43,300 bases of DNA from an uncultured Oscillospiraceae bacterium (GTDB taxonomy: Bacteria; Bacillota; Clostridia; Oscillospirales; Oscillospiraceae), in contig CAZJBT010000002.1 of NCBI GenBank assembly GCA_964544345.1, positions 1 through 43,300 on the forward strand, given 5' to 3'. Numbering within the stretch: the first letter of the stretch is position 1; the number at the start of each line of letters is the position of its first letter. Shown here one piece after another: positions 1 to 43,300 of the stretch. A program made the position numbers and the translations under genes. Below the pieces are notes generated by a model that was not told where the DNA came from, searched no databases, and worked only from the letters and a program-made list of their open reading frames with translations.

Positions 1-1
1 G

Positions 2-385
2 TTTATCATCAACTCCGCCTGCTAGTTTGCTGAGATCTACCGCGGCGGCATCCAAGGCGTTCCGAAGGGGCAGCAGGAGGCCGGATTGGTGCTCGGCATG
101 ACCCGGGGGCAGATCTTCTTCAAGGTCACGCTGCTGCAAATGGTCAAGCGTATCATTCCGCCGATGTCGAACGAGATCATCACGCTCGTCAAGGATACGT
201 CCATCGCCCGTATCATTTCGCTGCAGGAGGTCATCTGGGCCGGCTATTCGTTCATGAAAGGCTCCCACGGCTATTCCGGCCTGCTCTGGCCGCTGTTTTT
301 CACGGGCGTGTATTACCTGGCGTTCATAGGTCTGCTGACGCTGCTGTTCGGCTATATCGAACGCCGGCTCGGTTATTTCCAATAA
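2..385 (+). pseudogene. Polar amino-acid ABC transporter permease, C-terminal part. It runs off the 5' edge and has an in-frame TAG at 23-25.
   Basis: Frame 2 reads FIINSAC*FAEIYRGGIQGVPKGQQEAG...LVKDTSIARIIS, the conserved cytoplasmic-loop region of His/Glu/Gln/Arg-type permeases. The TAG sits where these permeases carry a conserved Tyr (N-x-x-A-Y-x-A-E). The cognate ATPase gene starts 13 nt downstream. The TTG at 86 in the ORF track is not a credible start. Confidence 0.55.
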
Positions 386-398
386 GGAGGCGCCGGTC

Positions 399-1178
399 AT
401 GTCTGTTCTGGAAGTACATAACATTGAAAAGCACTTCGGCGCGACCCGCGTGCTCGAGGATATCAGCTTTTCGCTCGAGCAGGGCGAGGCGCTCGCGATC
501 ATCGGTTCGTCCGGCTCGGGCAAGACGACGCTGCTGCGCTGCCTGAACTTTCTCGAGACTCCGGATCGGGGCACGATCTCGGTGAGCCGCTCCGTCATCT
601 TCGACGCCGCCGACCCCGCCGCGCAGTCCGAGCGCGAGGTGCGCAAAAAGCGGCTGCACTTCGGGCTGGTGTTCCAGTCGTTCAATCTGTTTCCGCAGTA
701 TACCGCGCTGGAAAATGTGACACTTGCGGGCAGGCTGCTCGCGAAGGAGCGCCCGGACTACAAGCAGAACAAGAAGGCGATCTTCCGGGAGATCGAGACG
801 CAGGGGCGCGAGCTGCTCGCGCAGATGGGTCTGGCCGACCGCGCCGGGCACTATCCGCATCAGCTCTCCGGCGGCCAGCAGCAGCGCGTCGCCATCGCCC
901 GTGCGTTGGCGCTCAAGCCGGATATCCTCTGCTTCGACGAGCCGACCAGCGCGCTCGATCCTGAGCTGACCGGCGAGGTGCTGCGCGTCATCCGGTCGCT
1001 CGCCGAGCAGAAAACCACAATGATCATCGTCACGCATGAGATGGCCTTCGCCCGCGACGTGGCCGATCAGGTCATCTTTATGGACGGCGGCGTCATCGCC
1101 GAGCAAGGCACCCCGGACGCCGTGTTCGGCCACCCGACGAACCCGAGACTGATCGAGTTCTTGGGCCGCGTCGTGTAG
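399..1178 (+). CDS. Polar amino-acid ABC transporter ATP-binding protein (GlnQ/ArtP-like)
   Basis: Walker [10 protein letters not shown], signature [15 protein letters not shown], Walker [14 protein letters not shown]-loop VTHEM. A TAAGGAGG RBS lies upstream of the ATG. Confidence 0.93.
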
Positions 1179-1224
1179 CTGCCGCCCGTCCGGCAGCGGA
1201 CAGCCGCCCCGCACCCTGCCATAG

Positions 1225-1261
1225 GCACAGCGCCGCCCGCCGGCTGCGCTGTGCATTTTTC
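1225..1261 (+). terminator. Intrinsic terminator after the amino-acid ABC genes
   Basis: 9-bp GC stem gcacagcgc / gcgctgtgc followed by a TTTTT run. Confidence 0.6.
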
Positions 1262-1302
1262 TGCGCAGATCGTTGCACATGCCGCGAAAAGCTGGTATAA
1301 TA

Positions 1303-1311
1303 CAAACAGTT
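1303..1311 (+). promoter_or_regulatory. Extended -10 promoter element TGgTATAAT
   Basis: TGGTATAAT lies about 75 nt upstream of the 1387 start. The same nonamer recurs at 3402 and 30398. Confidence 0.45.
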
Positions 1312-1386
1312 ACCGTGCTTATTATTTGCGCTGGAATGAAGTCCGGCGGCAATTGGCGCCGCGGCGCCGGAAAGGACGTGCTCTCA

Positions 1387-3375
1387 ATGGAACACCGCTA
1401 TTCGCATTTGCTCTCTCCCATCCGCGTCGGCAGCGTTTGGCTGCGCAACCGCATCTTCGGCACCTGCTGTCTGCCGCATTTCCTGCAGGGGCCGGAGACG
1501 TTCCCGTCCGAGTCTGTCATCGCCTTCGTCGAGGGGATCGCACGCGCCGGCGCTGCGCTCGTCACGATCCCCGACCGCTTCAACAACACCCGAAACATTC
1601 CGCTTGAGGACGTCTGCCGCGGCCCGTGCTGGGATCCGGCCGACCCGAGCGTCGACAATTATCTCGCGCAGATGATCGAGGCCGTCCACTTTCAGGGCGC
1701 GCGCATTTCGGTGCAGCTATCAAAATTCGCCTCGTTTCCGCCGGACGCGGGCGTGTACGACCACATCGACGACGGGAAGCACGCCATGATGCTCGATCTT
1801 GCCGAGGCCGACGAGTCCGCGCCGCCCAGCGGCCCGCCGCCGCGCCCGGTTCACGCGCTGACTGAGCCGGAGATGCAGGCCATCATCGACGAGGCAGTCG
1901 CGCGCTGCTCGTACTACAAGAGCGTCGGCTTTGACGGCGTCTGCCTGCACTATGCCTACAATTACAATCTGATCGGCAAATTCCTGTCGGCCAGTGCGAA
2001 CCAGCGCACGGATGGATACGGCGGCTCGATCGAAAACCGTGCGAAATTCCCGCTGCGCCTGGCTCGTGCGGTGCGCGATGCCGTCGGAGACGATCTGCTC
2101 ATCGAGCTGCAGATCTCCGGCGACTGCATGAGCGAAGACGAGCTGGTTCGCTTCGCCAAGCTCTGCGAGGGCACGGCCGACCTGCTCCAGATCCGCATCG
2201 AGGACATGGACGCTTCGCATATGACGGCGTACAACTACGACGGTGTGAGCGTCCCGCCGGCGGCGCATTATGCGGAGCTTATCAAGCGCTCCGGCGCTGC
2301 GATCGCAGTCGCGCCGAACGGCGGCTTCCACGACCCGGATGGGAACGAGCGGCTCATCGCCGAGGGTCGAACCGATGCGATCGCCATGGCGCGCCCGCTG
2401 ATCGCCGACCCGCAGTATCTTGACAAGCTCGTGGACGAGCGCCCGGGCGACATCACGCCGTGCCTGCACTGCAACCGCTGCCACACCCATGTCAAGGGGC
2501 AGTTTTTGTGTGCATGCGCAGTCAACCCCTATGTCGGCATCGCGCACCGCGCCGCCCGCATGGTACCGAAGCCGGGCGCACCGCAGCATGTCGCCGTCGT
2601 CGGCGGCGGCCCGGCGGGCATGCGCGCGGCACTGCTGTGCGCCGACCGCGGCCATACGGTCACACTCTTTGAGCGCGAGAGCACGCTCGGCGGCCAGCTC
2701 CGCCACGCGGACTACCCGCAGTTCAAATGGGCTGTGCGCCGGTATAAGGACTATCTCATCCGACAGGTGACGGAGAATCCGGCTGTCACGGTCTGCCTGA
2801 ACACGGACGCGACGCCGGAATCGGTGGAGGCAATGGGCTTTGACGCGGTCATCACCGCGCTCGGCGCCAAGCCAAAGCTGCCGCCCGTCCCCGGCGTGGA
2901 CACCGCAGGGGTCTGGACGCCGATCGGCGTCTACGGCCATGAGGCCGAGCTGGGACGGCGCGTCGTGGTCGTCGGCGGGTCGGAGACGGGAACGGAGACG
3001 GCGCTCTACCTTGCCGAGTGCGGCCATGAGGTCACCGTTGTCACGCGTCAAAACGTGCTTGCGCCCGAGGCGTGGTGCGTCCATGCCTACGCGCTGCTCC
3101 ACCGCCGCTGTAAGGCGTGCAAAAACCTTACGCCGGTCTTTCGCGCCGAGACGCTCGCGCTCGCGCCCGGCCGCGTCACCATCCGTACGCCGGAGGGCGA
3201 GCGGACGATAGCGTGCGATTCCATTGTCGCCTGCGGCGGCGTAGAGGGTCTGACGGACGAGGCCGCGGCCTTTTCCGGCGCAGCGCGCCGCGTCATCCAT
3301 ATCGGCGACAGCCTCATGCCGGGGAACATCCGCTCGACGTCGCGCATGGCGCTCGCCGCAGCGGCAAAGCTGTAA
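1387..3375 (+). CDS. 2,4-dienoyl-CoA-reductase / Old-Yellow-Enzyme-like flavoprotein (FMN barrel + 4Fe-4S + FAD/NAD domains), divergent paralogue 1
   Basis: Contains RTDGYGGSIENR in the barrel, the CLHCNRCH...C cysteine cluster, and Rossmann motifs VVGGGPAGM and VVGGSETG. The start is set at ATG 1387 (GGAAAGGA RBS) because the family-typical N-terminus HLLSPIRVG..RNRI begins there. Confidence 0.85.
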   Translation: MEHRYSHLLSPIRVGSVWLRNRIFGTCCLPHFLQGPETFPSESVIAFVEGIARAGAALVTIPDRFNNTRNIPLEDVCRGPCWDPADPSVDNYLAQMIEAVHFQGARISVQLSKFASFPPDAGVYDHIDDGKHAMMLDLAEADESAPPSGPPPRPVHALTEPEMQAIIDEAVARCSYYKSVGFDGVCLHYAYNYNLIGKFLSASANQRTDGYGGSIENRAKFPLRLARAVRDAVGDDLLIELQISGDCMSEDELVRFAKLCEGTADLLQIRIEDMDASHMTAYNYDGVSVPPAAHYAELIKRSGAAIAVAPNGGFHDPDGNERLIAEGRTDAIAMARPLIADPQYLDKLVDERPGDITPCLHCNRCHTHVKGQFLCACAVNPYVGIAHRAARMVPKPGAPQHVAVVGGGPAGMRAALLCADRGHTVTLFERESTLGGQLRHADYPQFKWAVRRYKDYLIRQVTENPAVTVCLNTDATPESVEAMGFDAVITALGAKPKLPPVPGVDTAGVWTPIGVYGHEAELGRRVVVVGGSETGTETALYLAECGHEVTVVTRQNVLAPEAWCVHAYALLHRRCKACKNLTPVFRAETLALAPGRVTIRTPEGERTIACDSIVACGGVEGLTDEAAAFSGAARRVIHIGDSLMPGNIRSTSRMALAAAAKL

Positions 3376-3402
3376 TTCTACTTTTCTCCGAACCGGATCC
3401 GT

Positions 3403-3527
3403 GGTATAATAGCTACGTCGGCGCATGTCGGCGCATTGCGCCGACGCGCTAAGAATTAAAAATCCCGGCCATGCGCGCAGAGCGCGCATATGGCCGATAT
3501 CCAATGGCCTTCGGTCATGGGATATCG
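3403..3527. repeat. Mosaic intergenic hairpin element, copy A
   Basis: The half-site ggtataatagcta is followed by hairpin 3421-3449 (gcgcatgtcggcgc att gcgccgacgcgc), the linker aagaattaaaaatcc, hairpin 3466-3496 (cggccatgcgcgc...gcgcatatggccg) and an imperfect hairpin at 3496-3526. About 75 bp is near-identical to 31602-31676. Confidence 0.8.
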
Positions 3528-3570
3528 CGCAAAGAAAGATACCAGGTTTTCGGAGGAGGAGCCATAAGCC

Positions 3571-4875
3571 ATGACGCCAGACGAATTGAAGGAGCTTTAC
3601 CGCTCTAAGTTTATCTCGCTCGAGCAGGCGCTGGACACGGTGCGCTCCGGCGACGTCATCGCCACGGGCAGCTACGGCAACGAGCCGGTCACGCTGCTGC
3701 GCAATCTGCACAAGGTCGCCGCGCGCGGGGTGGATGACCTGACGGTCTGGATGGGCATTCCCGCCGAGGAATACCCGTTCGTCTCGGACGACAGCCTGAC
3801 CGGCATCCATATTTTGAGCACATTTTACGGCCCGGCGCTGCGCAAGCACCACGCATCCGGACGCATCTCGTTTGTGCCGAACCATCTGCACGCGGTCTCC
3901 GGCGTCATCCAGAACTGCCGCAAGCCGAACGTGTTCTTTGCGGCCGTCACGCCGATGGATCAGTACGGCTGCGTCTGCATGTCGATGAGCCAGCAGATGG
4001 AGCTGGAGATGCTCGACCTGTGCGACACCGTGATCCTGGAGGTCAACGACAAGCTCCCGCGCACGCTCGGCACCATCCGTGTGCCGGTCGAGAAGGTCGA
4101 CTATTTCATCCGCTCCGACGCGGAGATCTCCCACGCTCCGCTCGAGGAGCCGGACGAGGTGACGGTGCGCATCGCGGAGAATGTTGCCGCGCTTATCGCA
4201 GACGGCGATACGATCCAGCTCGGCATCGGCACGCTGCCCGACGCTGTGGCGGAAAAGCTGACCGACCGCCGCGACCTGGGCATCTACACCGAAATGATCG
4301 GCACCTCGATGGGCAAGCTGATGTGGTGCGGCGCGGTCAACAACTCGCGCAAGCGCTTCTATCAGGGCCGCACGATCGGCGCCTTCGCCTGGGGCAGTCA
4401 GGATCTGTACAACTTCCTCGACGGCAATCCGATGGTCGAGCTGCTCCCGGCCAACTATGTCAACAATCCGTTTAATATCATGAAAAACGACAATATGGTG
4501 TCGGTCAATACGGCGCTGCAGATCGACCTGACGGGTCAGGTCTGCTCGGAGTTCATCGGCGGCCGGCAGTATTCCGGCACCGGCGGCGCGACGGACTTTG
4601 CCTACGGCGCATACCATGCGAAGGGCGGAAAGGGGATCATCGCCATGCGCTCGACGGCCAAGGGCGGCACGGTGTCGCGGATCGTGCCGTATCTCGCGCG
4701 CGGCGCAGTCGTGTCGATCCAGCGCAATATCGTCGACTATATCGTGACCGAGTATGGCGTCGCGCATATCCGTGACGGATCCATCCGCCAGCGGGTCGAG
4801 GGTCTGATCTCTATTGCACACCCGGATTTCCGCGGCGAGCTGCGTGCCGCCGCCCGGGAAAACGAGATCTGGTAA
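3571..4875 (+). CDS. Acetyl-CoA hydrolase/transferase family protein (family-I CoA-transferase, 4-hydroxybutyrate/butyryl-CoA:acetate CoA-transferase-like)
   Basis: Length is about 430 aa. It has a TEMIG block with a candidate catalytic Glu, a GTGGATDF (GxGGxxD) motif and the C-terminal block IVTEYGVA.IRD. A GGAGGAGGA RBS lies upstream. Confidence 0.85.
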   Translation: MTPDELKELYRSKFISLEQALDTVRSGDVIATGSYGNEPVTLLRNLHKVAARGVDDLTVWMGIPAEEYPFVSDDSLTGIHILSTFYGPALRKHHASGRISFVPNHLHAVSGVIQNCRKPNVFFAAVTPMDQYGCVCMSMSQQMELEMLDLCDTVILEVNDKLPRTLGTIRVPVEKVDYFIRSDAEISHAPLEEPDEVTVRIAENVAALIADGDTIQLGIGTLPDAVAEKLTDRRDLGIYTEMIGTSMGKLMWCGAVNNSRKRFYQGRTIGAFAWGSQDLYNFLDGNPMVELLPANYVNNPFNIMKNDNMVSVNTALQIDLTGQVCSEFIGGRQYSGTGGATDFAYGAYHAKGGKGIIAMRSTAKGGTVSRIVPYLARGAVVSIQRNIVDYIVTEYGVAHIRDGSIRQRVEGLISIAHPDFRGELRAAARENEIW

Positions 4876-4940
4876 CACAGGCGCTGCTGAGCCTTGCGGA
4901 CGGAGCAGGCGGCGGAACAGAGAGAAAGAGGTGCGAGCCA

Positions 4941-5378
4941 ATGGCGGATGAGCTGCGGGAGGTTGAATTTGACAATCTGAAGGATCCGTATTGTCATATG
5001 ATGCGGCTGCTGTTCACCCGTTGGAAGCCATTCCTCCTGCGGGCGATCTACTATGACGAGGTCAGCTCGTTTTCCGACTTTGCCAAGCGGTTGCCGATCA
5101 CACAGAAGGTGCTTTCGCAGAATCTGCGCGCGTTGGAGGGCGATGGCCTGATCAGCCGCACGGTGCTGCCCGAGATCCCGCCAAAGGTCGAATACCGCCT
5201 GACGGACAGGGGACGCTCCCTGATGCCGCTGCTCGATATGGTCTACGACTGGGGCTGGCACGATATGCAGGAGAAGGGGTTGCCGATCGATAGCCTGGGC
5301 GAAATGTGGCACGGCTACCGCGAGCGGGATCCGGATCGCATGCAAGCGCCGTATAAAAAGAAAAAATGCGGATACTGA
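4941..5378 (+). CDS. HxlR-family winged-helix transcriptional regulator
   Basis: Typical HxlR core: W.P..LR......F..F......I....LS..L..LE.DGLI.R......PP.VEY.LT..G..L. Confidence 0.85.
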   Translation: MADELREVEFDNLKDPYCHMMRLLFTRWKPFLLRAIYYDEVSSFSDFAKRLPITQKVLSQNLRALEGDGLISRTVLPEIPPKVEYRLTDRGRSLMPLLDMVYDWGWHDMQEKGLPIDSLGEMWHGYRERDPDRMQAPYKKKKCGY

Positions 5379-5385
5379 TTCGCGG

Positions 5386-5419
5386 AAAGGCCGCCTCATG
5401 CAAATGAGGCGGCCTTTTG
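5386..5419 (+). terminator. Intrinsic terminator after the CoA-transferase/HxlR pair
   Basis: aaaggccgcctcat / atgaggcggccttt stem followed by TTTT. Confidence 0.8.
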
Positions 5420-5477
5420 ATCTGTGATCCGGGAGAAAACAGGTTACTTTGAGGAAATAGCCTTACTTTATAGTATA

Positions 5478-5507
5478 TTGTTTACAAAATCGGTGGATTG
5501 TTATATT
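5478..5507 (+). promoter_or_regulatory. Candidate sigma-A promoter (TTGTTT-18-TGtTATATT) in an AT-rich island
   Basis: Extended -10 TGTTATATT at 5499-5507 and a -35-like TTGTTT/TTTACA at 5478-5486. It sits about 235 nt upstream of the 5744 start. Confidence 0.4.
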
Positions 5508-5743
5508 CTAAAGATGTCAAAGCACACAAGATGTACCTGTGTTACATAACTGTGTCTTGGTTTTGCGGTGTACTGCTTGCGGTTGGGAAGGTCTGCCGGC
5601 CGATCCCTTCCGCCGCGGCCAATGCCCGAAAGGCCGCTGTTTGCCGTTGCTTCTCCGAATGAAACAACGCAATGATATGCCCCGGGCGTTTTTTGCGCGG
5701 CGTTTGGCCTTGCAAACGCGCTCGGTATAGAAGGAGGAAAAAC

Positions 5744-7246
5744 ATGAAGGAATTGAACTATGATATCGTCGTGCTCGGCGGCGGCGGCGCGGGGCTTGTC
5801 GCGGCGGCGCGCGTCCGGGAGCTGACCGGCAAGCGTGTGCTGGTGCTGGAAAAGGCCAAAACGACCGGCGGCGGTATGCAGTTCGCGCGCACAATGCGCG
5901 TGTTCGGCAGCCGCTGGCAAAAAGAGCGCGGGCTGGAGGACAAAACCGCCGAATTCATGCGCGGCGTGATGGATCTGACGCTCTGGCGCGTCGACCCGGC
6001 GCTTGCGCGCGCGGCCATCGAGGGCACAGGACAGTTTTTCGATTGGCTGTGCGCCGCCGAGCCGGGCGTCGGCGACCGGTTCGAGGTGGGCTGCTACATC
6101 TTCGACATGCCGGACGGCCAGAAAGGCCCGGCGCTGGAGGGCACCGGCCCGGGCACGGGCGCAGGCCGCCTCATTATGGACGTGATGAAGAGAAAATGCG
6201 AAGAGCTTGGCGTTGATCTTTTGACCGAAACGCCGTTTTACGACGTCGAGCTTTCCGACGGCCGTCTGGCGGCGGTGCTGGCGAAGCGGGACGGCGAGGA
6301 GCTGCGCATCCATTGCCGCCAGCTCGTCATTGCCTCGGGAAGCTGGGTCTGCAATCCGGAGCTGGTAAAGCGGCTCATGCCGCGCTTCGCGGACGCGGAG
6401 CTGCGCCCGAGCGCGCATACGAACCCGGCCTACACCGGCGACGGACTGGCCATTTCGCAGAAGCTCGGCGCGCCGCTCGACGAGGCGGGCTGCTGCATCC
6501 GCCTGATGGGGCCGATGCTCGAGAGCAAGAGCCAGGTGCTGAACGCCGCCTGCGGGTCGGAGTTTGCCATCGGCGTGAATTTGCTTGGCCGCCGCTTCAC
6601 GTCGGAGCCGATGGTGCCGCGCATGGACTTTTTCGATACGGGTCATGTGCTCGCCGACCAGCCCAAGACCCGCACGTTCTGGGTCATCGATCGCGCCGGC
6701 CTGCGCGCCGCCGTGGAGAAGGCGCGGAGCCTGCCCCCCGCGGGCGTCGGCCCGATGCCGCCCGTTCGCTATCCGGACTCCTGGGAGGAGATCGACCGCG
6801 AGATCGACGCCGCCATCGACGGCGAGAACGCCTTCCGCGCCGACACGCCTGCAGAACTGGCGCGCCAGATGGGCGTGGACGAGGTGCGCTTCGTCAAAAC
6901 GGTCGCCGATTACAATGCATTCTGCAGCACCGGCATGGACTGGGATGGCTATAAGGACAGGTCGGCTCTCGTTCCGATGAGCGGCCCGTACTACGCGGTG
7001 CGCGGCTGGCTCGCCACCGACGGCGCGTTCGGCGGCATCCGCGTCAACGAGAAGATGCAGGCGCTGGACGCGGCCGGTGCGCCGATCCCCGGCGTCTGGG
7101 CGGCTGGCGATATCACCGGCTCGCGCCACATCGTGGCCGCGGGCGTAAAGCGCCAGATTCTCAATGATATGTCGTGGGCGTTCTCGAGTGGCTTTCTCGC
7201 GGCGGAGCGCATCGCGGAGACGCTCGCTGCGGAAAACGGCCGGTGA
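5744..7246 (+). CDS. Soluble FAD-dependent oxidoreductase, fumarate-reductase/3-ketosteroid-dehydrogenase (FAD_binding_2) family
   Basis: N-terminal dinucleotide fold DIVVLGGGGAGLVAA...VLEK...GG and C-terminal IPGVWAAGD block. A strong GAAGGAGG RBS precedes ATG 5744. The 5672 extension is basic junk. Confidence 0.85.
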   Translation: MKELNYDIVVLGGGGAGLVAAARVRELTGKRVLVLEKAKTTGGGMQFARTMRVFGSRWQKERGLEDKTAEFMRGVMDLTLWRVDPALARAAIEGTGQFFDWLCAAEPGVGDRFEVGCYIFDMPDGQKGPALEGTGPGTGAGRLIMDVMKRKCEELGVDLLTETPFYDVELSDGRLAAVLAKRDGEELRIHCRQLVIASGSWVCNPELVKRLMPRFADAELRPSAHTNPAYTGDGLAISQKLGAPLDEAGCCIRLMGPMLESKSQVLNAACGSEFAIGVNLLGRRFTSEPMVPRMDFFDTGHVLADQPKTRTFWVIDRAGLRAAVEKARSLPPAGVGPMPPVRYPDSWEEIDREIDAAIDGENAFRADTPAELARQMGVDEVRFVKTVADYNAFCSTGMDWDGYKDRSALVPMSGPYYAVRGWLATDGAFGGIRVNEKMQALDAAGAPIPGVWAAGDITGSRHIVAAGVKRQILNDMSWAFSSGFLAAERIAETLAAENGR

Positions 7247-7300
7247 GCATTTGGCGGACGCCGTCCGCCGTGCCGCCCGGAGGGAAAAGGAGAGCTTTTT

Positions 7301-8995
7301 ATGTTTTACATCAAACCGTCTTGTTCGGGGTGCCATACCTGCGAGCTGGCCTGCCCGATGGGCGCGATCGCCTACGATGGGCCGCAGTACCAGATCGACC
7401 CGGATCGATGCGTCCAGTGCGGGCTGTGCGAAACGCTCTGCCCGACCTGCTCGATCGTGAGCGATGAGGAAAACCCGGCTGCCCCGCACGAGCGCATCGT
7501 CAAAACATGCGACCTGGTCGTCTGCGGCGGCGGCACGGGGCTGATCGCGGCCATCCGCGCGGCGCAGCTTGGCCTGAAGGTCGTTCTGCTGGAAAAAGCG
7601 AAGCGCTGCGGCGGCAACACCGATCTCGCGCACGGCTTTTTCCCGATCTATTCCAAGCTGCACGAGGAGGCGGGCGCCGAGGACGTCCGCGAGGAGGCCG
7701 TCTCGGTTCTCTCCGCGCGCACGGACGGCGTGATCGGCGAGGACATCCTGCGCACCGCGGTCTACGGCTGCTCGGAATTTTTTGATTGGCTGCTCGAATT
7801 CCCGGAGACGAGAAAGCGGTTCACCATTGAGCTGTTTGGCGAAAAGCGTCAGCAAGGCCCGATCTATGGCCCGGCCGTCGTCGGGTTTCCGAAGCGCATT
7901 GAGAACGCGCGCAGTCTCGATCCGTCCATTGGCCCCGGCTGGGCCGGCACGTTTATCAAAAACACCATGCTGCAGGCCATCCCCAGCCAGAAGCTGGATG
8001 TGGAGATCCTGCTCGAGCACGAGGCGAAGCACCTTTTGACCGACGAGACCGGCCGCGTCTGCGGCGTCGTCTCGCTCGACCCGGGCGGCGAGACGGAGGT
8101 GCGCGCCCGCGCGGTCGTGCTGGCCACCGGCGGCTTCGGCAGCTCGGATGGGAAGCTCCAGCGCTACGGCGGCTTTTTCGATGTGGAGCGCCCTGTGACG
8201 CGCTTCTCCGTTCCGTCGGACACCGGCGACGCGATCGACATGCTCCGGGAGCTGGGGGTGGAGCCGAACGAGGAGCGGATGTTCATTTCGCTCTTTGGCC
8301 CGGCGCATCACCCGTATTCGTACAGTCTCTACCGCGCGCTCGAGCATCCGTCCAACCTGTCGGTCAATCTGAACGGCGAGCGCTGGCAGAACGAGATGGG
8401 CGGCCTGGGCGAGGGGCGGTTCCACATTGCAGGCAGCCCGAGGGAGGTCGCCTGGGGCATCTTCACGCAGGACAACCTTGACGAGATCTTCCGTGAATTT
8501 CTGTCCGATCCGACGCTGTCGGACGAATATGACTGCTATGAGCGCTATCAGGAGGATCTCGACCGCGAGGCCGCCTACAAAAAGCCGCCGGTCTGCAAGG
8601 CCGACACGCTGTCTGAGCTGGCGAAGAAGATCGGCGCGCCGCCTGCGGCGCTCGAACACACCGTGGCCGAATATAACCGCTTCTGCCGCGAGGGGCGCGA
8701 CGCACAGTTCGGCAAGGACGCGGCCTACCTTCGCCCGCGCGCGCACGGCCCGTACTACGCCATCTACGGCCAGCGCTTCTCCGAGTGTGCCATGGGCGGC
8801 CTGATGGTCAACGACCGCTGCGAGGTACTCGATTCCGCCGGCGCGCCGATCCCGGGCCTGTACGGCGCGGGCGACGCGACGAGCGCGATGCATCGCCGCA
8901 GCGCTCTGGCGCCGGTGTCCGAGCTGACGTGGGCGGTGGCGTCGAGCTTCCGCTGCGCCGAGAATGCCGCGCGGGCGATGGAGGCGGAAGGATGA
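7301..8995 (+). CDS. 2x[4Fe-4S] ferredoxin domain fused to a FAD_binding_2 flavoprotein reductase
   Basis: The N-terminus holds two CxxCxxCxxxCP motifs (CSGCHTCELACP, CVQCGLCETLCP). These are followed by DLVVCGGGTGLIAA...LEKA..CGG and the C-terminal IPGLYGAGD block. Confidence 0.85.
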   Translation: MFYIKPSCSGCHTCELACPMGAIAYDGPQYQIDPDRCVQCGLCETLCPTCSIVSDEENPAAPHERIVKTCDLVVCGGGTGLIAAIRAAQLGLKVVLLEKAKRCGGNTDLAHGFFPIYSKLHEEAGAEDVREEAVSVLSARTDGVIGEDILRTAVYGCSEFFDWLLEFPETRKRFTIELFGEKRQQGPIYGPAVVGFPKRIENARSLDPSIGPGWAGTFIKNTMLQAIPSQKLDVEILLEHEAKHLLTDETGRVCGVVSLDPGGETEVRARAVVLATGGFGSSDGKLQRYGGFFDVERPVTRFSVPSDTGDAIDMLRELGVEPNEERMFISLFGPAHHPYSYSLYRALEHPSNLSVNLNGERWQNEMGGLGEGRFHIAGSPREVAWGIFTQDNLDEIFREFLSDPTLSDEYDCYERYQEDLDREAAYKKPPVCKADTLSELAKKIGAPPAALEHTVAEYNRFCREGRDAQFGKDAAYLRPRAHGPYYAIYGQRFSECAMGGLMVNDRCEVLDSAGAPIPGLYGAGDATSAMHRRSALAPVSELTWAVASSFRCAENAARAMEAEG

Positions 8996-10320
8996 AGCGG
9001 CGGCTCGACCTTTCGCCGCATAAGACGCCGATGGCGGAGCAAAGCCCCGCGCAGCGCGTCCGCAATCAGGAGGAGGTCGCGCTCGGCTATACCGAGGCGG
9101 AGGCGCGCGCCGAGGCTGAGCGCTGTCTGGACTGCCCTGACCGCTGGTGTGTCGATGGCTGCCCGGCACACAACAGGATCCCTGAATTCATCGCGAAGCT
9201 CCGCGAGGGCGACTTCGCTGCGGCCTATGCGCTGCTGCGCCGCACCAACCAGATGCCGGGTGTGACCAGCCGCGTGTGCGCGTGCGAAGAGCAGTGCGAA
9301 CGCCGCTGCACGCGCGCCATCCGCTCCGAGCAGGTCGCCATCGGCGCGCTGGAGCGCTTTGTGGCCGACTGGGCGCATGCGCATGGGCTTGACCGCGAGC
9401 TGCCGCCGGTTCTGCACCTGCGCGCGGTCGCCGTCGTCGGCGCAGGCCCTGCGGGCATGACCTGTGCCTGTTCGTTGGCCAAGGCCGGCTTTCAGGTCAC
9501 GATCTTTGAACAGGGAGAGCTGCTCGGCGGCATTCCCGCCTATGTGATCCCGCCGTTCGTGCTGCCGGGCGAGGTGGTCAGCGACGTGGTCGGCCAGCTC
9601 GAGCAGCTCGGCGTGGAGCTTCGCACTGGCTGCACGCTGGGCAAGAACCTGGCGCTCGGCTCGCTGCGCGAGGATTTCGACGCTGTTTTTCTCGCCGTGG
9701 GCGCCGCCGCGTCGCGTGCGCTGAACGTCCCGGGCGAGACGCTGCCGGGCGTGCATCAGGCGATGCACTACCTGATCGACGAGGATCGCACGCGCGCCCG
9801 GCGCGTCGCCGTCATCGGCGGGGGAAATACCGCGCTCGACGCCGCGCGCACGGCCGTGCGCATGGGCGCGGAGCGCGTGACGGTCGTCTACCGCCGCACC
9901 CGCGGCGATATGCCCGCCGGCCGCCGGCAGCGCGCGCTTGCAGAGGACGAGGGCGTCCGGTTTGAATTTCTCGCGTCTCCATGCCGCATCACGGCCGCGG
10001 ACGGCGCGCTGTGCGTGGAGCTGATGCGGATGCGGCCAGACCGGCCCGAATATCCCGGCGGCCGCTGGATGGTCGCGCCGGCCGGGCAGACGTTCCCGCT
10101 CACAGCGGATCTCGTCATTGCGGCGACCGGCTTCACCAGCGCGCCGGTGGCCGGCGTTGCACTGCGTGAAAACGGCTGCATCGCAGTCGACGAGCACTAC
10201 CGGACGAGCCTGCCCGGCGTCTGGGCGGGCGGCGACGCCGTGACCGGCATGCGAACCGTCGCCGCCGCCGTCAACGCGGGCCGCGCGGCCGCGGTGGAGA
10301 TCTTCTCCGCCCTGTCCTGA
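8992..10320 (+). CDS. GltD / NfnB / SudA-like NAD(P)H-dependent iron-sulfur flavoprotein (glutamate synthase small-subunit family)
   Basis: N-terminal Cys clusters (CLDCPDRWCVDGCP, RVCACEEQCERRC) and two Rossmann motifs (VVGAGPAGM, VIGGGNTALD). The ATG overlaps the stop of the upstream gene (ATGA). Confidence 0.85.
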   Translation: MKRRLDLSPHKTPMAEQSPAQRVRNQEEVALGYTEAEARAEAERCLDCPDRWCVDGCPAHNRIPEFIAKLREGDFAAAYALLRRTNQMPGVTSRVCACEEQCERRCTRAIRSEQVAIGALERFVADWAHAHGLDRELPPVLHLRAVAVVGAGPAGMTCACSLAKAGFQVTIFEQGELLGGIPAYVIPPFVLPGEVVSDVVGQLEQLGVELRTGCTLGKNLALGSLREDFDAVFLAVGAAASRALNVPGETLPGVHQAMHYLIDEDRTRARRVAVIGGGNTALDAARTAVRMGAERVTVVYRRTRGDMPAGRRQRALAEDEGVRFEFLASPCRITAADGALCVELMRMRPDRPEYPGGRWMVAPAGQTFPLTADLVIAATGFTSAPVAGVALRENGCIAVDEHYRTSLPGVWAGGDAVTGMRTVAAAVNAGRAAAVEIFSALS

Positions 10321-10354
10321 TCGTCCCGCGGGGCGAGCCTCTAATCCCGACTGT

Positions 10355-10385
10355 CCGCCGCCCTTCCTGAGCGGCGGGCTTTTTG
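10355..10385 (+). terminator. Intrinsic terminator
   Basis: ccgccgc / gcggcgg stem followed by gcTTTTT. Confidence 0.6.
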
Positions 10386-10397
10386 CCGCCTGCGAGG

Positions 10398-10426
10398 TTG
10401 ACAGACCGCGCGGCACATGAGATAAT
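10398..10426 (+). promoter_or_regulatory. Sigma-A type promoter TTGACA-17-GATAAT (with an upstream TG)
   Basis: Consensus -35 with exact 17-nt spacing and a TGaGATAAT -10, about 50 nt upstream of ATG 10476. Confidence 0.6.
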
Positions 10427-10475
10427 TTGTATACGAACTGCGGCGCCTGTAAGCCGCTGCCTGGGAGGGTTCCAT

Positions 10476-12416
10476 ATGTCAACGTCGTATCCCAATCTGC
10501 TCGCGCCGTACCGTATCGGCGGGAAGCTGTATAAAAACCGCATCCTGATGGGGCCGTTCACGCCGCCCGGCGCGGGTGTGGGCTGCCCGAACGCGATGGG
10601 GATGGCCTGGTTCGAGACGCGCGCGCGCGGCGGCGCGGCGCAGATCACGGTCGGCGAGACGTCGGTCGACCCCGTGGTCGGCGACCGCAAGCAGGGCGGT
10701 ACGGTCAACATCCACTCGGCCAATATGGACGACCGGATCGCCAACCGCGAGCTGACGCTGGCCATCGCCCGGCACGGTGCGCTTGCCGCCATCGAGCTGG
10801 CGCACATCGGGCTGTGGAACGACCCGTGCTGCATCGCCGGCGGCGCGGATCCGATCGGCCCGTCCGAGTGGGTGCGGCCCGACGGCGTCCATGTGCGCGA
10901 GATGACGGAGGAGCAGATCGACGCGGTCTGCGAGCAATACGCGGCCGCGGCGGAGCGGGCGCGCGATCTCGGCTTTGACGTCGCGGTGATCCATGGCGGC
11001 CACGGCTGGCTCCAGGCGCAGTTCCTCTCGCCGCTGTTCAACCGCCGCGTCGACCGCTTCGGCGGCAGTCTGGAAAACCGCGCGCGCCTTTCGCGGATGA
11101 TCCTGGATCGCATTCGCGCGCGTGTGGGCGATTCGATCCTGCTCGAGTACCGCCTCTCCGGCGACGAGCTGGCTGCAGGCGGCTTCCATATCGACGAAAT
11201 GGTCGAATTCTCGCGCATGATCGAAGACCGGGTCGACCTGCTCCACGTCTCCGCCGGGCAGTATCAGGATCCCGTGCGCACGCGCACGTTCCCGTCGATC
11301 TACGAGCCGCACGGCTGCAACCGCGGCCTGTCGCGCCGCATCAAGGACGCGGTCAAAACGCCGGTCGCCGTCGTTGGCGCGATCACCGATCCAGAGACGG
11401 CAGAGGACATCCTATCTTCCGGAGACGCCGACTTCGTCGTGATGGTCAAACAGCTCATCGCAGACCCGGACTACCCGCGCAAGCTGCTCGAGGGACGGCG
11501 CGATGAGATCCGCCCCTGCATCCGCTGCTACGCGTGCATGACGGGCTTCCCGGAGCTGCCGCCGAACCTGCTCTGCTCGGTCAACCCGATGGCGACGCGC
11601 GAGCATCTCGCACCCGGCGTCCGTCCGCGCGGCGGGCGGCGCCGTGTGCTGGTCGTCGGCGGCGGCATTGCGGGCATGCAGGCCGCAGCGACCGCGGCGC
11701 TCTGCGGTCACGATGTGACGATAGCGGAGCGTTCGGATCGTCTCGGCGGCACGCTGAATTTCACTGACTTCGACCCGGTCAAGGCCGACGTGCGCCGGCT
11801 GAAAAATCAGCTCGCCGACATGGTGGAAAAGCGCGGCGTCCGCGTCCTGCTGAACACGGACGTGACGCCGGAGCTTGTGCGCGAGCTTGCGCCCGACCGG
11901 CTCATCGCCGCAGTCGGCGCACAGCCGATCGTTCCGCCGATCCCGGGCGCCGCGCGCGCCGTGCCGGCCGTGGAGGTCTACGGCCACGCGGAGGAATACG
12001 CGGGCAAGCGCGTCGTCATCATCGGCGGCGGCATGGTGGGCTGCGAGACGGGCGTGTACCTGGCAGACGCCGGCGCGTCCGTCGTCGTGCTCGAGATGGG
12101 CGACACCATCGCGGCCGAGTGCGTCGGCATGCCGCGCATCGCGCTGCTCGACCGGCTGGACGCCGTGTTGACGTATCACACCGGCTGCGCCTGCACCGCG
12201 GTGACGGAGGGCGGCGTCACAGCCCGCTGCGCGGACGGCGAGCGGCTGTTTGCCGCCGACCGCGTTGTGCTCGCAGCGGGTCTGTGTCCGAACCGCGAGC
12301 CGGCCGATGCGCTGACCGCCGCAGTCCTCGGCGCCGTCGCCGTCGGCGACTGCGTGAAGCCCGGCAGGATCCGGGAGGCGATCTCCGGCGCCGTGTTCGC
12401 CGCGCTGGATCTGTAA
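10476..12416 (+). CDS. 2,4-dienoyl-CoA-reductase / OYE-like flavoprotein (canonical paralogue 2)
   Basis: N-terminus LLAPYRIGG.LYKNRI, active-site block VIHGGHGWLQAQFLSP, RVDRFGGSLENR, CIRCYAC...C cluster, VVGGGIAGM and IIGGGMVGCE Rossmann motifs. A GGGAGGG RBS lies upstream. Confidence 0.88.
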   Translation: MSTSYPNLLAPYRIGGKLYKNRILMGPFTPPGAGVGCPNAMGMAWFETRARGGAAQITVGETSVDPVVGDRKQGGTVNIHSANMDDRIANRELTLAIARHGALAAIELAHIGLWNDPCCIAGGADPIGPSEWVRPDGVHVREMTEEQIDAVCEQYAAAAERARDLGFDVAVIHGGHGWLQAQFLSPLFNRRVDRFGGSLENRARLSRMILDRIRARVGDSILLEYRLSGDELAAGGFHIDEMVEFSRMIEDRVDLLHVSAGQYQDPVRTRTFPSIYEPHGCNRGLSRRIKDAVKTPVAVVGAITDPETAEDILSSGDADFVVMVKQLIADPDYPRKLLEGRRDEIRPCIRCYACMTGFPELPPNLLCSVNPMATREHLAPGVRPRGGRRRVLVVGGGIAGMQAAATAALCGHDVTIAERSDRLGGTLNFTDFDPVKADVRRLKNQLADMVEKRGVRVLLNTDVTPELVRELAPDRLIAAVGAQPIVPPIPGAARAVPAVEVYGHAEEYAGKRVVIIGGGMVGCETGVYLADAGASVVVLEMGDTIAAECVGMPRIALLDRLDAVLTYHTGCACTAVTEGGVTARCADGERLFAADRVVLAAGLCPNREPADALTAAVLGAVAVGDCVKPGRIREAISGAVFAALDL

Positions 12417-12455
12417 TGCCGCAGGCTCGCGCAGCGCCTGAGGCCGCCGCAGCCG

Positions 12456-12478
12456 AAAAAAGCCGCCGCAACCGGCGG
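12456..12478 (-). terminator. Small hairpin with its T-run on the minus strand only
   Basis: AAAAAA-g-ccgccg caac cggcgg. It reads as a terminator only for leftward transcription, although both neighbouring genes are on the plus strand. Confidence 0.3.
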
Positions 12479-12580
12479 TTGACACAGTTGACGAGCCGAC
12501 TTGGTGGCGCGCACCCGCCCGATCTGCTATACTGAGCGCATCCCAGGCGGCTCTGCCGCCGGATATATGAGGTGAACACG

Positions 12581-13573
12581 ATGATTTTGGCGGAAAAGCT
12601 CGTTGAACTGAGGAAACAGGCCGGCTGGTCGCAGGAGGAGCTGGCCGACCGGCTGGGCGTGACGCGGCAGTCGGTGTCGAAGTGGGAAAGCGCGCAGTCC
12701 GTGCCCGACCTCGACCGCATTCTGAAGCTGGCAAGGCTGTTCGGCGTCAGCACGGACTGCCTACTCCGCGATGAGCTGACCCTGTCGGAGACAGAGCTGC
12801 CCGCAGCCGATGACGGCGGCGGCACAGTGCGCTGTGTGTCGATGGAGGAGGCGTGCGAGTTCCTCGCCGTCAAGGCGCTCACGGCGCGGCGCATTGCGCT
12901 TGCAGCGTTTTTGTGCATCCTCTCGCCGGTCTGCCTGATCGTGCTCGGCGTGGCGGGCGAGCTGGGGCGCATCCCGCTGTCGGAGGACGCCGCGTGCGGT
13001 CTCGGCATGATCGTACTGCTTGTGCTCGTCGCGGCCGCCGTCGCGCTCTTTGTCACCTGCGGCATGAAAACGGAGAAGTTCCAGTATCTCGAGCGGGAGC
13101 TGATCAAGACGGCCTACGGCGTGACCGGCATGGTGCGCCAGCGGCAGGAGCAATACCGCCCGATCTACACGAAATACAATGTGATCGGTGTGTGCTGCTG
13201 CATTCTGGCGGTCATGCCGCTGTTCACGGGGCTGTTTTTCCCGGAGGACGCCCTGCGCTACGCCGCGCTGACCGGCCTGCTGCTCGCGCTTGTCGGCGTG
13301 GGCGTATACTTCTTTATCGTCGCGGGCGTCAACTGGGCAAGCATGCAGAAGCTGCTCGAGGAGGGCGAGTATTCCCGCGCCGTCAAACGCGCGAGCCGTA
13401 CCCGCAGTGTGGTCTCGTCGGTGTATTGGCTGCTCGCCACGGCCATCTACCTGGCATGGAGCTTTACCACCAACGGCTGGGAGCGCACCTGGATCATCTG
13501 GCCGATCGCCGGCGTTCTGTTTGCCGCGCTCATGGTCGTCTGCAACGCCCTGGGCGGCAGGGAGGACGGGTAG
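12581..13573 (+). CDS. XRE-family HTH regulator fused to a multi-pass membrane domain
   Basis: The N-terminal HTH_3 domain (LRKQAGWSQEELADRLGVTRQSVSKWES) is followed by several hydrophobic helices. The start is set at ATG 12581 behind a GAGGTG RBS. A TGcTATACT extended -10 lies at 12525-12533. Confidence 0.8.
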   Translation: MILAEKLVELRKQAGWSQEELADRLGVTRQSVSKWESAQSVPDLDRILKLARLFGVSTDCLLRDELTLSETELPAADDGGGTVRCVSMEEACEFLAVKALTARRIALAAFLCILSPVCLIVLGVAGELGRIPLSEDAACGLGMIVLLVLVAAAVALFVTCGMKTEKFQYLERELIKTAYGVTGMVRQRQEQYRPIYTKYNVIGVCCCILAVMPLFTGLFFPEDALRYAALTGLLLALVGVGVYFFIVAGVNWASMQKLLEEGEYSRAVKRASRTRSVVSSVYWLLATAIYLAWSFTTNGWERTWIIWPIAGVLFAALMVVCNALGGREDG

Positions 13574-13605
13574 GAGACCGGATATGCGCAAAGGCTCCCG
13601 CAGCC

Positions 13606-13651
13606 AAAAAAAGCCCCCGATCCAGGCGATCAGCCCGGATCGGGGGTTTTT
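13606..13651. terminator. Bidirectional intrinsic terminator between convergent genes
   Basis: A7-cccccgatcc ... ggatcggggg-T5. Confidence 0.8.
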
Positions 13652-13724
13652 GATCCGAAAAAGGGTTCTGCAAGATCGTGCGGCGCGCCATGCGAAGCAG
13701 GGCAAGGCCGATGCGCGTTCCGGA

Positions 13725-14696
13725 TTACAGATGCAGCAACCGTTCGATGTTGCCGTGCCCGATCTTCTCGCGCGCTTCGTCCGTGAGGGTCAGCTCGGCC
13801 ATGGACGCAATGGCGGGCGCCAATTCGCCTGCGGTCGGCAGCGGGAAGTCGGTGCCGAACAGGACGTGATCGTCGCCATAGAAGTCGATGCACGCGCGGA
13901 TCTGCGGCGCGCAGCTTCCGTAGAATGCGGTGTCGGCGTAGAAATTCTTGAGCTGGTCATAGTGTCGGTAGGGAACGGTGTGATCCGGCTCCGGCGTGGC
14001 CGGGTCGTAGGGGTGGCCGTGCTGGCCGATATCATGGAAGTACTGCGCCTTGAGCCGCGTGTGGAAGAACGGGACGTAGGCGCCGCCGTGGTGGACGATG
14101 ACCTTGAGCTTCGGCAGCTCGTCGAACACGCCGTTGTTCACGATGTGCACCATCGCGTCGGCGGTGTCGGCGAGCATCTCCCAACCGCCGGAGTCCGGCA
14201 TCAGCGGGCGGCTCGACGAGGCCGGCCACGGGTGCAGCCAGACCGGCAGGTCGTGCTCAGCCAGCAGGCGCAGCAGCGGGCGCATCTCGGGCGAGCCTGG
14301 CTCGCTGCCGTGGAAGTTGCACGGCAGCAGGATGCCCTTCATGCCGAGCTTGGTGATGCAGCGCTCGGCCTCGGCGAGCGTGTTGTCCATGTTGCCGAGC
14401 GGCAGCGCGGCGGCGCAGGCGCTGAGCAGGTCGGGGTATTTGGCCTGCAGCGCGGCCATCTCGTCGTTGTACACATGCGCCAGCTCAAGCAGCGTGTCAT
14501 CCGGCAGGTCGCGGTCGAGCGGGAGCTGCATCGGCGTGGCGACGCTGCGCACATCGCCGAGCGGCGCGAGAAATTCACGCCGCGCCTCCATATCGCACAG
14601 GTACGGTGGAACGAATTTGTGGTCGGGGATCCCAAGCCCCAACAGCGCGTCGCAGTAGCGCTGCGGCATTGCGTGGGCGTAAGCGTCGATCAGCAT
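13725..14696 (-). CDS. Amidohydrolase-2 (ACMSD / LigW-type non-oxidative decarboxylase or hydrolase) family protein
   Basis: N-terminal IDAYAHA (the family motif is ID-x-H-x-H), HHGG in the middle and GTDFP near the C-terminus. The start is set at ATG 14696 behind an AGGAGGA RBS. Confidence 0.75.
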   Translation of the reverse strand: MLIDAYAHAMPQRYCDALLGLGIPDHKFVPPYLCDMEARREFLAPLGDVRSVATPMQLPLDRDLPDDTLLELAHVYNDEMAALQAKYPDLLSACAAALPLGNMDNTLAEAERCITKLGMKGILLPCNFHGSEPGSPEMRPLLRLLAEHDLPVWLHPWPASSSRPLMPDSGGWEMLADTADAMVHIVNNGVFDELPKLKVIVHHGGAYVPFFHTRLKAQYFHDIGQHGHPYDPATPEPDHTVPYRHYDQLKNFYADTAFYGSCAPQIRACIDFYGDDHVLFGTDFPLPTAGELAPAIASMAELTLTDEAREKIGHGNIERLLHL

Positions 14697-14759
14697 GGCA
14701 GATGTCCTCCTCGATTTCTTTTCTCTCAGCATATCATGGAATGGCCGGCCGGAGTCATG

Positions 14760-14801
14760 CAAAACGCACGCGGATCCATGCTTGTTTCGCATGGATCCGC
14801 G
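14760..14801 (-). terminator. Intrinsic terminator after the flavoprotein gene 14808-16430
   Basis: 13-bp stem cgcggatccatgc / gcatggatccgcg followed on the minus strand by GTTTTG. Confidence 0.6.
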
Positions 14802-14807
14802 CAGGGT

Positions 14808-16430
14808 TTATTTCGCGCGGGCGCAGGCGCGGCCGGCCTCGCGGCCAAGCGTCATGGCCATGCCGATGGACACGCCGGCGATCGGCGTGGTATAGGCCGG
14901 GCCGAAGCGGCGGCCGCAGCAGTTGCCAGTCGCGTATAGACCGGGGATCGGCTCATAGTCAAGCCCGAGCACGTTCTGCGTCTCGTCCGTGACGAAGCCG
15001 CCGACCGTGACGAGCATAAAGCCGAGGTCGCCCGTCTGCTCGCTCGCCTGCAGGAACAATCGGCCGGAGAGCGGGCGGAGCAGCTTTGCGTCCTTGCCAA
15101 AATCGTCGTCGCGCCCGGCGCGGCAGACCTCGTTGTACCGGTGGATCGAGCGGACGGCGTTCTCTGCTGCCTCGCCGGTCAGGCCGGCGTTTGCGACCAG
15201 CTCCTCCGGCGTCTCGCCGGAATAGATGGTCGGCGCGACATAGCCGAACGGGAACGCCTTGCGCATCGGTTCCATCGAGTCTGCGCCGCCGCGCGGATTT
15301 TCTGCGGCGTTGTCCATGATGGCGCGCAGGGCGCGCACGCTCTCGGGGTTGTGCTCGTCGAAGCCGCCGTGCGCCGGGACAGCCCACTGCAGATCGTCCA
15401 GGATATGTTCGTCAAAGATATTGTAGCGTGCGCCGAGCGGCATGGCGTTCGCGCCGAAGCCGGAGATCTCGGGGCCGCCGAAGGTCTCGTTGCAAAAGCG
15501 CTTCCCGTTTCGGTCGAGCCAGAGTACGCCGAAGGTCGTGAAGCCGGGGATCGTGACATAGTTGCCGCCCATGACGGGCAGCGGACGCGGCTCGAGCCGT
15601 CCGCCGGCCCAGACGCCGATCTGATGGCCGAGACCCTGCCGTCCGCCCTTGCGCGGGTATTCCTGCCCTTCGGGCAGCAGGTCGGTAATGTCGGTGACAA
15701 GCTCCATCATCATCTCGCGGTTGCCGGAGAAGTCGCCTGCGGCCAGGATCACGCCGCGCTTTGCGCGGTAGGCGCGGCAGACGCCCTCGCCGTTGCGGGT
15801 GATGATGCCGGCGACGCGCTTGCCGTCCATCACGGGCTGCACTGCCGTCTCGCCGAAACGCAGGAGCGCGCCCTTTTGCTCGGCCTTCTCGTGGTTGGCC
15901 TTTACCACGTCGGGCAGCGTTGGGAAGCCCGGCCAGCCGCGCGGGTCGGGGAACTGCGCCGTGCCGTTCCAGAAGTGGTAGCCGTTGTAGTCGGTTCCCG
16001 GGTGCGCCTTGAATTCGCGCGCGCCCTCGGGCCAGTAGGCGACGTGGACGTCGCGCAGGCCGTCAAGTCCGAACATGTCGGTGAACCAGTCGAACGCCGC
16101 GCCGGAATTCTGCGCGAACTGCATGACGAGCGAGGCGTTGACGCGCCCGACGGCGCGGCGCAGCAGCTCGTTGTACAGGTCGATGGGATCGACCCTCGGC
16201 ACGCCGCGGCTGGCGAGAAAGGCCGAATTGATATGGCCGATGTCGCGGCCGAAGCTGTCGAAGCGCTCGCGCTTCATCATCTCGATGCCGACGGCCGCCG
16301 CGCCCTCCTCGACCGCCGCGCGCAGCGCGGCGGTGCCGGCGTAGCCGAGGCCGACGACAACGACGTCCGTCTCGTGTGTCTCAGCGATCTGTTCCGGCGC
16401 GATCGGCGCCGGACGCTCCTTCCAACTCAT
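14808..16430 (-). CDS. FAD-dependent oxidoreductase (FAD_binding_2-like), paralogue of 40622-42259
   Basis: DVVVVGLGYAGTAALRAA dinucleotide fold and C-terminal IPGLYATGNCCGRRFG...PIAGVSIG. A GAAGGAGG RBS precedes ATG 16430. Long collinear identity to the 40622 gene is visible by eye. Confidence 0.82.
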   Translation of the reverse strand: MSWKERPAPIAPEQIAETHETDVVVVGLGYAGTAALRAAVEEGAAAVGIEMMKRERFDSFGRDIGHINSAFLASRGVPRVDPIDLYNELLRRAVGRVNASLVMQFAQNSGAAFDWFTDMFGLDGLRDVHVAYWPEGAREFKAHPGTDYNGYHFWNGTAQFPDPRGWPGFPTLPDVVKANHEKAEQKGALLRFGETAVQPVMDGKRVAGIITRNGEGVCRAYRAKRGVILAAGDFSGNREMMMELVTDITDLLPEGQEYPRKGGRQGLGHQIGVWAGGRLEPRPLPVMGGNYVTIPGFTTFGVLWLDRNGKRFCNETFGGPEISGFGANAMPLGARYNIFDEHILDDLQWAVPAHGGFDEHNPESVRALRAIMDNAAENPRGGADSMEPMRKAFPFGYVAPTIYSGETPEELVANAGLTGEAAENAVRSIHRYNEVCRAGRDDDFGKDAKLLRPLSGRLFLQASEQTGDLGFMLVTVGGFVTDETQNVLGLDYEPIPGLYATGNCCGRRFGPAYTTPIAGVSIGMAMTLGREAGRACARAK

Positions 16431-16513
16431 AAAAGCGCCTCCTTCGGTGCTGTTTTTCCTTTGCGGCATGACCCTTTTCTCCAAGCGCCTGCGCGCTGAG
16501 CGCACAGATGCGC

Positions 16514-16541
16514 GTATCACAGCCGCTTGCAGCTATGATAG
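16514..16541 (-). promoter_or_regulatory. Imperfect dyad gtatcacagccg-N4-cagctatgatag overlapping a minus-strand TGcTATCAT extended -10
   Basis: Related to the perfect dyads at 30466-30494, 31572-31598 and 31700-31726. It lies about 85-110 nt upstream of the 16430 start. Confidence 0.45.
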
Positions 16542-16619
16542 CATGGATCTCTGCCGAACCAAACTGTTTTTCTGTTGAAAGGAGCTGCCGCAGCAGCATT
16601 TGCGGCAGCTCCGGTGCGG

Positions 16620-18614
16620 TCAGATCTCCATGGCGTTCCAGTATCCTGTGGAGACGGCGTCGCGGATCTTGTGGGGCTTGATGCAATCGCCGGCCAGCGC
16701 GACATAGGGCGCGCAGTTCGTGAACGCGTAAGCCTCCGCCGAGCGCGCGGTCATGCCGGACGAGAGCACGACGGTGTCGCAGGCGATGGTCTTGACCTCG
16801 CCCGTCTGGGTGTCGCGCACCTTCACGCCGTCCGGCAGGATCTCGATGCAGTCGCAGCCGTTATGCAGCGCGATGCCGCGCTCGGAAAACCAGTCGAGGA
16901 AGGTCGGCACGGGGTTGTAGAGCGCCGACGGGCCGTGGGTGAAGTTCTCGTGGAAGCAGATGGTCTCGCGCCGGCCGACGATGGACACGGTGTGGCCGGT
17001 GTTGTTCAGGTGCAGCGCGACCTCGCAGGCGGTCAGGCCGCTGCCGAGCATCAGCACATGGCCGCGCAGACGCTCCGGCTGCTCGTACGCCTCGAGCACG
17101 GTCAGTACGTTGCCGCCGTTTGCGCCGGGGATGTTCGGCCTGCGGGTCACGGCGCCGATGCAGACCAGCACGGCGTAGGGCGCGAGCTGCGCCATCAGCT
17201 CAGGCGTCGCGCGCGTATTGAGCCGCACCTCGATGTTCGGATGCTCCGTGACGCGGCGGATCATGTTGTTCTTGTAGCGGCGGATGTCCGTCTTGATGGT
17301 GTCGGTGTCGGAAAACACGAGCTGGCCGCCGAGACGATCCTTTTCCTCGAACAAAATGACCGAGTGACCGCGCTCGGCCGCGGTGTGCGCGGCCTTTAGT
17401 CCCGCGATGCCGCCGCCGACGACGCAGACCGTCCGCGCGACCGGTGCTTTCTTCAGCGGGTAGGAATTCTCATAGGTCTTGAAGGTCGCGTGCGGGTTGA
17501 CCGAGCACGGGCCGATCACGTCGTAGCACGCGTGGCAGCGCAGGCAGTTGTCGATCAGCTCCTCGCGGCCCTCGTGCAGCTTGCGCGGGTAGTATGGATC
17601 CGCGATCTCGAGCTGGCGGGACATGCAGACGAAGTCCGCGTCGCCTGAGGCGATGATATCCGCAGCCGTGTCCGGATTTGCGCAGGAGTTGACGATGACG
17701 AGCGGCGTGACGATGCCGGCGTCCTTGATTCTCCGGCAGAAGCCCCGGTTCGGAGCCTCCGGGAAGGTGGCCGGCGAGGTGACGTGGTTGTTCGACTTGC
17801 AGTCGGTGTGGCGGCCGGCCGTGCAGTGAAACAGGTCGACGACGTGCGCCTTCTCGAGCAGCTTGAAGAATTCGATCGTCTCGTCGATCGTGATGCCGCC
17901 GGGCGTGAACTCGTCGACGCTGGTGCGGTACTCGATGATAAAGTCGGATCCGACGGCCTCGCGGACAGCCTGCATGACCTCGATCGGGTAGCGGCTGCGG
18001 TTTTCCACGCTGCCGCCGTAGCGGTCGGTGCGGAAGTTGAAGTCCGGCGCGCGGAACTGGTCGAGCAGCTTGCCGTGACCGGCGTGGATGACGCAGCCGT
18101 CAACGCCGTAGTTCTTCGCGCGCACGGCGCACTTGACGTAGTCGGCCTTGACGCGCTCGAGGTCGGCCTCGGTCATCTCAATGACCTCGGAGCCGTTGTC
18201 GTATTTCTTCGCGGACGGGCCGAGCGCGCTCGGCGGGCCGAACTGCGGGCCGACGCCGGTCGGGCCGCCCTCGCACACGAACTGGACGAAGGCCAGGCAG
18301 TTGTAGCGGTGGACGGTGTTGACGTAATTGCGCACGGAGTTGCCGAGATCCATCGGCTCCGGGTCGGGGTAAAACTTCACGCGACCCATGCCGCCCATAT
18401 AGCCGCCGTCTACGTTGACGACGGCGTCGCCGCCGCCGATGACGCGCGCCGCGCCGCCGCGGGCGAGCGCGCCGTAGTAGTCGACGTTGGCCTGGATGAT
18501 GCCTGCGCCGGGGTTGTCCTCGTTGCAGCCGAGCGGGCCGACGAGAATGCGGTTTTTGAAGGTGTGCGAGCCGATGGTGTACGGCTGGAACAGCGGTTCG
18601 TATTTTTTGTTCAA
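16620..18614 (-). CDS. 2,4-dienoyl-CoA-reductase / OYE-like flavoprotein (canonical paralogue 3)
   Basis: YEPLFQPYTIGSHTFKNRI N-terminus, VIHAGHGKLLDQF, RTDRYGGSVENR, CLRCHAC...C, VVGGGIAGL, LGSGLTACE. The only in-frame start upstream of the conserved N-terminus is TTG 18614 (GAAAGG RBS), so the start is uncertain. Confidence 0.85.
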   Translation of the reverse strand: MNKKYEPLFQPYTIGSHTFKNRILVGPLGCNEDNPGAGIIQANVDYYGALARGGAARVIGGGDAVVNVDGGYMGGMGRVKFYPDPEPMDLGNSVRNYVNTVHRYNCLAFVQFVCEGGPTGVGPQFGPPSALGPSAKKYDNGSEVIEMTEADLERVKADYVKCAVRAKNYGVDGCVIHAGHGKLLDQFRAPDFNFRTDRYGGSVENRSRYPIEVMQAVREAVGSDFIIEYRTSVDEFTPGGITIDETIEFFKLLEKAHVVDLFHCTAGRHTDCKSNNHVTSPATFPEAPNRGFCRRIKDAGIVTPLVIVNSCANPDTAADIIASGDADFVCMSRQLEIADPYYPRKLHEGREELIDNCLRCHACYDVIGPCSVNPHATFKTYENSYPLKKAPVARTVCVVGGGIAGLKAAHTAAERGHSVILFEEKDRLGGQLVFSDTDTIKTDIRRYKNNMIRRVTEHPNIEVRLNTRATPELMAQLAPYAVLVCIGAVTRRPNIPGANGGNVLTVLEAYEQPERLRGHVLMLGSGLTACEVALHLNNTGHTVSIVGRRETICFHENFTHGPSALYNPVPTFLDWFSERGIALHNGCDCIEILPDGVKVRDTQTGEVKTIACDTVVLSSGMTARSAEAYAFTNCAPYVALAGDCIKPHKIRDAVSTGYWNAMEI

Positions 18615-18637
18615 AGGAATCAGGCCTTTCTGTTTGG

Positions 18638-19486
18638 TCAGTATGGTTTGCGTGTTTCGCCCTCCTCGATCGGGCGAAAGGGCTTGGCGGCGCGCTCCTT
18701 GCCGCGGAAAAAGATGCACGATAGCGCGATCAGCGCCAGCACAGCAATCAGCGCCCAGCCGGGGATGGCGCGTACCAGCGCGGAGTCGCCCGTGCCGATG
18801 AAGCGGATGCGTCCGGTCTCGATGGCGGTCACCTCGGTCTTGCTCAGGTGGTCTGCCAGCGCGTCCGCCAGGGTCAGGGAGAGCGGCTGATACTCCACCG
18901 CGCTGCCGCCGTAGCCGCCGGAGAGCAGCGCCTCGGTCGACACGACCGTCAGGCGCGGCTCCGTGTCCTCCCGGCTCAATCTTGTGCCGTCGGGCAGCGT
19001 GACGCGGTAGACCCGCTCGCCCGCGGGCGCAGACGCGTCACAGATGAGCGAGAAGCCTGCGATCTGGACGAAACCGTCCCATGCGGACTGCTCAGGCAGC
19101 AGCCGTTCTCTCTCGCGGTCGATCACAAGGTGGGAGAGCGCGTGCTCGAGCAGCGTGTAAAGCTCCGCAGGCGTCAGCGTGGCCGCGGCCAGCGGCGCTT
19201 CCGCGACGGCGGCAGTCACATCGGCCCAGGTGAGCGACCCGGCCGGCAGATCGTTTTGCAGCGCGTCCGCCGGGACGAGCGCGGCATCGGCGCCTGTTTC
19301 CAGGCGGACAGCGTCGGCCGCGAGGTCGCCCAGCTCGCACTCCTCCGCGCCGGGGAGACATTGCAGCAGCGATTCCGGCTGCATAGACAGCGTGCCGGCC
19401 GGATCCTCCGGCGCGCGCGCCGAAGTGGCCGCGGCGAGCGCGAAAGCGCAGAGGATCGCCGCGGACACGCGTGTCAGCGCTCTCAT
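18638..19486 (-). CDS. Secreted, C-terminally membrane-anchored protein consisting only of a 5'-nucleotidase C-terminal (substrate-binding) domain
   Basis: Signal peptide MRALTRVSAAILCAFALAAATSARA, a LGDLAADAVR...DLPAGSLTWADV block typical of 5_nucleotid_C, and a C-terminal hydrophobic helix followed by a basic tail. The ATG overlaps the stop of the ATPase gene (ATGA). Confidence 0.6.
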   Translation of the reverse strand: MRALTRVSAAILCAFALAAATSARAPEDPAGTLSMQPESLLQCLPGAEECELGDLAADAVRLETGADAALVPADALQNDLPAGSLTWADVTAAVAEAPLAAATLTPAELYTLLEHALSHLVIDRERERLLPEQSAWDGFVQIAGFSLICDASAPAGERVYRVTLPDGTRLSREDTEPRLTVVSTEALLSGGYGGSAVEYQPLSLTLADALADHLSKTEVTAIETGRIRFIGTGDSALVRAIPGWALIAVLALIALSCIFFRGKERAAKPFRPIEEGETRKPY

Positions 19487-21477
19487 TTCGCAACCAGGCC
19501 GTTGATCTCGCGCACGAAGTGGCAGGCGACGAAATGCTCCGGCTCGATCTCCTCGTAGACGGGCATCTGCTGGTGGCATAGCTCCTTCGCATACGGGCAG
19601 CGGTTGGCAAAGCGGCAGCCGGGCTTCGGATCGACCGGGCTGGTCAGCTCGCCCTGCATGATGATGCGCTTTTTCTCTTGCCGGATCGTCGGCACCGGAA
19701 TGGCGGACAGAAGACCCTTGGTGTATGGGTGGTACGGTTTTTCAAACAGCTTTTTCGACGGACATTTTTCGACCATCGAGCCAACATACATGACGAGGAT
19801 GTCGTCAGAGATATGCTTGACGACCGAAAGATCGTGCGTGACAAAGATATAGGTCAGGCCGCGCTCCTCCTGGAGATCCTGGAGCAGGTTGAGCACCTGC
19901 GCCTGGATGGAGACGTCGAGCGCGGAGACCGGCTCGTCGCAGACGATGAGCTGCGGGTCGAGCGAGAGCGCGCAGGCGATGCCGACGCGCTGGCGGCGGC
20001 CGCCGTCAAGCTCGTGCGGATAGACATAGGCGTAGCGCCGCGCGAGGCCGACAATGTCCATCAGCTCGAACACGCGCTTTTGCAGCTCCTCCTTTGAGCC
20101 GCACAGGCGGTAGGTCTTGAGCGGGTCGGCGATCAGCTCGAAGATGCAGTAGCGCGGGTTGAGAGAGGAGTACGGATCCTGGAAGATGATCTGCATCTGT
20201 TTCTGGAGCGCCCTGCGCTGCTTGCCCTTGGCGGCGGTGATATCCTGGCCGCGGTAGAGGATATGGCCGTCAGTCGCGCTGAGCAGGCCGAGTACGGTGC
20301 GGCCGAGCGTGGACTTGCCGCAACCGGACTCGCCGACGACGCCGAGCGTGCGCCCCTCGTCGATGGTGAAGGTCACGTCGTCGACCGCGTGGAGCATGCC
20401 GCCGCCGGTCTTGAAATACTTTTTCAGTCCGACGACCTCGAGCAGCGGCTTGCGCGGCGTCTCGTCGCGGACTTGCACGGCGGCCGCGTCCTCCGCCGGC
20501 TCGGGCGCGCTCACCTGGTCGGCGTGGAAGCAGCGGCACTGGTGGGTGTCCGTCAGCCCGATGACCGGCGGGCGCTCGGTGCGGCAGCGCTCGTCAGCGT
20601 ACGGGCAGCGCGGGTGGAAGCGGCAGCCCTCCGGCAGGTGCGCCGGGTCGGGCATCATGCCGTGGATCGGGCGCAGGCGGCGCTCGTCGCGATCCAGGCT
20701 CGGCAGCGAGCCGAACAGACCCTTGGTGTACGGGTGCGAGCAGGCGTTGAAGATATCCTCCAGCGTGCCGTTTTCGACGATCTCACCGGCGTACATGATG
20801 GCGACCTTGTCGCAGGTCTCGGCGACGACGCCGAGGTCGTGCGTGATGAGCAGCATCGACGAGCCGATGTTCTCCTTCAGCTCGCTCATCATATCGAGCA
20901 CCTGCGCCTGGATGGTGACGTCGAGCGCGGTGGTCGGCTCGTCCGCGATGAGCAGCTTCGGCGAGCAGGCGAGCGCCATGGCGATGACGACGCGCTGCTT
21001 CATGCCGCCGGAGAACTGGTGCGGATACTCCTTGCCGCGGAAGGCCGGGATGCCGACCATCTCGAGCGTCTCCTGTGCTTTTTTGACAGCCTCGGCGGCA
21101 GAGCAGTGCTCGTGGATGGAGATGACCTCGGCGATCTGGTACTCGACCGTAAAGATCGGGTTGAGCGCGGTCATCGGATCCTGGAAGATCATGGAGATCT
21201 GCTTGCCGCGGATGGCGCGGATCTCGGTGTCGTTCATCTTGAGGATGTCCGCGCCGTCAAAGAGGATCTCGCCCGAGGTGATCTCGGCCGGCGGCGTGGG
21301 CAGCAGATTGAGGATCGAGAGCGCGGTCGTGGTCTTGCCCGCGCCGGTCTCGCCGACAAGACCGAGCGTCTCGCCCCTGCCGATGGTGAGATTGACGTTG
21401 GAGACGGCCTCGCTTGTGCCGTCCATGGTCACATAGCGGACGGAAAGGTCTTTGATTTCAAGAATGGTTTCAGCCAT
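19483..21477 (-). CDS. Fused double ATP-binding protein of an Opp/Dpp-type peptide-family ABC importer (OppD-OppF fusion)
   Basis: Two complete ABC cassettes: GETGAGKTT...FSGGMKQRV...ADEPTTALD and GESGCGKST...LDGGRRQRV...CDEPVSALD. Each is followed by the oligopeptide C-terminal Cys/His region. Confidence 0.9.
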   Translation of the reverse strand: MAETILEIKDLSVRYVTMDGTSEAVSNVNLTIGRGETLGLVGETGAGKTTTALSILNLLPTPPAEITSGEILFDGADILKMNDTEIRAIRGKQISMIFQDPMTALNPIFTVEYQIAEVISIHEHCSAAEAVKKAQETLEMVGIPAFRGKEYPHQFSGGMKQRVVIAMALACSPKLLIADEPTTALDVTIQAQVLDMMSELKENIGSSMLLITHDLGVVAETCDKVAIMYAGEIVENGTLEDIFNACSHPYTKGLFGSLPSLDRDERRLRPIHGMMPDPAHLPEGCRFHPRCPYADERCRTERPPVIGLTDTHQCRCFHADQVSAPEPAEDAAAVQVRDETPRKPLLEVVGLKKYFKTGGGMLHAVDDVTFTIDEGRTLGVVGESGCGKSTLGRTVLGLLSATDGHILYRGQDITAAKGKQRRALQKQMQIIFQDPYSSLNPRYCIFELIADPLKTYRLCGSKEELQKRVFELMDIVGLARRYAYVYPHELDGGRRQRVGIACALSLDPQLIVCDEPVSALDVSIQAQVLNLLQDLQEERGLTYIFVTHDLSVVKHISDDILVMYVGSMVEKCPSKKLFEKPYHPYTKGLLSAIPVPTIRQEKKRIIMQGELTSPVDPKPGCRFANRCPYAKELCHQQMPVYEEIEPEHFVACHFVREINGLVAK

Positions 21478-21488
21478 GATACTCCTCC

Positions 21489-22382
21489 TCAGTGCTTGAG
21501 CTTCGGGTCGAGCGCGTCGCGCAAGCCGTCGCCCATGACGTTGAAGCCGAACATGGTCAGCATGATCATCACGCCGGGGAAGGTGATCATCGGCCAGAAG
21601 GTGGTGATGAATTCACGTCCGATGTTGAGGATGGAGCCCCACTCCGGCGTGGGCGGCTGGACGCCGAGGCCGATGAAGGACAGACCGGAGATCATCATGA
21701 TATTCGTGCCGATGCGAAGCGTCGAGTCGACGATGATCGGCGAGAGTGTATTTGGGAGGATCTGACGCACAATGATGCGCAGGCTGCCGGAGCCGCGCGC
21801 GCGCGCCGCCTCGACGTATTCCTGCTCGCGGATGGTCAGCACCGTCGCGCGCAGCATACGCGCCGACGGGGCGATGCCGCCGACCGAGACGGCCACGGCC
21901 GTCTGCCAGGTGCCGGTGCCGAGCAGCGCCGAGACAGAGACTGCCATCAGCGTGCCGGGGATGGCCATGATGATATCCATGACGCGCATGACGATCGTCT
22001 CATAGATGCCGCCGAAGTAGCCGGCGGTGGCGCCGAAGATCGAGCCGATGCCGACCGAAATGAGCAGGCCGAGCAGCGAGACGAGCAGCGAAATGCGGCC
22101 GCCGTAGAGGATGCGGGAGAGCAGGTCGCGCCCGTAGTTGTCGGTGCCGAACGGATGCGAGGCGCTCGGCATCAGGAACCGGTCGGCGAACGACTGCTTG
22201 TCGTAGTCATACGGCGCGAGCACATTTGCAAAGATGGCCGAGAGCACGATCAGAACGACGATAACGAGACCCGCCATGGCGAGCTTGTTGCTGCGGAACC
22301 GCTTCCAGATGTCGCGGAGCTGGCTGCGCTTTTTCAGGATCTCCTCCTCACCGGCTTGCACCGGGGCTTTTACTTGAGCCAT
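21489..22382 (-). CDS. Opp/Dpp-type ABC permease (OppC/DppC-like)
   Basis: N-terminal OppC-type helix followed by HPFGTDNYGRDLLSRI and an EAA-like loop EYVEAARA.G. Confidence 0.9.
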   Translation of the reverse strand: MAQVKAPVQAGEEEILKKRSQLRDIWKRFRSNKLAMAGLVIVVLIVLSAIFANVLAPYDYDKQSFADRFLMPSASHPFGTDNYGRDLLSRILYGGRISLLVSLLGLLISVGIGSIFGATAGYFGGIYETIVMRVMDIIMAIPGTLMAVSVSALLGTGTWQTAVAVSVGGIAPSARMLRATVLTIREQEYVEAARARGSGSLRIIVRQILPNTLSPIIVDSTLRIGTNIMMISGLSFIGLGVQPPTPEWGSILNIGREFITTFWPMITFPGVMIMLTMFGFNVMGDGLRDALDPKLKH

Positions 22383-22394
22383 TTGCGCACCTCC

Positions 22395-23381
<987 letters not shown>

Positions 23382-23504
23382 TTGATTCCCTCATTTCATC
23401 AGGCCGGGGCCTAAGACCCCGTACACTGGCCCAATTGCGGGCAAGGCGGATCAGTCGTATGGCTGATCCGCCTTGCGCTGTGTGTCGAACGAATTCAGTT
23501 GTGC

Positions 23505-25094
23505 TTACGCGAGCTTGATGTTGCCCAGGCAGCCGTACCAGTTGTTGAGCATATCGAACTCGGCGATGCGGTCGTTGAAGCACCAGGCCTCCATGACCTC
23601 GCAGTACGGGAACAGCCAGTTGTTCTCGTAGAGCCAGGTGTCGATGTCTTTGAAGACCTCCATACGGGCGTCGTAATCGGTCGTGGCGTTGGATGCCTCG
23701 GCGAGCGCGACGTACTCGGGGTCGCTCTGCGAACGGTCGAGGAACAGACCGTTGGTCAGCGGGGACAGGAACTGCCACGGCTCACGGGTGTAATTCGCGC
23801 CGTTCGCGGTGACGATGGCCATATCGTTGACGCCCTTGAAGTAGTACTCGGGCAGCGCGGTGCCAAGCTCATAGGTGCCCGGCTCGATGACGATGCCAAC
23901 GTCGGCCAGATAGCCCTGAACAGCTTCCATGACGCGAACCTGCTGGGTGTCGTTGACGGCGACATAGAGGAGCTGGATCTCGCCGTCTGCATAGCCGGCG
24001 TCAGCCAGGATCTCCTTGGCCTTGTCGGGGTCGTAGGTGTAGTAGCCGGAGTGGTCGGTGTAGCAGGCGAGCGTCGGGGCGAAATGCGAGGTCGCCTCAA
24101 CGGCGAGCGAGCCCCAGGCGATCTGGCCAACCTCGAACCACGGGACGGCGTAGCCGATCGCCTCGCGGACGGCGGGATCGGCGAGGAATTCGTTGTGCTC
24201 GTTCATGGCCATGGCCGGAATGTTGTTGGTGGACTTGAGGACGAGCGTGCCGATCGAGCTGTCGGCCTGGACTTCGGCGACCTGCGTGTCGGTCATGCCG
24301 AGCACGGCGTCGATCTCGCCGTTTTTGTACTCGGCCCACATGCTGTTTGCATCGGAGTAGTACTTGACGGTGATCTCGGTGCAGTCAAAGCTCTTGGAGG
24401 TGTCCCAGTAGTCCTCGCGGAGCGAGTAGGTGATGTAGGAGTCAGTGACGGCTTCCTTGACCTCGTACGGGCCGGAGCCGTTCGGAGCGCTCCAGTAGAT
24501 CTCGTCGCCGTCCGGATGCGCGTCCATGAACTCGTCGTCCATGATGGCCAGGCACAGCTCGCTCAGGGCGGCGCCGTACGGTTTAAAGTATTTGAAGGTG
24601 ATGGTGCGGCCATCCTCGGAGACCGTGGTGTTGTCCCAATCGATGACGCCGGCCCACATACCGGCTCTCTGGTTGCCGAAGTCGATGTTGAACTGGCAGG
24701 TGGCCAGGATGTCGTTGGCGTCCATCTCGGCGCCGCCGGCAAACGTGATGCCGTCTTTGAGCGTGATGTGCAGCGTGGTGTCATCGTCCCAGCCCCAGTC
24801 GTCGGAGAGCGGGGAGAACCAGTCGCCGGTCTCCGGATCGATGTCAAACAGGATGTCGTAGACCATGTAGGTGACATAGCTGTCGCCCATGGCGGTGCCG
24901 CCGTTCGGGTTCAGATAGCCGTAGGACGCAGTGGTACCGACCGTGACGGTCGTGTCCTTGTCACCGTCGGCACTGCCTGCGTCGCTGGACGGGTTCTCGG
25001 CGCCGGCTTCGCCGTCATCGCCTGAGCAAGCCGCCAGTGCGAACAGCATGCTCAGCGCGAGCAGCAGCGCGAGAAATTTGGTCAGTTTTTTCAT
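23505..25094 (-). CDS. Family-5 (peptide/nickel/opine type) ABC substrate-binding lipoprotein, copy 1
   Basis: Lipobox LAACSG after a signal peptide and a low-complexity linker. Its length and blocks match the two other binding-protein genes in the window. It is the first gene of the permease operon. Confidence 0.85.
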   Translation of the reverse strand: MKKLTKFLALLLALSMLFALAACSGDDGEAGAENPSSDAGSADGDKDTTVTVGTTASYGYLNPNGGTAMGDSYVTYMVYDILFDIDPETGDWFSPLSDDWGWDDDTTLHITLKDGITFAGGAEMDANDILATCQFNIDFGNQRAGMWAGVIDWDNTTVSEDGRTITFKYFKPYGAALSELCLAIMDDEFMDAHPDGDEIYWSAPNGSGPYEVKEAVTDSYITYSLREDYWDTSKSFDCTEITVKYYSDANSMWAEYKNGEIDAVLGMTDTQVAEVQADSSIGTLVLKSTNNIPAMAMNEHNEFLADPAVREAIGYAVPWFEVGQIAWGSLAVEATSHFAPTLACYTDHSGYYTYDPDKAKEILADAGYADGEIQLLYVAVNDTQQVRVMEAVQGYLADVGIVIEPGTYELGTALPEYYFKGVNDMAIVTANGANYTREPWQFLSPLTNGLFLDRSQSDPEYVALAEASNATTDYDARMEVFKDIDTWLYENNWLFPYCEVMEAWCFNDRIAEFDMLNNWYGCLGNIKLA

Positions 25095-25178
25095 GTCTCT
25101 TCCAATTCCCCTTTCAAAATCTGCGTGGTCATATCCGTTCAGTGTATGATCCAGAGCAGCGGATCATTCCGGACACAG

Positions 25179-25229
25179 AAAAATCCGCCCAGGATTTGTT
25201 CTGTTTAAACAAATCTTAGGGCGGATTTT
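25179..25229 (-). terminator. Long hairpin terminator downstream of the LysR gene 25303-26202
   Basis: aaatccgccc ... gggcggattt outer stem with an inner gatttgtt/aacaaatc stem. T-runs are present on both strands. Confidence 0.5.
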
Positions 25230-25241
25230 GACGAATGTCAA
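25213..25241 (-). promoter_or_regulatory. Candidate promoter TTGACA-17-TAAGAT for the binding-protein/permease operon
   Basis: The minus strand reads ttgaca ttcgtcaaaatccgccc taagat. It overlaps the right arm of the hairpin at 25179-25229. Confidence 0.4.
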
Positions 25242-25302
25242 GTGAATGTGCCGACAGATCGGATCGATCAATAAAAATTTTTTATCAATTGCGCGGCTCA
25301 GA

Positions 25303-26202
25303 TCAGACCCGGGCAGCCTCCTGCTCAGGCCGCAGAATGGCCGAGACGGTGGACTGCGCGCTGCGAAGGATGGGCGAAACGCTCTCGCGCGGCCAGGCAA
25401 GGGTGAGCGTCGGGCCGGTGTTTTTGTGCGCCGGATCATCGAGCGGGATGTAGCAAAGCCCCGTGATGTTCACGTCGTCGATCACAGGCAGGCAGGCCAC
25501 GCCGCGATTCGCCTTGACCATGGCGAACACGGAGTCGAGGTCGCGCAGGACGATGCCGTGGTTGCCAAGCTCATTCATGAAGCTGGTACGGATCTCCTCG
25601 ATCCGGCGCATGCCCTCGGCGGCGAACACCTCGTTCGGCTCGATCTCGGAGATGGGGATGCGGTCGCGCCCGGCGAAGCGGTAACGCTCCGAGACGATGA
25701 CGACCTGATCGTAAATGCCATAGGTCAAGCAGTCGAGCGACTCCGGAAGCGCCGGATAGGGGTTGAAAAACAGCGCCGCGTCGATGCGGTTGGAGGTCAG
25801 GCGCTCGAGCAGGTCGTCCTCCGGCTCGGCGCGCTCCAGGACGAATTCCACATTGGGATGGAGCTGGGAGAGCGTGTCAATGATGCGGTTGAACTTTTCT
25901 CCGAAGCATACGCGCGAGTAGGCGAAGGTGAAAAGCTCCTTGTCCGACCGGGTCTTGACGCGCTGGCAGGCGCTGTCGAGCCGCTCGAGCAGCGGCGCGA
26001 CGTCGAGATAGAAGCCGTGCCCGGCCGGCGTAAGACGCACCGAGCGCGTCGAGCGGGTGAAGAGCTTGACGCCCAGGTTTTCCTCGAGCGCGCGGATGTG
26101 GTAGGAGACAACGGCCTGTGTGACGAAGAACTGCTTGCCGACCCGGCTGAAATTCCGCTGCTCGGCCAGCGCGACAAAGTAACGAAGCTGTACCAGCGTC
26201 AT
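25303..26202 (-). CDS. LysR-family transcriptional regulator
   Basis: N-terminal HTH LRYFVALAEQRNFSRVGKQFFVTQAVVSYHIRALEENLGVKLF, about 300 aa, GGGAGG RBS. Confidence 0.9.
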   Translation of the reverse strand: MTLVQLRYFVALAEQRNFSRVGKQFFVTQAVVSYHIRALEENLGVKLFTRSTRSVRLTPAGHGFYLDVAPLLERLDSACQRVKTRSDKELFTFAYSRVCFGEKFNRIIDTLSQLHPNVEFVLERAEPEDDLLERLTSNRIDAALFFNPYPALPESLDCLTYGIYDQVVIVSERYRFAGRDRIPISEIEPNEVFAAEGMRRIEEIRTSFMNELGNHGIVLRDLDSVFAMVKANRGVACLPVIDDVNITGLCYIPLDDPAHKNTGPTLTLAWPRESVSPILRSAQSTVSAILRPEQEAARV

Positions 26203-26234
26203 ATCGCAAACCTCCCGTCTTTTTTTGTTATTTT

Positions 26235-26263
26235 ATTATATAAGGAAAGCGGTGCATTGTCAA
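26235..26263 (-). promoter_or_regulatory. Perfect-consensus sigma-A promoter TTGACA-17-TATAAT for the LysR gene
   Basis: The minus strand reads ttgaca atgcaccgctttcctta tataat. It lies about 33 nt upstream of ATG 26202. Confidence 0.65.
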
Positions 26264-26290
26264 TTTATCAAAAAATTGTATGAATTCATT

Positions 26291-26322
26291 GCGCAGACAA
26301 ACAGAGCGCAGACAAACAGAGC
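26291..26322. repeat. 15-bp tandem direct repeat gcgcagacaaacaga x2.1
   Basis: Exact copies at 26291-26305 and 26306-26320 plus a partial third. They lie between the upstream terminator hairpin and the LysR promoter. Confidence 0.85.
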
Positions 26323-26328
26323 AAAGGC

Positions 26329-26356
26329 GGCGGGCGCCGCATACGCAGCGCCCGCC
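26329..26356 (-). terminator. Hairpin after the flavoprotein gene 26377-28458
   Basis: ggcgggcgc / gcgcccgcc stem. On the minus strand it is followed by a T-rich tract, cctttgctctgtttg. Confidence 0.4.
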
Positions 26357-26376
26357 GGACGGATACCAGGATCGCT

Positions 26377-28458
26377 TCAGATCTGCATGCAGACGCCGAA
26401 CGCATCGCGGATGGCGTGGCGCATAGTGCCGTTTTCGCGGCAGTCGCCGATCATGTAGAATTCCGGCGCGCTGCCCTGGAACGAGATCGCGAGCGCGCTG
26501 TTCGGCTCCATACCGCCGGCGGCGACGATATCGTCGCAGGTGACGGTGTGCACCGCGCCCTCCTTGTCGACAAAGGTGACGCGATCCGGCTCGATCTTCG
26601 TCGTGCGGACGGAGTGGTATGTCAGCACGCCGGACTTGTTGGCCAGGATGTTCATGTACGGGATCGAACGGATCGGGTTGAGGTCGTAGCCGATACACTC
26701 CTTGCGGCTCAGTTGGATGACCTCGTGACCCTGCTTGGCGAGGTAGATGGCCGCCTCAGAGGCGGACGACGCGCCGCCGATGACGACGACGGTGCGGCCG
26801 ATCTCGCCCTCATGGCCGTAGATGCTGATGGGATCCCATTTGGCGTTCTCAACGCCCTCGATGGCCGGCGCCTTGGCGGAGCCGCCGACGGCGACGACGA
26901 CGGCGTCAAAGCCGCCTGCCTTGACCAGTTCCGGCGTGGCCGCGGTGTTCAAGCGGACTTCGATGCCGCGCTTTTCCACCTGTGCCTTCAAAAAGTCGAG
27001 GTAGCGCTTCAGCTCCCACTTGAAGTCGCAGAAGTTGGCCATTTTGATCTGGCCGCCCAGCTCATCCGAGGCCTCGAAGATCACGGGCGTGTGGCCGCGA
27101 TCTTTCAAGTACATGGCCGACTTCATGCCGCCCGGGCCGCCGCCGATGACGGCGACCTTTTTCAGCTTCGTGACCGGCTTGACGATGAACGGCAGACGGT
27201 ACTCGATCCCCATCTCGGGGTTGATGGTGCACTGGCTCATCCATTCGCCGGTGGAGCTGGTGCCGCGGCAGCAGTGGCACTCGATGCACGGGTTCGCGTC
27301 CTCGCCGCGGCCCTCCTGCAGGAGCTTGCCGAGATTCTCGTTGCAGATGAACATATGGCCCGGCGCGATGAAGTCGCAGCGACCCGCGGCGATCTCCGCT
27401 TCCATCTGATCGAGATCCTTGTACGGCGTGGAAATGGCGATGGGGATTTTAACGCCCTTGGACTTGAGATAGGCGCTCGCGTCAGCGCTCAGGCAGCCGT
27501 CCTCGGGAACATGATCGGCGCCGCGGACGCGAAGGTGCAGGATGTCGGCATATGGCTCGGCGAGCTTGAGGAACTCGGCCATCTCGTCGAGCGTCATGCC
27601 GTCGCCGCCCGGCTCGGCGCAGAGCGCGGGCGCGTTGATCGAGAGCAGGAACCGCTCGCCGAGCGCGGCGCGCAGGCGCTTAAGCAGCTCGAGCGGCAGG
27701 CGCATCCGGTTCTCGAGCGAGCCGCCGTATTCATCGGTGCGGTGATTGTAGGCCGCGCGCAGGAACTGGCCGATGGGGTAGTTGGAGCCGAGGTCGAGAT
27801 AGCCGCCGTCCGCGCCGAGGGATTTCCACTTTTTTGCATGCTCAACCATCTTGTCGAGGTACTCGGCGATGACCTCCGGAGACATGTAGGTCAGGCGGCC
27901 GAAGGGGTCAACGCGCTCGCCGGCCTCGGCGTCCTCCTCGGTCGGTATCGGGCCGTCGAAGTTCATCTGCGTCGTCTTGGCGAAGTCGAGCGAGGTCGGA
28001 ACGGGATTGCCAAAGCGGTCGATGAAGTCCTCCGGCTTGGTGCCCCAGGGCGGCAGGCCGCGTTCGACCGTAACATTCCAGGCCGGATCGTTGCAGCTCA
28101 GGTGCATACGCCGGCCGATGTTCAGCTCAGGGCAGACATAGGAGCCGTACAGATGCATGTGGCCGGTGAAGTGGTTGATGCCGTTCTGCGCGCCTTTGTC
28201 GTCGATGTTGTACATGCTGAAGTGACCGCAGTCGAGCGGCTGGGTGCGCTGCTGGCGGTCAGTCAGATCCTGGAGCCAGATCATAGCCGCGCCGCAATCG
28301 CGCACGCGCGCTTCGTAGTAGCTGATGGTCTGACCTGCGGGATAGTTCTCATCGCCCTGCAGGAAGTGAGGCTGTGCGACCGGATAGATGAGACGCGTCT
28401 TGAGGACGTTGCCGCGGATGCAGATCGGCGAAATGAGGTGCTTGTAGCGATCGGACAT
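26377..28458 (-). CDS. 2,4-dienoyl-CoA-reductase / OYE-like flavoprotein, divergent paralogue 4
   Basis: RYKHLISPICIRGNVLKTRL N-terminus (like 1387-3375), HRTDEYGGSLENR, CIECHCC...C cluster, VIGGGPGGM and VIGGASSASE Rossmann motifs. The start is set at ATG 28458. Confidence 0.85.
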   Translation of the reverse strand: MSDRYKHLISPICIRGNVLKTRLIYPVAQPHFLQGDENYPAGQTISYYEARVRDCGAAMIWLQDLTDRQQRTQPLDCGHFSMYNIDDKGAQNGINHFTGHMHLYGSYVCPELNIGRRMHLSCNDPAWNVTVERGLPPWGTKPEDFIDRFGNPVPTSLDFAKTTQMNFDGPIPTEEDAEAGERVDPFGRLTYMSPEVIAEYLDKMVEHAKKWKSLGADGGYLDLGSNYPIGQFLRAAYNHRTDEYGGSLENRMRLPLELLKRLRAALGERFLLSINAPALCAEPGGDGMTLDEMAEFLKLAEPYADILHLRVRGADHVPEDGCLSADASAYLKSKGVKIPIAISTPYKDLDQMEAEIAAGRCDFIAPGHMFICNENLGKLLQEGRGEDANPCIECHCCRGTSSTGEWMSQCTINPEMGIEYRLPFIVKPVTKLKKVAVIGGGPGGMKSAMYLKDRGHTPVIFEASDELGGQIKMANFCDFKWELKRYLDFLKAQVEKRGIEVRLNTAATPELVKAGGFDAVVVAVGGSAKAPAIEGVENAKWDPISIYGHEGEIGRTVVVIGGASSASEAAIYLAKQGHEVIQLSRKECIGYDLNPIRSIPYMNILANKSGVLTYHSVRTTKIEPDRVTFVDKEGAVHTVTCDDIVAAGGMEPNSALAISFQGSAPEFYMIGDCRENGTMRHAIRDAFGVCMQI

Positions 28459-28483
28459 AACGTTTTTCCTTTCTGGATACAGA

Positions 28484-28518
28484 ATAAAATGCGGCGCGGG
28501 AAAGCCGGGCTTTCCCGC
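28484..28518 (-). terminator. Intercistronic terminator-like hairpin between a binding-protein gene and the flavoprotein gene
   Basis: gcgggaaagc / gctttcccgc stem followed on the minus strand by ATTTTATT. Only about 25 nt remain before the next start, so downstream expression needs read-through. Confidence 0.5.
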
Positions 28519-28553
28519 ACCGGTGAAAAAGCTCAATAGATCAACTCAATGAA

Positions 28554-30197
28554 TCAATAGACGAAGGTCACATCGATGCAGGTCGGGTTGGCCGGGTTGC
28601 CCATCGGGAAATCGGCGATCTTGGTGTTGTTCCAGACCAGCATACTGACACGCTCGCAGACGTTGAGTACCATATGCTCGTCGACGAGGAAGTTCTGCAG
28701 GAAGGAGTAGCCCTCGGCGCGGACGTCGGAGTCGACGCTGTTGGTGGCCTTCTCATATGCTTCGTCCCACTCGGGCGTGCTGATGGACATGGCGTCCGTC
28801 GTGGAGGTGGGGGCGTAGTTGGCAAAGACGTTGACCGGGTCGGAGAAGTATGCGCCGTCGATGGTCTCGCCGATCAGGACGTCGCTTTCGCCTTCCTTCC
28901 ACATGCCGATCAGGGTGCCGATGTCATAGGTCTCGACCGTCAGGGTGATGCCGACGGCGGCGAGATACGCCTGCAGCGCCTCGGCGAGAACCTGGTTGCC
29001 GGTATCGGTCAGCAGACGCAGGGTGATATCGCCGTCAGAGTAGCCGGCCTCTTCCAGCAGCTCGCGGGCACGGTCGGGATCGTAGGTGTTGGTGCCGACG
29101 TTCTCATAGAACTGGACGTTGGTGGTGATGATGGAGGTCGCTTCGATCCACAGCGGGCCGTAGTTGGCGATGGCGAGGGATTCGACGTCGACGGCCAGGC
29201 AGAACGCTTCGCGGACGCGCTCGTCGTCAAAGAACGGGCAGGTGTCGCAGAGCTGGATACGGGTGACGTCCTTCGCGGAGATGAGGTCGTACGAGGTGAA
29301 GTCCGCGCAGTCGCCGGCGATGACGCGCTCGGCGTCCATCGCGCTGATGCCGAAGGCGGCGTCGAGCGTGCCGTTCTCAAAGTCGATGTAGAGCGCGGAC
29401 GGCTCGGAGTAGTATTTGTAGGTGACGGTCTCGGCCTGCGGCAGCTCGCCCCAGTACTGGTCGGCGCTCTTGCGCTCATAGGAGATCGTGGAGGCCGCGA
29501 TGTTCTCGGTGCAGATGTACGGGCCGGTGCCGTTCGGATCGTTGAACCAGTCCTCAGCGGTGTAGTTCGCGATATCCTCGGCGCAGAAGATCGCCCAGCA
29601 GGTCAGGTAGCTGATGGCGGGGCCATAGATGCGGTTGAACGCGAAGTAGAGCGTGAGGTCGTCTTCGACATAGCAGTTATCCCAGTCGAAGACCTCCCAG
29701 AAGGTGCTCTCACGGCCAAACTCGTTCCAGGCCTTGTAGGTCTCCATGACGTCGTTCGCGGTCAGCTTCTGGCCGTGGGTGAAGTAGACGTTGTCGCGGA
29801 TCTTGATCTTGATGGTGTAGTCGTCGACGTATTCCACGCTCTCAGCAAGCTGGTACTCAAGCTCGCCGGACGGGAGGACGTCGAGCAGGTACTCGAAGCA
29901 CATGCGGATCTGGGTGGGGTTGTCAGTGTAGGTGCGGAAGTCGAACGTGTCGTTCTTGACCGCGGAGCCGATGACCAGCGAGTAGTCGCCGGACGGTTCG
30001 CCGCCGGACGAAGCCGGCTCGCCGCTGTTGGCCGGCTGCTGGGTGTCGCCGCCGGACGAGGCCGGCTCGCCGCTGTTGGCTGGCTGCTGGGTGTCGCCGC
30101 CGTCCGTATCGCCCTCATCCTTCGAGCAGGCGGAGAGGACAGAAAAAACCATGGCAAGCGCGAGAAGCAGTGCGAGCAATTTCGTGTACTTTTTCAT
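28554..30197 (-). CDS. Family-5 ABC substrate-binding lipoprotein, copy 2, with a repeat-containing linker
   Basis: Lipobox LSACSK and a duplicated 16-aa unit GDTQQPANSGEPASSG after the lipidated Cys. The mature domain is collinear with the other two binding proteins. A GGAGGA RBS lies upstream. Confidence 0.85.
   Translation of the reverse strand: MKKYTKLLALLLALAMVFSVLSACSKDEGDTDGGDTQQPANSGEPASSGGDTQQPANSGEPASSGGEPSGDYSLVIGSAVKNDTFDFRTYTDNPTQIRMCFEYLLDVLPSGELEYQLAESVEYVDDYTIKIKIRDNVYFTHGQKLTANDVMETYKAWNEFGRESTFWEVFDWDNCYVEDDLTLYFAFNRIYGPAISYLTCWAIFCAEDIANYTAEDWFNDPNGTGPYICTENIAASTISYERKSADQYWGELPQAETVTYKYYSEPSALYIDFENGTLDAAFGISAMDAERVIAGDCADFTSYDLISAKDVTRIQLCDTCPFFDDERVREAFCLAVDVESLAIANYGPLWIEATSIITTNVQFYENVGTNTYDPDRARELLEEAGYSDGDITLRLLTDTGNQVLAEALQAYLAAVGITLTVETYDIGTLIGMWKEGESDVLIGETIDGAYFSDPVNVFANYAPTSTTDAMSISTPEWDEAYEKATNSVDSDVRAEGYSFLQNFLVDEHMVLNVCERVSMLVWNNTKIADFPMGNPANPTCIDVTFVY
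30001..30102. repeat. 48-bp in-frame tandem repeat (2.1 copies) inside the binding-protein gene
   Basis: 30001-30048 and 30049-30096 differ at two positions. A partial third copy gccgcc follows. Confidence 0.9.
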
Positions 30198-30268
30198 TGT
30201 TTTCCTCCGTTAAATGAATTATGATAGGCGCGGCCGGTCAGGCGGCGCAGATCACCGACGGGCAGGTG

Positions 30269-30289
30269 GATTTTTTGTACAAAAAAATC
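30269..30289. promoter_or_regulatory. AT-rich palindrome gattttttgtacaaaaaaatc in the divergent LysR / binding-protein control region
   Basis: Near-perfect inverted repeat centred on GTAC. It lies just downstream of the predicted minus-strand promoter. Confidence 0.35.
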
Positions 30290-30306
30290 GCTGACCTTTC
30301 TGATAA

Positions 30307-30336
30307 AGTATAGCTTTTCCACAAAGAAAAGTCCAA
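30307..30336 (-). promoter_or_regulatory. Candidate promoter TTGGAC-18-TATACT for the 30197 binding-protein gene
   Basis: The minus strand reads ttggac ttttctttgtggaaaagc tatact. Confidence 0.4.
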
Positions 30337-30377
30337 TGATTTTCCCCTATCCTAGTGATTCCTGCCCGGAATAACGC

Positions 30378-30406
30378 TTGCCGCGGTGCGCGGCGAATGG
30401 TATAAT
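30378..30406 (+). promoter_or_regulatory. Candidate promoter TTGCCG-17-(TGg)TATAAT for the LysR gene 30547
   Basis: Extended -10 TGGTATAAT, identical to those at 1303 and 3402. Confidence 0.5.
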
Positions 30407-30510
30407 AGCTGTAAGGTAGGGATTTTGATCTTCAGCATGTCGGCGCACAGCGCCGACATGCGCGGGTATCATAGCTGCAAAGCAGCTATGATACCATGAC
30501 CGCTGGTCTC
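30399..30510. repeat. Mosaic intergenic hairpin element, copy B
   Basis: Contains ggtataatagctg, a perfect 12-bp-stem hairpin at 30435-30461 (gcatgtcggcgc aca gcgccgacatgc), a 12-5-12 palindrome at 30466-30494 and a truncated accatgaccgctggtc module. Confidence 0.8.
30466..30494. promoter_or_regulatory. Perfect 12-5-12 dyad gtatcatagctg caaag cagctatgatac
   Basis: Perfect inverted repeat. The left arm contains a -10-like TATCAT. It lies in the leader of, or upstream of, the LysR gene. Confidence 0.5.
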
Positions 30511-30546
30511 GTATCACGAAAAAAGACGCATAGGAGGCGGAGACAG

Positions 30547-31473
30547 ATGGAAATTGCGCAGCTCCAGTATTTTACCGTACTGGCCAGGACGGAGCACATG
30601 ACAAAGGCGGCGGAGCTTCTGAACATCTCGCAGCCGACGCTGAGCAAGTCGATCTCGAATCTGGAAGCGGAGCTGGGTCTTCCGCTGTTCTCCCGGACGG
30701 GGCACCAGATCTCGCTCAACCACGAGGGGCGCATCCTGCTTCGCTACGCGCAGCTCGTGCTCAAGGATCTCGACGCCGCACGGCAGGTGATGCACGATCT
30801 GTCGACCGGCGTGACCGGCCAGATCGCCATTGGCACGACGATGAGCTTCGATCCGGCCAGCCCGGTGCGCTGCTATCTGGGGGACTTTTTCCTGCGCTAC
30901 CCAAACGTGTCGCAGAAGGTCTACACGCTTGACATGGGTCGGTGTCTTGATTCGCTGCTCGCGGGTCGGTTCAATTTTATTTTCACCATCCGCGTGCCGG
31001 ACACGCCCGGCATCGTCTGGACGCCGCTGTATGAGTCGCACATCGACGCGCTCGTGCCGGAGAGCCACCCGTTCGCGCGGCGCGCGGTGCTCAGTCTTGA
31101 CGACCTGAAGGACGAGCCGCTTCTGTGCAACGTCTCGGTGGCCGACGGCATCGACATCGTGCAGAATCTGGCCAATCAGACCGGCCACGAGCCGAGCCTG
31201 CTCTACGACGGCTATGATATGGAGCTGATCACGAAGGCGGTCGGCCGCGGCTTTGGCGTTGGTCTGGCCACGTCCACCGCGCTGGCGGACTATGCCGAGC
31301 AGCACGGCCTGCTGTCCGGCTCGCAGTCCGTGCGGATCGTCCCGCTGCGTGACGCCAAGCTCAACCGCACGGTCTCCATCGGCCACCGCGTGGATCAGAG
31401 CTTCACGCCGGCTGCGCGCGAGTTCTTTGAAGGTCTCGTCCACTGGTGCCGCCAAAGCGATCCGCAGAGATAG
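30547..31473 (+). CDS. LysR-family transcriptional regulator
   Basis: MEIAQLQYFTVLARTEHMTKAAELLNISQPTLSKSISNLEAELGLPLF. An AGGAGG RBS lies upstream. It is divergent from the binding-protein/flavoprotein genes. Confidence 0.9.
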   Translation: MEIAQLQYFTVLARTEHMTKAAELLNISQPTLSKSISNLEAELGLPLFSRTGHQISLNHEGRILLRYAQLVLKDLDAARQVMHDLSTGVTGQIAIGTTMSFDPASPVRCYLGDFFLRYPNVSQKVYTLDMGRCLDSLLAGRFNFIFTIRVPDTPGIVWTPLYESHIDALVPESHPFARRAVLSLDDLKDEPLLCNVSVADGIDIVQNLANQTGHEPSLLYDGYDMELITKAVGRGFGVGLATSTALADYAEQHGLLSGSQSVRIVPLRDAKLNRTVSIGHRVDQSFTPAAREFFEGLVHWCRQSDPQR

Positions 31474-31571
31474 GCGGCGCGGCGGACAGGATCGCTGAAC
31501 CAGGCGCGTATCCGGCAAGCTTCGCGGGCAATTGCGCTGCATTTTGTTTGTGCACGAACAGTGATCCATAC

Positions 31572-31598
31572 TAAAATAGCTGCTTTGCAGCTATTTTA
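31572..31598. promoter_or_regulatory. Perfect 11-5-11 dyad taaaatagctg ctttg cagctatttta
   Basis: Perfect inverted repeat with the same arms as 31700-31726. It abuts a possible TTGTTT-17-CATACT promoter at 31544-31572. Confidence 0.45.
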
Positions 31599-31676
31599 GC
31601 TGCGCATGTCGGCGCACCGCGCCGACGCGCTGAGAATTAAAATCCCGGCCATGCGCGCAGAGCACGCGAATGGCCG

Positions 31677-31705
31677 TTTACCATGACCGCAGGTCATGGT
31701 AAAAT
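31677..31705 (+). promoter_or_regulatory. Candidate promoter TTTACC-17-(TGg)TAAAAT for the flavoprotein gene 31773
   Basis: Extended -10 TGGTAAAAT. The -10 hexamer is part of the left arm of the dyad at 31700-31726. Confidence 0.45.
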
Positions 31706-31726
31706 AGCTGTAAAACAGCTATTTTA
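31700..31726. promoter_or_regulatory. Perfect 11-5-11 dyad taaaatagctg taaaa cagctatttta overlapping the -10
   Basis: Perfect inverted repeat, 47 nt upstream of ATG 31773. Confidence 0.5.
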
Positions 31727-31772
31727 CCCGCGCAGCATTGAGAGATCAGAGATGAAATAAAGGAGAATCGGG

Positions 31773-33281
31773 ATGAAACAGCTTGAGGCAGATGTGATCA
31801 TCGTCGCCGGCGGTATGTCCGGCATCTGCGCCGCGGCGGCCGCGGCGGAAAAAGGCGCGTCGGTGCTCGTCTTTGAAAAGACGAGCACGGTCGGCGGCGC
31901 GGCGAACATGGGCATGGGCTTCTTTGCGGTCGAATCGCATATTCAGAAGGCGAACCTGATCGGTATGACGGTCGACGAGGCGTTCATGCGTTTTATGAAC
32001 TTCAACCACTGGAAGGCGAACGCCGCGCTGGTGCACAAGCTGTTCGCGCAGTCCGGCAGCACGGTCAAATGGATCGAGGATATGGGCGTCGAGTTCCTTG
32101 GCGCGTTCAAGTATTTTGACGATTCCGAGGCGACCTGGCACATCCCGAAGGTGCCCGGCTCGAACAAGCCGGTGCCGCGCTGCGCGGCGATCCTGGTCAA
32201 GGCGATCTACGATTACGCCCTGGCGCTCGGCGTGCAGTTCGTTTTCAACACAACGGTCAAGCAGCTCAAATATGACGGCACGCGCGTCACGGGCGTTCTG
32301 GCTGTCAGCGACGCGGGCGAGGAGTACGATGCGGAGTCCGACGCCGTCATCGTCTGCACCGGCGGCTTCGGCGACGATCCTGAGAAGATCGAGAAGTACA
32401 TGGGCTACCGCCACGGCGAGAACCTGTTCTCCTTCCGCATCCCTGGCCTGAAGGGCGAGGGCATGCAGATGGCGTGGGACATCGGCGCGGCAAAAACGAA
32501 CATGGTCATGGAGATGACCTACGAGACGCCCGCGCGCGTCGGCGGCGCGGCTGTCGACACGATGATGCGCCAGCCGAACCTGATGGTCAATCTGCTCGGC
32601 AAGCGCTTCTTCAACGAGGAGATGATGGCCGTTACGCCGTTCGCCGGCAATGCCATCGCGCAGCAGAAGGACTGTGTCGGCTACTCGCTGATCTCGAGCG
32701 ATATCGTCGAGACCTACCGCGAGACAGGCATCGACTTCAACTCCTATCACAAGCATCTGAACAGCGTCTCGGAGTGGGACGGGGCCGTAAAGAAATATAT
32801 CGAGGGCGGTCAGGTGGCCGAGATGAACGCGCTCATGGGCGTGAAGCGCGAGGAGAAATTTTTCTTCGTGGCCGACTCGGTGGAGGATCTGGCCGGGCAG
32901 CTCGGCGTCGACCCCGCCGCGCTCGGCGAGACCGTCGCGCGCTACAACGCCATGTGCGCGGCCGGCGCGGACGCCGACTTCGGCAAGCAGCGCCGGTACC
33001 TGCGCCCGCTGACCGGCGAGAAATTCTACGCCTGCAAGTACTACCCGTCCGGCTACGGCTCGCTCGGCGGCATCAAGACCGACGAGAACCTCCAGGTCGT
33101 GCGCGAGGACTTCTCGCCGATCCCCGGCCTGTTCTCCGCCGGTACGGACTGCTGCACCATCTTCGGCGACACGTATATGTTCTATTTCCCCGGCTCGACG
33201 ATGGGCTTTGCCATCAACTCCGGCCGCATGGCCGGCTACAACGCGGTGAACTTTATCGACACCTATGCGTTTGGGGACTGA
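31773..33281 (+). CDS. Soluble FAD-dependent oxidoreductase, fumarate-reductase/KstD (FAD_binding_2) family
   Basis: DVIIVAGGMSGICAAAAAAEKGASVLVFEK.STVGG, VIVCTGGFG and the C-terminal IPGLFSAG block. An AAAGGAG RBS lies upstream. Confidence 0.85.
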   Translation: MKQLEADVIIVAGGMSGICAAAAAAEKGASVLVFEKTSTVGGAANMGMGFFAVESHIQKANLIGMTVDEAFMRFMNFNHWKANAALVHKLFAQSGSTVKWIEDMGVEFLGAFKYFDDSEATWHIPKVPGSNKPVPRCAAILVKAIYDYALALGVQFVFNTTVKQLKYDGTRVTGVLAVSDAGEEYDAESDAVIVCTGGFGDDPEKIEKYMGYRHGENLFSFRIPGLKGEGMQMAWDIGAAKTNMVMEMTYETPARVGGAAVDTMMRQPNLMVNLLGKRFFNEEMMAVTPFAGNAIAQQKDCVGYSLISSDIVETYRETGIDFNSYHKHLNSVSEWDGAVKKYIEGGQVAEMNALMGVKREEKFFFVADSVEDLAGQLGVDPAALGETVARYNAMCAAGADADFGKQRRYLRPLTGEKFYACKYYPSGYGSLGGIKTDENLQVVREDFSPIPGLFSAGTDCCTIFGDTYMFYFPGSTMGFAINSGRMAGYNAVNFIDTYAFGD

Positions 33282-33305
33282 TCTGGTTTGCAAGAGGGAG
33301 ACGCC

Positions 33306-34211
33306 ATGAATCTGGAGCTGTTGTCGCATTTTCTCGTCTTTGCGGAGGACATGAGCCTGACCCGCGCGGCGGGGCGGCTGTATCTGACGCAGTCCACGCT
33401 CAGCCGGCAGATGGCCGAGCTGGAGCGGCAGCTCGGCGTGCGGCTTTTCGTGCGGGAAAAGAACGCCATCCGCCTGACGCCGACCGGCCAGCGCCTGGCC
33501 GAGACGGGGCAGGAGCTGCTCGACCACGCCGCGGGGCTTCGCGCCGAGCTCGAGCGCATCGACCGCCGCCAGACACGCCCCGCACTGGCCGTGTGCACGT
33601 TCTCGCTGACCATCGAGGGCTTCAGCCCGGTGTTCGGCGCGTATCATGACGCCTATCCGGATGTGGACGTGTCGCTGCACCCGGCGGAACCGGACGAGAT
33701 CCTTGCGCTCGTCGGCAGCGGCCGGTGCGACCTGGGCTTCACGACCTCGATGGCGCTCGGGCGGCTCTCGCCGGAGGCGCGGGGCGCGCTCAGCGCGCGC
33801 TTCGTGCGGCGCGACGAGCTGCGCGCTGTCGTCAGCGCGGCGCATCCGCTGGCCGGCCGGGCTTCCGTTCGGTGGGAGGAGCTGGCGGACTACCGTCTCG
33901 TCATGCCGCTCGACCGCAGCGCGAACGAGGGTCTGGCCGACGTGCTGCGCGCCCACGGGCTTGATCCGGAACGCATCGAGAAGGGGGAAAACCGCGTCCT
34001 GCGGTTCGCCATGCGCGAGTATGGCGCGGTCGCGCTCATCCTGGGCGGCGCGTTTTTGGACGTCATGACCGACTGTGTCGCGCTGCCGATCGAGGACTGC
34101 GGCGTCACCGCGGAGCTGTACTATGTCTGGCGCTCCGGCCGCACGCGGCCGGAGACCCGCCGCTATCTCGATCTCGTGGAGCTTGAGTTCGGCCCGGCGA
34201 GCGGGGAATAG
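33306..34211 (+). CDS. LysR-family transcriptional regulator
   Basis: MNLELLSHFLVFAEDMSLTRAAGRLYLTQSTLSRQMAELERQLGVRLF. An AGAGGGAG RBS lies upstream. Confidence 0.9.
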   Translation: MNLELLSHFLVFAEDMSLTRAAGRLYLTQSTLSRQMAELERQLGVRLFVREKNAIRLTPTGQRLAETGQELLDHAAGLRAELERIDRRQTRPALAVCTFSLTIEGFSPVFGAYHDAYPDVDVSLHPAEPDEILALVGSGRCDLGFTTSMALGRLSPEARGALSARFVRRDELRAVVSAAHPLAGRASVRWEELADYRLVMPLDRSANEGLADVLRAHGLDPERIEKGENRVLRFAMREYGAVALILGGAFLDVMTDCVALPIEDCGVTAELYYVWRSGRTRPETRRYLDLVELEFGPASGE

Positions 34212-34274
34212 AGCCTCCATGCGAAATTTCGAAGCAGTATGCAGCCTGCGCAGTGGCCGCCACACGGCCTGGCG

Positions 34275-34283
34275 TGGTATGCT
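34275..34283 (+). promoter_or_regulatory. Extended -10 element TGgTATGCT
   Basis: About 55 nt upstream of ATG 34337. No convincing -35. Confidence 0.35.
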
Positions 34284-34336
34284 GAAAAAAAGCCGCGCGG
34301 CGGCGATGCGACTTTGACAAAGAAAGGTGAGATACA

Positions 34337-35173
34337 ATGGCACGTCATCCGCTGATCCCAGAGGAGCTGGCTCTGTCCTACTCGAAGTACTGGTTCCTCA
34401 AATGGCCGGAAAAGAACCCGCTCTCGCAGGAACTGATGCGCGAGCCGATGGATCCGAAGTACATGCTCCCGTTCCAGGAGATCAACCGCCTGCTGGAGCC
34501 GGGCTATCTCGAGCGCGAGCAGGGCTGGTGCGTCTGTGACGACGGCCTCGGCTACCATGCCGACTACATCTGGATGCCCGGCGTCACGGTCGAGATGATC
34601 GACTGGTGGTTCGTCTGGCACTTCTCCGCGCCCAAGACGGTTCCGGCCGGCAACGGCAACCTGCGCTACAAGATCTGGAACCCGAACGAGCATGTGGACA
34701 CGGGCTTCAACGACGAGGCCAGCCGCCTGCGCGCCATCGACGAGTCCATCCCGATGCGCGAGCGGCGCTACGGCGCGAAGAACTTCATCCACGAGACGCT
34801 TGACGGCGGCGAGGGCGACAACATTTTGTTCCTGACCGCTGAGTGCCACGACCCGGTCGAGTTCGGCTTCGATGCGAAGCTGCTCCAGAACCCGGCCAGC
34901 GGCACCGTCATCGCAGGCATCACGACGAACATGCACTGCCCGACCATCTACCAGTTCCGTCCCTACGGCGACGGCGTGGAGATGCGCGTGCGCGACTACT
35001 TCGGCGTTGATTATGTTGAGGGACAGGGTCTTGTCCGCACGCCCGGCTTTGTCGCCGACCCCGTGCAGGTCTACAACAGCGCCCAGCATATCCTGGCCGA
35101 GTATCCGAACCTCGCCCGCTTCCTTCCGAAGCTGTACGCGGAGGAGAGCAACAAGCCCATTGACGCGTATTGA
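34337..35173 (+). CDS. Phloretin hydrolase / 2,4-diacetylphloroglucinol hydrolase (PhlG/Phy) family C-C hydrolase-like protein
   Basis: Length is about 278 aa. The blocks LLEPGYLE.E.GWC, MPGVT.EMIDWWF.WH, LRYKIWNP.EH and C-terminal EYPNLARFLP.LYAE match my recollection of the Eubacterium ramulus Phy / Pseudomonas PhlG family. Not verified by search. Confidence 0.6.
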   Translation: MARHPLIPEELALSYSKYWFLKWPEKNPLSQELMREPMDPKYMLPFQEINRLLEPGYLEREQGWCVCDDGLGYHADYIWMPGVTVEMIDWWFVWHFSAPKTVPAGNGNLRYKIWNPNEHVDTGFNDEASRLRAIDESIPMRERRYGAKNFIHETLDGGEGDNILFLTAECHDPVEFGFDAKLLQNPASGTVIAGITTNMHCPTIYQFRPYGDGVEMRVRDYFGVDYVEGQGLVRTPGFVADPVQVYNSAQHILAEYPNLARFLPKLYAEESNKPIDAY

Positions 35174-35187
35174 TCCAGCTCCGCCAG

Positions 35188-35226
35188 ACGCCCCGGCAGC
35201 GATTTGAGCTGCCGGGGCGTTTTTCT
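35188..35226 (+). terminator. Intrinsic terminator
   Basis: 13-bp stem acgccccggcagc / gctgccggggcgt followed by TTTTCT. Confidence 0.8.
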
Positions 35227-35275
35227 GCCTGTGCGCAGCCATTCCTGTCTGGAATACGCGGCCGGGGAATTGGAA

Positions 35276-35305
35276 TTGCTTCGCGGAACGCCGGGGTGCT
35301 AAGAT
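35276..35305 (+). promoter_or_regulatory. Candidate promoter TTGCTT-18-(TGc)TAAGAT for the binding-protein/tannase pair
   Basis: Extended -10 TGCTAAGAT about 50 nt upstream of ATG 35356. Confidence 0.4.
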
Positions 35306-35355
35306 AAACGCGGACAACGCCGGCGATGCCGGACAAGGAAGGGAGAATTTGTGCA

Positions 35356-36951
35356 ATGAAGAAGATGCTTGCGGCGCTGCTCGCGCTGACGATGGTGCTG
35401 GGACTTGCCGCGTGCGGCTCCGGCGACGCCGGAACAAACGATGCGGAGCAGCCGGCTTCGGTCGGGGACGGCACGTCGGAGACCGGCCAGAACGGCGCAC
35501 GGGACACGGATGGCTCCGCGCAGGAAAAGGACACGACCCTGACGATCGGCACCATGACCGCGCCGATCACCTTCAACAGCTCCGGCGCGGACAGCAATCC
35601 GTACAACGCGATGGTGTTCAACACGCTCATTGATTTTGACGAGGACGGCGAAATCTGCGGCGTCCTGGCCGAAGAATATGCGTATGTAGATGATTACACG
35701 CTGAAGATCACGATCCACGACAACGTGTATTTTACGGAAGGCCAGCACCTGACGGCGGACGACGTGCTCTACAGCCTGCGCTACTGGGCGACTGAAACAG
35801 TCCATTCCGAGTCGTTCAGCGCCTATGATCTCGATGCCAGCTACACAGAGGGCGAAACGGTTCTCTACATCGTCTACAAGGAGCTTTATGGCCCGGCGAT
35901 CACCGATCTCTCCAACTACTTTATCTACAGCCAGGAGTGGATGGAATCCATCTCCGATGATGCCTGGTGGGACAGCCCGAACGGCACCGGCGCATATGTC
36001 TGCACGGCCAATGTCGACGGCCAGTACACCTCGTTTGAGCGCAAGGACGAGTGGTGGGGCGAGCTGCCCGAGTGCACCGCCGTCACCTACAAGTATTACG
36101 GCGAGTCGAGCACCATGTTCATCGACCTTGAGCAGGGCGTACTTGACCTTGCCTACAATGTCTCCAACACCGACGCGGCGCGTCTGATCGCGGGAACGGA
36201 GGAGAACACCGATCTGGTCTATCAGCTCCAGAAGATCAACTCGCCGGCGAATATCAAGTTCTGCGAGGTCTGTGAATACTGGCAGGACGAGCGCGTGCGC
36301 AAGGCGTTTGCGCTGGCCATGGATTATGAGGGGATCGCGACCGCGGCCTTTGGCGAGCTGTGGGTCGAAATGGGCTCCGCTATCGGCGACGGCTGTAATT
36401 ATTACTACGAGGTGGGCGGCTACGAGACCGATCTCGACCGCGCGAAGGAGCTGATGGCCGAGGCCGGCTATGCCGACGGCTTTGAGGTGCGCGCCATCAT
36501 TGTGAACAGCGCCGTCGATATGGCGACGGCCGTCCAGGCCTGCGCCGCGCAAATCGGCATCACGATCCACATCGAGTCGTATGATCCGGGCGTCGCCGTG
36601 CCGATGTGGATCGCCAACGAAACCGATCTGTACATCAGCGCGGGCGCGGAATCGAATGCCACAAAGGATCCGTACTCCAGCCTGAATATCTTCGGCGAGA
36701 CGACGACGATGACCGCCTGCCGCATCACGCAGCCTGAATTCAACGAGTATTTTTACGAGGGTCTGTATACCATCGACCCGGAGGTTCGCGCGGAAGCGTA
36801 CCAGAAGCTGCAGCAGTGGATCTACGACACCTACTGGCTCGTCACCGTCTGCGATCCGACCCGCTGCAACGCGTGGGACGGCACGAAGATCTCGTCTGTC
36901 TACTTCGCCAATCCGGGTCGCCCGGTCGTGACCTATATCCACTTCGCCTGA
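35356..36951 (+). CDS. Family-5 ABC substrate-binding lipoprotein, copy 3 (orphan, adjacent to the tannase gene)
   Basis: Signal peptide with lipobox LAACGS. The mature domain is collinear with the 23505 and 28554 proteins (for example TL.IG, DDYT.KI.I.DNVYFT.GQ.LTA.DV, PNGTG.Y). Confidence 0.85.
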   Translation: MKKMLAALLALTMVLGLAACGSGDAGTNDAEQPASVGDGTSETGQNGARDTDGSAQEKDTTLTIGTMTAPITFNSSGADSNPYNAMVFNTLIDFDEDGEICGVLAEEYAYVDDYTLKITIHDNVYFTEGQHLTADDVLYSLRYWATETVHSESFSAYDLDASYTEGETVLYIVYKELYGPAITDLSNYFIYSQEWMESISDDAWWDSPNGTGAYVCTANVDGQYTSFERKDEWWGELPECTAVTYKYYGESSTMFIDLEQGVLDLAYNVSNTDAARLIAGTEENTDLVYQLQKINSPANIKFCEVCEYWQDERVRKAFALAMDYEGIATAAFGELWVEMGSAIGDGCNYYYEVGGYETDLDRAKELMAEAGYADGFEVRAIIVNSAVDMATAVQACAAQIGITIHIESYDPGVAVPMWIANETDLYISAGAESNATKDPYSSLNIFGETTTMTACRITQPEFNEYFYEGLYTIDPEVRAEAYQKLQQWIYDTYWLVTVCDPTRCNAWDGTKISSVYFANPGRPVVTYIHFA

Positions 36952-36967
36952 CGCAGGAGGGATCGCA

Positions 36968-38341
36968 TTGAAATACATACTTGAGTTTGATTCGTCCTGC
37001 GGCGAGACGAGGAAGCTGACCATGGACGGCATCACGGTCGAATACAGGGAGTTTACCGGATTGTCCTATGTGACCGAGCCGGTCGAACCGCAGTATCAGA
37101 CGATGAATCTGTTCGTGCCGGAGGCATACTACCGCGGCGAGAGCATCCGGGGCTACACGGCGCAGACCGCGCCGATCTTCCTGCCGAACACCGTGGGCGG
37201 CTATATGCCGGGAGAGGCCGACCGGCCGGGGCTTGATTTCTTCGGCCGCGTCAACGCCGCGTTTTACGCGCTCGCTCGCGGCTATGTCGTTGCCTCGCCC
37301 GGCCTGCGCGGACGTACATTGCAGGACGCATCGGGCCGCTACACCGGCAAAGCGCCCGCCTGCATCGTCGACTATAAGGCCGCCGTCCGCTATCTGCGCC
37401 GCAACAGCGGCCGCTTCCCCGGCGACACGGAGAAGATCGTCTCCAACGGCACAAGCGCCGGCGGCGCGCTCTCGGCGCTGCTCGGTGCGACGGGCGATCA
37501 TCCCGATTATGAGCCGTACCTCCGGCAGCTCGGCGCGGCGGACGAGAGCGACCGCATCTATGCCAGCTCCTGCTTCTGCCCGATCATCAACCTTGATCAT
37601 GCCGATATGGCCTATGAGTGGCTGTTCGAAAACGTCACGGAGTATTCCGCGCAGCGCATCGACATGGTGGACAACAAGCCGAACTTTGTTCCGATCAGCG
37701 GGACGCTGACGGACGAGCAGCTCCGCCTGTCCGCGCTGGCGCGGAAGGAGTTCGCGCCGTATCTTGGCTCGCTGCACCTGGCCGGGCCGGACGGCGCGCC
37801 GCTCGATGAGGCAAGCTTCCGCGCGTATTTGAAGCGTCTCGTGATCGAGTCCGCGCAGCGCGCTCTCTCGCGAGGACAGGATCTGAGCGCCCTGGACTGG
37901 ATCACGACGGACGGCGGCAGCGTGCGCGATCTCGACTTTGAAGCGTATTTGCAGTTCAATAAGCGGATGAAGACGCCGCTGCCGTTTGACAGCATTTCGC
38001 TGGATTCTCCGGAAAATGACCTGTTCGGGTCGGAGGACGTCAACTGCCGGCACTTTACGCCGCTCGCCGCATCCATCGGCGGCGGAACGCTGGCCGAGCC
38101 GGAGGTCATTCGCATGATGAATCCGATGAACTACGTCGGTGCGGCCAAGACCGCCCGCCATTGGCGCATCCGCCACGGCGCGGCCGACCGCGACACCTCG
38201 CTGGCGATCCCGGCGCTGTTCACGCTGCTGCTGCGCAGTCGCGGCCTTGAGGTCGACTTCCATGCGCCTTGGGGCATCCAGCACATGGGCGACTATGAGC
38301 TGGACAGCTTGTTCGCCTGGATCGACTCGATCTGTCAATAA
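36968..38341 (+). CDS. tanB: Intracellular tannase (tannin acyl hydrolase, Lactobacillus plantarum TanB-type, alpha/beta hydrolase)
   Basis: Blocks shared end to end with the L. plantarum tannase as I recall it: APIFLPNTVGGY.PG, AP.CIVDYKAA.RYL, ITNGTSAGGA (nucleophile Ser), CPI.NL.HADMAYEW, TPLPFD...SPEN.LFG, HWRIRHGAADRDTS and GDYELDSLFAWIDSICQ at the C-terminus. No signal peptide. TTG start behind an AGGAGGG RBS. Confidence 0.85.
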   Translation: MKYILEFDSSCGETRKLTMDGITVEYREFTGLSYVTEPVEPQYQTMNLFVPEAYYRGESIRGYTAQTAPIFLPNTVGGYMPGEADRPGLDFFGRVNAAFYALARGYVVASPGLRGRTLQDASGRYTGKAPACIVDYKAAVRYLRRNSGRFPGDTEKIVSNGTSAGGALSALLGATGDHPDYEPYLRQLGAADESDRIYASSCFCPIINLDHADMAYEWLFENVTEYSAQRIDMVDNKPNFVPISGTLTDEQLRLSALARKEFAPYLGSLHLAGPDGAPLDEASFRAYLKRLVIESAQRALSRGQDLSALDWITTDGGSVRDLDFEAYLQFNKRMKTPLPFDSISLDSPENDLFGSEDVNCRHFTPLAASIGGGTLAEPEVIRMMNPMNYVGAAKTARHWRIRHGAADRDTSLAIPALFTLLLRSRGLEVDFHAPWGIQHMGDYELDSLFAWIDSICQ

Positions 38342-38408
38342 ACACAGCCGCGGCGTTCCATAGGGGCGCCGCGGCTCTATCGTCTATTGCGGATTGCGTC
38401 CATGCGCG

Positions 38409-38434
38409 GCCGGCCGGTTTGCAAACCGGCCGGC
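38409..38434. promoter_or_regulatory. 26-bp GC-rich perfect palindrome gccggccggtttgcaaaccggccggc abutting the LysR promoter
   Basis: Perfect inverted repeat ending 4 nt before the extended -10 TGaTAAAAT (38439-38447). It could be a terminator for the tannase transcript, an operator at the -35 position, or both. Confidence 0.45.
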
Positions 38435-38471
38435 TATGTGATAAAATAATTCCGCAGAGGTGAAATGCAGA

Positions 38472-39410
38472 ATGGAACTGGAGTACTTATGCGAATTTGT
38501 CGCCGTTGTGGATTGCGGCAGCTTCTCCAGAGCGGCTGAGAAGATCTGCATTTCGCAGTCGTCGCTGTCAAAGCACATCATGGCGCTTGAGCGCGAATTG
38601 GGTCTGAAGCTGATCGACCGAAAGCCGCGCTTGATCGAATTGACGCCGTCCGGCGCGCAGCTTCTGCCGCTGGCGCGGCAGGCGCAGGCGCTCAGCGAGG
38701 CGCTGGCCGCCGCCGTCCGGAAGGAGCGGCATCGCGGCCTGTTGGAGCTGCAGCTTGCGACTGTGCCGGAGATGGCGCAGTATGGCCTGACCGCCGTGCT
38801 GTCCCGGTTCCGGAAGGCTTACCCGGAGGTGGAGCTGATCGTGACCGAATGTGAAAAGCCGGCGGATGCGCTGGCCGGGCTTGCATCCGGCCGCTTTGAG
38901 CTGGCCTTTTCCCGTCGTGTGGAGGATGACTACGGTGACCTGGATTACCTCCGGTTCCGGCCGGACAAGGTCGCGGCGGTGCTGCCTGCGGGGCACCGGC
39001 TCAGCGGAGAGAGGATCATCCCGCTGAAGGCGCTTGAGCACGAGCGGTTTTATCTGCTCGACAGGACGACGGGGCTGCATGATCTGTGCGTCCGGCTCTG
39101 CCGGGAGACGGGGTTTAGCCCGAACGTGGTCTACACGGGGAGCCGGCCGGAGAATATCCTCGGTATGGTCGCGCAGGAGATGGGCGTGGCTCTGCTGATG
39201 CGGCGGCATGCCGACTTCCTGAATTATGTGGGTACGGTGTGCGTGGACATCGAGCCGACCATCGACAGCCCGATCTGCCTGGTGCGGCACGGCGGCCGGC
39301 CGCTCTCCCGGGTGGGCAGACTGTTCTGGGATGCACAGGCCAAGGAGGTGGAGGGGCTGAGCTTTGAGCCGGTTCCAAGGCCGCAGGACGCAGAGGTACA
39401 GATACTATAA
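38472..39410 (+). CDS. LysR-family transcriptional regulator
   Basis: MELEYLCEFVAVVDCGSFSRAAEKICISQSSLSKHIMALERELGLKLI. ATG 38472 behind a GAGGTG RBS is preferred over GTG 38460. Confidence 0.88.
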   Translation: MELEYLCEFVAVVDCGSFSRAAEKICISQSSLSKHIMALERELGLKLIDRKPRLIELTPSGAQLLPLARQAQALSEALAAAVRKERHRGLLELQLATVPEMAQYGLTAVLSRFRKAYPEVELIVTECEKPADALAGLASGRFELAFSRRVEDDYGDLDYLRFRPDKVAAVLPAGHRLSGERIIPLKALEHERFYLLDRTTGLHDLCVRLCRETGFSPNVVYTGSRPENILGMVAQEMGVALLMRRHADFLNYVGTVCVDIEPTIDSPICLVRHGGRPLSRVGRLFWDAQAKEVEGLSFEPVPRPQDAEVQIL

Positions 39411-39423
39411 TAATATTAGGAAC

Positions 39424-39460
39424 GGGAGCCATGTCCGGCGCTGCGCCGGACATGGCTCCC
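39424..39460. terminator. 17-bp-stem hairpin between convergent genes, related to the hairpin-1 module of the mosaic repeats
   Basis: gggagccatgtccggcg ctg cgccggacatggctccc. The core catgtc(c)ggcgc...gcgcc(g)gacatg resembles 30435-30461. Confidence 0.6.
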
Positions 39461-39466
39461 ACTGGT

Positions 39467-40375
39467 TTATTCCGCGTTCAGATCGAGGATCCTGTTGTAA
39501 AATTCAGCGATCTCATACGCTGCGTTCACGCCCTCCGGATATGGCGCGGCGGGATCGGCAAAGCAGTGCATCATATCCTGCCCGAAGTGCAAAAAGACCT
39601 CCACATTGGCCGCGGCCGCGCGTGCGGCCAGACTGACGCAGCCCTCGGCCAAACTCTCGCCGCCGCCGGTCTGGATGAGAAGCGGCGGGAAACCGCGGTA
39701 GTCGCCGTAGATCGGGGAGAGCAGCGGATCGAACCGGTCGGCGCCGGGCGAGTAGGTCTGTTCGATTTTGGGGCATAGCTGCGTGAAAATGTCGCGGCTG
39801 TAAAGCTCGCGCTGATCGTAGCGGATGTCGACCGGCGGCGACGAGCACCAGACGGCCTCCGGCAGCGGCTTGCCCTGCTGCTTGAGCGAGAGCGTCACGC
39901 CGAGCGACAGGCACGCGCCCGCGGACTGTCCGCCGAGCAGGATGCGGGAATAGCCCATATCCCGCAGTCCCTGGTAAAATGCAATGCAGTCGTTCAGCCC
40001 CGCGGGATATGGATGGTATGGCGCGAGGCGGTAGTCAACGGAAAAGCAGGTCACGTTGACCTTGTCGGTCAGGAATTCCAGGATGTCCATGCACTCCATG
40101 GCGGCGCCCTCGGTAAAGCCGCCGCCGTGGATGTGCAACAGCGCGGCGCCGTCCCGGATGCCCGGCCTGGTGAGCGTGATGCCCGGCACGCCGCCGACCG
40201 TCACGGCGCCGCCCGTATAGCCGCGCGGGATCTCCGGAGCCGGGAATTCATATCCCTCCACCATGACCGGCACGCCGGTCGGCCCGATCACGCGCCCGGG
40301 CAGCATCTGATTTTGCCCGATGGGGTCGATGGCCTCGAACGTCTTCAAAAATTCCTGAAATTTTTTGCTTGGCAT
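39467..40375 (-). CDS. Alpha/beta hydrolase, hormone-sensitive-lipase-type carboxylesterase
   Basis: Oxyanion motif HIHGGGF, nucleophile elbow GGQSAGA, C-terminal Asp and His candidates (DPLLSP, MMHCF). A GAGGTG RBS lies upstream. Confidence 0.85.
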   Translation of the reverse strand: MPSKKFQEFLKTFEAIDPIGQNQMLPGRVIGPTGVPVMVEGYEFPAPEIPRGYTGGAVTVGGVPGITLTRPGIRDGAALLHIHGGGFTEGAAMECMDILEFLTDKVNVTCFSVDYRLAPYHPYPAGLNDCIAFYQGLRDMGYSRILLGGQSAGACLSLGVTLSLKQQGKPLPEAVWCSSPPVDIRYDQRELYSRDIFTQLCPKIEQTYSPGADRFDPLLSPIYGDYRGFPPLLIQTGGGESLAEGCVSLAARAAAANVEVFLHFGQDMMHCFADPAAPYPEGVNAAYEIAEFYNRILDLNAE

Positions 40376-40518
40376 TTCACATCACCTCTGCTCTCATTAT
40401 AAGGATCGGCGCGCCGGCAAGCAATTCGGATTCTGCCCCGATGGATTCCTGTTTGGAATAGGGAGACCTTGCGTGGTTTTGCACAAATTCCAACCCGCAA
40501 TTTCGGGAAAATGGCGAA

Positions 40519-40546
40519 TTGAATTCGGCCGGAACTATAGTATACT
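40519..40546 (+). promoter_or_regulatory. Candidate promoter TTGAAT-16-TATACT
   Basis: Lies in an AT-rich stretch about 75 nt upstream of ATG 40622. Confidence 0.4.
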
Positions 40547-40564
40547 AATCGCATGGAACAGCCG

Positions 40565-40600
40565 GCTGGAAGGGTGCAAGCCCCCTTCCAGCCATTTTTT
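40565..40600 (+). terminator. Terminator-like hairpin plus T6 inside the 5' leader of the flavoprotein gene (candidate attenuator)
   Basis: gctggaaggg tgcaagcc cccttccagc followed by caTTTTTT, ending 21 nt before the start codon. No upstream plus-strand gene needs a terminator here. Confidence 0.5.
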
Positions 40601-40621
40601 ACAGGAAAGAGGGAACTTTGT

Positions 40622-42259
40622 ATGAGTTGGAGAACACCGCCCGCGCCGATCGATCCGAAGCTGATCACGCAGACCCGGGAGGCAGACGTCGTCGTCGTGG
40701 GTCTCGGCTACGCCGGTACCGCCGCGCTGCGCGCCGCGCAGGAGGCCGGCGCGTCCGCCGTCGGCATCGAATTCATGAACGAGAAATTTTACCGCTCCTA
40801 CGGCCGCGATTTCGGCCACATCAACTCGAAGTTTTTGGAGCGCCGCGGCGTCCCGAAGGTCGACCCGCTCGACCTGTACAACGAGTGGATGCGCCGCGCC
40901 GGCAACCGCGCCAACGGCGAGCTGGTGATGAAATTCTGCCAGAACTGCGGCGCCGCGTTCGACTGGTTCGTCGACATGATCCCGGATGAGAAGCTGCACG
41001 ACGAGCAGATGGTTCACGTCGCGTTCTGGCCGTCCGGCGCGCAGAATTTCAAGAAGGAGAGCCGCGAGAAGGGCTACTGCGAGATCAACGGATTCCGCTT
41101 TTGGAACGGTACGGCACAGTTCCCGTACGACGACCCGATGGGCTGGAAGGGCTGGCCGACGCTGCCCGACATCTGCAAGGAGAACCACAAGAAGGCGAAG
41201 GAGCTCGGCGCGCAGATCTTCTTCACCACCGAGGCGATGCAGCTCGTCAAGACCGGCGAGCGCGTCACCGGCGTGATCGGCCGCGACCGCCGCACCGGCG
41301 AATATACGCAGTACAACGCGAAAAAAGCGGTTATCCTCGCGTCCGGCGACTTCGCGCAGAATCAGGAGATGCTGCTCGACCTTGCCGTGGATATCACCGA
41401 CCTGTACACGCCGGACGAAAAACCGGCTCGCAACTCCAGCCGCAATGGCCGCGGCCACCAGATGGCGACCTGGATCGGTGCGCGCATGGAGACGCGTCCG
41501 CTGCCCGCGATGAGCGGAAATCAGCTCGCGACCAACGGCGGCTTCGGACAGTTCGGCGCGGTCTGGTTCGATTCCAACGGCCGCCGCTTCTGCAATGAGG
41601 TGTTCGGCGGCATGGAGCTGGCAGGCATGTCCGGCAACCAGACCGTGCGCGGCGAGGTGTTCCGCGTTTTCGATGAGAAGTTCCTGGAGCACGAGCTGTC
41701 CTGGGCGATCCCGTCGCACGGCAGCTTCGATGAGACGAACCCGCGCACGGTGAACCCGCTCCGGGAGCTGGTGGAATACGCAAAAACGCACGACGACGGC
41801 TTCTTCGACAACCACAATCCCGACCCGATGGAGCGCCGCCAGGCGTATTTCGGCCGCACGCCGGAGGAGCTGGCGAAAAACGCCGGCCTGACCGGCGAGG
41901 CCGCCGAGAACCTTGCCGCCGGCATCCGCCGCTACAATGAATTCTGCGCCGCAGGCCGCGACGCTGACTTTGCGCGCGATCCGAAGCTGCTCGACCCGCT
42001 CGAGGGCATGCTCTTCCTCGAGAAGAAGTACGCTTCAAGGTTTGGCCATATGCTCGTTTCGGTCGGCGGCCTGGTCACCGACGGCGACCAGCGCGTGCTC
42101 GATTTGAACTACGACCGGATCCCCGGCCTGTACGCGACGGGCAACTGCTGCGGCCGCCGCTTCGGTTCGCAGTACTTCACGCCGATCGCCGGCGTGTCCA
42201 TCGGCATCGCCGTGACGCTCGGCCGCGAGGCCGGCGCCGCCGCCGCGAAGCTGGGCTGA
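40622..42259 (+). CDS. FAD-dependent oxidoreductase (FAD_binding_2-like), paralogue of 14808-16430
   Basis: MSWRTPPAPI..., DVVVVGLGYAGTAALRAA, GLTGEAAEN, YNEFCAAGRDADF, IPGLYATGNCCGRRFG...PIAGVSIG. The start is at ATG 40622 behind an AGAGGGA RBS. Confidence 0.82.
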   Translation: MSWRTPPAPIDPKLITQTREADVVVVGLGYAGTAALRAAQEAGASAVGIEFMNEKFYRSYGRDFGHINSKFLERRGVPKVDPLDLYNEWMRRAGNRANGELVMKFCQNCGAAFDWFVDMIPDEKLHDEQMVHVAFWPSGAQNFKKESREKGYCEINGFRFWNGTAQFPYDDPMGWKGWPTLPDICKENHKKAKELGAQIFFTTEAMQLVKTGERVTGVIGRDRRTGEYTQYNAKKAVILASGDFAQNQEMLLDLAVDITDLYTPDEKPARNSSRNGRGHQMATWIGARMETRPLPAMSGNQLATNGGFGQFGAVWFDSNGRRFCNEVFGGMELAGMSGNQTVRGEVFRVFDEKFLEHELSWAIPSHGSFDETNPRTVNPLRELVEYAKTHDDGFFDNHNPDPMERRQAYFGRTPEELAKNAGLTGEAAENLAAGIRRYNEFCAAGRDADFARDPKLLDPLEGMLFLEKKYASRFGHMLVSVGGLVTDGDQRVLDLNYDRIPGLYATGNCCGRRFGSQYFTPIAGVSIGIAVTLGREAGAAAAKLG

Positions 42260-42285
42260 CGCGCTGCATTTTCACACATCCACAT

Positions 42286-42322
42286 CTGGGGCTGCTGCAA
42301 TATGGCGTTGCGGCAGCCCCAG
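42286..42322 (+). terminator. Hairpin after the flavoprotein gene
   Basis: ctggggctgc / gcagccccag stem. No clear T-run; an A-run follows. Confidence 0.35.
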
Positions 42323-42352
42323 CCTGCGCTGCAAAAAAATCGCCGGAAGGAC

Positions 42353-42381
42353 TTGACAAACGATACCCATGGTGCCATAAT
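42353..42381 (+). promoter_or_regulatory. Promoter TTGACA-17-(TGc)CATAAT of the feo operon
   Basis: Consensus -35, 17-nt spacer, extended -10. Confidence 0.6.
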
Positions 42382-42388
42382 ATCAATC

Positions 42389-42406
42389 GGTTAGCAAGAG
42401 CTAACC
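42389..42406. promoter_or_regulatory. Operator-like palindrome GGTTAGC-aaga-GCTAACC at the predicted feo transcription start
   Basis: Perfect 7-4-7 inverted repeat beginning 8 nt after the -10. A second copy of the GTTAGC/GCTAAC dyad lies at 42982-42997. Confidence 0.5.
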
Positions 42407-42464
42407 AAAGATAGCTTTTACAGTTGGCAAGAGAATGAACGGCGGAGTTAAAGAAGGTGTGCGA

Positions 42465-42677
42465 ATGATGCCGCTTACATTTGCAGGCGTAGGCGAAGAG
42501 CATGTGATCCGGAAGATCGGCGGGAAGCCGGAGGTCAAAAAACATCTGGAGAATCTGGGCTTCGTGGTCGGTACCGGCGTGTCCATCATCAACATGATCG
42601 GCGGCAATGTCATCGTCAAGGTGAAGGAAGCGCGCGTGGCGATCAGCCAGGAGATGGCGCAGAAAATCATGATTTGA
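42465..42677 (+). CDS. feoA: FeoA-family ferrous iron transport protein
   Basis: Small SH3-like protein of about 70 aa (V.KI.G......L..LGF..G..V......GG..IV.V...R.AI). ATG 42465 behind a GAAGGTG RBS is preferred over 42435. Confidence 0.8.
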   Translation: MMPLTFAGVGEEHVIRKIGGKPEVKKHLENLGFVVGTGVSIINMIGGNVIVKVKEARVAISQEMAQKIMI

Positions 42678-42714
42678 CTTTTCGCTGGATACATTTGAAG
42701 AAGGAGGAAGAGGC

Positions 42715-42936
42715 ATGAAGACACTTCGGCAGGCTAAGATCGGGGATACCGTCAAGGTCGTGAAGCTCCACGGCGAGGGCGCGGTCAAGCGCCGCATCAT
42801 GGATATGGGCATCACGAAGGGCGTGGAGGTCTATATCCGCAAGGTCGCCCCGCTGGGCGATCCGGTAGAGGTCACAGTTCGCGGCTATGAGCTGTCCATC
42901 CGCAAGGCGGACGCTGACATGATCGAGGTCGAGTAA
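42715..42936 (+). CDS. feoA: FeoA-family ferrous iron transport protein (second copy)
   Basis: 73 aa, L..A..GDTVKVVKL.GEG..KRR.MDMGITKG.EV......APLGDP.EV.VRGYELS.RK..A. A GAAGGAGG RBS lies upstream. Confidence 0.85.
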   Translation: MKTLRQAKIGDTVKVVKLHGEGAVKRRIMDMGITKGVEVYIRKVAPLGDPVEVTVRGYELSIRKADADMIEVE

Positions 42937-42981
42937 GCAGACCGGACAAGGGGCGCAAGCCCTGCATTTTTGCACCATAGT

Positions 42982-42997
42982 GTTAGCGAGCGCTAAC
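42982..42997. promoter_or_regulatory. Second GTTAGC-gagc-GCTAAC palindrome, upstream of feoB
   Basis: Perfect inverted repeat 18 nt upstream of the feoB start, just before its RBS. Confidence 0.45.
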
Positions 42998-43014
42998 GGA
43001 AGGAGAGGTAACCT

Positions 43015-43300
43015 ATGGAATTGAGAATTGCTCTGGCGGGCAACCCGAACTGCGGCAAGACGACGCTGTTCAACGCCCTGACCGGCGCGAACCAGTACGT
43101 GGGCAACTGGCCCGGCGTTACGGTTGAAAAAAAGGAAGGCAAGCTGAAAAAGCACACGGATGTCACGATCACCGACTTGCCTGGTATTTACTCGCTTTCG
43201 CCCTACACGCTTGAGGAGGTCGTCGCGCGGAATTACCTGATCGGCGAGCGCCCCGACGCGATCTTGAACATCGTCGACGGCACGAACCTGGAGCGCAACC
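43015..43300 (+). CDS. feoB: Ferrous iron transporter FeoB, N-terminal G-domain (runs off the 3' edge)
   Basis: IALAGNPNCGKTTLFNALTG..Q.VGNWPGVTVEKKEG...... is the FeoB GTPase G1/G2 region. A GGAAGGAGAGG RBS lies upstream. Confidence 0.9.
   Translation, partial: MELRIALAGNPNCGKTTLFNALTGANQYVGNWPGVTVEKKEGKLKKHTDVTITDLPGIYSLSPYTLEEVVARNYLIGERPDAILNIVDGTNLERN

Follow-up and report, generated by a model that had tools for sequence, protein, structure and literature searches.

A conserved gene pair of a ferredoxin-fused FAD_binding_2 reductase and an NfnB-like subunit as a probable new NAD(P)H input route in uncultured Oscillospiraceae

Organization of the locus

The window (the whole 43-kb stretch of DNA that was analysed) contains three co-directional genes, referred to here as g1 (5744-7246), g2 (7301-8995) and g3 (8992-10320). 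A first-pass annotation had placed three reductase genes at these coordinates, and Pfam matches, homologues and third-position GC content (GC3) bear this out, with GC3 values of 0.84-0.86 in all three frames supporting their coding status. The features of the region, all on the forward strand, are as follows.

4941-5378, + strand: HxlR-family transcription regulator gene (Pfam HxlR, E-value 6e-23)
5386-5419, + strand: intrinsic terminator hairpin with T-run, 3' of the HxlR gene, upstream operon boundary (read from the sequence)
5481-5509, + strand: candidate sigma-70-like promoter, TTTACA-17-TATTCT (consensus scan, weak match, 9 of 12 positions)
5744-7246, + strand: g1, stand-alone cytoplasmic FAD_binding_2 flavoprotein, 500 aa (Pfam FAD_binding_2, E-value 7.6e-37)
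7301-8995, + strand: g2, ferredoxin-fused FAD_binding_2 reductase, 564 aa, predicted catalytic subunit (Pfam, AF2 model)
7301-7480, + strand: N-terminal 2x[4Fe-4S] ferredoxin domain of g2, residues 1-60 (Fer4, Fer4_7 and Fer4_9 matches)
7511-8902, + strand: FAD_binding_2 catalytic domain of g2, residues 71-534 (Pfam, E-value 5.7e-44)
8992-8995, + strand: ATGA overlap of g2 stop and g3 start, translational coupling (sequence)
8992-10320, + strand: g3, NfnB-derived GltD-like Fe-S flavoprotein, 442 aa, predicted NADPH-oxidising subunit (Pfam, homology)
9055-9384, + strand: Fer4_20 domain of g3 with predicted ligands for two [4Fe-4S] clusters (Pfam)
9424-10281, + strand: FAD- and NADPH-binding domain of g3 (Pfam, motif conservation)
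10353-10384, + strand: intrinsic terminator, 9-bp GC stem and T5, downstream operon boundary (sequence and fold)

The three genes form one transcription unit, as they are bounded upstream by a terminator and a promoter and downstream by a second terminator, after which lies a strong promoter (10398-10426) for the next gene, whose true ATG is at 10476. The promoter upstream of g1 is given as a candidate owing to its weak consensus match, and is followed by a leader of approximately 230 nt. With respect to an RNA element or riboswitch in this leader, no Rfam family reached its gathering score anywhere in the window, and a sensitive Rfam scan of 5380-5760 returned terminator look-alikes only, the weak matches being to the hairpin after the HxlR gene. 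In 13 related loci, a divergently oriented gene for an orthologue of the HxlR protein (57-68% identity) lies immediately before the g2-g3 pair, and the HxlR protein is a probable dedicated regulator of the unit. The overlap of g2 and g3, which the first-pass annotation had pointed out, is present at 8992-8995 and reads ggaaggATGAagc. No NfnA-like or GltB-like gene was found in the operon or anywhere in the 43-kb window.

The stand-alone flavoprotein g1

For g1, the start at 5744 is preferred over the open reading frame start at 5672, due to the presence of GAAGGAGG just upstream and to homologue coverage, with homologues of approximately 495-500 aa covering 99% of the protein from this start. 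The identity of g1 and g2 over the flavin domain is 31%, which makes them old paralogues and agrees with their earlier description as tandem paralogous FAD_binding_2 proteins. At least 270 homologues of g1 were found, and homologues occur in unrelated contexts; those at loci L073-L075 have no GltD-like neighbour, and g1 is missing from most related g2-g3 loci. The proposal of an obligate three-gene module was rejected on these grounds: although g1 belongs to the same transcript in this organism, it is g2 and g3 that make up the conserved core, and g1 is an accessory neighbour. It may serve as a second, ferredoxin-less reductase, probably with a related substrate or at a related step of the pathway.

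The ferredoxin-fused reductase g2

The domain assignments made previously for the three proteins are correct according to Pfam. In g2, residues 2-50 match Fer4 (E-value 2e-10) and Fer4_7 (E-value 3e-8) and contain the CxxCxxCxxxC motif twice in full, as C8/11/14/18 and as C37/40/43/47. None of the eight cysteines varies among 17 aligned homologues at 58-77% identity, nor among 18 more distant ones at 31-56% identity. At least 473 homologues of g2 were found.

Both g1 and g2 have the two-domain FAD_binding_2 fold of soluble fumarate reductase and flavocytochrome c (Pfam; Foldseek). The AF2 model of g2 (pLDDT 81.8, pTM 0.83) has as its Foldseek matches UrdA, 3-ketosteroid-delta4-(5alpha)-dehydrogenase, Fcc3 (E-value about 1e-28) and KstD, the best being UrdA 6t86 with a TM-score of 0.81 normalised to target length. 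The designation of the enzyme as fumarate-reductase-like, however, holds for the fold only, as all four fumarate-binding and catalytic residues are replaced: Fcc3 His365, Arg402, His504 and Arg544 correspond to g2 F332, approximately L369, E495 and A535, in a HMMER pairwise alignment of low identity in which positions are approximate. Scores against the model TIGR01813 are also below its cut-off of 285 (g1 141 bits, g2 138 bits). An identity as fumarate reductase was consequently rejected and, judged by these residues, the substrate of g2 is not fumarate. The best NCBIfam match for both proteins is that of VprA vinyl phenol reductase (NF053717; g1 162 bits, g2 177 bits, cut-off 600), while the KstD and delta4-5alpha-KSTD models give 123-135 bits against cut-offs of 789, so that neither protein is a member by score. 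By eye, g1 and g2 have no signal-peptide-like start, g1 opening with the FAD-binding motif and g2 with its first cluster motif, and a cytoplasmic NADPH donor fits with this.

The NfnB-like subunit g3

In g3, Pfam identifies Fer4_20 (E-value 1.3e-35) and Pyr_redox_2 (E-value 1.4e-38) domains. The best match among solved structures is NfnB of Thermotoga maritima (4ylf_B, E-value 5e-99, 45% identity over the full length); identity to NfnB of T. maritima and Pyrococcus furiosus is 45%, versus 32-34% to GltD and PreT. The cluster ligands, C45, C48, C53 and C57 (Cx2Cx4Cx3C) and C96, E99, C102 and C106 (Cx2Ex2Cx3C), show little or no variation across 52 partner sequences together with TmNfnB, PfNfnI-L, EcGltD and EcPreT. 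Also present are the motifs GAGPAG (150-155), GGGNTA (276-281) and VVYRRT (298-303), the last containing the YRR motif for the 2'-phosphate of NADPH, which matches NfnB and GltD. The protein thereby has the full set of GltD-like/NfnB-like characters (cluster ligands, GxGxxG, GxGxxA and YRR), and the cofactor motifs of both g2 and g3 are complete.

Homologues of g3 are named by NCBI/JGI as "NADPH-dependent glutamate synthase" or "NAD(P)-dependent oxidoreductase", and its best NCBIfam model is TIGR01316 (390.7 bits, cut-off 471.75). With its score under this cut-off and no partner gene for either system in the window, canonical NfnAB or glutamate synthase was rejected for g3. Proteins of the g3 clade are approximately 15-20 residues shorter than NfnB. 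Canonical nfnAB proteins are the next most similar group to this clade, with the NfnA gene being found at locus L128.

Conservation of the g2-g3 pair

The synteny survey that the first-pass annotation had proposed was strongly positive in both directions. Among genome loci with sequence downstream of a g2 homologue (43-76% identity), 60 of 63 have a GltD-like gene directly downstream on the same strand. The same was found for metagenome loci having downstream sequence, where a GltD-like gene comes next in 10 of the 11 with a ferredoxin-fused gene at least 47% identical to g2; the exception (L083) has an OYE-type flavoenzyme gene instead. In reverse, the closest homologues of g3 (48-49% identity, 441 aa) sit behind a ferredoxin-FAD_binding_2 gene with a 4-nt overlap, while the next tier (45% identity, 461 aa) sits behind an NfnA-like DHODB_Fe-S_bind gene. 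Some 70 related genomes keep the two genes together, and synteny in both directions backs the suggestion of a functional link between the ferredoxin-fused reductase and g3 as its NAD(P)H entry module of the GltD/NfnB type.

This coupling is restricted to one clade with at least 43% identity to g2, and does not extend to ferredoxin-fused FAD_binding_2 proteins generally, a broader pairing being rejected since no GltD-like gene lies next to those of other such clades, P0125 as a whole among them. Even the closest g2 relatives (L004-L006, 75% identity) have no adjacent GltD-like gene, which indicates that g2-type enzymes can occur where no partner gene is adjacent; these would rely either on a partner encoded elsewhere or on free ferredoxin. 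Among the best 150 representatives no natural g2-g3 fusion (Rosetta stone) was found, the long matches being double FAD_binding_2 fusions, FMN_bind fusions and a NuoF-type fusion (P0219).

The partners belong to two GltD-like lineages, type I with the NADPH-type YRR motif, as in g3, and type II with Q-I-E-M-L-P at that site, which by this motif is probably NADH-type. In type I relatives the paired genes either overlap by the same 4 nt or lie 0-27 nt apart. Type I partners were found in two separate branches of the g2 tree (neighbour-joining trees without bootstrap support), from which the input subunit behaves as an exchangeable module, and partner types appear to have been swapped at least once. 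Type II partners of the g2 clade show no greater similarity to NfnB than to either PreT or GltD. At locus L077, the gene for a NuoG-N-terminus/GltD-like hybrid of 710 aa runs into the start of that for a 925-aa fusion of NuoF-type-FeS, 2x[4Fe-4S] and FAD_binding_2 domains which, judged by domain content, is an independent architecture linking the same parts as g2-g3.

Comparison with known systems

The nearest analogue in wiring is dihydropyrimidine dehydrogenase (DPD), in which NADPH electrons pass from FAD via 2+2 [4Fe-4S] clusters to the catalytic flavin (PMC8097209). Like DPD (PreT/PreA and the mammalian enzyme), the pair has a GltD-like NAD(P)H/FAD subunit with two [4Fe-4S] clusters and a catalytic flavoprotein with an 8Fe ferredoxin domain, giving a chain of flavin, four clusters and flavin, and the genes are coupled, as Escherichia coli preT-preA are translationally (L072). 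However, the catalytic module of DPD is a DHODH-like FMN barrel and that of g2 is FAD_binding_2; the ferredoxin domain of g2 is at the N-terminus and that of PreA at the C-terminus; the genes stand in the opposite order to preT-preA; and the substrate of g2 is, as far as can be told, not a pyrimidine. With regard to NfnAB (NADH-dependent ferredoxin:NADP+ oxidoreductase), g3 shares its 45% full-length identity with T. maritima NfnB and P. furiosus NfnI-L and keeps the ligands and NADPH motif, but its partner is the ferredoxin-fused reductase instead of NfnA (FAD and [2Fe-2S], with an NAD+ site).

The soluble FAD_binding_2 catalytic domain is shared with Klebsiella NADH:fumarate reductase, Vibrio Ard, Vibrio ruber Crd and UrdA. 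Cytoplasmic NADH:enoate reductases of this family take electrons from NAD(H) through an added input module and use them to reduce activated C=C bonds (10.1101/2022.01.20.477176). In Ard (acrylate), Crd (cinnamate) and related reductases the input is flavin-only (OYE-like NADH:flavin domain and covalent FMN in FMN_bind) or by hemes. That of g2-g3, in contrast, would consist wholly of Fe-S clusters and a GltD-like subunit, and the substrate-binding residues differ. The cardiac glycoside reductase Cgr2 of Eggerthella lenta is also of the FAD_binding_2 family and needs [4Fe-4S] cluster(s), but it is an exported protein that lacks a canonical ferredoxin domain, and its partner is the membrane cytochrome Cgr1 and not a NAD(P)H-oxidising subunit. 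Stn-type NuoF/NuoG/GltD-like modules likewise use a GltD-like domain in multi-cluster NAD(P)H handling (compare the L077 hybrid), whereas the GltD-like subunit in the window is of the minimal, stand-alone form and comes with none of the NuoE, NuoF and NuoG parts.

No description of a ferredoxin-FAD_binding_2 and GltD-like pair was found in the literature, solved structures or NCBIfam models, and the OsrABC steroid-reductase preprint makes no mention of ferredoxin, 4Fe-4S, FAD-dependent enzymes, fumarate reductase, KstD or glutamate synthase. The combination is absent both from the described inputs (heme c, FMN_bind, OYE) and from the described GltD-like partners (GltS, DPD, Nfn, AegA), in keeping with the earlier suggestion of an undescribed electron-input architecture. 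The pair probably represents a novel means of supplying FAD_binding_2 reductases with electrons from NAD(P)H.

Proposed function and alternatives

The reading we favour, with a probability of roughly 65%, is that g2 and g3 form a soluble two-subunit Fe-S flavoenzyme in which NADPH reduces an organic substrate via a DPD-like wire. The FAD of g3 would oxidise NADPH, with single electrons leaving via its two [4Fe-4S] clusters; the N-terminal ferredoxin domain of g2 would dock on g3 and carry the electrons on to the FAD_binding_2 flavin, from which an activated C=C bond or a comparable group would receive a hydride-equivalent. The predicted order is thus NADPH, FAD, four [4Fe-4S] clusters, FAD and C=C substrate, following the wiring logic of DPD (PreT/PreA) with a fumarate-reductase-fold module replacing the DHODH-like one. 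The HxlR regulator encoded upstream probably controls the unit, and the gene neighbourhood suggests a plant-phenolic-derived compound as substrate.

Two alternatives, both of which we consider unlikely, retain some support. In the first, the pair would be a new class of flavin-based electron-bifurcating enzyme, the g3 FAD keeping the bifurcating role of NfnB: one NADPH electron would go downhill via g2 to a high-potential substrate, replacing the NfnA route to NAD+, and the other uphill via the [4Fe-4S] clusters of g3 itself to free ferredoxin (2 NADPH + substrate + 2 Fd(ox) -> 2 NADP+ + reduced substrate + 2 Fd(red)). NADPH-driven C=C reduction yields enough energy for ferredoxin reduction, as with caffeyl-CoA and butyryl-CoA reductase/Etf. 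In addition, g3 clusters with genuine bifurcating NfnB, with canonical nfnAB as sister group, and g2 has taken the place of NfnA as neighbour gene; the domain content of L077 presumably recalls the Stn-type bifurcating transhydrogenase. Against this, the same GltD-like module serves GltS and DPD, where no bifurcation takes place (PMC8097209), there is no [2Fe-2S] NfnA-like mediator, and the type II partners, as noted, show no special closeness to NfnB. If it were true, gut Oscillospiraceae would gain reduced ferredoxin from the NADPH-driven reduction of dietary phenolics, and from it energy through Rnf or hydrogenase.

The second, which we hold to be just as improbable, is that g2 depends on free ferredoxin or flavodoxin, with g3 a co-expressed but separate ferredoxin:NADP+ oxidoreductase balancing the redox pools. 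NfnB-type clusters do normally interact with free ferredoxin (PMC6405883), and L004-L006 and the P0125 clade do without a GltD-like neighbour. However, coupling by a 4-nt overlap, co-occurrence that is near-obligate both ways, the finding of g3-clade proteins with no other partner, and the recruitment of two pyridine-nucleotide types to the same position all argue against separate enzymes.

An oxidative mode, in which g2 would be a KstD-like desaturase or dehydrogenase sending substrate electrons through the clusters to NADP+, is very improbable. Its relatives in fold and sequence do include 3-ketosteroid and cyclohexanone dehydrogenases, but ene/ane couples lie approximately 300 mV above NADP+/NADPH, making NADP+ reduction strongly endergonic, and the organism is an anaerobe of a reductase-rich lineage. 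Finally, an incidental adjacency, with g3 an ordinary NfnB or small glutamate-synthase subunit whose true partner is elsewhere, could draw on the glutamate synthase names of its homologues and on TIGR01316 as best model, but is effectively refuted by the synteny counts (60/63 loci, and in reverse), with the sub-threshold TIGR01316 score and the lack of nfnA or gltB in the window also against it.

FAD_binding_2 reductases are a major source of gut-bacterial conversions of diet, drug and host molecules, including urocanate, cinnamates, steroids and cardiac glycosides. On the favoured DPD-like reading, the pair would add to hemes, covalent FMN and OYE domains a fourth input route, made entirely of Fe-S clusters and connected directly with the cytoplasmic pool of NADPH or, in sister lineages, of NADH. 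A rule for heterologous reconstitution would follow, namely to co-express the GltD-like gene and supply Fe-S assembly, as orphan reductases lacking these are probably inactive in substrate screens. The partner list of the GltD/NfnB module would extend past GltS, DPD, Nfn and AegA, and an NfnB lineage that traded NfnA for another partner would be a natural case useful for asking what makes a flavin bifurcate. The system occurs commonly among uncultured gut Oscillospiraceae of humans and animals.

Gene content and cofactor sites

The locus comprises three forward-strand genes:

5744-7246 (+): g1, 500 aa, plain FAD_binding_2 flavoprotein
7301-8995 (+): g2, 564 aa, clostridial-type 2x[4Fe-4S] ferredoxin domain at the N-terminus, followed by FAD_binding_2
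8992-10320 (+): g3, 442 aa, Fer4_20 and Pyr_redox_2 domains, as in glutamate-synthase small subunits and NfnB

Codon-position GC (GC3 of 0.84-0.86) and database homologues numbering in the hundreds show that all three are real genes. The first-pass annotation had described these genes and domains, an ATGA overlap of the g2 stop with the g3 start and a paralogous relationship of the two reductases, all of which was borne out by the sequence, the domain matches and the 31% identity of g1 to g2.

The eight ferredoxin cysteines of g2 show no variation in alignments with 17 close and 18 distant homologues. Its AlphaFold2 model (pLDDT 81.8, pTM 0.83) matches the structures of urocanate reductase, 3-ketosteroid-delta4-(5alpha)-dehydrogenase, flavocytochrome c3 (Fcc3), KstD and cyclohexanone dehydrogenase, and no Fe-S domain was found in solved homologues by this structure comparison. 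The product of g3 aligns end to end with Thermotoga maritima NfnB (E-value 5e-99, 45% identity). It retains seven cysteines and one glutamate at positions that correspond to cluster-binding motifs in NfnB, GltD and PreT, together with both dinucleotide motifs and VYRRT, which is typical of NADPH-using members.

Conservation of the g2-g3 pair

When one genome per species was scanned, 67 loci proved to encode a g2 homologue (43-76% identity); most of the compared loci are MAG contigs. Nearly all come from uncultured Oscillospiraceae, with some from Sporobacter, Papillibacter, Lachnospirales and Spirochaetia MAGs; a few bear Bacteroidales names and may be mis-binned. Sixty-three of these loci include the entire g2 C-terminus together with 900 nt or more of downstream sequence. 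In 60 of them the gene immediately 3′ of the g2 homologue is GltD-like and co-directional, separated from it by 0-205 nt save for one partial tblastn match. The same arrangement was identified in 10 of 11 metagenome loci (at least 47% identity, downstream sequence present), the exception being L083, where an OYE-type flavoenzyme comes after the ferredoxin-fused gene. In the reverse direction, the database proteins most similar to g3 (46-52% identity, 440-452 aa) separate as a group from those of the following rank, and in both of the two looked up a ferredoxin-FAD_binding_2 gene precedes with a 4-nt overlap. Proteins of that following rank, at 45% identity and 458-470 aa, are named 'NADPH-dependent glutamate synthase' and are canonical NfnAB, as an NfnA-like DHODB_Fe-S_bind gene precedes. 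The synteny survey proposed in the first-pass annotation thus found the pairing kept both ways, and the conserved core is the g2-g3 pair.

In L004-L006, the three closest g2 relatives at 75% identity, g2 is not followed by a GltD-like gene. In L005 (2606-7644, corresponding to window 1273-8995), the g2 orthologue comes immediately after an OYE gene (80% identical) and a CoA-transferase gene (90% identical, apparently frameshifted); HxlR, g1 and g3 are missing from this closest relative, so the region has been rearranged recently.

The proposed three-gene module was not upheld with respect to g1. Its orthologue (73% identity) lies with a further FAD_binding_2 gene upstream in L004 and L006, and seven other loci have a g1-like gene (42-50% identity) no more than 6 kb away. 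As g1 homologues are also found alone or beside OYE or molybdopterin enzymes with no GltD-like gene, g1 is an accessory neighbour outside the conserved module. Paralogous reductase pairs such as g1 and g2 may cooperate in some organisms, since three representative database proteins (P0122, P0199, P0243) are single polypeptides of 921-1000 aa with two FAD_binding_2 modules in tandem. It is also worth mentioning that further ferredoxin-FAD_binding_2 paralogues (29-32% identity to g2) are situated a few kb from g2-g3 pairs in L013, L016, L026 (~3150-4990, minus strand), L051, L052, L063 and L075. No GltD-like gene of their own was found for them in these loci; several reductases may share one GltD-like subunit.

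Transcription unit

The HxlR gene (4941-5378) closes with a clear hairpin and T-run (~5386-5419), 3′ of which a weak promoter match lies inside an AT-rich region (5481-5509). Downstream of this candidate, GAAGGAGG precedes the g1 ATG. The g1-g2 gap is 54 nt, with GGAGAG ahead of the g2 ATG. A 9-bp GC stem with T5 (10353-10384) lies 3′ of g3, followed by a near-consensus promoter, TTGACA-17-TGnGATAAT (10398-10426). Given these flanking terminators and promoters, g1-g2-g3 forms a self-contained operon in this organism. The next gene encodes an OYE-type Fe-S flavoenzyme, whose longest ORF begins at TTG 10383 within the g3 terminator; its real start is ATG 10476, with a GGGAGGG ribosome-binding site. 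The leader of ~230 nt between the candidate promoter and g1 (5510-5743) contains a weak terminator-like element (5677-5689) and is a possible attenuator; no Rfam family matched in the window or in this leader.

Two types of GltD-like partner

The GltD-like partners of g2 homologues split into two lineages. Type I, including g3, groups with genuine NfnB and has the YRR motif; in 13 type-I loci an HxlR regulator (57-68% identical to that of the window) lies divergently upstream of g2-g3. Type II partners (L023-L069) are equally distant from NfnB, GltD and PreT. They have Q-I-E-M-L-P in place of the V-V-Y-R-R-T NADPH motif (e.g., L044 6372-7616), with an acidic residue of the kind found in NADH-dependent PreT, and for this reason are probably NADH-specific, the sister systems probably being NADH-dependent. 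Type I partners fall in two separate branches of the g2-homologue tree (neighbour-joining, no bootstrap), which suggests that the input subunit was swapped at least once with the arrangement retained. Pairwise distances of g2 and partner correlate (r = 0.75), for which shared ancestry alone could account.

Proposed electron transfer and alternatives

In dihydropyrimidine dehydrogenase (DPD, PreT/PreA), the FAD of the GltD-like module receives hydride from NAD(P)H; the electrons then cross the two [4Fe-4S] clusters of that module and two further ones, carried by the 8Fe ferredoxin domain of the catalytic part, before reaching the catalytic flavin (PMC8097209). The Escherichia coli preT-preA genes are translationally coupled, like g2-g3, whereas the catalytic part here is a FAD_binding_2 domain. 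A DPD-type chain is the best-supported model for the pair: electrons would pass from NADPH to the g3 FAD, the g3 clusters, the g2 ferredoxin clusters, the g2 FAD_binding_2 flavin and finally the substrate, a direction expected from thermodynamics. Alongside the observed cofactor motifs, gene coupling and synteny, we infer complex formation between g2 and g3, and likewise its docking geometry, electron direction and substrate.

The first-pass annotation had regarded g2 as fumarate-reductase-like. This holds for the fold, which matches Fcc3 and urocanate reductase; an actual fumarate reductase was rejected, as Fcc3 His365/Arg402/His504/Arg544 align with F332/~L369/E495/A535 in a low-identity pairwise alignment, and the curated NCBIfam models (flavocytochrome c, TcuA, KstD, VprA) are all far under cut-off. 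NfnAB was rejected, the window having no NfnA gene, as was glutamate synthase, with no GltB gene in the window and TIGR01316 under cut-off.

Reviews of GltD-like modules and Nfn homologues name GltS, DPD, Nfn patterns A-D and AegA as partners, and a FAD_binding_2 partner is absent from them. None of the nine named clades in a phylogeny of the GltD-like group is described with such a partner, and for cytoplasmic enoate reductases of the FAD_binding_2 family the published inputs are OYE and FMN_bind. Homologues of g2 and g3 carry generic names only in their source databases, and no PDB entry or NCBIfam equivalog covering the pair was found. Within the open-access literature searched the g2-g3 pair is uncharacterised, in agreement with the suggestion of an undescribed electron-input architecture, and its recombination of known modules is a predictable one.

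Wider family

Exhaustive searching among representative sequences yielded 9,939 matches at E ≤ 1e-3 and 291 at ≤ 1e-30. Distant ferredoxin-fused FAD_binding_2 clades (at most 40% identity to g2) keep the eight cysteines, have no GltD-like neighbour and often lie beside OYE-type Fe-S flavoenzymes or SBP_bac_5 transport genes. The database protein P0219 (925 aa) is a fusion of a NuoF-type Fe-S region, a 2x[4Fe-4S] domain and FAD_binding_2, and the start of its gene overlaps the upstream gene of a 710-aa protein with a NuoG-type N-terminus and a GltD-like module, Fer4_20/Pyr_redox_2 (L077 83-4982). This locus is a second, independent case in which the FAD_binding_2 reductase fold is linked with a GltD-like NAD(P)H module. 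The domain content of the 710-aa protein resembles that of the NuoG/GltD-like hybrids StnC and NsoC, and the L077 pair might form a reductase complex that is multi-nucleotide or bifurcating.

Neighbourhood and substrate class

The window is a reductase island. Its five FAD_binding_2 genes and its four genes for OYE-type Fe-S flavoenzymes are listed here together with a hydrolase-like gene:

FAD_binding_2 genes: starting at 5744 and 7301; 14808-16520 (-); 31773-33281; 40553-42259
OYE-type Fe-S flavoenzymes: 1273-3375; 10476-12416; 16620-18719 (-); 26377-28536 (-)
DAPG/phloretin-hydrolase-like gene: 34337-35173 (+), adjoining an SBP_bac_5 gene and esterases

Also present are three SBP_bac_5 binding proteins, Opp-type permeases and ATPases, four LysR regulators plus HxlR and XRE, two esterases, an Amidohydro_2 protein and a CoA-transferase. 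A gene with a DAPG-hydrolase-like domain lies directly 3′ of the P0219 fusion (L077 5037-5822), and such genes hint at polyphenol (phloretin or chalcone-type) catabolism. Vinyl phenol reductase is the best NCBIfam model for g1 and g2, though weak. Together with the island genes and the L077 hydrolase-like gene, this points to plant phenolics, as context rather than proof.

Stand-alone 5_nucleotid_C-domain proteins of 259-313 aa, lacking the metallophosphatase domain, are encoded in the window (18638-19579, minus strand), L127/L129 (1459-2292), L002 (688-1494) and L006 (377-1156). Their genes repeatedly adjoin ferredoxin-FAD_binding_2 or OYE reductase genes and Opp-type transporters, and in L127 and L129 lie immediately upstream of a g2-like/g3-like pair; they are possibly a substrate-binding accessory.

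What the first reader, a model, noticed from the sequence alone, without database searches (positions are those of the whole stretch)
31572..31726. Mosaic family of intergenic hairpin modules (BIME/REP-like) present at 3403-3527, 30399-30510 and 31572-31726
Three intergenic regions are built from the same small set of modules in different combinations:
- a half-site GGTAWHATAGCTG;
- hairpin 1 (gcatgtcggcgc...gcgccgacatgc);
- an AT linker (agaattaaaa(a)tcc);
- hairpin 2 (cggccatgcgcgc...gcgnatggccg);
- hairpin 3 (accatgacc...ggtcatggt).

Copies A and C share about 75 bp that are nearly identical. A hairpin-1 relative also forms the convergent terminator at 39424-39460.

All three full copies lie directly upstream of catabolic or regulatory genes and carry -10-like hexamers. 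They may be repeats that deliver promoters, or shared structured leaders. I do not recognise this family.
Basis: seen in the sequence. Interest (0 to 1): 0.62.

Follow-up and report, generated by a model that had tools for sequence, protein, structure and literature searches.

The report
Hairpin repeats anchored on promoter boxes
Three gene-upstream regions carry copies of a small non-coding, hairpin-rich DNA element that was inserted directly behind the -10 box of existing promoters; its core palindrome is widespread in gut Oscillospiraceae and I found no description of it, so it looks like a promoter-seeking mobile repeat rather than a regulator of these genes.

Summary
The modules sit at the stated coordinates; TAWHATAGCTG occurs 8 times against 0.01 expected, and copies A and C share 69 of 76 bases.

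The conserved unit is a palindrome, P: TGGTAnnAT-AGCTG-N5-CAGCT-ATnnTACCA. Its left arm is a Gram-positive extended -10 box. A scan of one genome per species found P in 60 loci, almost all Oscillospiraceae or other Clostridia. There it usually heads a unit of about 111 bp (P, long GC hairpin, short hairpin, second -10 box), often in tandem, upstream of unrelated housekeeping genes. The free arm positions covary (60 of 61 paired).

In mouse-gut metatranscriptomes, RNA coverage at three Anaerotruncus loci starts at P and runs into the gene.

Related contigs with the same genes keep the TGGTATAAT-type promoter box (TGATACAAT in L181) but lack the element, for all three copies. In the window, 114-157 bp are inserted at the -10 hexamer: directly behind it in A and B, within a few bases in C.

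It is therefore a dispersed insertion element anchored on promoters. It is not a REP/BIME member, not a LysR operator and not a riboswitch. There was no hit in Rfam, the papers searched or viral contigs.

The enzyme and mechanism of movement are unknown. The window's own genome could not be searched, so the genome-wide copy number of H1 and H2 is untested.

The parts
3402..3410 (+). Copy A: ancestral extended -10 box TGGTATAAT of the CoA-transferase promoter.
   Evidence: The box is conserved as (C/T)GTGGTATAAT or TATACT in orthologous upstream regions L184-L190, which lack the element.
3411..3526 (+). Copy A insertion of about 116 bp: AGCT stub, hairpin 1 (3421-3449), AT linker (3450-3465), hairpin 2 (3466-3496) and hairpin 3/S (3496-3526). 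Hairpin 3 ends in a degenerate second box, TGGGATATC (3518-3526). It is predicted to be transcribed as the 5' leader of gene 3571-4875.
   Evidence: Absent from three groups of relatives. RNA fold -63.5 kcal/mol, z = -5.3. 69/76 identical to copy C.
30378..30406 (+). Copy B: ancestral LysR promoter TTGCCG-17-TGgTATAAT.
   Evidence: Found by the promoter scan. Conserved in L181 and L182, where the ribosome-binding site follows within 8-14 nt.
30407..30520 (+). Copy B insertion of about 114 bp: AGCTG, inverted linker (30419-30434), hairpin 1 (30435-30461), palindrome P (30465-30495) and partial hairpin 3 (30490-30515). The P-hairpin 1-linker block is inverted relative to C. On the minus strand, P carries GTGATA-18-TGgTATCAT, pointing at the binding-protein operon.
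   Evidence: Alignment gap of 114 columns directly after TATAAT. Inverted repeat I8. Promoter scan. Fold z = -6.2.
31571..31728 (+). Copy C insertion of about 157 bp: P1 (31571-31599), hairpin 1 (31602-31630), linker (31631-31645), hairpin 2 (31646-31676), hairpin 3/S (31677-31703) and P2 (31698-31728).
   Evidence: The upstream flank (ATTTTGTTTG...GTGAT) is homologous to the L181 promoter up to P1, and the downstream flank is homologous from CCCGC onward. The spacer is 29 bp in L182, 110 bp in L183 and 179 bp in L181, none with the modules. Fold z = -7.6.
31677..31705 (+). Element-borne proximal promoter for the FAD_binding_2 gene 31773-33281. The -35 (TTTACC) lies in the left arm of hairpin 3, and TGgTAAAAT lies in the left arm of P2.
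   Evidence: Promoter scan: 9 of 12 hexamer matches, plus a TG before the -10 hexamer. The predicted 60-nt leader is unstructured, z = +0.75.
16515..16545 (-). Fourth, imperfect P (TGcTATCATAGCTG-caag-CGGCTGTGATA) upstream of the FAD_binding_2 paralogue that ends at 14808. Both arm mismatches are T.G, which would be G.U pairs in sense RNA.
39424..39460 (.). 17-bp-arm hairpin between convergent genes. Its arms resemble hairpin 1 with one extra base. It probably acts as a terminator, and membership of the family is unproven.

Best explanation
The three regions, plus a fourth relic at 16.5 kb, are copies of a non-coding, hairpin-rich insertion element of gut Oscillospiraceae. The element is anchored on sigma-A extended -10 promoter boxes.

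**Anatomy.** The canonical unit is about 110-130 bp and has four parts:
1. Box 1 (TGGTAnnAT) followed by AGCTG-N5-CAGCT and an inverted copy of the box. Together these form palindrome P.
2. One long GC-rich hairpin. In this genome it is replaced by hairpin 1, an AT linker and hairpin 2.
3. A short hairpin S (hairpin 3 here). Its 3' arm runs into box 2.
4. Box 2, a second -10 box.

**Shown here.**
- Each copy starts at the -10 hexamer of a promoter that relatives already have without the element: directly behind it in A and B, within a few bases in C.
- P recurs across many genera, next to unrelated genes, in the orientation of a complete promoter.
- The two arms of P covary.
- In a related genus, transcripts begin at P.

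**Inferred.**
- The element moves, or once moved, by a mechanism that recognises the -10 box. This may work through DNA hairpins that contain the box, with an enzyme supplied in trans.
- After insertion, transcription from box 1 starts in the P loop. Copies A and B then become about 115 nt of structured 5' leader.
- In C, the element's 3' end supplies the working proximal promoter.
- The effect on expression is probably modulatory (mRNA stability, pausing or promoter strength). It is not a specific response to a metabolite.
For: **Insertion at the -10 box.**
- Copy B: the window has 114 extra bases directly after TGGTATAAT, compared with L181 and L182.
- Copy A: about 116 extra bases after the same box, compared with L184, L188 and L189.
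- Copy C: flank homology to L181 stops at P1 and resumes after P2. The local alignment scores 32, against 17.7 +/- 3.0 for shuffles.

**Dispersal.**
- 60 loci matched the pattern in genome contigs, where my rough estimate (not computed) of chance matches is about 9. Nearly all are Oscillospiraceae or other Clostridia.
- There are at least 12 loci in Anaerotruncus sp. G3(2012) alone, and tandem arrays with a 102-113 bp period.
- DNA word depth over P in G3-like strains is about 15 times that of the flanks, with several different flanking sequences.

**Promoter architecture.**
- The side of P flanked by TG has TTG at -35 (16-18 bp spacer) in 35% of cases. The other side has it in 3%, and shifted controls in 6%.
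- T-R-T-G precedes the box, and the loop consensus is CAAAG in that orientation.
- 27 of 68 oriented copies have a second box 85-125 nt downstream, mostly at 109-112.

**Not a regulon.** Downstream genes are heterogeneous: Lon, LepA, UvrB, DnaG, DinB, a DEAD-box helicase, cyclophilin, Asp23, MoaC, IlvD and others.

**Covariation in the palindrome arms**.
- Position 3 of the box: 60/61 paired with four pair types (shuffle mean 36, maximum 44).
- Position 4: 57/61 paired (shuffle 46, maximum 51).
- The flanking G-C position: 43/61 paired (shuffle 25, maximum 36).

**Transcription.** At L046, L023 and L038, RNA contigs from 3-4 metatranscriptomes give zero depth upstream of P, with coverage from P into the gene.
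Against: - The window's own genome could not be searched. No sequencing run holds the window. Copy number and transcription in this organism are therefore untested.
- Hairpins 1 and 2 were found nowhere else. The strict metagenome pattern gave 0 hits.
- No transposase or recombinase has been linked to the family.
- The element has no terminal inverted repeats. Box 2 is not always identical to box 1, so a classical target-site duplication is not established.
- Polarity (insertion here versus precise loss in relatives) rests on parsimony.
- The RNA evidence comes from assembled contigs of a different genus, without strand or 5'-end resolution. Some contigs include the -10 hexamer itself, as expected for read-through inside arrays.
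- The alignment for copy C is ambiguous within a few bases.
Confidence: 0.7

Rival explanations
1. The palindromes are operators of the neighbouring LysR regulator (30547-31473) or of another transcription factor. Under this reading the factor autoregulates at copy B and controls the reductase gene at copy C.
For: Copies B and C flank a LysR gene. The dyads overlap -10 elements, where repressors often bind. The window is rich in LysR genes.
Against: - The same palindrome precedes about 30 unrelated housekeeping genes in other genera, mostly with no regulator as the gene immediately downstream.
- Orthologous LysR loci L181 and L182 have the promoter but no palindrome.
- Both arms change together at positions inside the -10 hexamer, which a protein site does not require.
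- The dyad is 13-5-13, not a T-N11-A LysR box.
- Copy A has only a half-site.
Confidence: 0.06
2. The modules form a cis-regulatory RNA leader (riboswitch, attenuator or protein-binding leader) shared by co-regulated catabolic genes.
For: Copies A and B are predicted to be transcribed as very stable leaders, with z = -5 to -6. In hairpin 3 of A and in the imperfect P at 16.5 kb, the mismatches are G.U on the sense strand.
Against: - No Rfam match even at permissive thresholds.
- The block is inverted in B.
- Most of C lies upstream of the proximal promoter.
- Orthologues lack it.
- No junction or loop nucleotides are conserved, only perfect stems.
- No terminator U-run follows any hairpin on the sense strand.
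Confidence: 0.08
3. There is no dedicated mobility. The shared blocks spread locally by ectopic recombination or gene conversion between similar TGGTATAAT promoter boxes inside one island of paralogous genes. Hairpins are kept perfect by template-switch 'palindrome correction'.
For: - All copies of hairpins 1 and 2 known so far lie within 28 kb of each other.
- The boxes give 9 bp of microhomology on each side.
- Arrays vary in unit number between strains, as expected from unequal exchange.
Against: - The P-long hairpin-S-box architecture recurs at scattered loci on many contigs of single genomes and across genera.
- Within-genome copies share lineage-specific flanks.
- The downstream genes of A, B and C are not paralogues.
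Confidence: 0.12
4. It is a member of the REP/BIME class, mobilised by a RAYT (REP-associated tyrosine transposase).
For: Mosaic of short palindromes in alternating orientation with defined linkers. Tandem reiteration. A likely hairpin-dependent mechanism.
Against: - There is no GTAG or other conserved 5' tetranucleotide of the REP type.
- It sits at promoters, oriented toward the gene, rather than after genes.
- It occurs in Firmicutes, whereas characterised REP/RAYT systems are proteobacterial (my own knowledge).
- RAYT linkage is untestable here.
Confidence: 0.04

Closest known systems
Correia elements (CREE/NEMIS) of Neisseria (compared from my own knowledge, not by sequence)
   Same: Small (about 100-150 bp), non-coding, multi-copy and intergenic. 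They carry -10/-35-like boxes at their ends, are co-transcribed with neighbouring genes, form strong hairpins, and alter the expression of adjacent genes.
   Different: Correia elements have 26-nt terminal inverted repeats and a TA target duplication, and they create promoters wherever they land. The element here has no terminal inverted repeats. It is bounded by direct copies of the -10 box, and 3 of 3 copies lie directly behind a pre-existing -10 hexamer.
REP/BIME mosaics of enterobacteria and pseudomonads
   Same: Mosaic combinations of a few palindromic units and linkers, in both orientations, with tandem reiteration. No coding capacity.
   Different: No GTAG-tagged palindrome. Located at promoters instead of 3' of genes. 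Different phylum. No known RAYT partner.
BOX elements of Streptococcus pneumoniae (boxA-boxB(n)-boxC; my own knowledge)
   Same: A modular Firmicute repeat with an internally reiterated module and a strong predicted secondary structure. It sits upstream of genes and can affect their expression.
   Different: Unrelated sequence. BOX elements are not tied to the -10 hexamer and do not contain promoter-box palindromes.
'Putative mobile promoters' / promoter reuse (Nijveen, Matus-Garcia and van Passel, PMC3575422)
   Same: Highly similar upstream sequences in front of non-homologous genes. Here A and C are 91% identical upstream of a CoA-transferase gene and a flavoprotein gene.
   Different: That concept is descriptive and names no structure or target. 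Here the shared block lies downstream of an ancestral -10 box and has a defined hairpin architecture.
IS200/IS605-derived non-autonomous elements (PATEs), which use single-strand transposition (my own knowledge)
   Same: Hairpins at the element ends. Insertion immediately 3' of a short specific sequence. No terminal inverted repeats.
   Different: The target here would be a 6-9-nt promoter box that is itself part of the hairpin. No TnpA has been linked, and a second copy of the box lies at the 3' end.

Membership tests
REP/BIME | Imperfect palindrome of 20-40 nt with a conserved 5' GTAG-type tetranucleotide. | tested here: not met
   The arms of P begin (T)GGTAWWAT. The hairpin 1-3 arms have no common tetranucleotide.
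REP/BIME | Lies mostly after genes or between convergent genes. | tested here: not met
   Copies lie upstream of genes and point at them. The TG-flanked side carries a -35 TTG in 35% of cases, against 3% on the other side.
REP/BIME | A cognate RAYT transposase gene in the genome. | not testable with these tools
REP/BIME | Mosaic of units in alternating orientation with set linkers. | tested here: met
   Copies A, B and C combine P, hairpin 1, linker, hairpin 2 and hairpin 3 differently, and the block in B is inverted.
Correia-type MITE | Terminal inverted repeats matching a parent insertion sequence. | tested here: not met
   The element ends are direct copies of the -10 box. Inverted copies are internal.
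Correia-type MITE | Short fixed target-site duplication. | tested here: inconclusive
   Box 1 and box 2 flank the unit, but they are not always identical, for example TACAAT versus TATCAT in L059.
Correia-type MITE | Carries functional promoter boxes and is co-transcribed with neighbouring genes. | tested here: met
   Promoter scan. RNA coverage from P into the genes at three Anaerotruncus loci.
Putative mobile promoters | Near-identical upstream DNA before non-homologous genes. | tested here: met
   A and C are 69/76 identical. The downstream genes are AcetylCoA_hyd_C and FAD_binding_2.
IS200/IS605-type single-strand elements (PATE) | Insertion 3' of a fixed short target, with hairpins at the ends. 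| tested here: inconclusive
   Copies A and B start directly after TATAAT, and C starts at or within a few bases of the ancestral -10. Hairpins are present. The cleavage and guide logic was not testable.
IS200/IS605-type single-strand elements (PATE) | A Y1 HUH transposase present in trans. | not testable with these tools
No transposase was found among the 30 downstream genes scanned.
Any Rfam RNA family | Score at or above the family's gathering threshold. | tested here: not met
   0 hits in the window. Only noise at E<=5 in 30200-31800. No relevant hit in seven related loci.
LysR-type operator | T-N11-A dyad, present at orthologous regulated promoters. | tested here: not met
   The dyad is 13-5-13. 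Orthologous LysR promoters in L181 and L182 lack it.

The most novel reading that the evidence does not exclude
The element is a promoter-homing mobile repeat. It would recognise the sigma-A extended -10 box itself, perhaps while the box is single-stranded in an open complex or at a replication fork, and integrate directly behind it.

In this reading, integration also lays down an inverted copy of that particular box. That would explain why the two arms of P covary with the local -10 variant (TACAAT, TAGAAT, TAAAAT, TATCAT).

The resulting promoter-in-a-palindrome could then tune transcription. One route is cruciform extrusion sensitive to supercoiling. Another is sigma-dependent pausing at the -10-like TATTAT in the first transcribed bases.

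If so, this family would be a genome-wide way of rewiring promoters in an abundant group of gut bacteria.
Probability: 0.25. Interest if true: 0.85.

Novelty: new variant of a known kind. Interest (0 to 1): 0.64.

Why it matters
Interspersed hairpin repeats are well studied in Proteobacteria, Neisseria and streptococci. To my knowledge they are barely described in Oscillospiraceae, one of the dominant families of the mammalian gut.

Three things would follow if a repeat sits exactly on the -10 box of promoters, recurs before unrelated housekeeping and catabolic genes, and varies in copy number between strains:
- It would be a source of strain-level differences in gene expression.
- It would be a confounder for promoter and small-RNA prediction in these genomes.
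- It would be a cause of broken assemblies.

Specificity for the -10 box would also be an unusual choice of target for a mobile element. The family offers natural, compact extended -10 promoters for genetic tools in hard-to-engineer gut Clostridia.

For this window, the practical point is that the shared modules do not indicate co-regulation of the CoA-transferase, LysR and flavoprotein genes.

Tried and rejected
- **Sequencing runs.** No public run holds the window. The two window proteins I looked up (the flavoprotein and the CoA-transferase) are not in the exact-match contig index.
- **Metagenome scans.** The strict hairpin 1-linker pattern gave 0 hits. Hairpin 1 alone is therefore too GC-generic to trace.
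- **Viral contigs.** P is absent from 2.9 million viral contigs, so a phage origin is not supported.
- **Rfam and literature.** Rfam gave nothing at gathering or permissive thresholds. A search of the literature for the sequence itself returned only unrelated primer and siRNA matches.
- **CRISPR-like array.** Rejected, because the 'spacers' within an array are identical.
- **Terminator reading of hairpin 2 plus linker.** The T-run lies only on the minus strand, and there is no minus-strand gene to terminate.
- **Copy D.** Aligning its upstream region with its paralogue at 40.5 kb was uninformative.
- **Copy C alignment.** MAFFT's alignment against L181 was ambiguous. I replaced it with anchored pairwise alignments.
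- **Empty sites in other strains.** Laying four mouse-gut DNA runs on L023 showed no empty-site joint.
- **Transcription start.** RNA contigs could not fix the exact start, because repeat words from arrays are merged.

Full report
**1.

- **Palindromes.** There are three perfect palindromes with the core ATAGCTG-N5-CAGCTAT, at 30465-30495, 31571-31599 and 31698-31728. There are two half-sites, at 3403-3415 and 30399-30411. A fourth, imperfect palindrome lies on the minus strand at about 16515-16541.
- **Chance.** TAWHATAGCTG occurs 8 times, against 0.01 expected.
- **Hairpin 1** is in all three copies.
- **The AT linker and hairpin 2** are in A and C. B has the linker inverted.
- **Hairpin 3** is in all three copies, in variant forms.
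- **A versus C.** They are 69/76 identical over hairpin 1, linker and hairpin 2.
- **B versus C.** The P-hairpin 1-linker block of B is the reverse complement of that of C (repeat I8).
- **Folding.** All three regions fold much better than shuffled controls, with z = -5.3, -6.2 and -7.6.

**2. Gene context**

- Copy A lies between a 2,4-dienoyl-CoA-reductase-like flavoenzyme (1273-3375) and an acetyl-CoA hydrolase/transferase gene (3571-4875).
- Copy B lies between a divergent family-5 binding-protein gene (28554-30197, minus strand) and a LysR gene (30547-31473).
- Copy C lies between that LysR gene and a FAD_binding_2 flavoprotein gene (31773-33281).

The downstream genes are not paralogues of each other.

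**3. The conserved unit is a promoter box folded into a palindrome, and it is widespread**

*Distribution.* I scanned one genome per prokaryotic species for TANNATAGCTGNNNNNCAGCTATNNTA. My rough estimate, not computed by a tool, is that about 9 matches would arise by chance. The scan returned 60 loci, nearly all Oscillospiraceae or other Clostridia. They include Anaerotruncus, Flavonifractor, Lawsonibacter, Oscillibacter, Agathobaculum, Acutalibacter and many metagenome-assembled genomes. Anaerotruncus sp. G3(2012) alone gave at least 12 loci, some with tandem arrays of 102-113 bp period.

*Covariation.* The two positions left free in each arm covary. Pairing is kept in 60/61 and 57/61 distinct copies, with four pair types (TA, AT, CG, GC). 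The best of 2000 shuffles reached 44 and 51. The next outward position also covaries, at 43/61 against a maximum of 36.

*Promoter asymmetry.* One flank usually reads T-R-T-G-n before TATAAT, which is the Gram-positive extended -10 consensus (established knowledge). That side alone carries TTG 16-18 bp upstream: 35% of cases, against 3% on the other side and 6% in shifted controls. In that orientation the loop consensus is C-A-A-A-G, which places an A 6-8 nt after the -10 box.

*Downstream genes.* They are functionally unrelated: Lon, LepA, UvrB, DnaG, DinB, a DEAD-box helicase, cyclophilin, Asp23, MoaC, IlvD, RluD, RlmL and various regulators. This rules out a regulon operator.

**4. A common architecture**

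In promoter orientation, many copies in many genera read as follows:
- box 1, then AGCTG-N5-CAGCT, then inverted box 1 (together, P);
- a long GC-rich hairpin;
- a short hairpin S, whose arms are an inverted box and the TGG of box 2;
- box 2 (TGGTATAAT), lying 109-112 nt after box 1.

A second box at 85-125 nt is present in 27 of 68 oriented copies.

The window's copies fit this plan. Hairpin 3 is the S module. In copy C its right arm, GGTCATGG, runs into TAAAAT. Hairpin 1, the linker and hairpin 2 take the place of the single long hairpin. The long hairpin differs between lineages. Eleven of the 60 loci share a CGCCCC-N4-GGGGCAACCG core that the window lacks.

**5. Transcripts start at P in a related genus**

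No run holds the window itself. Mouse-gut metatranscriptomes do hold Anaerotruncus G3-like strains.

At three loci, RNA contigs from 3-4 runs give zero depth in the 60-200 nt upstream of P, and coverage from P through the leader into the gene. The loci are L046 (Asp23), L023 (cyclophilin) and L038 (HAD hydrolase).

These are assembled contigs without strand or 5'-end resolution, and repeat words from arrays are merged. They support P as the transcription boundary but do not fix +1.

In DNA runs, word depth over P is about 15 times the flank depth, with several different flanking sequences. In the isolate's own run, array words are 3-9 times flank depth. Some strains have fewer array units.

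**6. The key result for this window: the elements are insertions at pre-existing -10 boxes**

The closest homologues of the flavoprotein (83-84% identity) and of the CoA-transferase (86-91%) led to related contigs.

- **Synteny.** L181 has the same gene order as window 26.4-35.2 kb.
- **Copy B.** The LysR promoter TTGCC(G/C)-17-TGgTATAAT is conserved in L181 and L182, and there the ribosome-binding site follows 8-14 nt later. The window has 114 extra bases starting immediately after TATAAT.
- **Copy A.** Three groups of relatives, each with a different upstream neighbour, all have (C/T)GTGGTATAAT or TATACT followed by a short leader. The window has about 116 extra bases directly after the hexamer, and homology resumes at ...GCAAAGAA.
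- **Copy C.** The LysR-flavoprotein spacer is 29 bp in L182, 110 bp in L183 and 179 bp in L181. L181 carries a TTGAAC...TGaTACAAT promoter there. The window's flank is homologous to that promoter up to P1 (local score 32, against 17.7 +/- 3.0 for shuffles), and homology resumes after P2. The inserted block is therefore P1 to P2, about 157 bp.
- **No family motifs in the relatives.** None of these contigs (roughly 50 kb in all) contains P or a half-site.

Parsimony favours insertion in the window's lineage. The window also has extended -10 promoters without the element, at 1293 and 38439.

**7. Consequences predicted for the three genes (inference)**

- **A and B.** The ancestral box should still fire. 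The element then becomes a hairpin-dense 5' leader of about 115 nt.
- **B, minus strand.** P also offers GTGATA-18-TGgTATCAT pointing at the binding-protein operon.
- **C.** The element's 3' end forms a complete promoter. The -35, TTTACC, lies in the left arm of hairpin 3, and TGgTAAAAT lies in P2. The resulting 60-nt leader is unstructured.

**8. What it is not**

- No Rfam family matches, even permissively.
- P is absent from viral contigs.
- The literature search by sequence found nothing relevant.
- It lacks the GTAG-tagged palindromes and the gene-end location of REP/BIME.
- It lacks the terminal inverted repeats of Correia-type MITEs.
- It fits the descriptive notion of reused or mobile promoters (PMC3575422, found).

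**9. Mechanism**

- *Shown:* the position of the copies at -10 boxes; the multi-copy, multi-genus distribution; the covarying palindrome; the polymorphism in tandem unit number.
- *Inferred:* movement by an enzyme acting in trans that recognises the box, probably as part of a DNA hairpin, since both P and S place a box inside a stem.
- *Unknown:* the enzyme; whether the two boxes are a true target duplication, since they are not always identical; and whether the inverted box is brought in by the element or copied from the target.

A non-mobile alternative, ectopic exchange between 9-bp boxes, cannot be excluded for hairpins 1 and 2, because they are so far known only from this window.

**10. 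Earlier notes of this scan**

These notes were read and treated as leads only. They describe what seems to be the same family in other Oscillospiraceae genomes and reach a similar reading.

I tested the claim that the element 'sits on the -10 box' independently for this window (section 6). One note on this window called the TGGTATAAT of copy A 'repeat-borne'. The orthologue comparison contradicts that.

**11. Verdict**

This is a real, dispersed, promoter-anchored hairpin element that I did not find described. It is a new variant within the known world of bacterial interspersed repeats and MITE-like elements.

It does not signal co-regulation of the flanking genes. The main gaps are the census in the window's own genome, exact transcription starts, and the mobilising enzyme.

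Noticed in passing
L023:2181-2668 (Anaerotruncus sp. G3(2012)): A stretch next to a P element has RNA contig depth of 10^4 to 2.5x10^5 in three mouse-gut metatranscriptomes, far above its neighbours. It matches no Rfam family at gathering threshold. It is an unidentified, very abundant transcript.
   Followed up: partly
L004, L009, L015, L021, L022, L027, L029, L034, L035, L051, L058: In these loci from several genera, the long-hairpin module of the family shares the core CGCCCC-N4-GGGGCAACCG. That is much more conserved than the rest of the hairpin, and it may be a protein or enzyme recognition site. The window's copies lack it.
   Followed up: partly
window 1293-1301 and 38439-38447: These are extended -10 promoters without any element behind them. 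TTGCAC...TGGTATAAT precedes the reductase gene, and TGATAAAAT precedes LysR 38460. They are unoccupied potential targets, and they show that the box alone is common here.
   Followed up: no
L043:5196-5640: The four-unit array in the isolate is shorter in mouse-gut strains: contigs of runs X9 and X14 skip 258 bp. Array length therefore differs between strains.
   Followed up: partly
L181:1-13506 (GCA_964523945.1): This contig is syntenic with window 26.4-35.2 kb (two OYE-type reductases, binding protein, LysR, flavoprotein, LysR, DAPG-hydrolase-like). It then diverges and ends in a phage-integrase gene, which suggests the reductase/phenolic island is itself shuffled between relatives.
   Followed up: no
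window 16440-16545 (minus strand): The imperfect P upstream of the FAD_binding_2 paralogue differs from a perfect palindrome only by two T.G oppositions. These would be G.U pairs in sense RNA and C.A mismatches on the other strand. The same T.G position recurs in imperfect copies in L004, L037 and L041.
   Followed up: partly
window 39405-39460: The LysR 38460-39410 stop codon overlaps a TATAAT, and 14 nt later comes a 17-bp-arm hairpin whose arms resemble hairpin 1. It may be a relic of another element, or it may be coincidence.
   Followed up: no

Follow-up and report, generated by a model that had tools for sequence, protein, structure and literature searches.

Do the genes for a tannase, a phloretin hydrolase-like enzyme, a lipoprotein binding protein (SBP) and a flavoprotein reductase, which lie side by side at 31773-38341 in DNA from an uncultured gut Oscillospiraceae, form one inducible polyphenol operon, or do they belong to separate cassettes? 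The window, i.e. the whole 43.3-kb stretch of DNA that was analyzed, is an island with enzyme genes of the reductase and phenolic type. A preliminary description had joined the four genes in a single module. The interval is instead rather likely to be a row of cassettes, each built as 'LysR + cytoplasmic enzyme (+ lipoprotein SBP)', regulated separately and assorting on its own, within an accessory island that carries genes for reductases, hydrolases and uptake.

Gene content of the island

The gene calls of the block are backed by GC3 frame analysis and profile searches, and every gene of the preliminary description was recovered at its coordinates and in its family. The window encodes nine flavin reductases (five FAD_binding_2 and four Fe-S ene-reductases), three family-5 lipoprotein SBPs, all with a lipobox, and one Opp-type permease set. 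Two LysR regulators had been counted; the window has five, three of them in or beside the block. By their profiles, several of the window genes belong to families with characterized plant-phenolic enzymes, namely the tannase, the Phy-like hydrolase, the VprA-like and Fe-S flavin reductases and an HSL esterase, the substrates of the enzymes themselves being predicted ones. No signal peptide was found on the enzymes checked, among them the tannase, FADb2_d and FADb2_e.

The gene at 36968-38341 (+) is, by profile and residues, a genuine subtype B tannase, an intracellular galloyl-ester hydrolase (NF041556, cutoff 300, score 584 bits; in the PDB, 7q6y at E 1.5e-133 and the L. plantarum tannase 3wa6 at E 6e-127). 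Both the catalytic triad and the galloyl-binding residues are intact, with S163, D419, H451, K343, E357 and D421 (L. plantarum numbering) all aligned and conserved, and the GTSAGG and HWRIRHGAADRDTS...GDY motifs noted earlier are both present. The best database homologue shares just 73% identity. Translation starts at a TTG (36968) preceded by an AGGAGG ribosome-binding site, and a 14-bp GC-rich hairpin 3' of the stop codon (38346..38376, +; -30 kcal/mol, z -3.9), poor in its U-tract, is a probable weak terminator.

The gene at 34337-35173 (+) encodes a Phy/PhlG-family zinc-dependent C-C hydrolase (acylphloroglucinol hydrolase). Profile, zinc-ligand residues and fold agree on this assignment: DAPG_hydrolase PF18089 scores 147 bits (cutoff 22.7), the PDB matches are phloretin hydrolase 5xe5 (E 7e-24) and PhlG 3hwp (E 2e-18), and the AF2 model (pLDDT 95.3) superposes in Foldseek on 5xe5 from M. 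abscessus with a TM of 0.78 and on 3hwp with 0.74. Tests of profile, residues and fold uphold the family calls of both hydrolases. Among 31 homologues, three of the zinc ligands (H119, H251 and E255) never vary, and the fourth, E153, is found in at least 90%. The PhlG equivalog score is 70 bits, far under the cutoff of 600, and the most probable substrate is predicted to be a phloretin-like acylphloroglucinol, split at its acyl C-C bond. Its clade is rare (43 clusters among 5.8 billion proteins at E <= 1e-5) and consists mostly of gut-metagenome sequences of Oscillospiraceae and Clostridia.

Boundary between the hydrolase and tannase units

A first unit would extend over 31773-35225 and comprise FADb2_d, LysR_2 and the Phy-like hydrolase gene. 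FADb2_d (31773-33281, +) is the fumarate-reductase-type flavoprotein placed upstream in the preliminary description, an identification that stands (FAD_binding_2 PF00890, 156.8 bits). It is cytoplasmic and VprA-like, its best NCBIfam match being vinyl phenol reductase VprA (NF053717, 287 bits, below the cutoff of 600) and its PDB match flavocytochrome c3 (E 7e-35); it is probably a C=C reductase, as predicted from sequence. LysR_2 (33288..34211, +) follows on the same strand after 6-24 nt, with its likely ATG at 33306, and the spacer between it and the hydrolase gene has no significant structure (z 0.13). Directly 3' of the hydrolase stop codon lies a strong intrinsic terminator (35188..35225, +), with a 13-bp GC-rich stem and a U-tract (-40.5 kcal/mol, z -4.85), which none of 200 shuffles matched in folding. 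An analogous hairpin with a T-run is found at the same place in the closest related genome (L001), whose Phy-like protein is 95% identical.

In L001 the Phy-like gene is followed directly by the orthologue of the flavoprotein at 40623, and the SBP, tannase, LysR and esterase genes are wholly absent. The missing segment corresponds to 35175-40622, with about 80% nucleotide identity on both flanks, and its absence could stem from a deletion in L001 instead of an insertion in the present genome. In two further relatives (L002 and L003, 92-93% Phy-like identity) the Phy-like gene is located beside a different LysR gene (LysR_0) and an ABC transporter. For 83 tannase genes and 79 Phy/PhlG-family genes, the neighbors out to 3 kb were also counted. 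The tannases were accompanied by LpdC in 24 loci, LpdB in 27, LysR in 18 and SBP5 in 3, and by PhlG/Phy-like or FAD_binding_2 genes in none; the Phy/PhlG genes were accompanied by LysR in 22 loci and by a tannase in none. Judged from these neighborhoods, both enzyme families have LysR regulators as conserved partners elsewhere, and a LysR regulator would be the only such partner of the hydrolase of the first unit.

One substrate-inducible module of tannase, Phy-like hydrolase, SBP and flavoprotein would break down one common class of substrate, for example galloylated flavonoids or dihydrochalcones, both routes feeding the phloroglucinol pathway. The genes are mutual neighbors, all on the + strand, in a single island; the synteny of FADb2_d, LysR_2 and the Phy-like gene extends to L001; and in known anaerobic routes both enzyme families act ahead of phloroglucinol, on which the tannin and flavonoid routes converge (PMC10470551). 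Such a joined operon nevertheless fails because of the terminator, the absence of the cassette from L001, the relocation of the Phy-like gene in L002 and L003 and the lack of any co-occurrence in the 83 and 79 loci surveyed. The candidate operator motifs also differ between the two units, and the window genes scanned yielded none of the Pfam families expected for the phloroglucinol pathway or for gallate decarboxylase. The single module is accordingly quite improbable. The single operon of tannase, Phy-like hydrolase, SBP and reductase was rejected as a candidate on the terminator at 35188-35225 and the gene orders of the relatives. Physical proximity and the convergence of tannin and flavonoid breakdown on phloroglucinol (PMC10470551) leave room for a loose functional linkage of the separate units.

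The operator-like motif, based on three sites and one orthologue, is a palindrome. TTCC-N5-GGAA sites occur only three times in 43.3 kb, all intergenic, and the ATTCC-N5-GGAAT box likewise occurs three times, always in promoter regions, against 0.13 expected. The copies are ATTCCTGCCCGGAATA (30358..30373), between the divergent SBP5_2 and LysR_1 genes; ATTCCTGTCTGGAATA (35241..35256), 100 nt upstream of the SBP5_3 ATG; and ATTCCTGTTTGGAATA (40445..40460), 70 nt upstream of the esterase start and inside the segment missing from L001. The L001 orthologue of the first site (6326) keeps both half-sites and differs in the spacer. The boxes flank the tannase cassette on both sides. LysR_1 (30496..31473, +; Pfam HTH_1 and LysR_substrate; true start, judged from an alignment, probably near 30547) and LysR_3 are the candidates for binding the boxes of the cassette.

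The tannase cassette

The second unit would be the tannase cassette (35241-40460). Its first gene encodes the family-5 lipoprotein SBP5_3 (35326/35356-36951, +; SBP_bac_5 PF00496, 164.7 bits), whose N-terminus MKKMLAALLALTMVLGLAAC bears a lipobox; the protein-database entry starts at 35356 (531 aa), and the AF2 model has a pLDDT of 87.9. The 16-nt spacing to the tannase reported earlier is real (stop at 36951, TTG at 36968), and this short gap with its ribosome-binding site and no terminator argues that the two genes are probably co-transcribed. The SBP had been called an orphan, which holds locally but not within the window, where a complete Opp/Dpp-type ABC importer is encoded at 19483..25094 (-). 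This importer, recognized by SBP_bac_5, BPD_transp_1 in two genes, and two stretches each of ABC_tran and oligo_HPY, consists of the lipoprotein SBP5_1 (23505-25094, -; lipobox), two BPD_transp_1 permeases (22395-23381 and 21489-22382, -) and a fused double ATPase (19483-21477, -; ABC_tran + oligo_HPY). The third paralogue, SBP5_2 (28554-30197, -; lipobox), is 38% identical to SBP5_3 (pairwise identities among the three, 30-38%), and a BaiCD/BilR-type Fe-S flavin ene-reductase gene (26377-28536, -) follows 17 nt downstream of it, so that the pair at 26377..30197 matches the SBP5_3-tannase architecture.

SBP5_3 might be unrelated to the tannase substrate, serving as a sensor or as a binding protein for peptides, metal chelates or another nutrient, with the esters entering otherwise. 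In NCBIfam it scores best against nickel and oligopeptide SBPs (85 bits, far under the cutoffs), and the solved relatives, at no more than 21% identity, bind varied non-phenolic ligands (peptides, Ni-chelates, opines or sialic acid). An SBP5 gene near a tannase is rare (3 of 83 loci within 3 kb, plus L108, a shorter contig with permease and ATPase genes only, upstream of the tannase), and SBP5 genes are so numerous in this lineage that some SBP-enzyme adjacency could be chance. Against this stand the close spacing of the pair, the parallel operon of SBP5_2 with an enzyme gene, and the location of SBP5_3 homologues (53-55% identity) directly behind Abhydrolase_3/HSL esterase genes in all three retrievable cases, on three independent contigs. 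Since the tannase is cytoplasmic, its substrate also has to be imported. An unrelated SBP is therefore considered unlikely, and the ligand of SBP5_3 may be a phenolic ester. The closest tannase homologue (L080, 73%) has an SBP5 gene on each of its two flanks, and another locus (L145) has the order SBP5, permeases, ATPases, tannase.

The LysR gene downstream of the tannase was confirmed as LysR_3 (38460..39410, +), which has its own promoter-like site (38418-38447) and shares 34% identity (E 1e-44) with the regulator of a LysR-LpdC-LpdB-LpdD-tannase cluster (L082). A perfect 17/18-bp palindromic hairpin (39424..39460; -38.6 kcal/mol, z -7.45), a bidirectional terminator, separates it from the convergent HSL-type (family IV) carboxylesterase gene (39467-40375, -), which the preliminary description had also placed correctly (PF07859 Abhydrolase_3, 138.7 bits; HGG83 and GQSAG149). 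This esterase, part of the tannase cassette, matches EstD11 (E 1e-40) in the PDB and is 48% identical to the esterase ahead of an SBP5_3 homologue (L083). Divergent from it across a common intergenic region lies the gene for the cytoplasmic reductase FADb2_e (40623..42259, +; PF00890, 113 bits), which bounds the variable segment on the right. Its start was moved from 40553 to 40623, where the ATG and N-terminus agree with L001 (11016); it is 55% identical to a paralogue at 14808-16520.

The cassette could instead serve mainly to supply electron acceptors: tannase and HSL esterase would free phenolic acids (for instance hydroxycinnamates from chlorogenate-type esters) for reduction by FADb2_d and FADb2_e as an electron sink, a role other than tannin catabolism as such. 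The five FAD_binding_2 reductases, four with VprA as best NCBIfam match, the four Fe-S ene-reductases, the divergent arrangement of esterase and FADb2_e and the absence of gallate decarboxylase from the Pfam-scanned window genes are in keeping with it, as are gut flavin reductases with adjacent regulators, which are induced by their substrates and reduce cinnamates, chlorogenate among them (bioRxiv 10.1101/2022.12.26.521950). However, the galloyl-specific K343, E357 and D421 are intact, FADb2_e holds its position in L001 without the cassette, and the reductases are cytoplasmic, without the export signals of respiratory-type enzymes; this role is thus also unlikely.

In the preferred arrangement of separate cassettes, SBP5_3 would bind an extracellular ester, galloyl or of a related phenolic type, and hand it to the sole nearby family-5 permease/ATPase set (19483-23381), which SBP5_1, SBP5_2 and SBP5_3 may have in common. 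The ester would be hydrolyzed in the cytoplasm by the tannase, possibly also by the HSL esterase, under control of LysR_3 or LysR_1 through the ATTCC-N5-GGAAT boxes before the SBP-tannase pair and the esterase. The pairing of a tannase with its own uptake binding protein is the only unusual part of the locus, and the SBP-tannase pair with LysR and HSL esterase is the unit worth following.

Comparison with known systems

The tannase aligns over its full length with Lactiplantibacillus plantarum TanB (PDB 3wa6/4j0c; residues 7-457 here with 7-469 of 3wa6, E 6e-127), with identical catalytic triad and galloyl-binding residues, and lacks a signal peptide. L. plantarum has tanR linked to gacP and gallate decarboxylase (PMC8004764). 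As with the usual partners of subtype B tannases (LysR tanR, LpdBCD, gacP), a LysR gene adjoins the tannase here. Unlike the usual TanB-type loci, no UbiD/LpdC, LpdB or LpdD is near, whereas such genes lie within 3 kb in 24-27 of the 83 tannase loci; moreover, the tannase gene comes second, after that for a family-5 lipoprotein SBP, and an additional HSL esterase belongs to the cassette.

The Phy-like protein (278 aa) resembles Phy (Eubacterium ramulus; Mycobacterium abscessus 5xe5) and PhlG (Pseudomonas 3hwp) in its DAPG_hydrolase domain, length, fold and His/Glu/His/Glu zinc ligands. The two characterized Phy enzymes are about 30% identical to each other (PMC8398226), the same distance as that of the Phy-like gene. 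It differs from the characterized members in sharing only 23-28% identity with any of them, its substrate being a predicted one.

The reductases resemble the L. plantarum VprA-type vinylphenol reductase, of which the hydroxycinnamate reductase HcrB is a further relative, although their scores all fall under the equivalog cutoffs. The many paralogous FAD_binding_2 reductases, several of them regulator-adjacent, recall the regulator-plus-flavin-reductase cassettes of Eggerthella, Holdemania and Sutterella; the host here is an Oscillospiraceae, outside the three highlighted (bioRxiv 10.1101/2022.12.26.521950). In contrast to those cassettes, the regulators are of the LysR type, both reductases examined at the N-terminus (FADb2_d and FADb2_e) are cytoplasmic, and hydrolases and lipoprotein SBPs are included.

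Several SBPs may be served by one ABC permease, as with HisJ/ArgT and HisQMP or with multiple OppA proteins. Similarly, the window combines three paralogous family-5 SBPs with a single permease/ATPase set that they would share; unlike HisJ/ArgT-HisQMP, two of these SBP genes are each joined in a predicted operon to the gene for a cytoplasmic catabolic enzyme (tannase or ene-reductase) and not to the transporter.

Gene content and the two hydrolase families

Genes were called by GC3-based frame selection and assigned to families by Pfam and NCBIfam scans. On the plus strand the block contains a fumarate-reductase-type flavoprotein, FADb2_d (31773-33281; PF00890, 156.8 bits), the LysR regulator LysR_2 (33288-34211), a Phy-like hydrolase (34337-35173), the SBP_bac_5 protein SBP5_3 (35326/35356-36951; lipobox MKKMLAALLALTMVLGLAAC), a tannase (36968-38341) and a further LysR regulator, LysR_3 (38460-39410). 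An HSL-type esterase with HGG83 and GQSAG149 is encoded on the minus strand (39467-40375). These frames and scans bear out the whole gene list of the preliminary description, with its coordinates and families. The best curated match of FADb2_d is VprA (NF053717, NCBIfam) at 287 bits against a cutoff of 600, and the region 40553-42259 of the second flavoprotein FADb2_e scores 109 bits against the same profile, again under the cutoff of 600. Both flavoproteins (31773-33281 and 40553-42259) belong to the superfamily of the vinyl phenol reductase VprA, at scores short of equivalog status.

The Phy-like protein carries a complete DAPG_hydrolase domain (PF18089, 147 bits, cutoff 22.7, profile positions 2-223 of 223) and matches the M. 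abscessus phloretin hydrolase 5xe5 (E 7e-24) and PhlG 3hwp (E 2e-18). The zinc site His/Glu/His-x3-Glu is kept: H119, E153, H251 and E255 fall on the H/E/H/E of 5xe5, and across a family alignment of 31 members H119, H251 and E255 never vary, with E153 present in at least 90% of the sequences. The AlphaFold model (pLDDT 95.3) was matched by Foldseek to 5xe5 (TM 0.78, E 3e-21) and 3hwp (TM 0.74), further matches dropping to TM ~0.4. Profile, zinc ligands and fold, from the profile and structure-prediction comparisons, support the PhlG/Phy-type family that had been claimed for this gene. An orthologue of PhlG, the 2,4-diacetylphloroglucinol hydrolase, is ruled out by the equivalog NF047887 (70.4 bits, cutoff 600). 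The protein is slightly nearer to phloretin hydrolase (M. abscessus Phy) than to PhlG by sequence and fold, and is predicted to be a Phy/PhlG-family hydrolase of the retro-Friedel-Crafts type that depends on zinc. Identity between the two characterised Phy enzymes is itself only ~30% (PMC8398226); therefore the 28% identity of this new PF18089 member leaves phloretin neither proved nor excluded as its substrate. Two or three Phy/PhlG-family paralogues stand in tandem in the contigs L007 (7024-7824, 10001-10831), L020, L022, L026 and L030, and a LysR gene often follows directly behind them; this tandem arrangement indicates diversification of the substrate range within the family.

The tannase covers profile positions 1-463 of 463 of the subtype B equivalog NF041556 (584.2 bits, cutoff 300). 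A phmmer alignment to 3wa6, the L. plantarum tannase (E 6e-127), shows the catalytic triad S163, D419 and H451 aligned and identical, with the GTSAG motif of the window tannase at residue 161, and K343, E357 and D421 kept within RMK, SPEN and DRD. The latter three are the galloyl-hydroxyl binding residues of the L. plantarum structure; K335 and E349 of the window tannase (equivalent to K343 and E357) are invariant across 15 homologues. The profile score, the alignment and the six kept residues confirm the L. plantarum type proposed earlier, and the 16-nt gap behind the binding protein gene is likewise confirmed, with AGGAGG inside it seven nucleotides 5' of the TTG start. TTG 36968 was preferred over ATG 37022, the start implied by a 439-aa database version, since TanB homology starts at residue 7, the 73% homologue has 457 aa as well, and AGGAGG precedes the TTG. 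The tannase is a new member of a well-characterised family, fairly divergent and placed in a non-canonical genomic setting.

Transcription units and neighbourhoods of the two hydrolases

The preliminary description joined tannase, Phy-like hydrolase, binding protein and flavoprotein reductase in one polyphenol module. Right after the stop codon of the Phy-like gene, at 35188-35225, lies a 13-bp GC-rich hairpin followed by a U-tract (-40.5 kcal/mol, z -4.85; 0 of 200 shuffles fold equally well), and the contig L001 carries its own analogue of this terminator, in the same position behind its Phy-like gene. The spacer from LysR_2 to the Phy-like gene holds no significant structure (z 0.13). Because of the terminator at the end and the lack of structure in this spacer, FADb2_d, LysR_2 and the Phy-like gene may form one transcript ending at 35188-35225. 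Synteny of the Phy-like gene with the VprA-like flavoprotein is seen only in the window and L001, and a pairing of the two that would first reduce an enone and then cleave the product is tentatively possible.

The closest genomes are MAGs of uncultured gut Oscillospiraceae, several of them from Hadza and Nepali gut metagenomes, with Phy-like proteins identical at 95% (L001), 92% (L003) and 61% (L004). L001 shares ~80% nucleotide identity with the window up to 35174 and again from 40622; between these flanks only a 177-bp spacer stands in place of the 5.4-kb segment SBP5_3-tannase-LysR_3-esterase. The Phy-like gene of L002 and L003 (92-93%) is divergent from the orthologue of LysR_0, another LysR gene of the window, and adjoins the ABC transporter; other genes of the island have been inverted and reshuffled. 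L002 (CAVFYN010000146.1) and L010 (CAVLAO010000028.1) are labelled Bacteroidaceae or Bacteroides sp.; L002, with island genes at ~83-87% nucleotide identity to the window, looks mis-binned in its MAG, and L010, with a 43% Phy-like homologue and a Clostridia-type LysR neighbour, may be mis-binned too.

Neighbourhoods were surveyed within 3 kb of 83 tannase-B loci (45-73% identity) and of 79 Phy/PhlG-family loci. Tannase is accompanied by LpdB at 27 loci, by a UbiD/LpdC gallate decarboxylase at 24, by LysR at 18 and by SBP5 at 3, and at none of the 83 was a Phy/PhlG or FAD_binding_2 gene found within this distance. Phy/PhlG genes have a LysR gene within 3 kb at 22 of 79 loci, among them all close gut relatives that have enough flanking sequence, and an SBP5 gene at 3; a tannase is within 3 kb at 0/79. 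From these surveys the conserved unit for each hydrolase is LysR plus enzyme, not the two hydrolases together.

Operator-like motifs also differ along the block. Exactly three copies of the palindrome ATTCC-N5-GGAAT are present in 43.3 kb (0.13 expected), always between genes: at 30358, between the binding protein gene SBP5_2 and LysR_1, at 35241, 100 nt upstream of SBP5_3, and at 40445, 70 nt upstream of the esterase. No copy in the 43.3-kb window lies upstream of FADb2_d or of the Phy-like gene. The L001 orthologue of the site at 30358 keeps both half-sites with a different spacer. A 19-bp palindrome, ATAGCTG-N5-CAGCTAT, is present in three exact copies (0.08 expected by chance) that flank LysR_1, one just upstream of that gene (30471-30489) and two (31576-31594, 31704-31722) in the promoter region of FADb2_d, which begins at 31773. 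It was not found in L001 or L003 and was rejected as a conserved operator on account of this absence; the alternatives are a set of operators specific to the strain and a small repeat element. Hairpins near these palindromes (CATGTCGGCGCAC.GCGCCGAC) are duplicated at ~30437 and ~31606.

A joint operon or module of the Phy-like gene and the tannase is contradicted by four independent results: the terminator between them (z -4.85), the absence of their adjacency from L001-L003, its absence from the 162 surveyed loci, and the different operator-like motifs. What stands of the earlier interpretation is the family assignments and the plant-phenolic theme, which the genes would fit by family membership only. 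The adjacency of tannase and phloretin-hydrolase-like gene is a strain-specific juxtaposition of cassettes, and an annotation as a pathway operon should be neither made nor propagated. At the level of pathways the link sensed earlier does exist, since the routes for tannins and for flavonoids meet at phloroglucinol (PMC10470551). A phloroglucinol pathway or gallate decarboxylase encoded in the window behind both hydrolases was considered and rejected: no Pfam family of the downstream phloroglucinol pathway or of gallate decarboxylase was found among the window genes scanned.

The tannase cassette and its binding protein

The variable segment 35175-40622 behaves as a unit. ATTCC boxes lie near both of its ends; terminal direct or inverted repeats around it are short and at chance level, and no transposase or integrase ORF was seen around it. 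Co-transcription of SBP5_3 and the tannase is probable. Behind the tannase stop codon comes a 14-bp hairpin (z -3.9), LysR_3 is preceded by its own promoter-like site, and between LysR_3 and the convergent esterase lies a perfect bidirectional hairpin of 17 bp (z -7.45). An 11-bp GC-rich hairpin with U6 behind it (40564-40603, +; z -3.2) puts a terminator-like element inside the FADb2_e 5' leader, downstream of a promoter-like site (40519-40546) and ahead of the corrected ATG (40623). It could be an attenuator, a riboswitch-like control or a relic terminator brought in with the cassette; the corresponding position in L001 is free of hairpins.

SBP5_3 is a family-5 (cluster C) ABC substrate-binding lipoprotein, with an SBP_bac_5 domain (164.7 bits), the lipobox LGLAAC and a two-lobe fold (model pLDDT 87.9; TM 0.80 to 5u4o and 0.81 to 1uqw). 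A lipobox is present in all three window SBPs, and all enzymes checked are without a signal peptide. The term orphan, used earlier for SBP5_3, applies locally, as no permease is encoded between positions 31 and 43 kb; it does not apply to the window as a whole, which has one complete Opp-type ABC transporter (19483-25094), with the nearest permease set at 19483-23381. The nearest solved SBPs, at 15-21% identity, bind peptides, glutathione, Ni-chelates, opines and sialic acid, and with neighbours this distant (≤21%) and this diverse no ligand class is assignable to SBP5_3 from sequence and fold. The lineage is rare: among 5.8 billion proteins no more than four clusters exceed 50% identity, and when SBP5_3 was the single protein in a metagenome scan, 59 patterns matched, none of them a relative.

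An esterase (Abhydrolase_3) lies immediately 5' of the SBP5_3 homologue on the same strand in 3/3 contigs (L083, L085, L086; 53-55% identity), a count of retrievable contigs only, the 56% SBP homologue P0166 having no located contig. The esterase of L083 is 48% identical to that of the window. The tannase homologue closest to the window's (73%, L080) has SBP_bac_5 genes on both sides. In an unrelated low-GC lineage, L145 carries an SBP5-permease-permease-ATPase-ATPase set and then a tannase, and the shorter contig L108 has permease and ATPase genes before the tannase. Within the window SBP5_2, 38% identical to SBP5_3, follows the same design, 17 nt upstream of an ene-reductase. After its lipobox the N-terminal linker of SBP5_2 (28554-30197, -) contains a tandemly duplicated low-complexity segment (GDTQQPANSGEPASSGG, present twice), which is probably a flexible tether. 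Phy-like genes also stand beside complete family-5 ABC transporters in two separate lineages (L002/L003, 92-93% identity; L011 8516-15922, 43%), which suggests that the Phy substrate may likewise enter by way of an SBP, and again speaks for phenolic uptake through SBPs in this group.

To our knowledge, little has been established on the import of tannins, catechin gallates and other phenolic esters by gut anaerobes ahead of intracellular hydrolysis. In the proposed route, which is the most economical one, the lipoprotein SBP5_3 would bind a galloyl or related phenolic ester and hand it to the shared permease at 19483-23381, and the cytoplasmic tannase, perhaps also the esterase, would hydrolyse it under LysR control. 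We infer the ligand, the sharing of the permease and the pairing of regulators with operators. A broader reading, which we hold to be rather doubtful, is that an unrecognised family-5 (Opp/Nik-type) lipoprotein SBP lineage is dedicated to the import of intact phenolic esters in Gram-positive gut anaerobes, each SBP being encoded with the cytoplasmic esterase, tannase or reductase for its cargo and several SBPs serving one shared permease. Candidate cargo would then be galloyl esters such as EGCG or methyl gallate, or chlorogenate-type esters; if true, this would be a modular polyphenol utilisation design with a logic analogous to that of polysaccharide utilisation loci. No described system joining tannase or gallate to an ABC-transporter binding protein appeared in the titles and abstracts returned by a full-text literature search. 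A tannase with its own binding protein, and SBP relatives next to esterases in all three retrieved contigs, open the way to a cheap binding test on one soluble protein.

The redox island and comparison with known systems

The window is a 43-kb island of paralogous redox, hydrolase and uptake genes. It encodes four Fe-S flavin ene-reductases of the BaiCD/BilR/enoate-reductase type (1273-3375, 10383-12416, 16620-18719, 26377-28536) and five FAD_binding_2 reductases (5672-7246, 7301-8995, 14808-16520, 31773-33281, 40623-42259), the second with an N-terminal ferredoxin domain; all nine fall under every curated equivalog cutoff. Five LysR genes, one Amidohydro_2 gene, one CoA-transferase and three lipoprotein family-5 SBPs are also present. 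The ORF 8785-10320 (+) encodes a GltD-like, dihydropyrimidine-dehydrogenase-type Fe-S NAD(P)H oxidoreductase, which may serve the adjacent reductases as their electron-input subunit. As listed it overlaps the 3' end of 7301-8995 by ~210 nt, and its true start is probably later. The Amidohydro_2 gene (PF04909; 13725-14792, -), for which NCBIfam gave no match, closes a long array of minus-strand genes, and in L003 it adjoins the SBP5_2/ene-reductase pair. The family includes non-oxidative aromatic-acid decarboxylases, and the protein could be a stand-in for the missing gallate/hydroxybenzoate decarboxylase.

The window tannase resembles the L. plantarum-type subtype B enzyme in its triad and galloyl-binding residues, and has no signal peptide. 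It differs from the canonical cluster (LysR with LpdB/C/D and tannase) in having no adjacent UbiD-type gallate decarboxylase; LpdBCD together with a LysR gene was seen in L082 and is absent from the window, where a Pfam scan of the 29 called genes found no UbiD, LpdB or LpdD family. The regulator tanR is presumably LysR-type, consistent with the LysR gene in L082 and at 17 other tannase loci; a literature search on tannase, LysR and gallate decarboxylase returned no matching paper. In L. plantarum the gallate transporter gacP accompanies the gallate decarboxylase genes (PMC8004764). The cassette of the window, with its own SBP and a second esterase and without a decarboxylase, is a variant setting that gives a directly testable uptake hypothesis.

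In its regulator-plus-reductase architecture the island is like the substrate-induced cassettes described in Eggerthella, Holdemania and Sutterella (bioRxiv 10.1101/2022.12.26.521950). Genomes rich in reductases have been reported for other gut families, and pairs of this kind were recently described in Eggerthellaceae, Erysipelotrichaceae and Burkholderiaceae. The host of the window is instead a member of the Oscillospiraceae; an uncultured Oscillospiraceae is here shown to carry an arsenal of such paired regulators and reductases.
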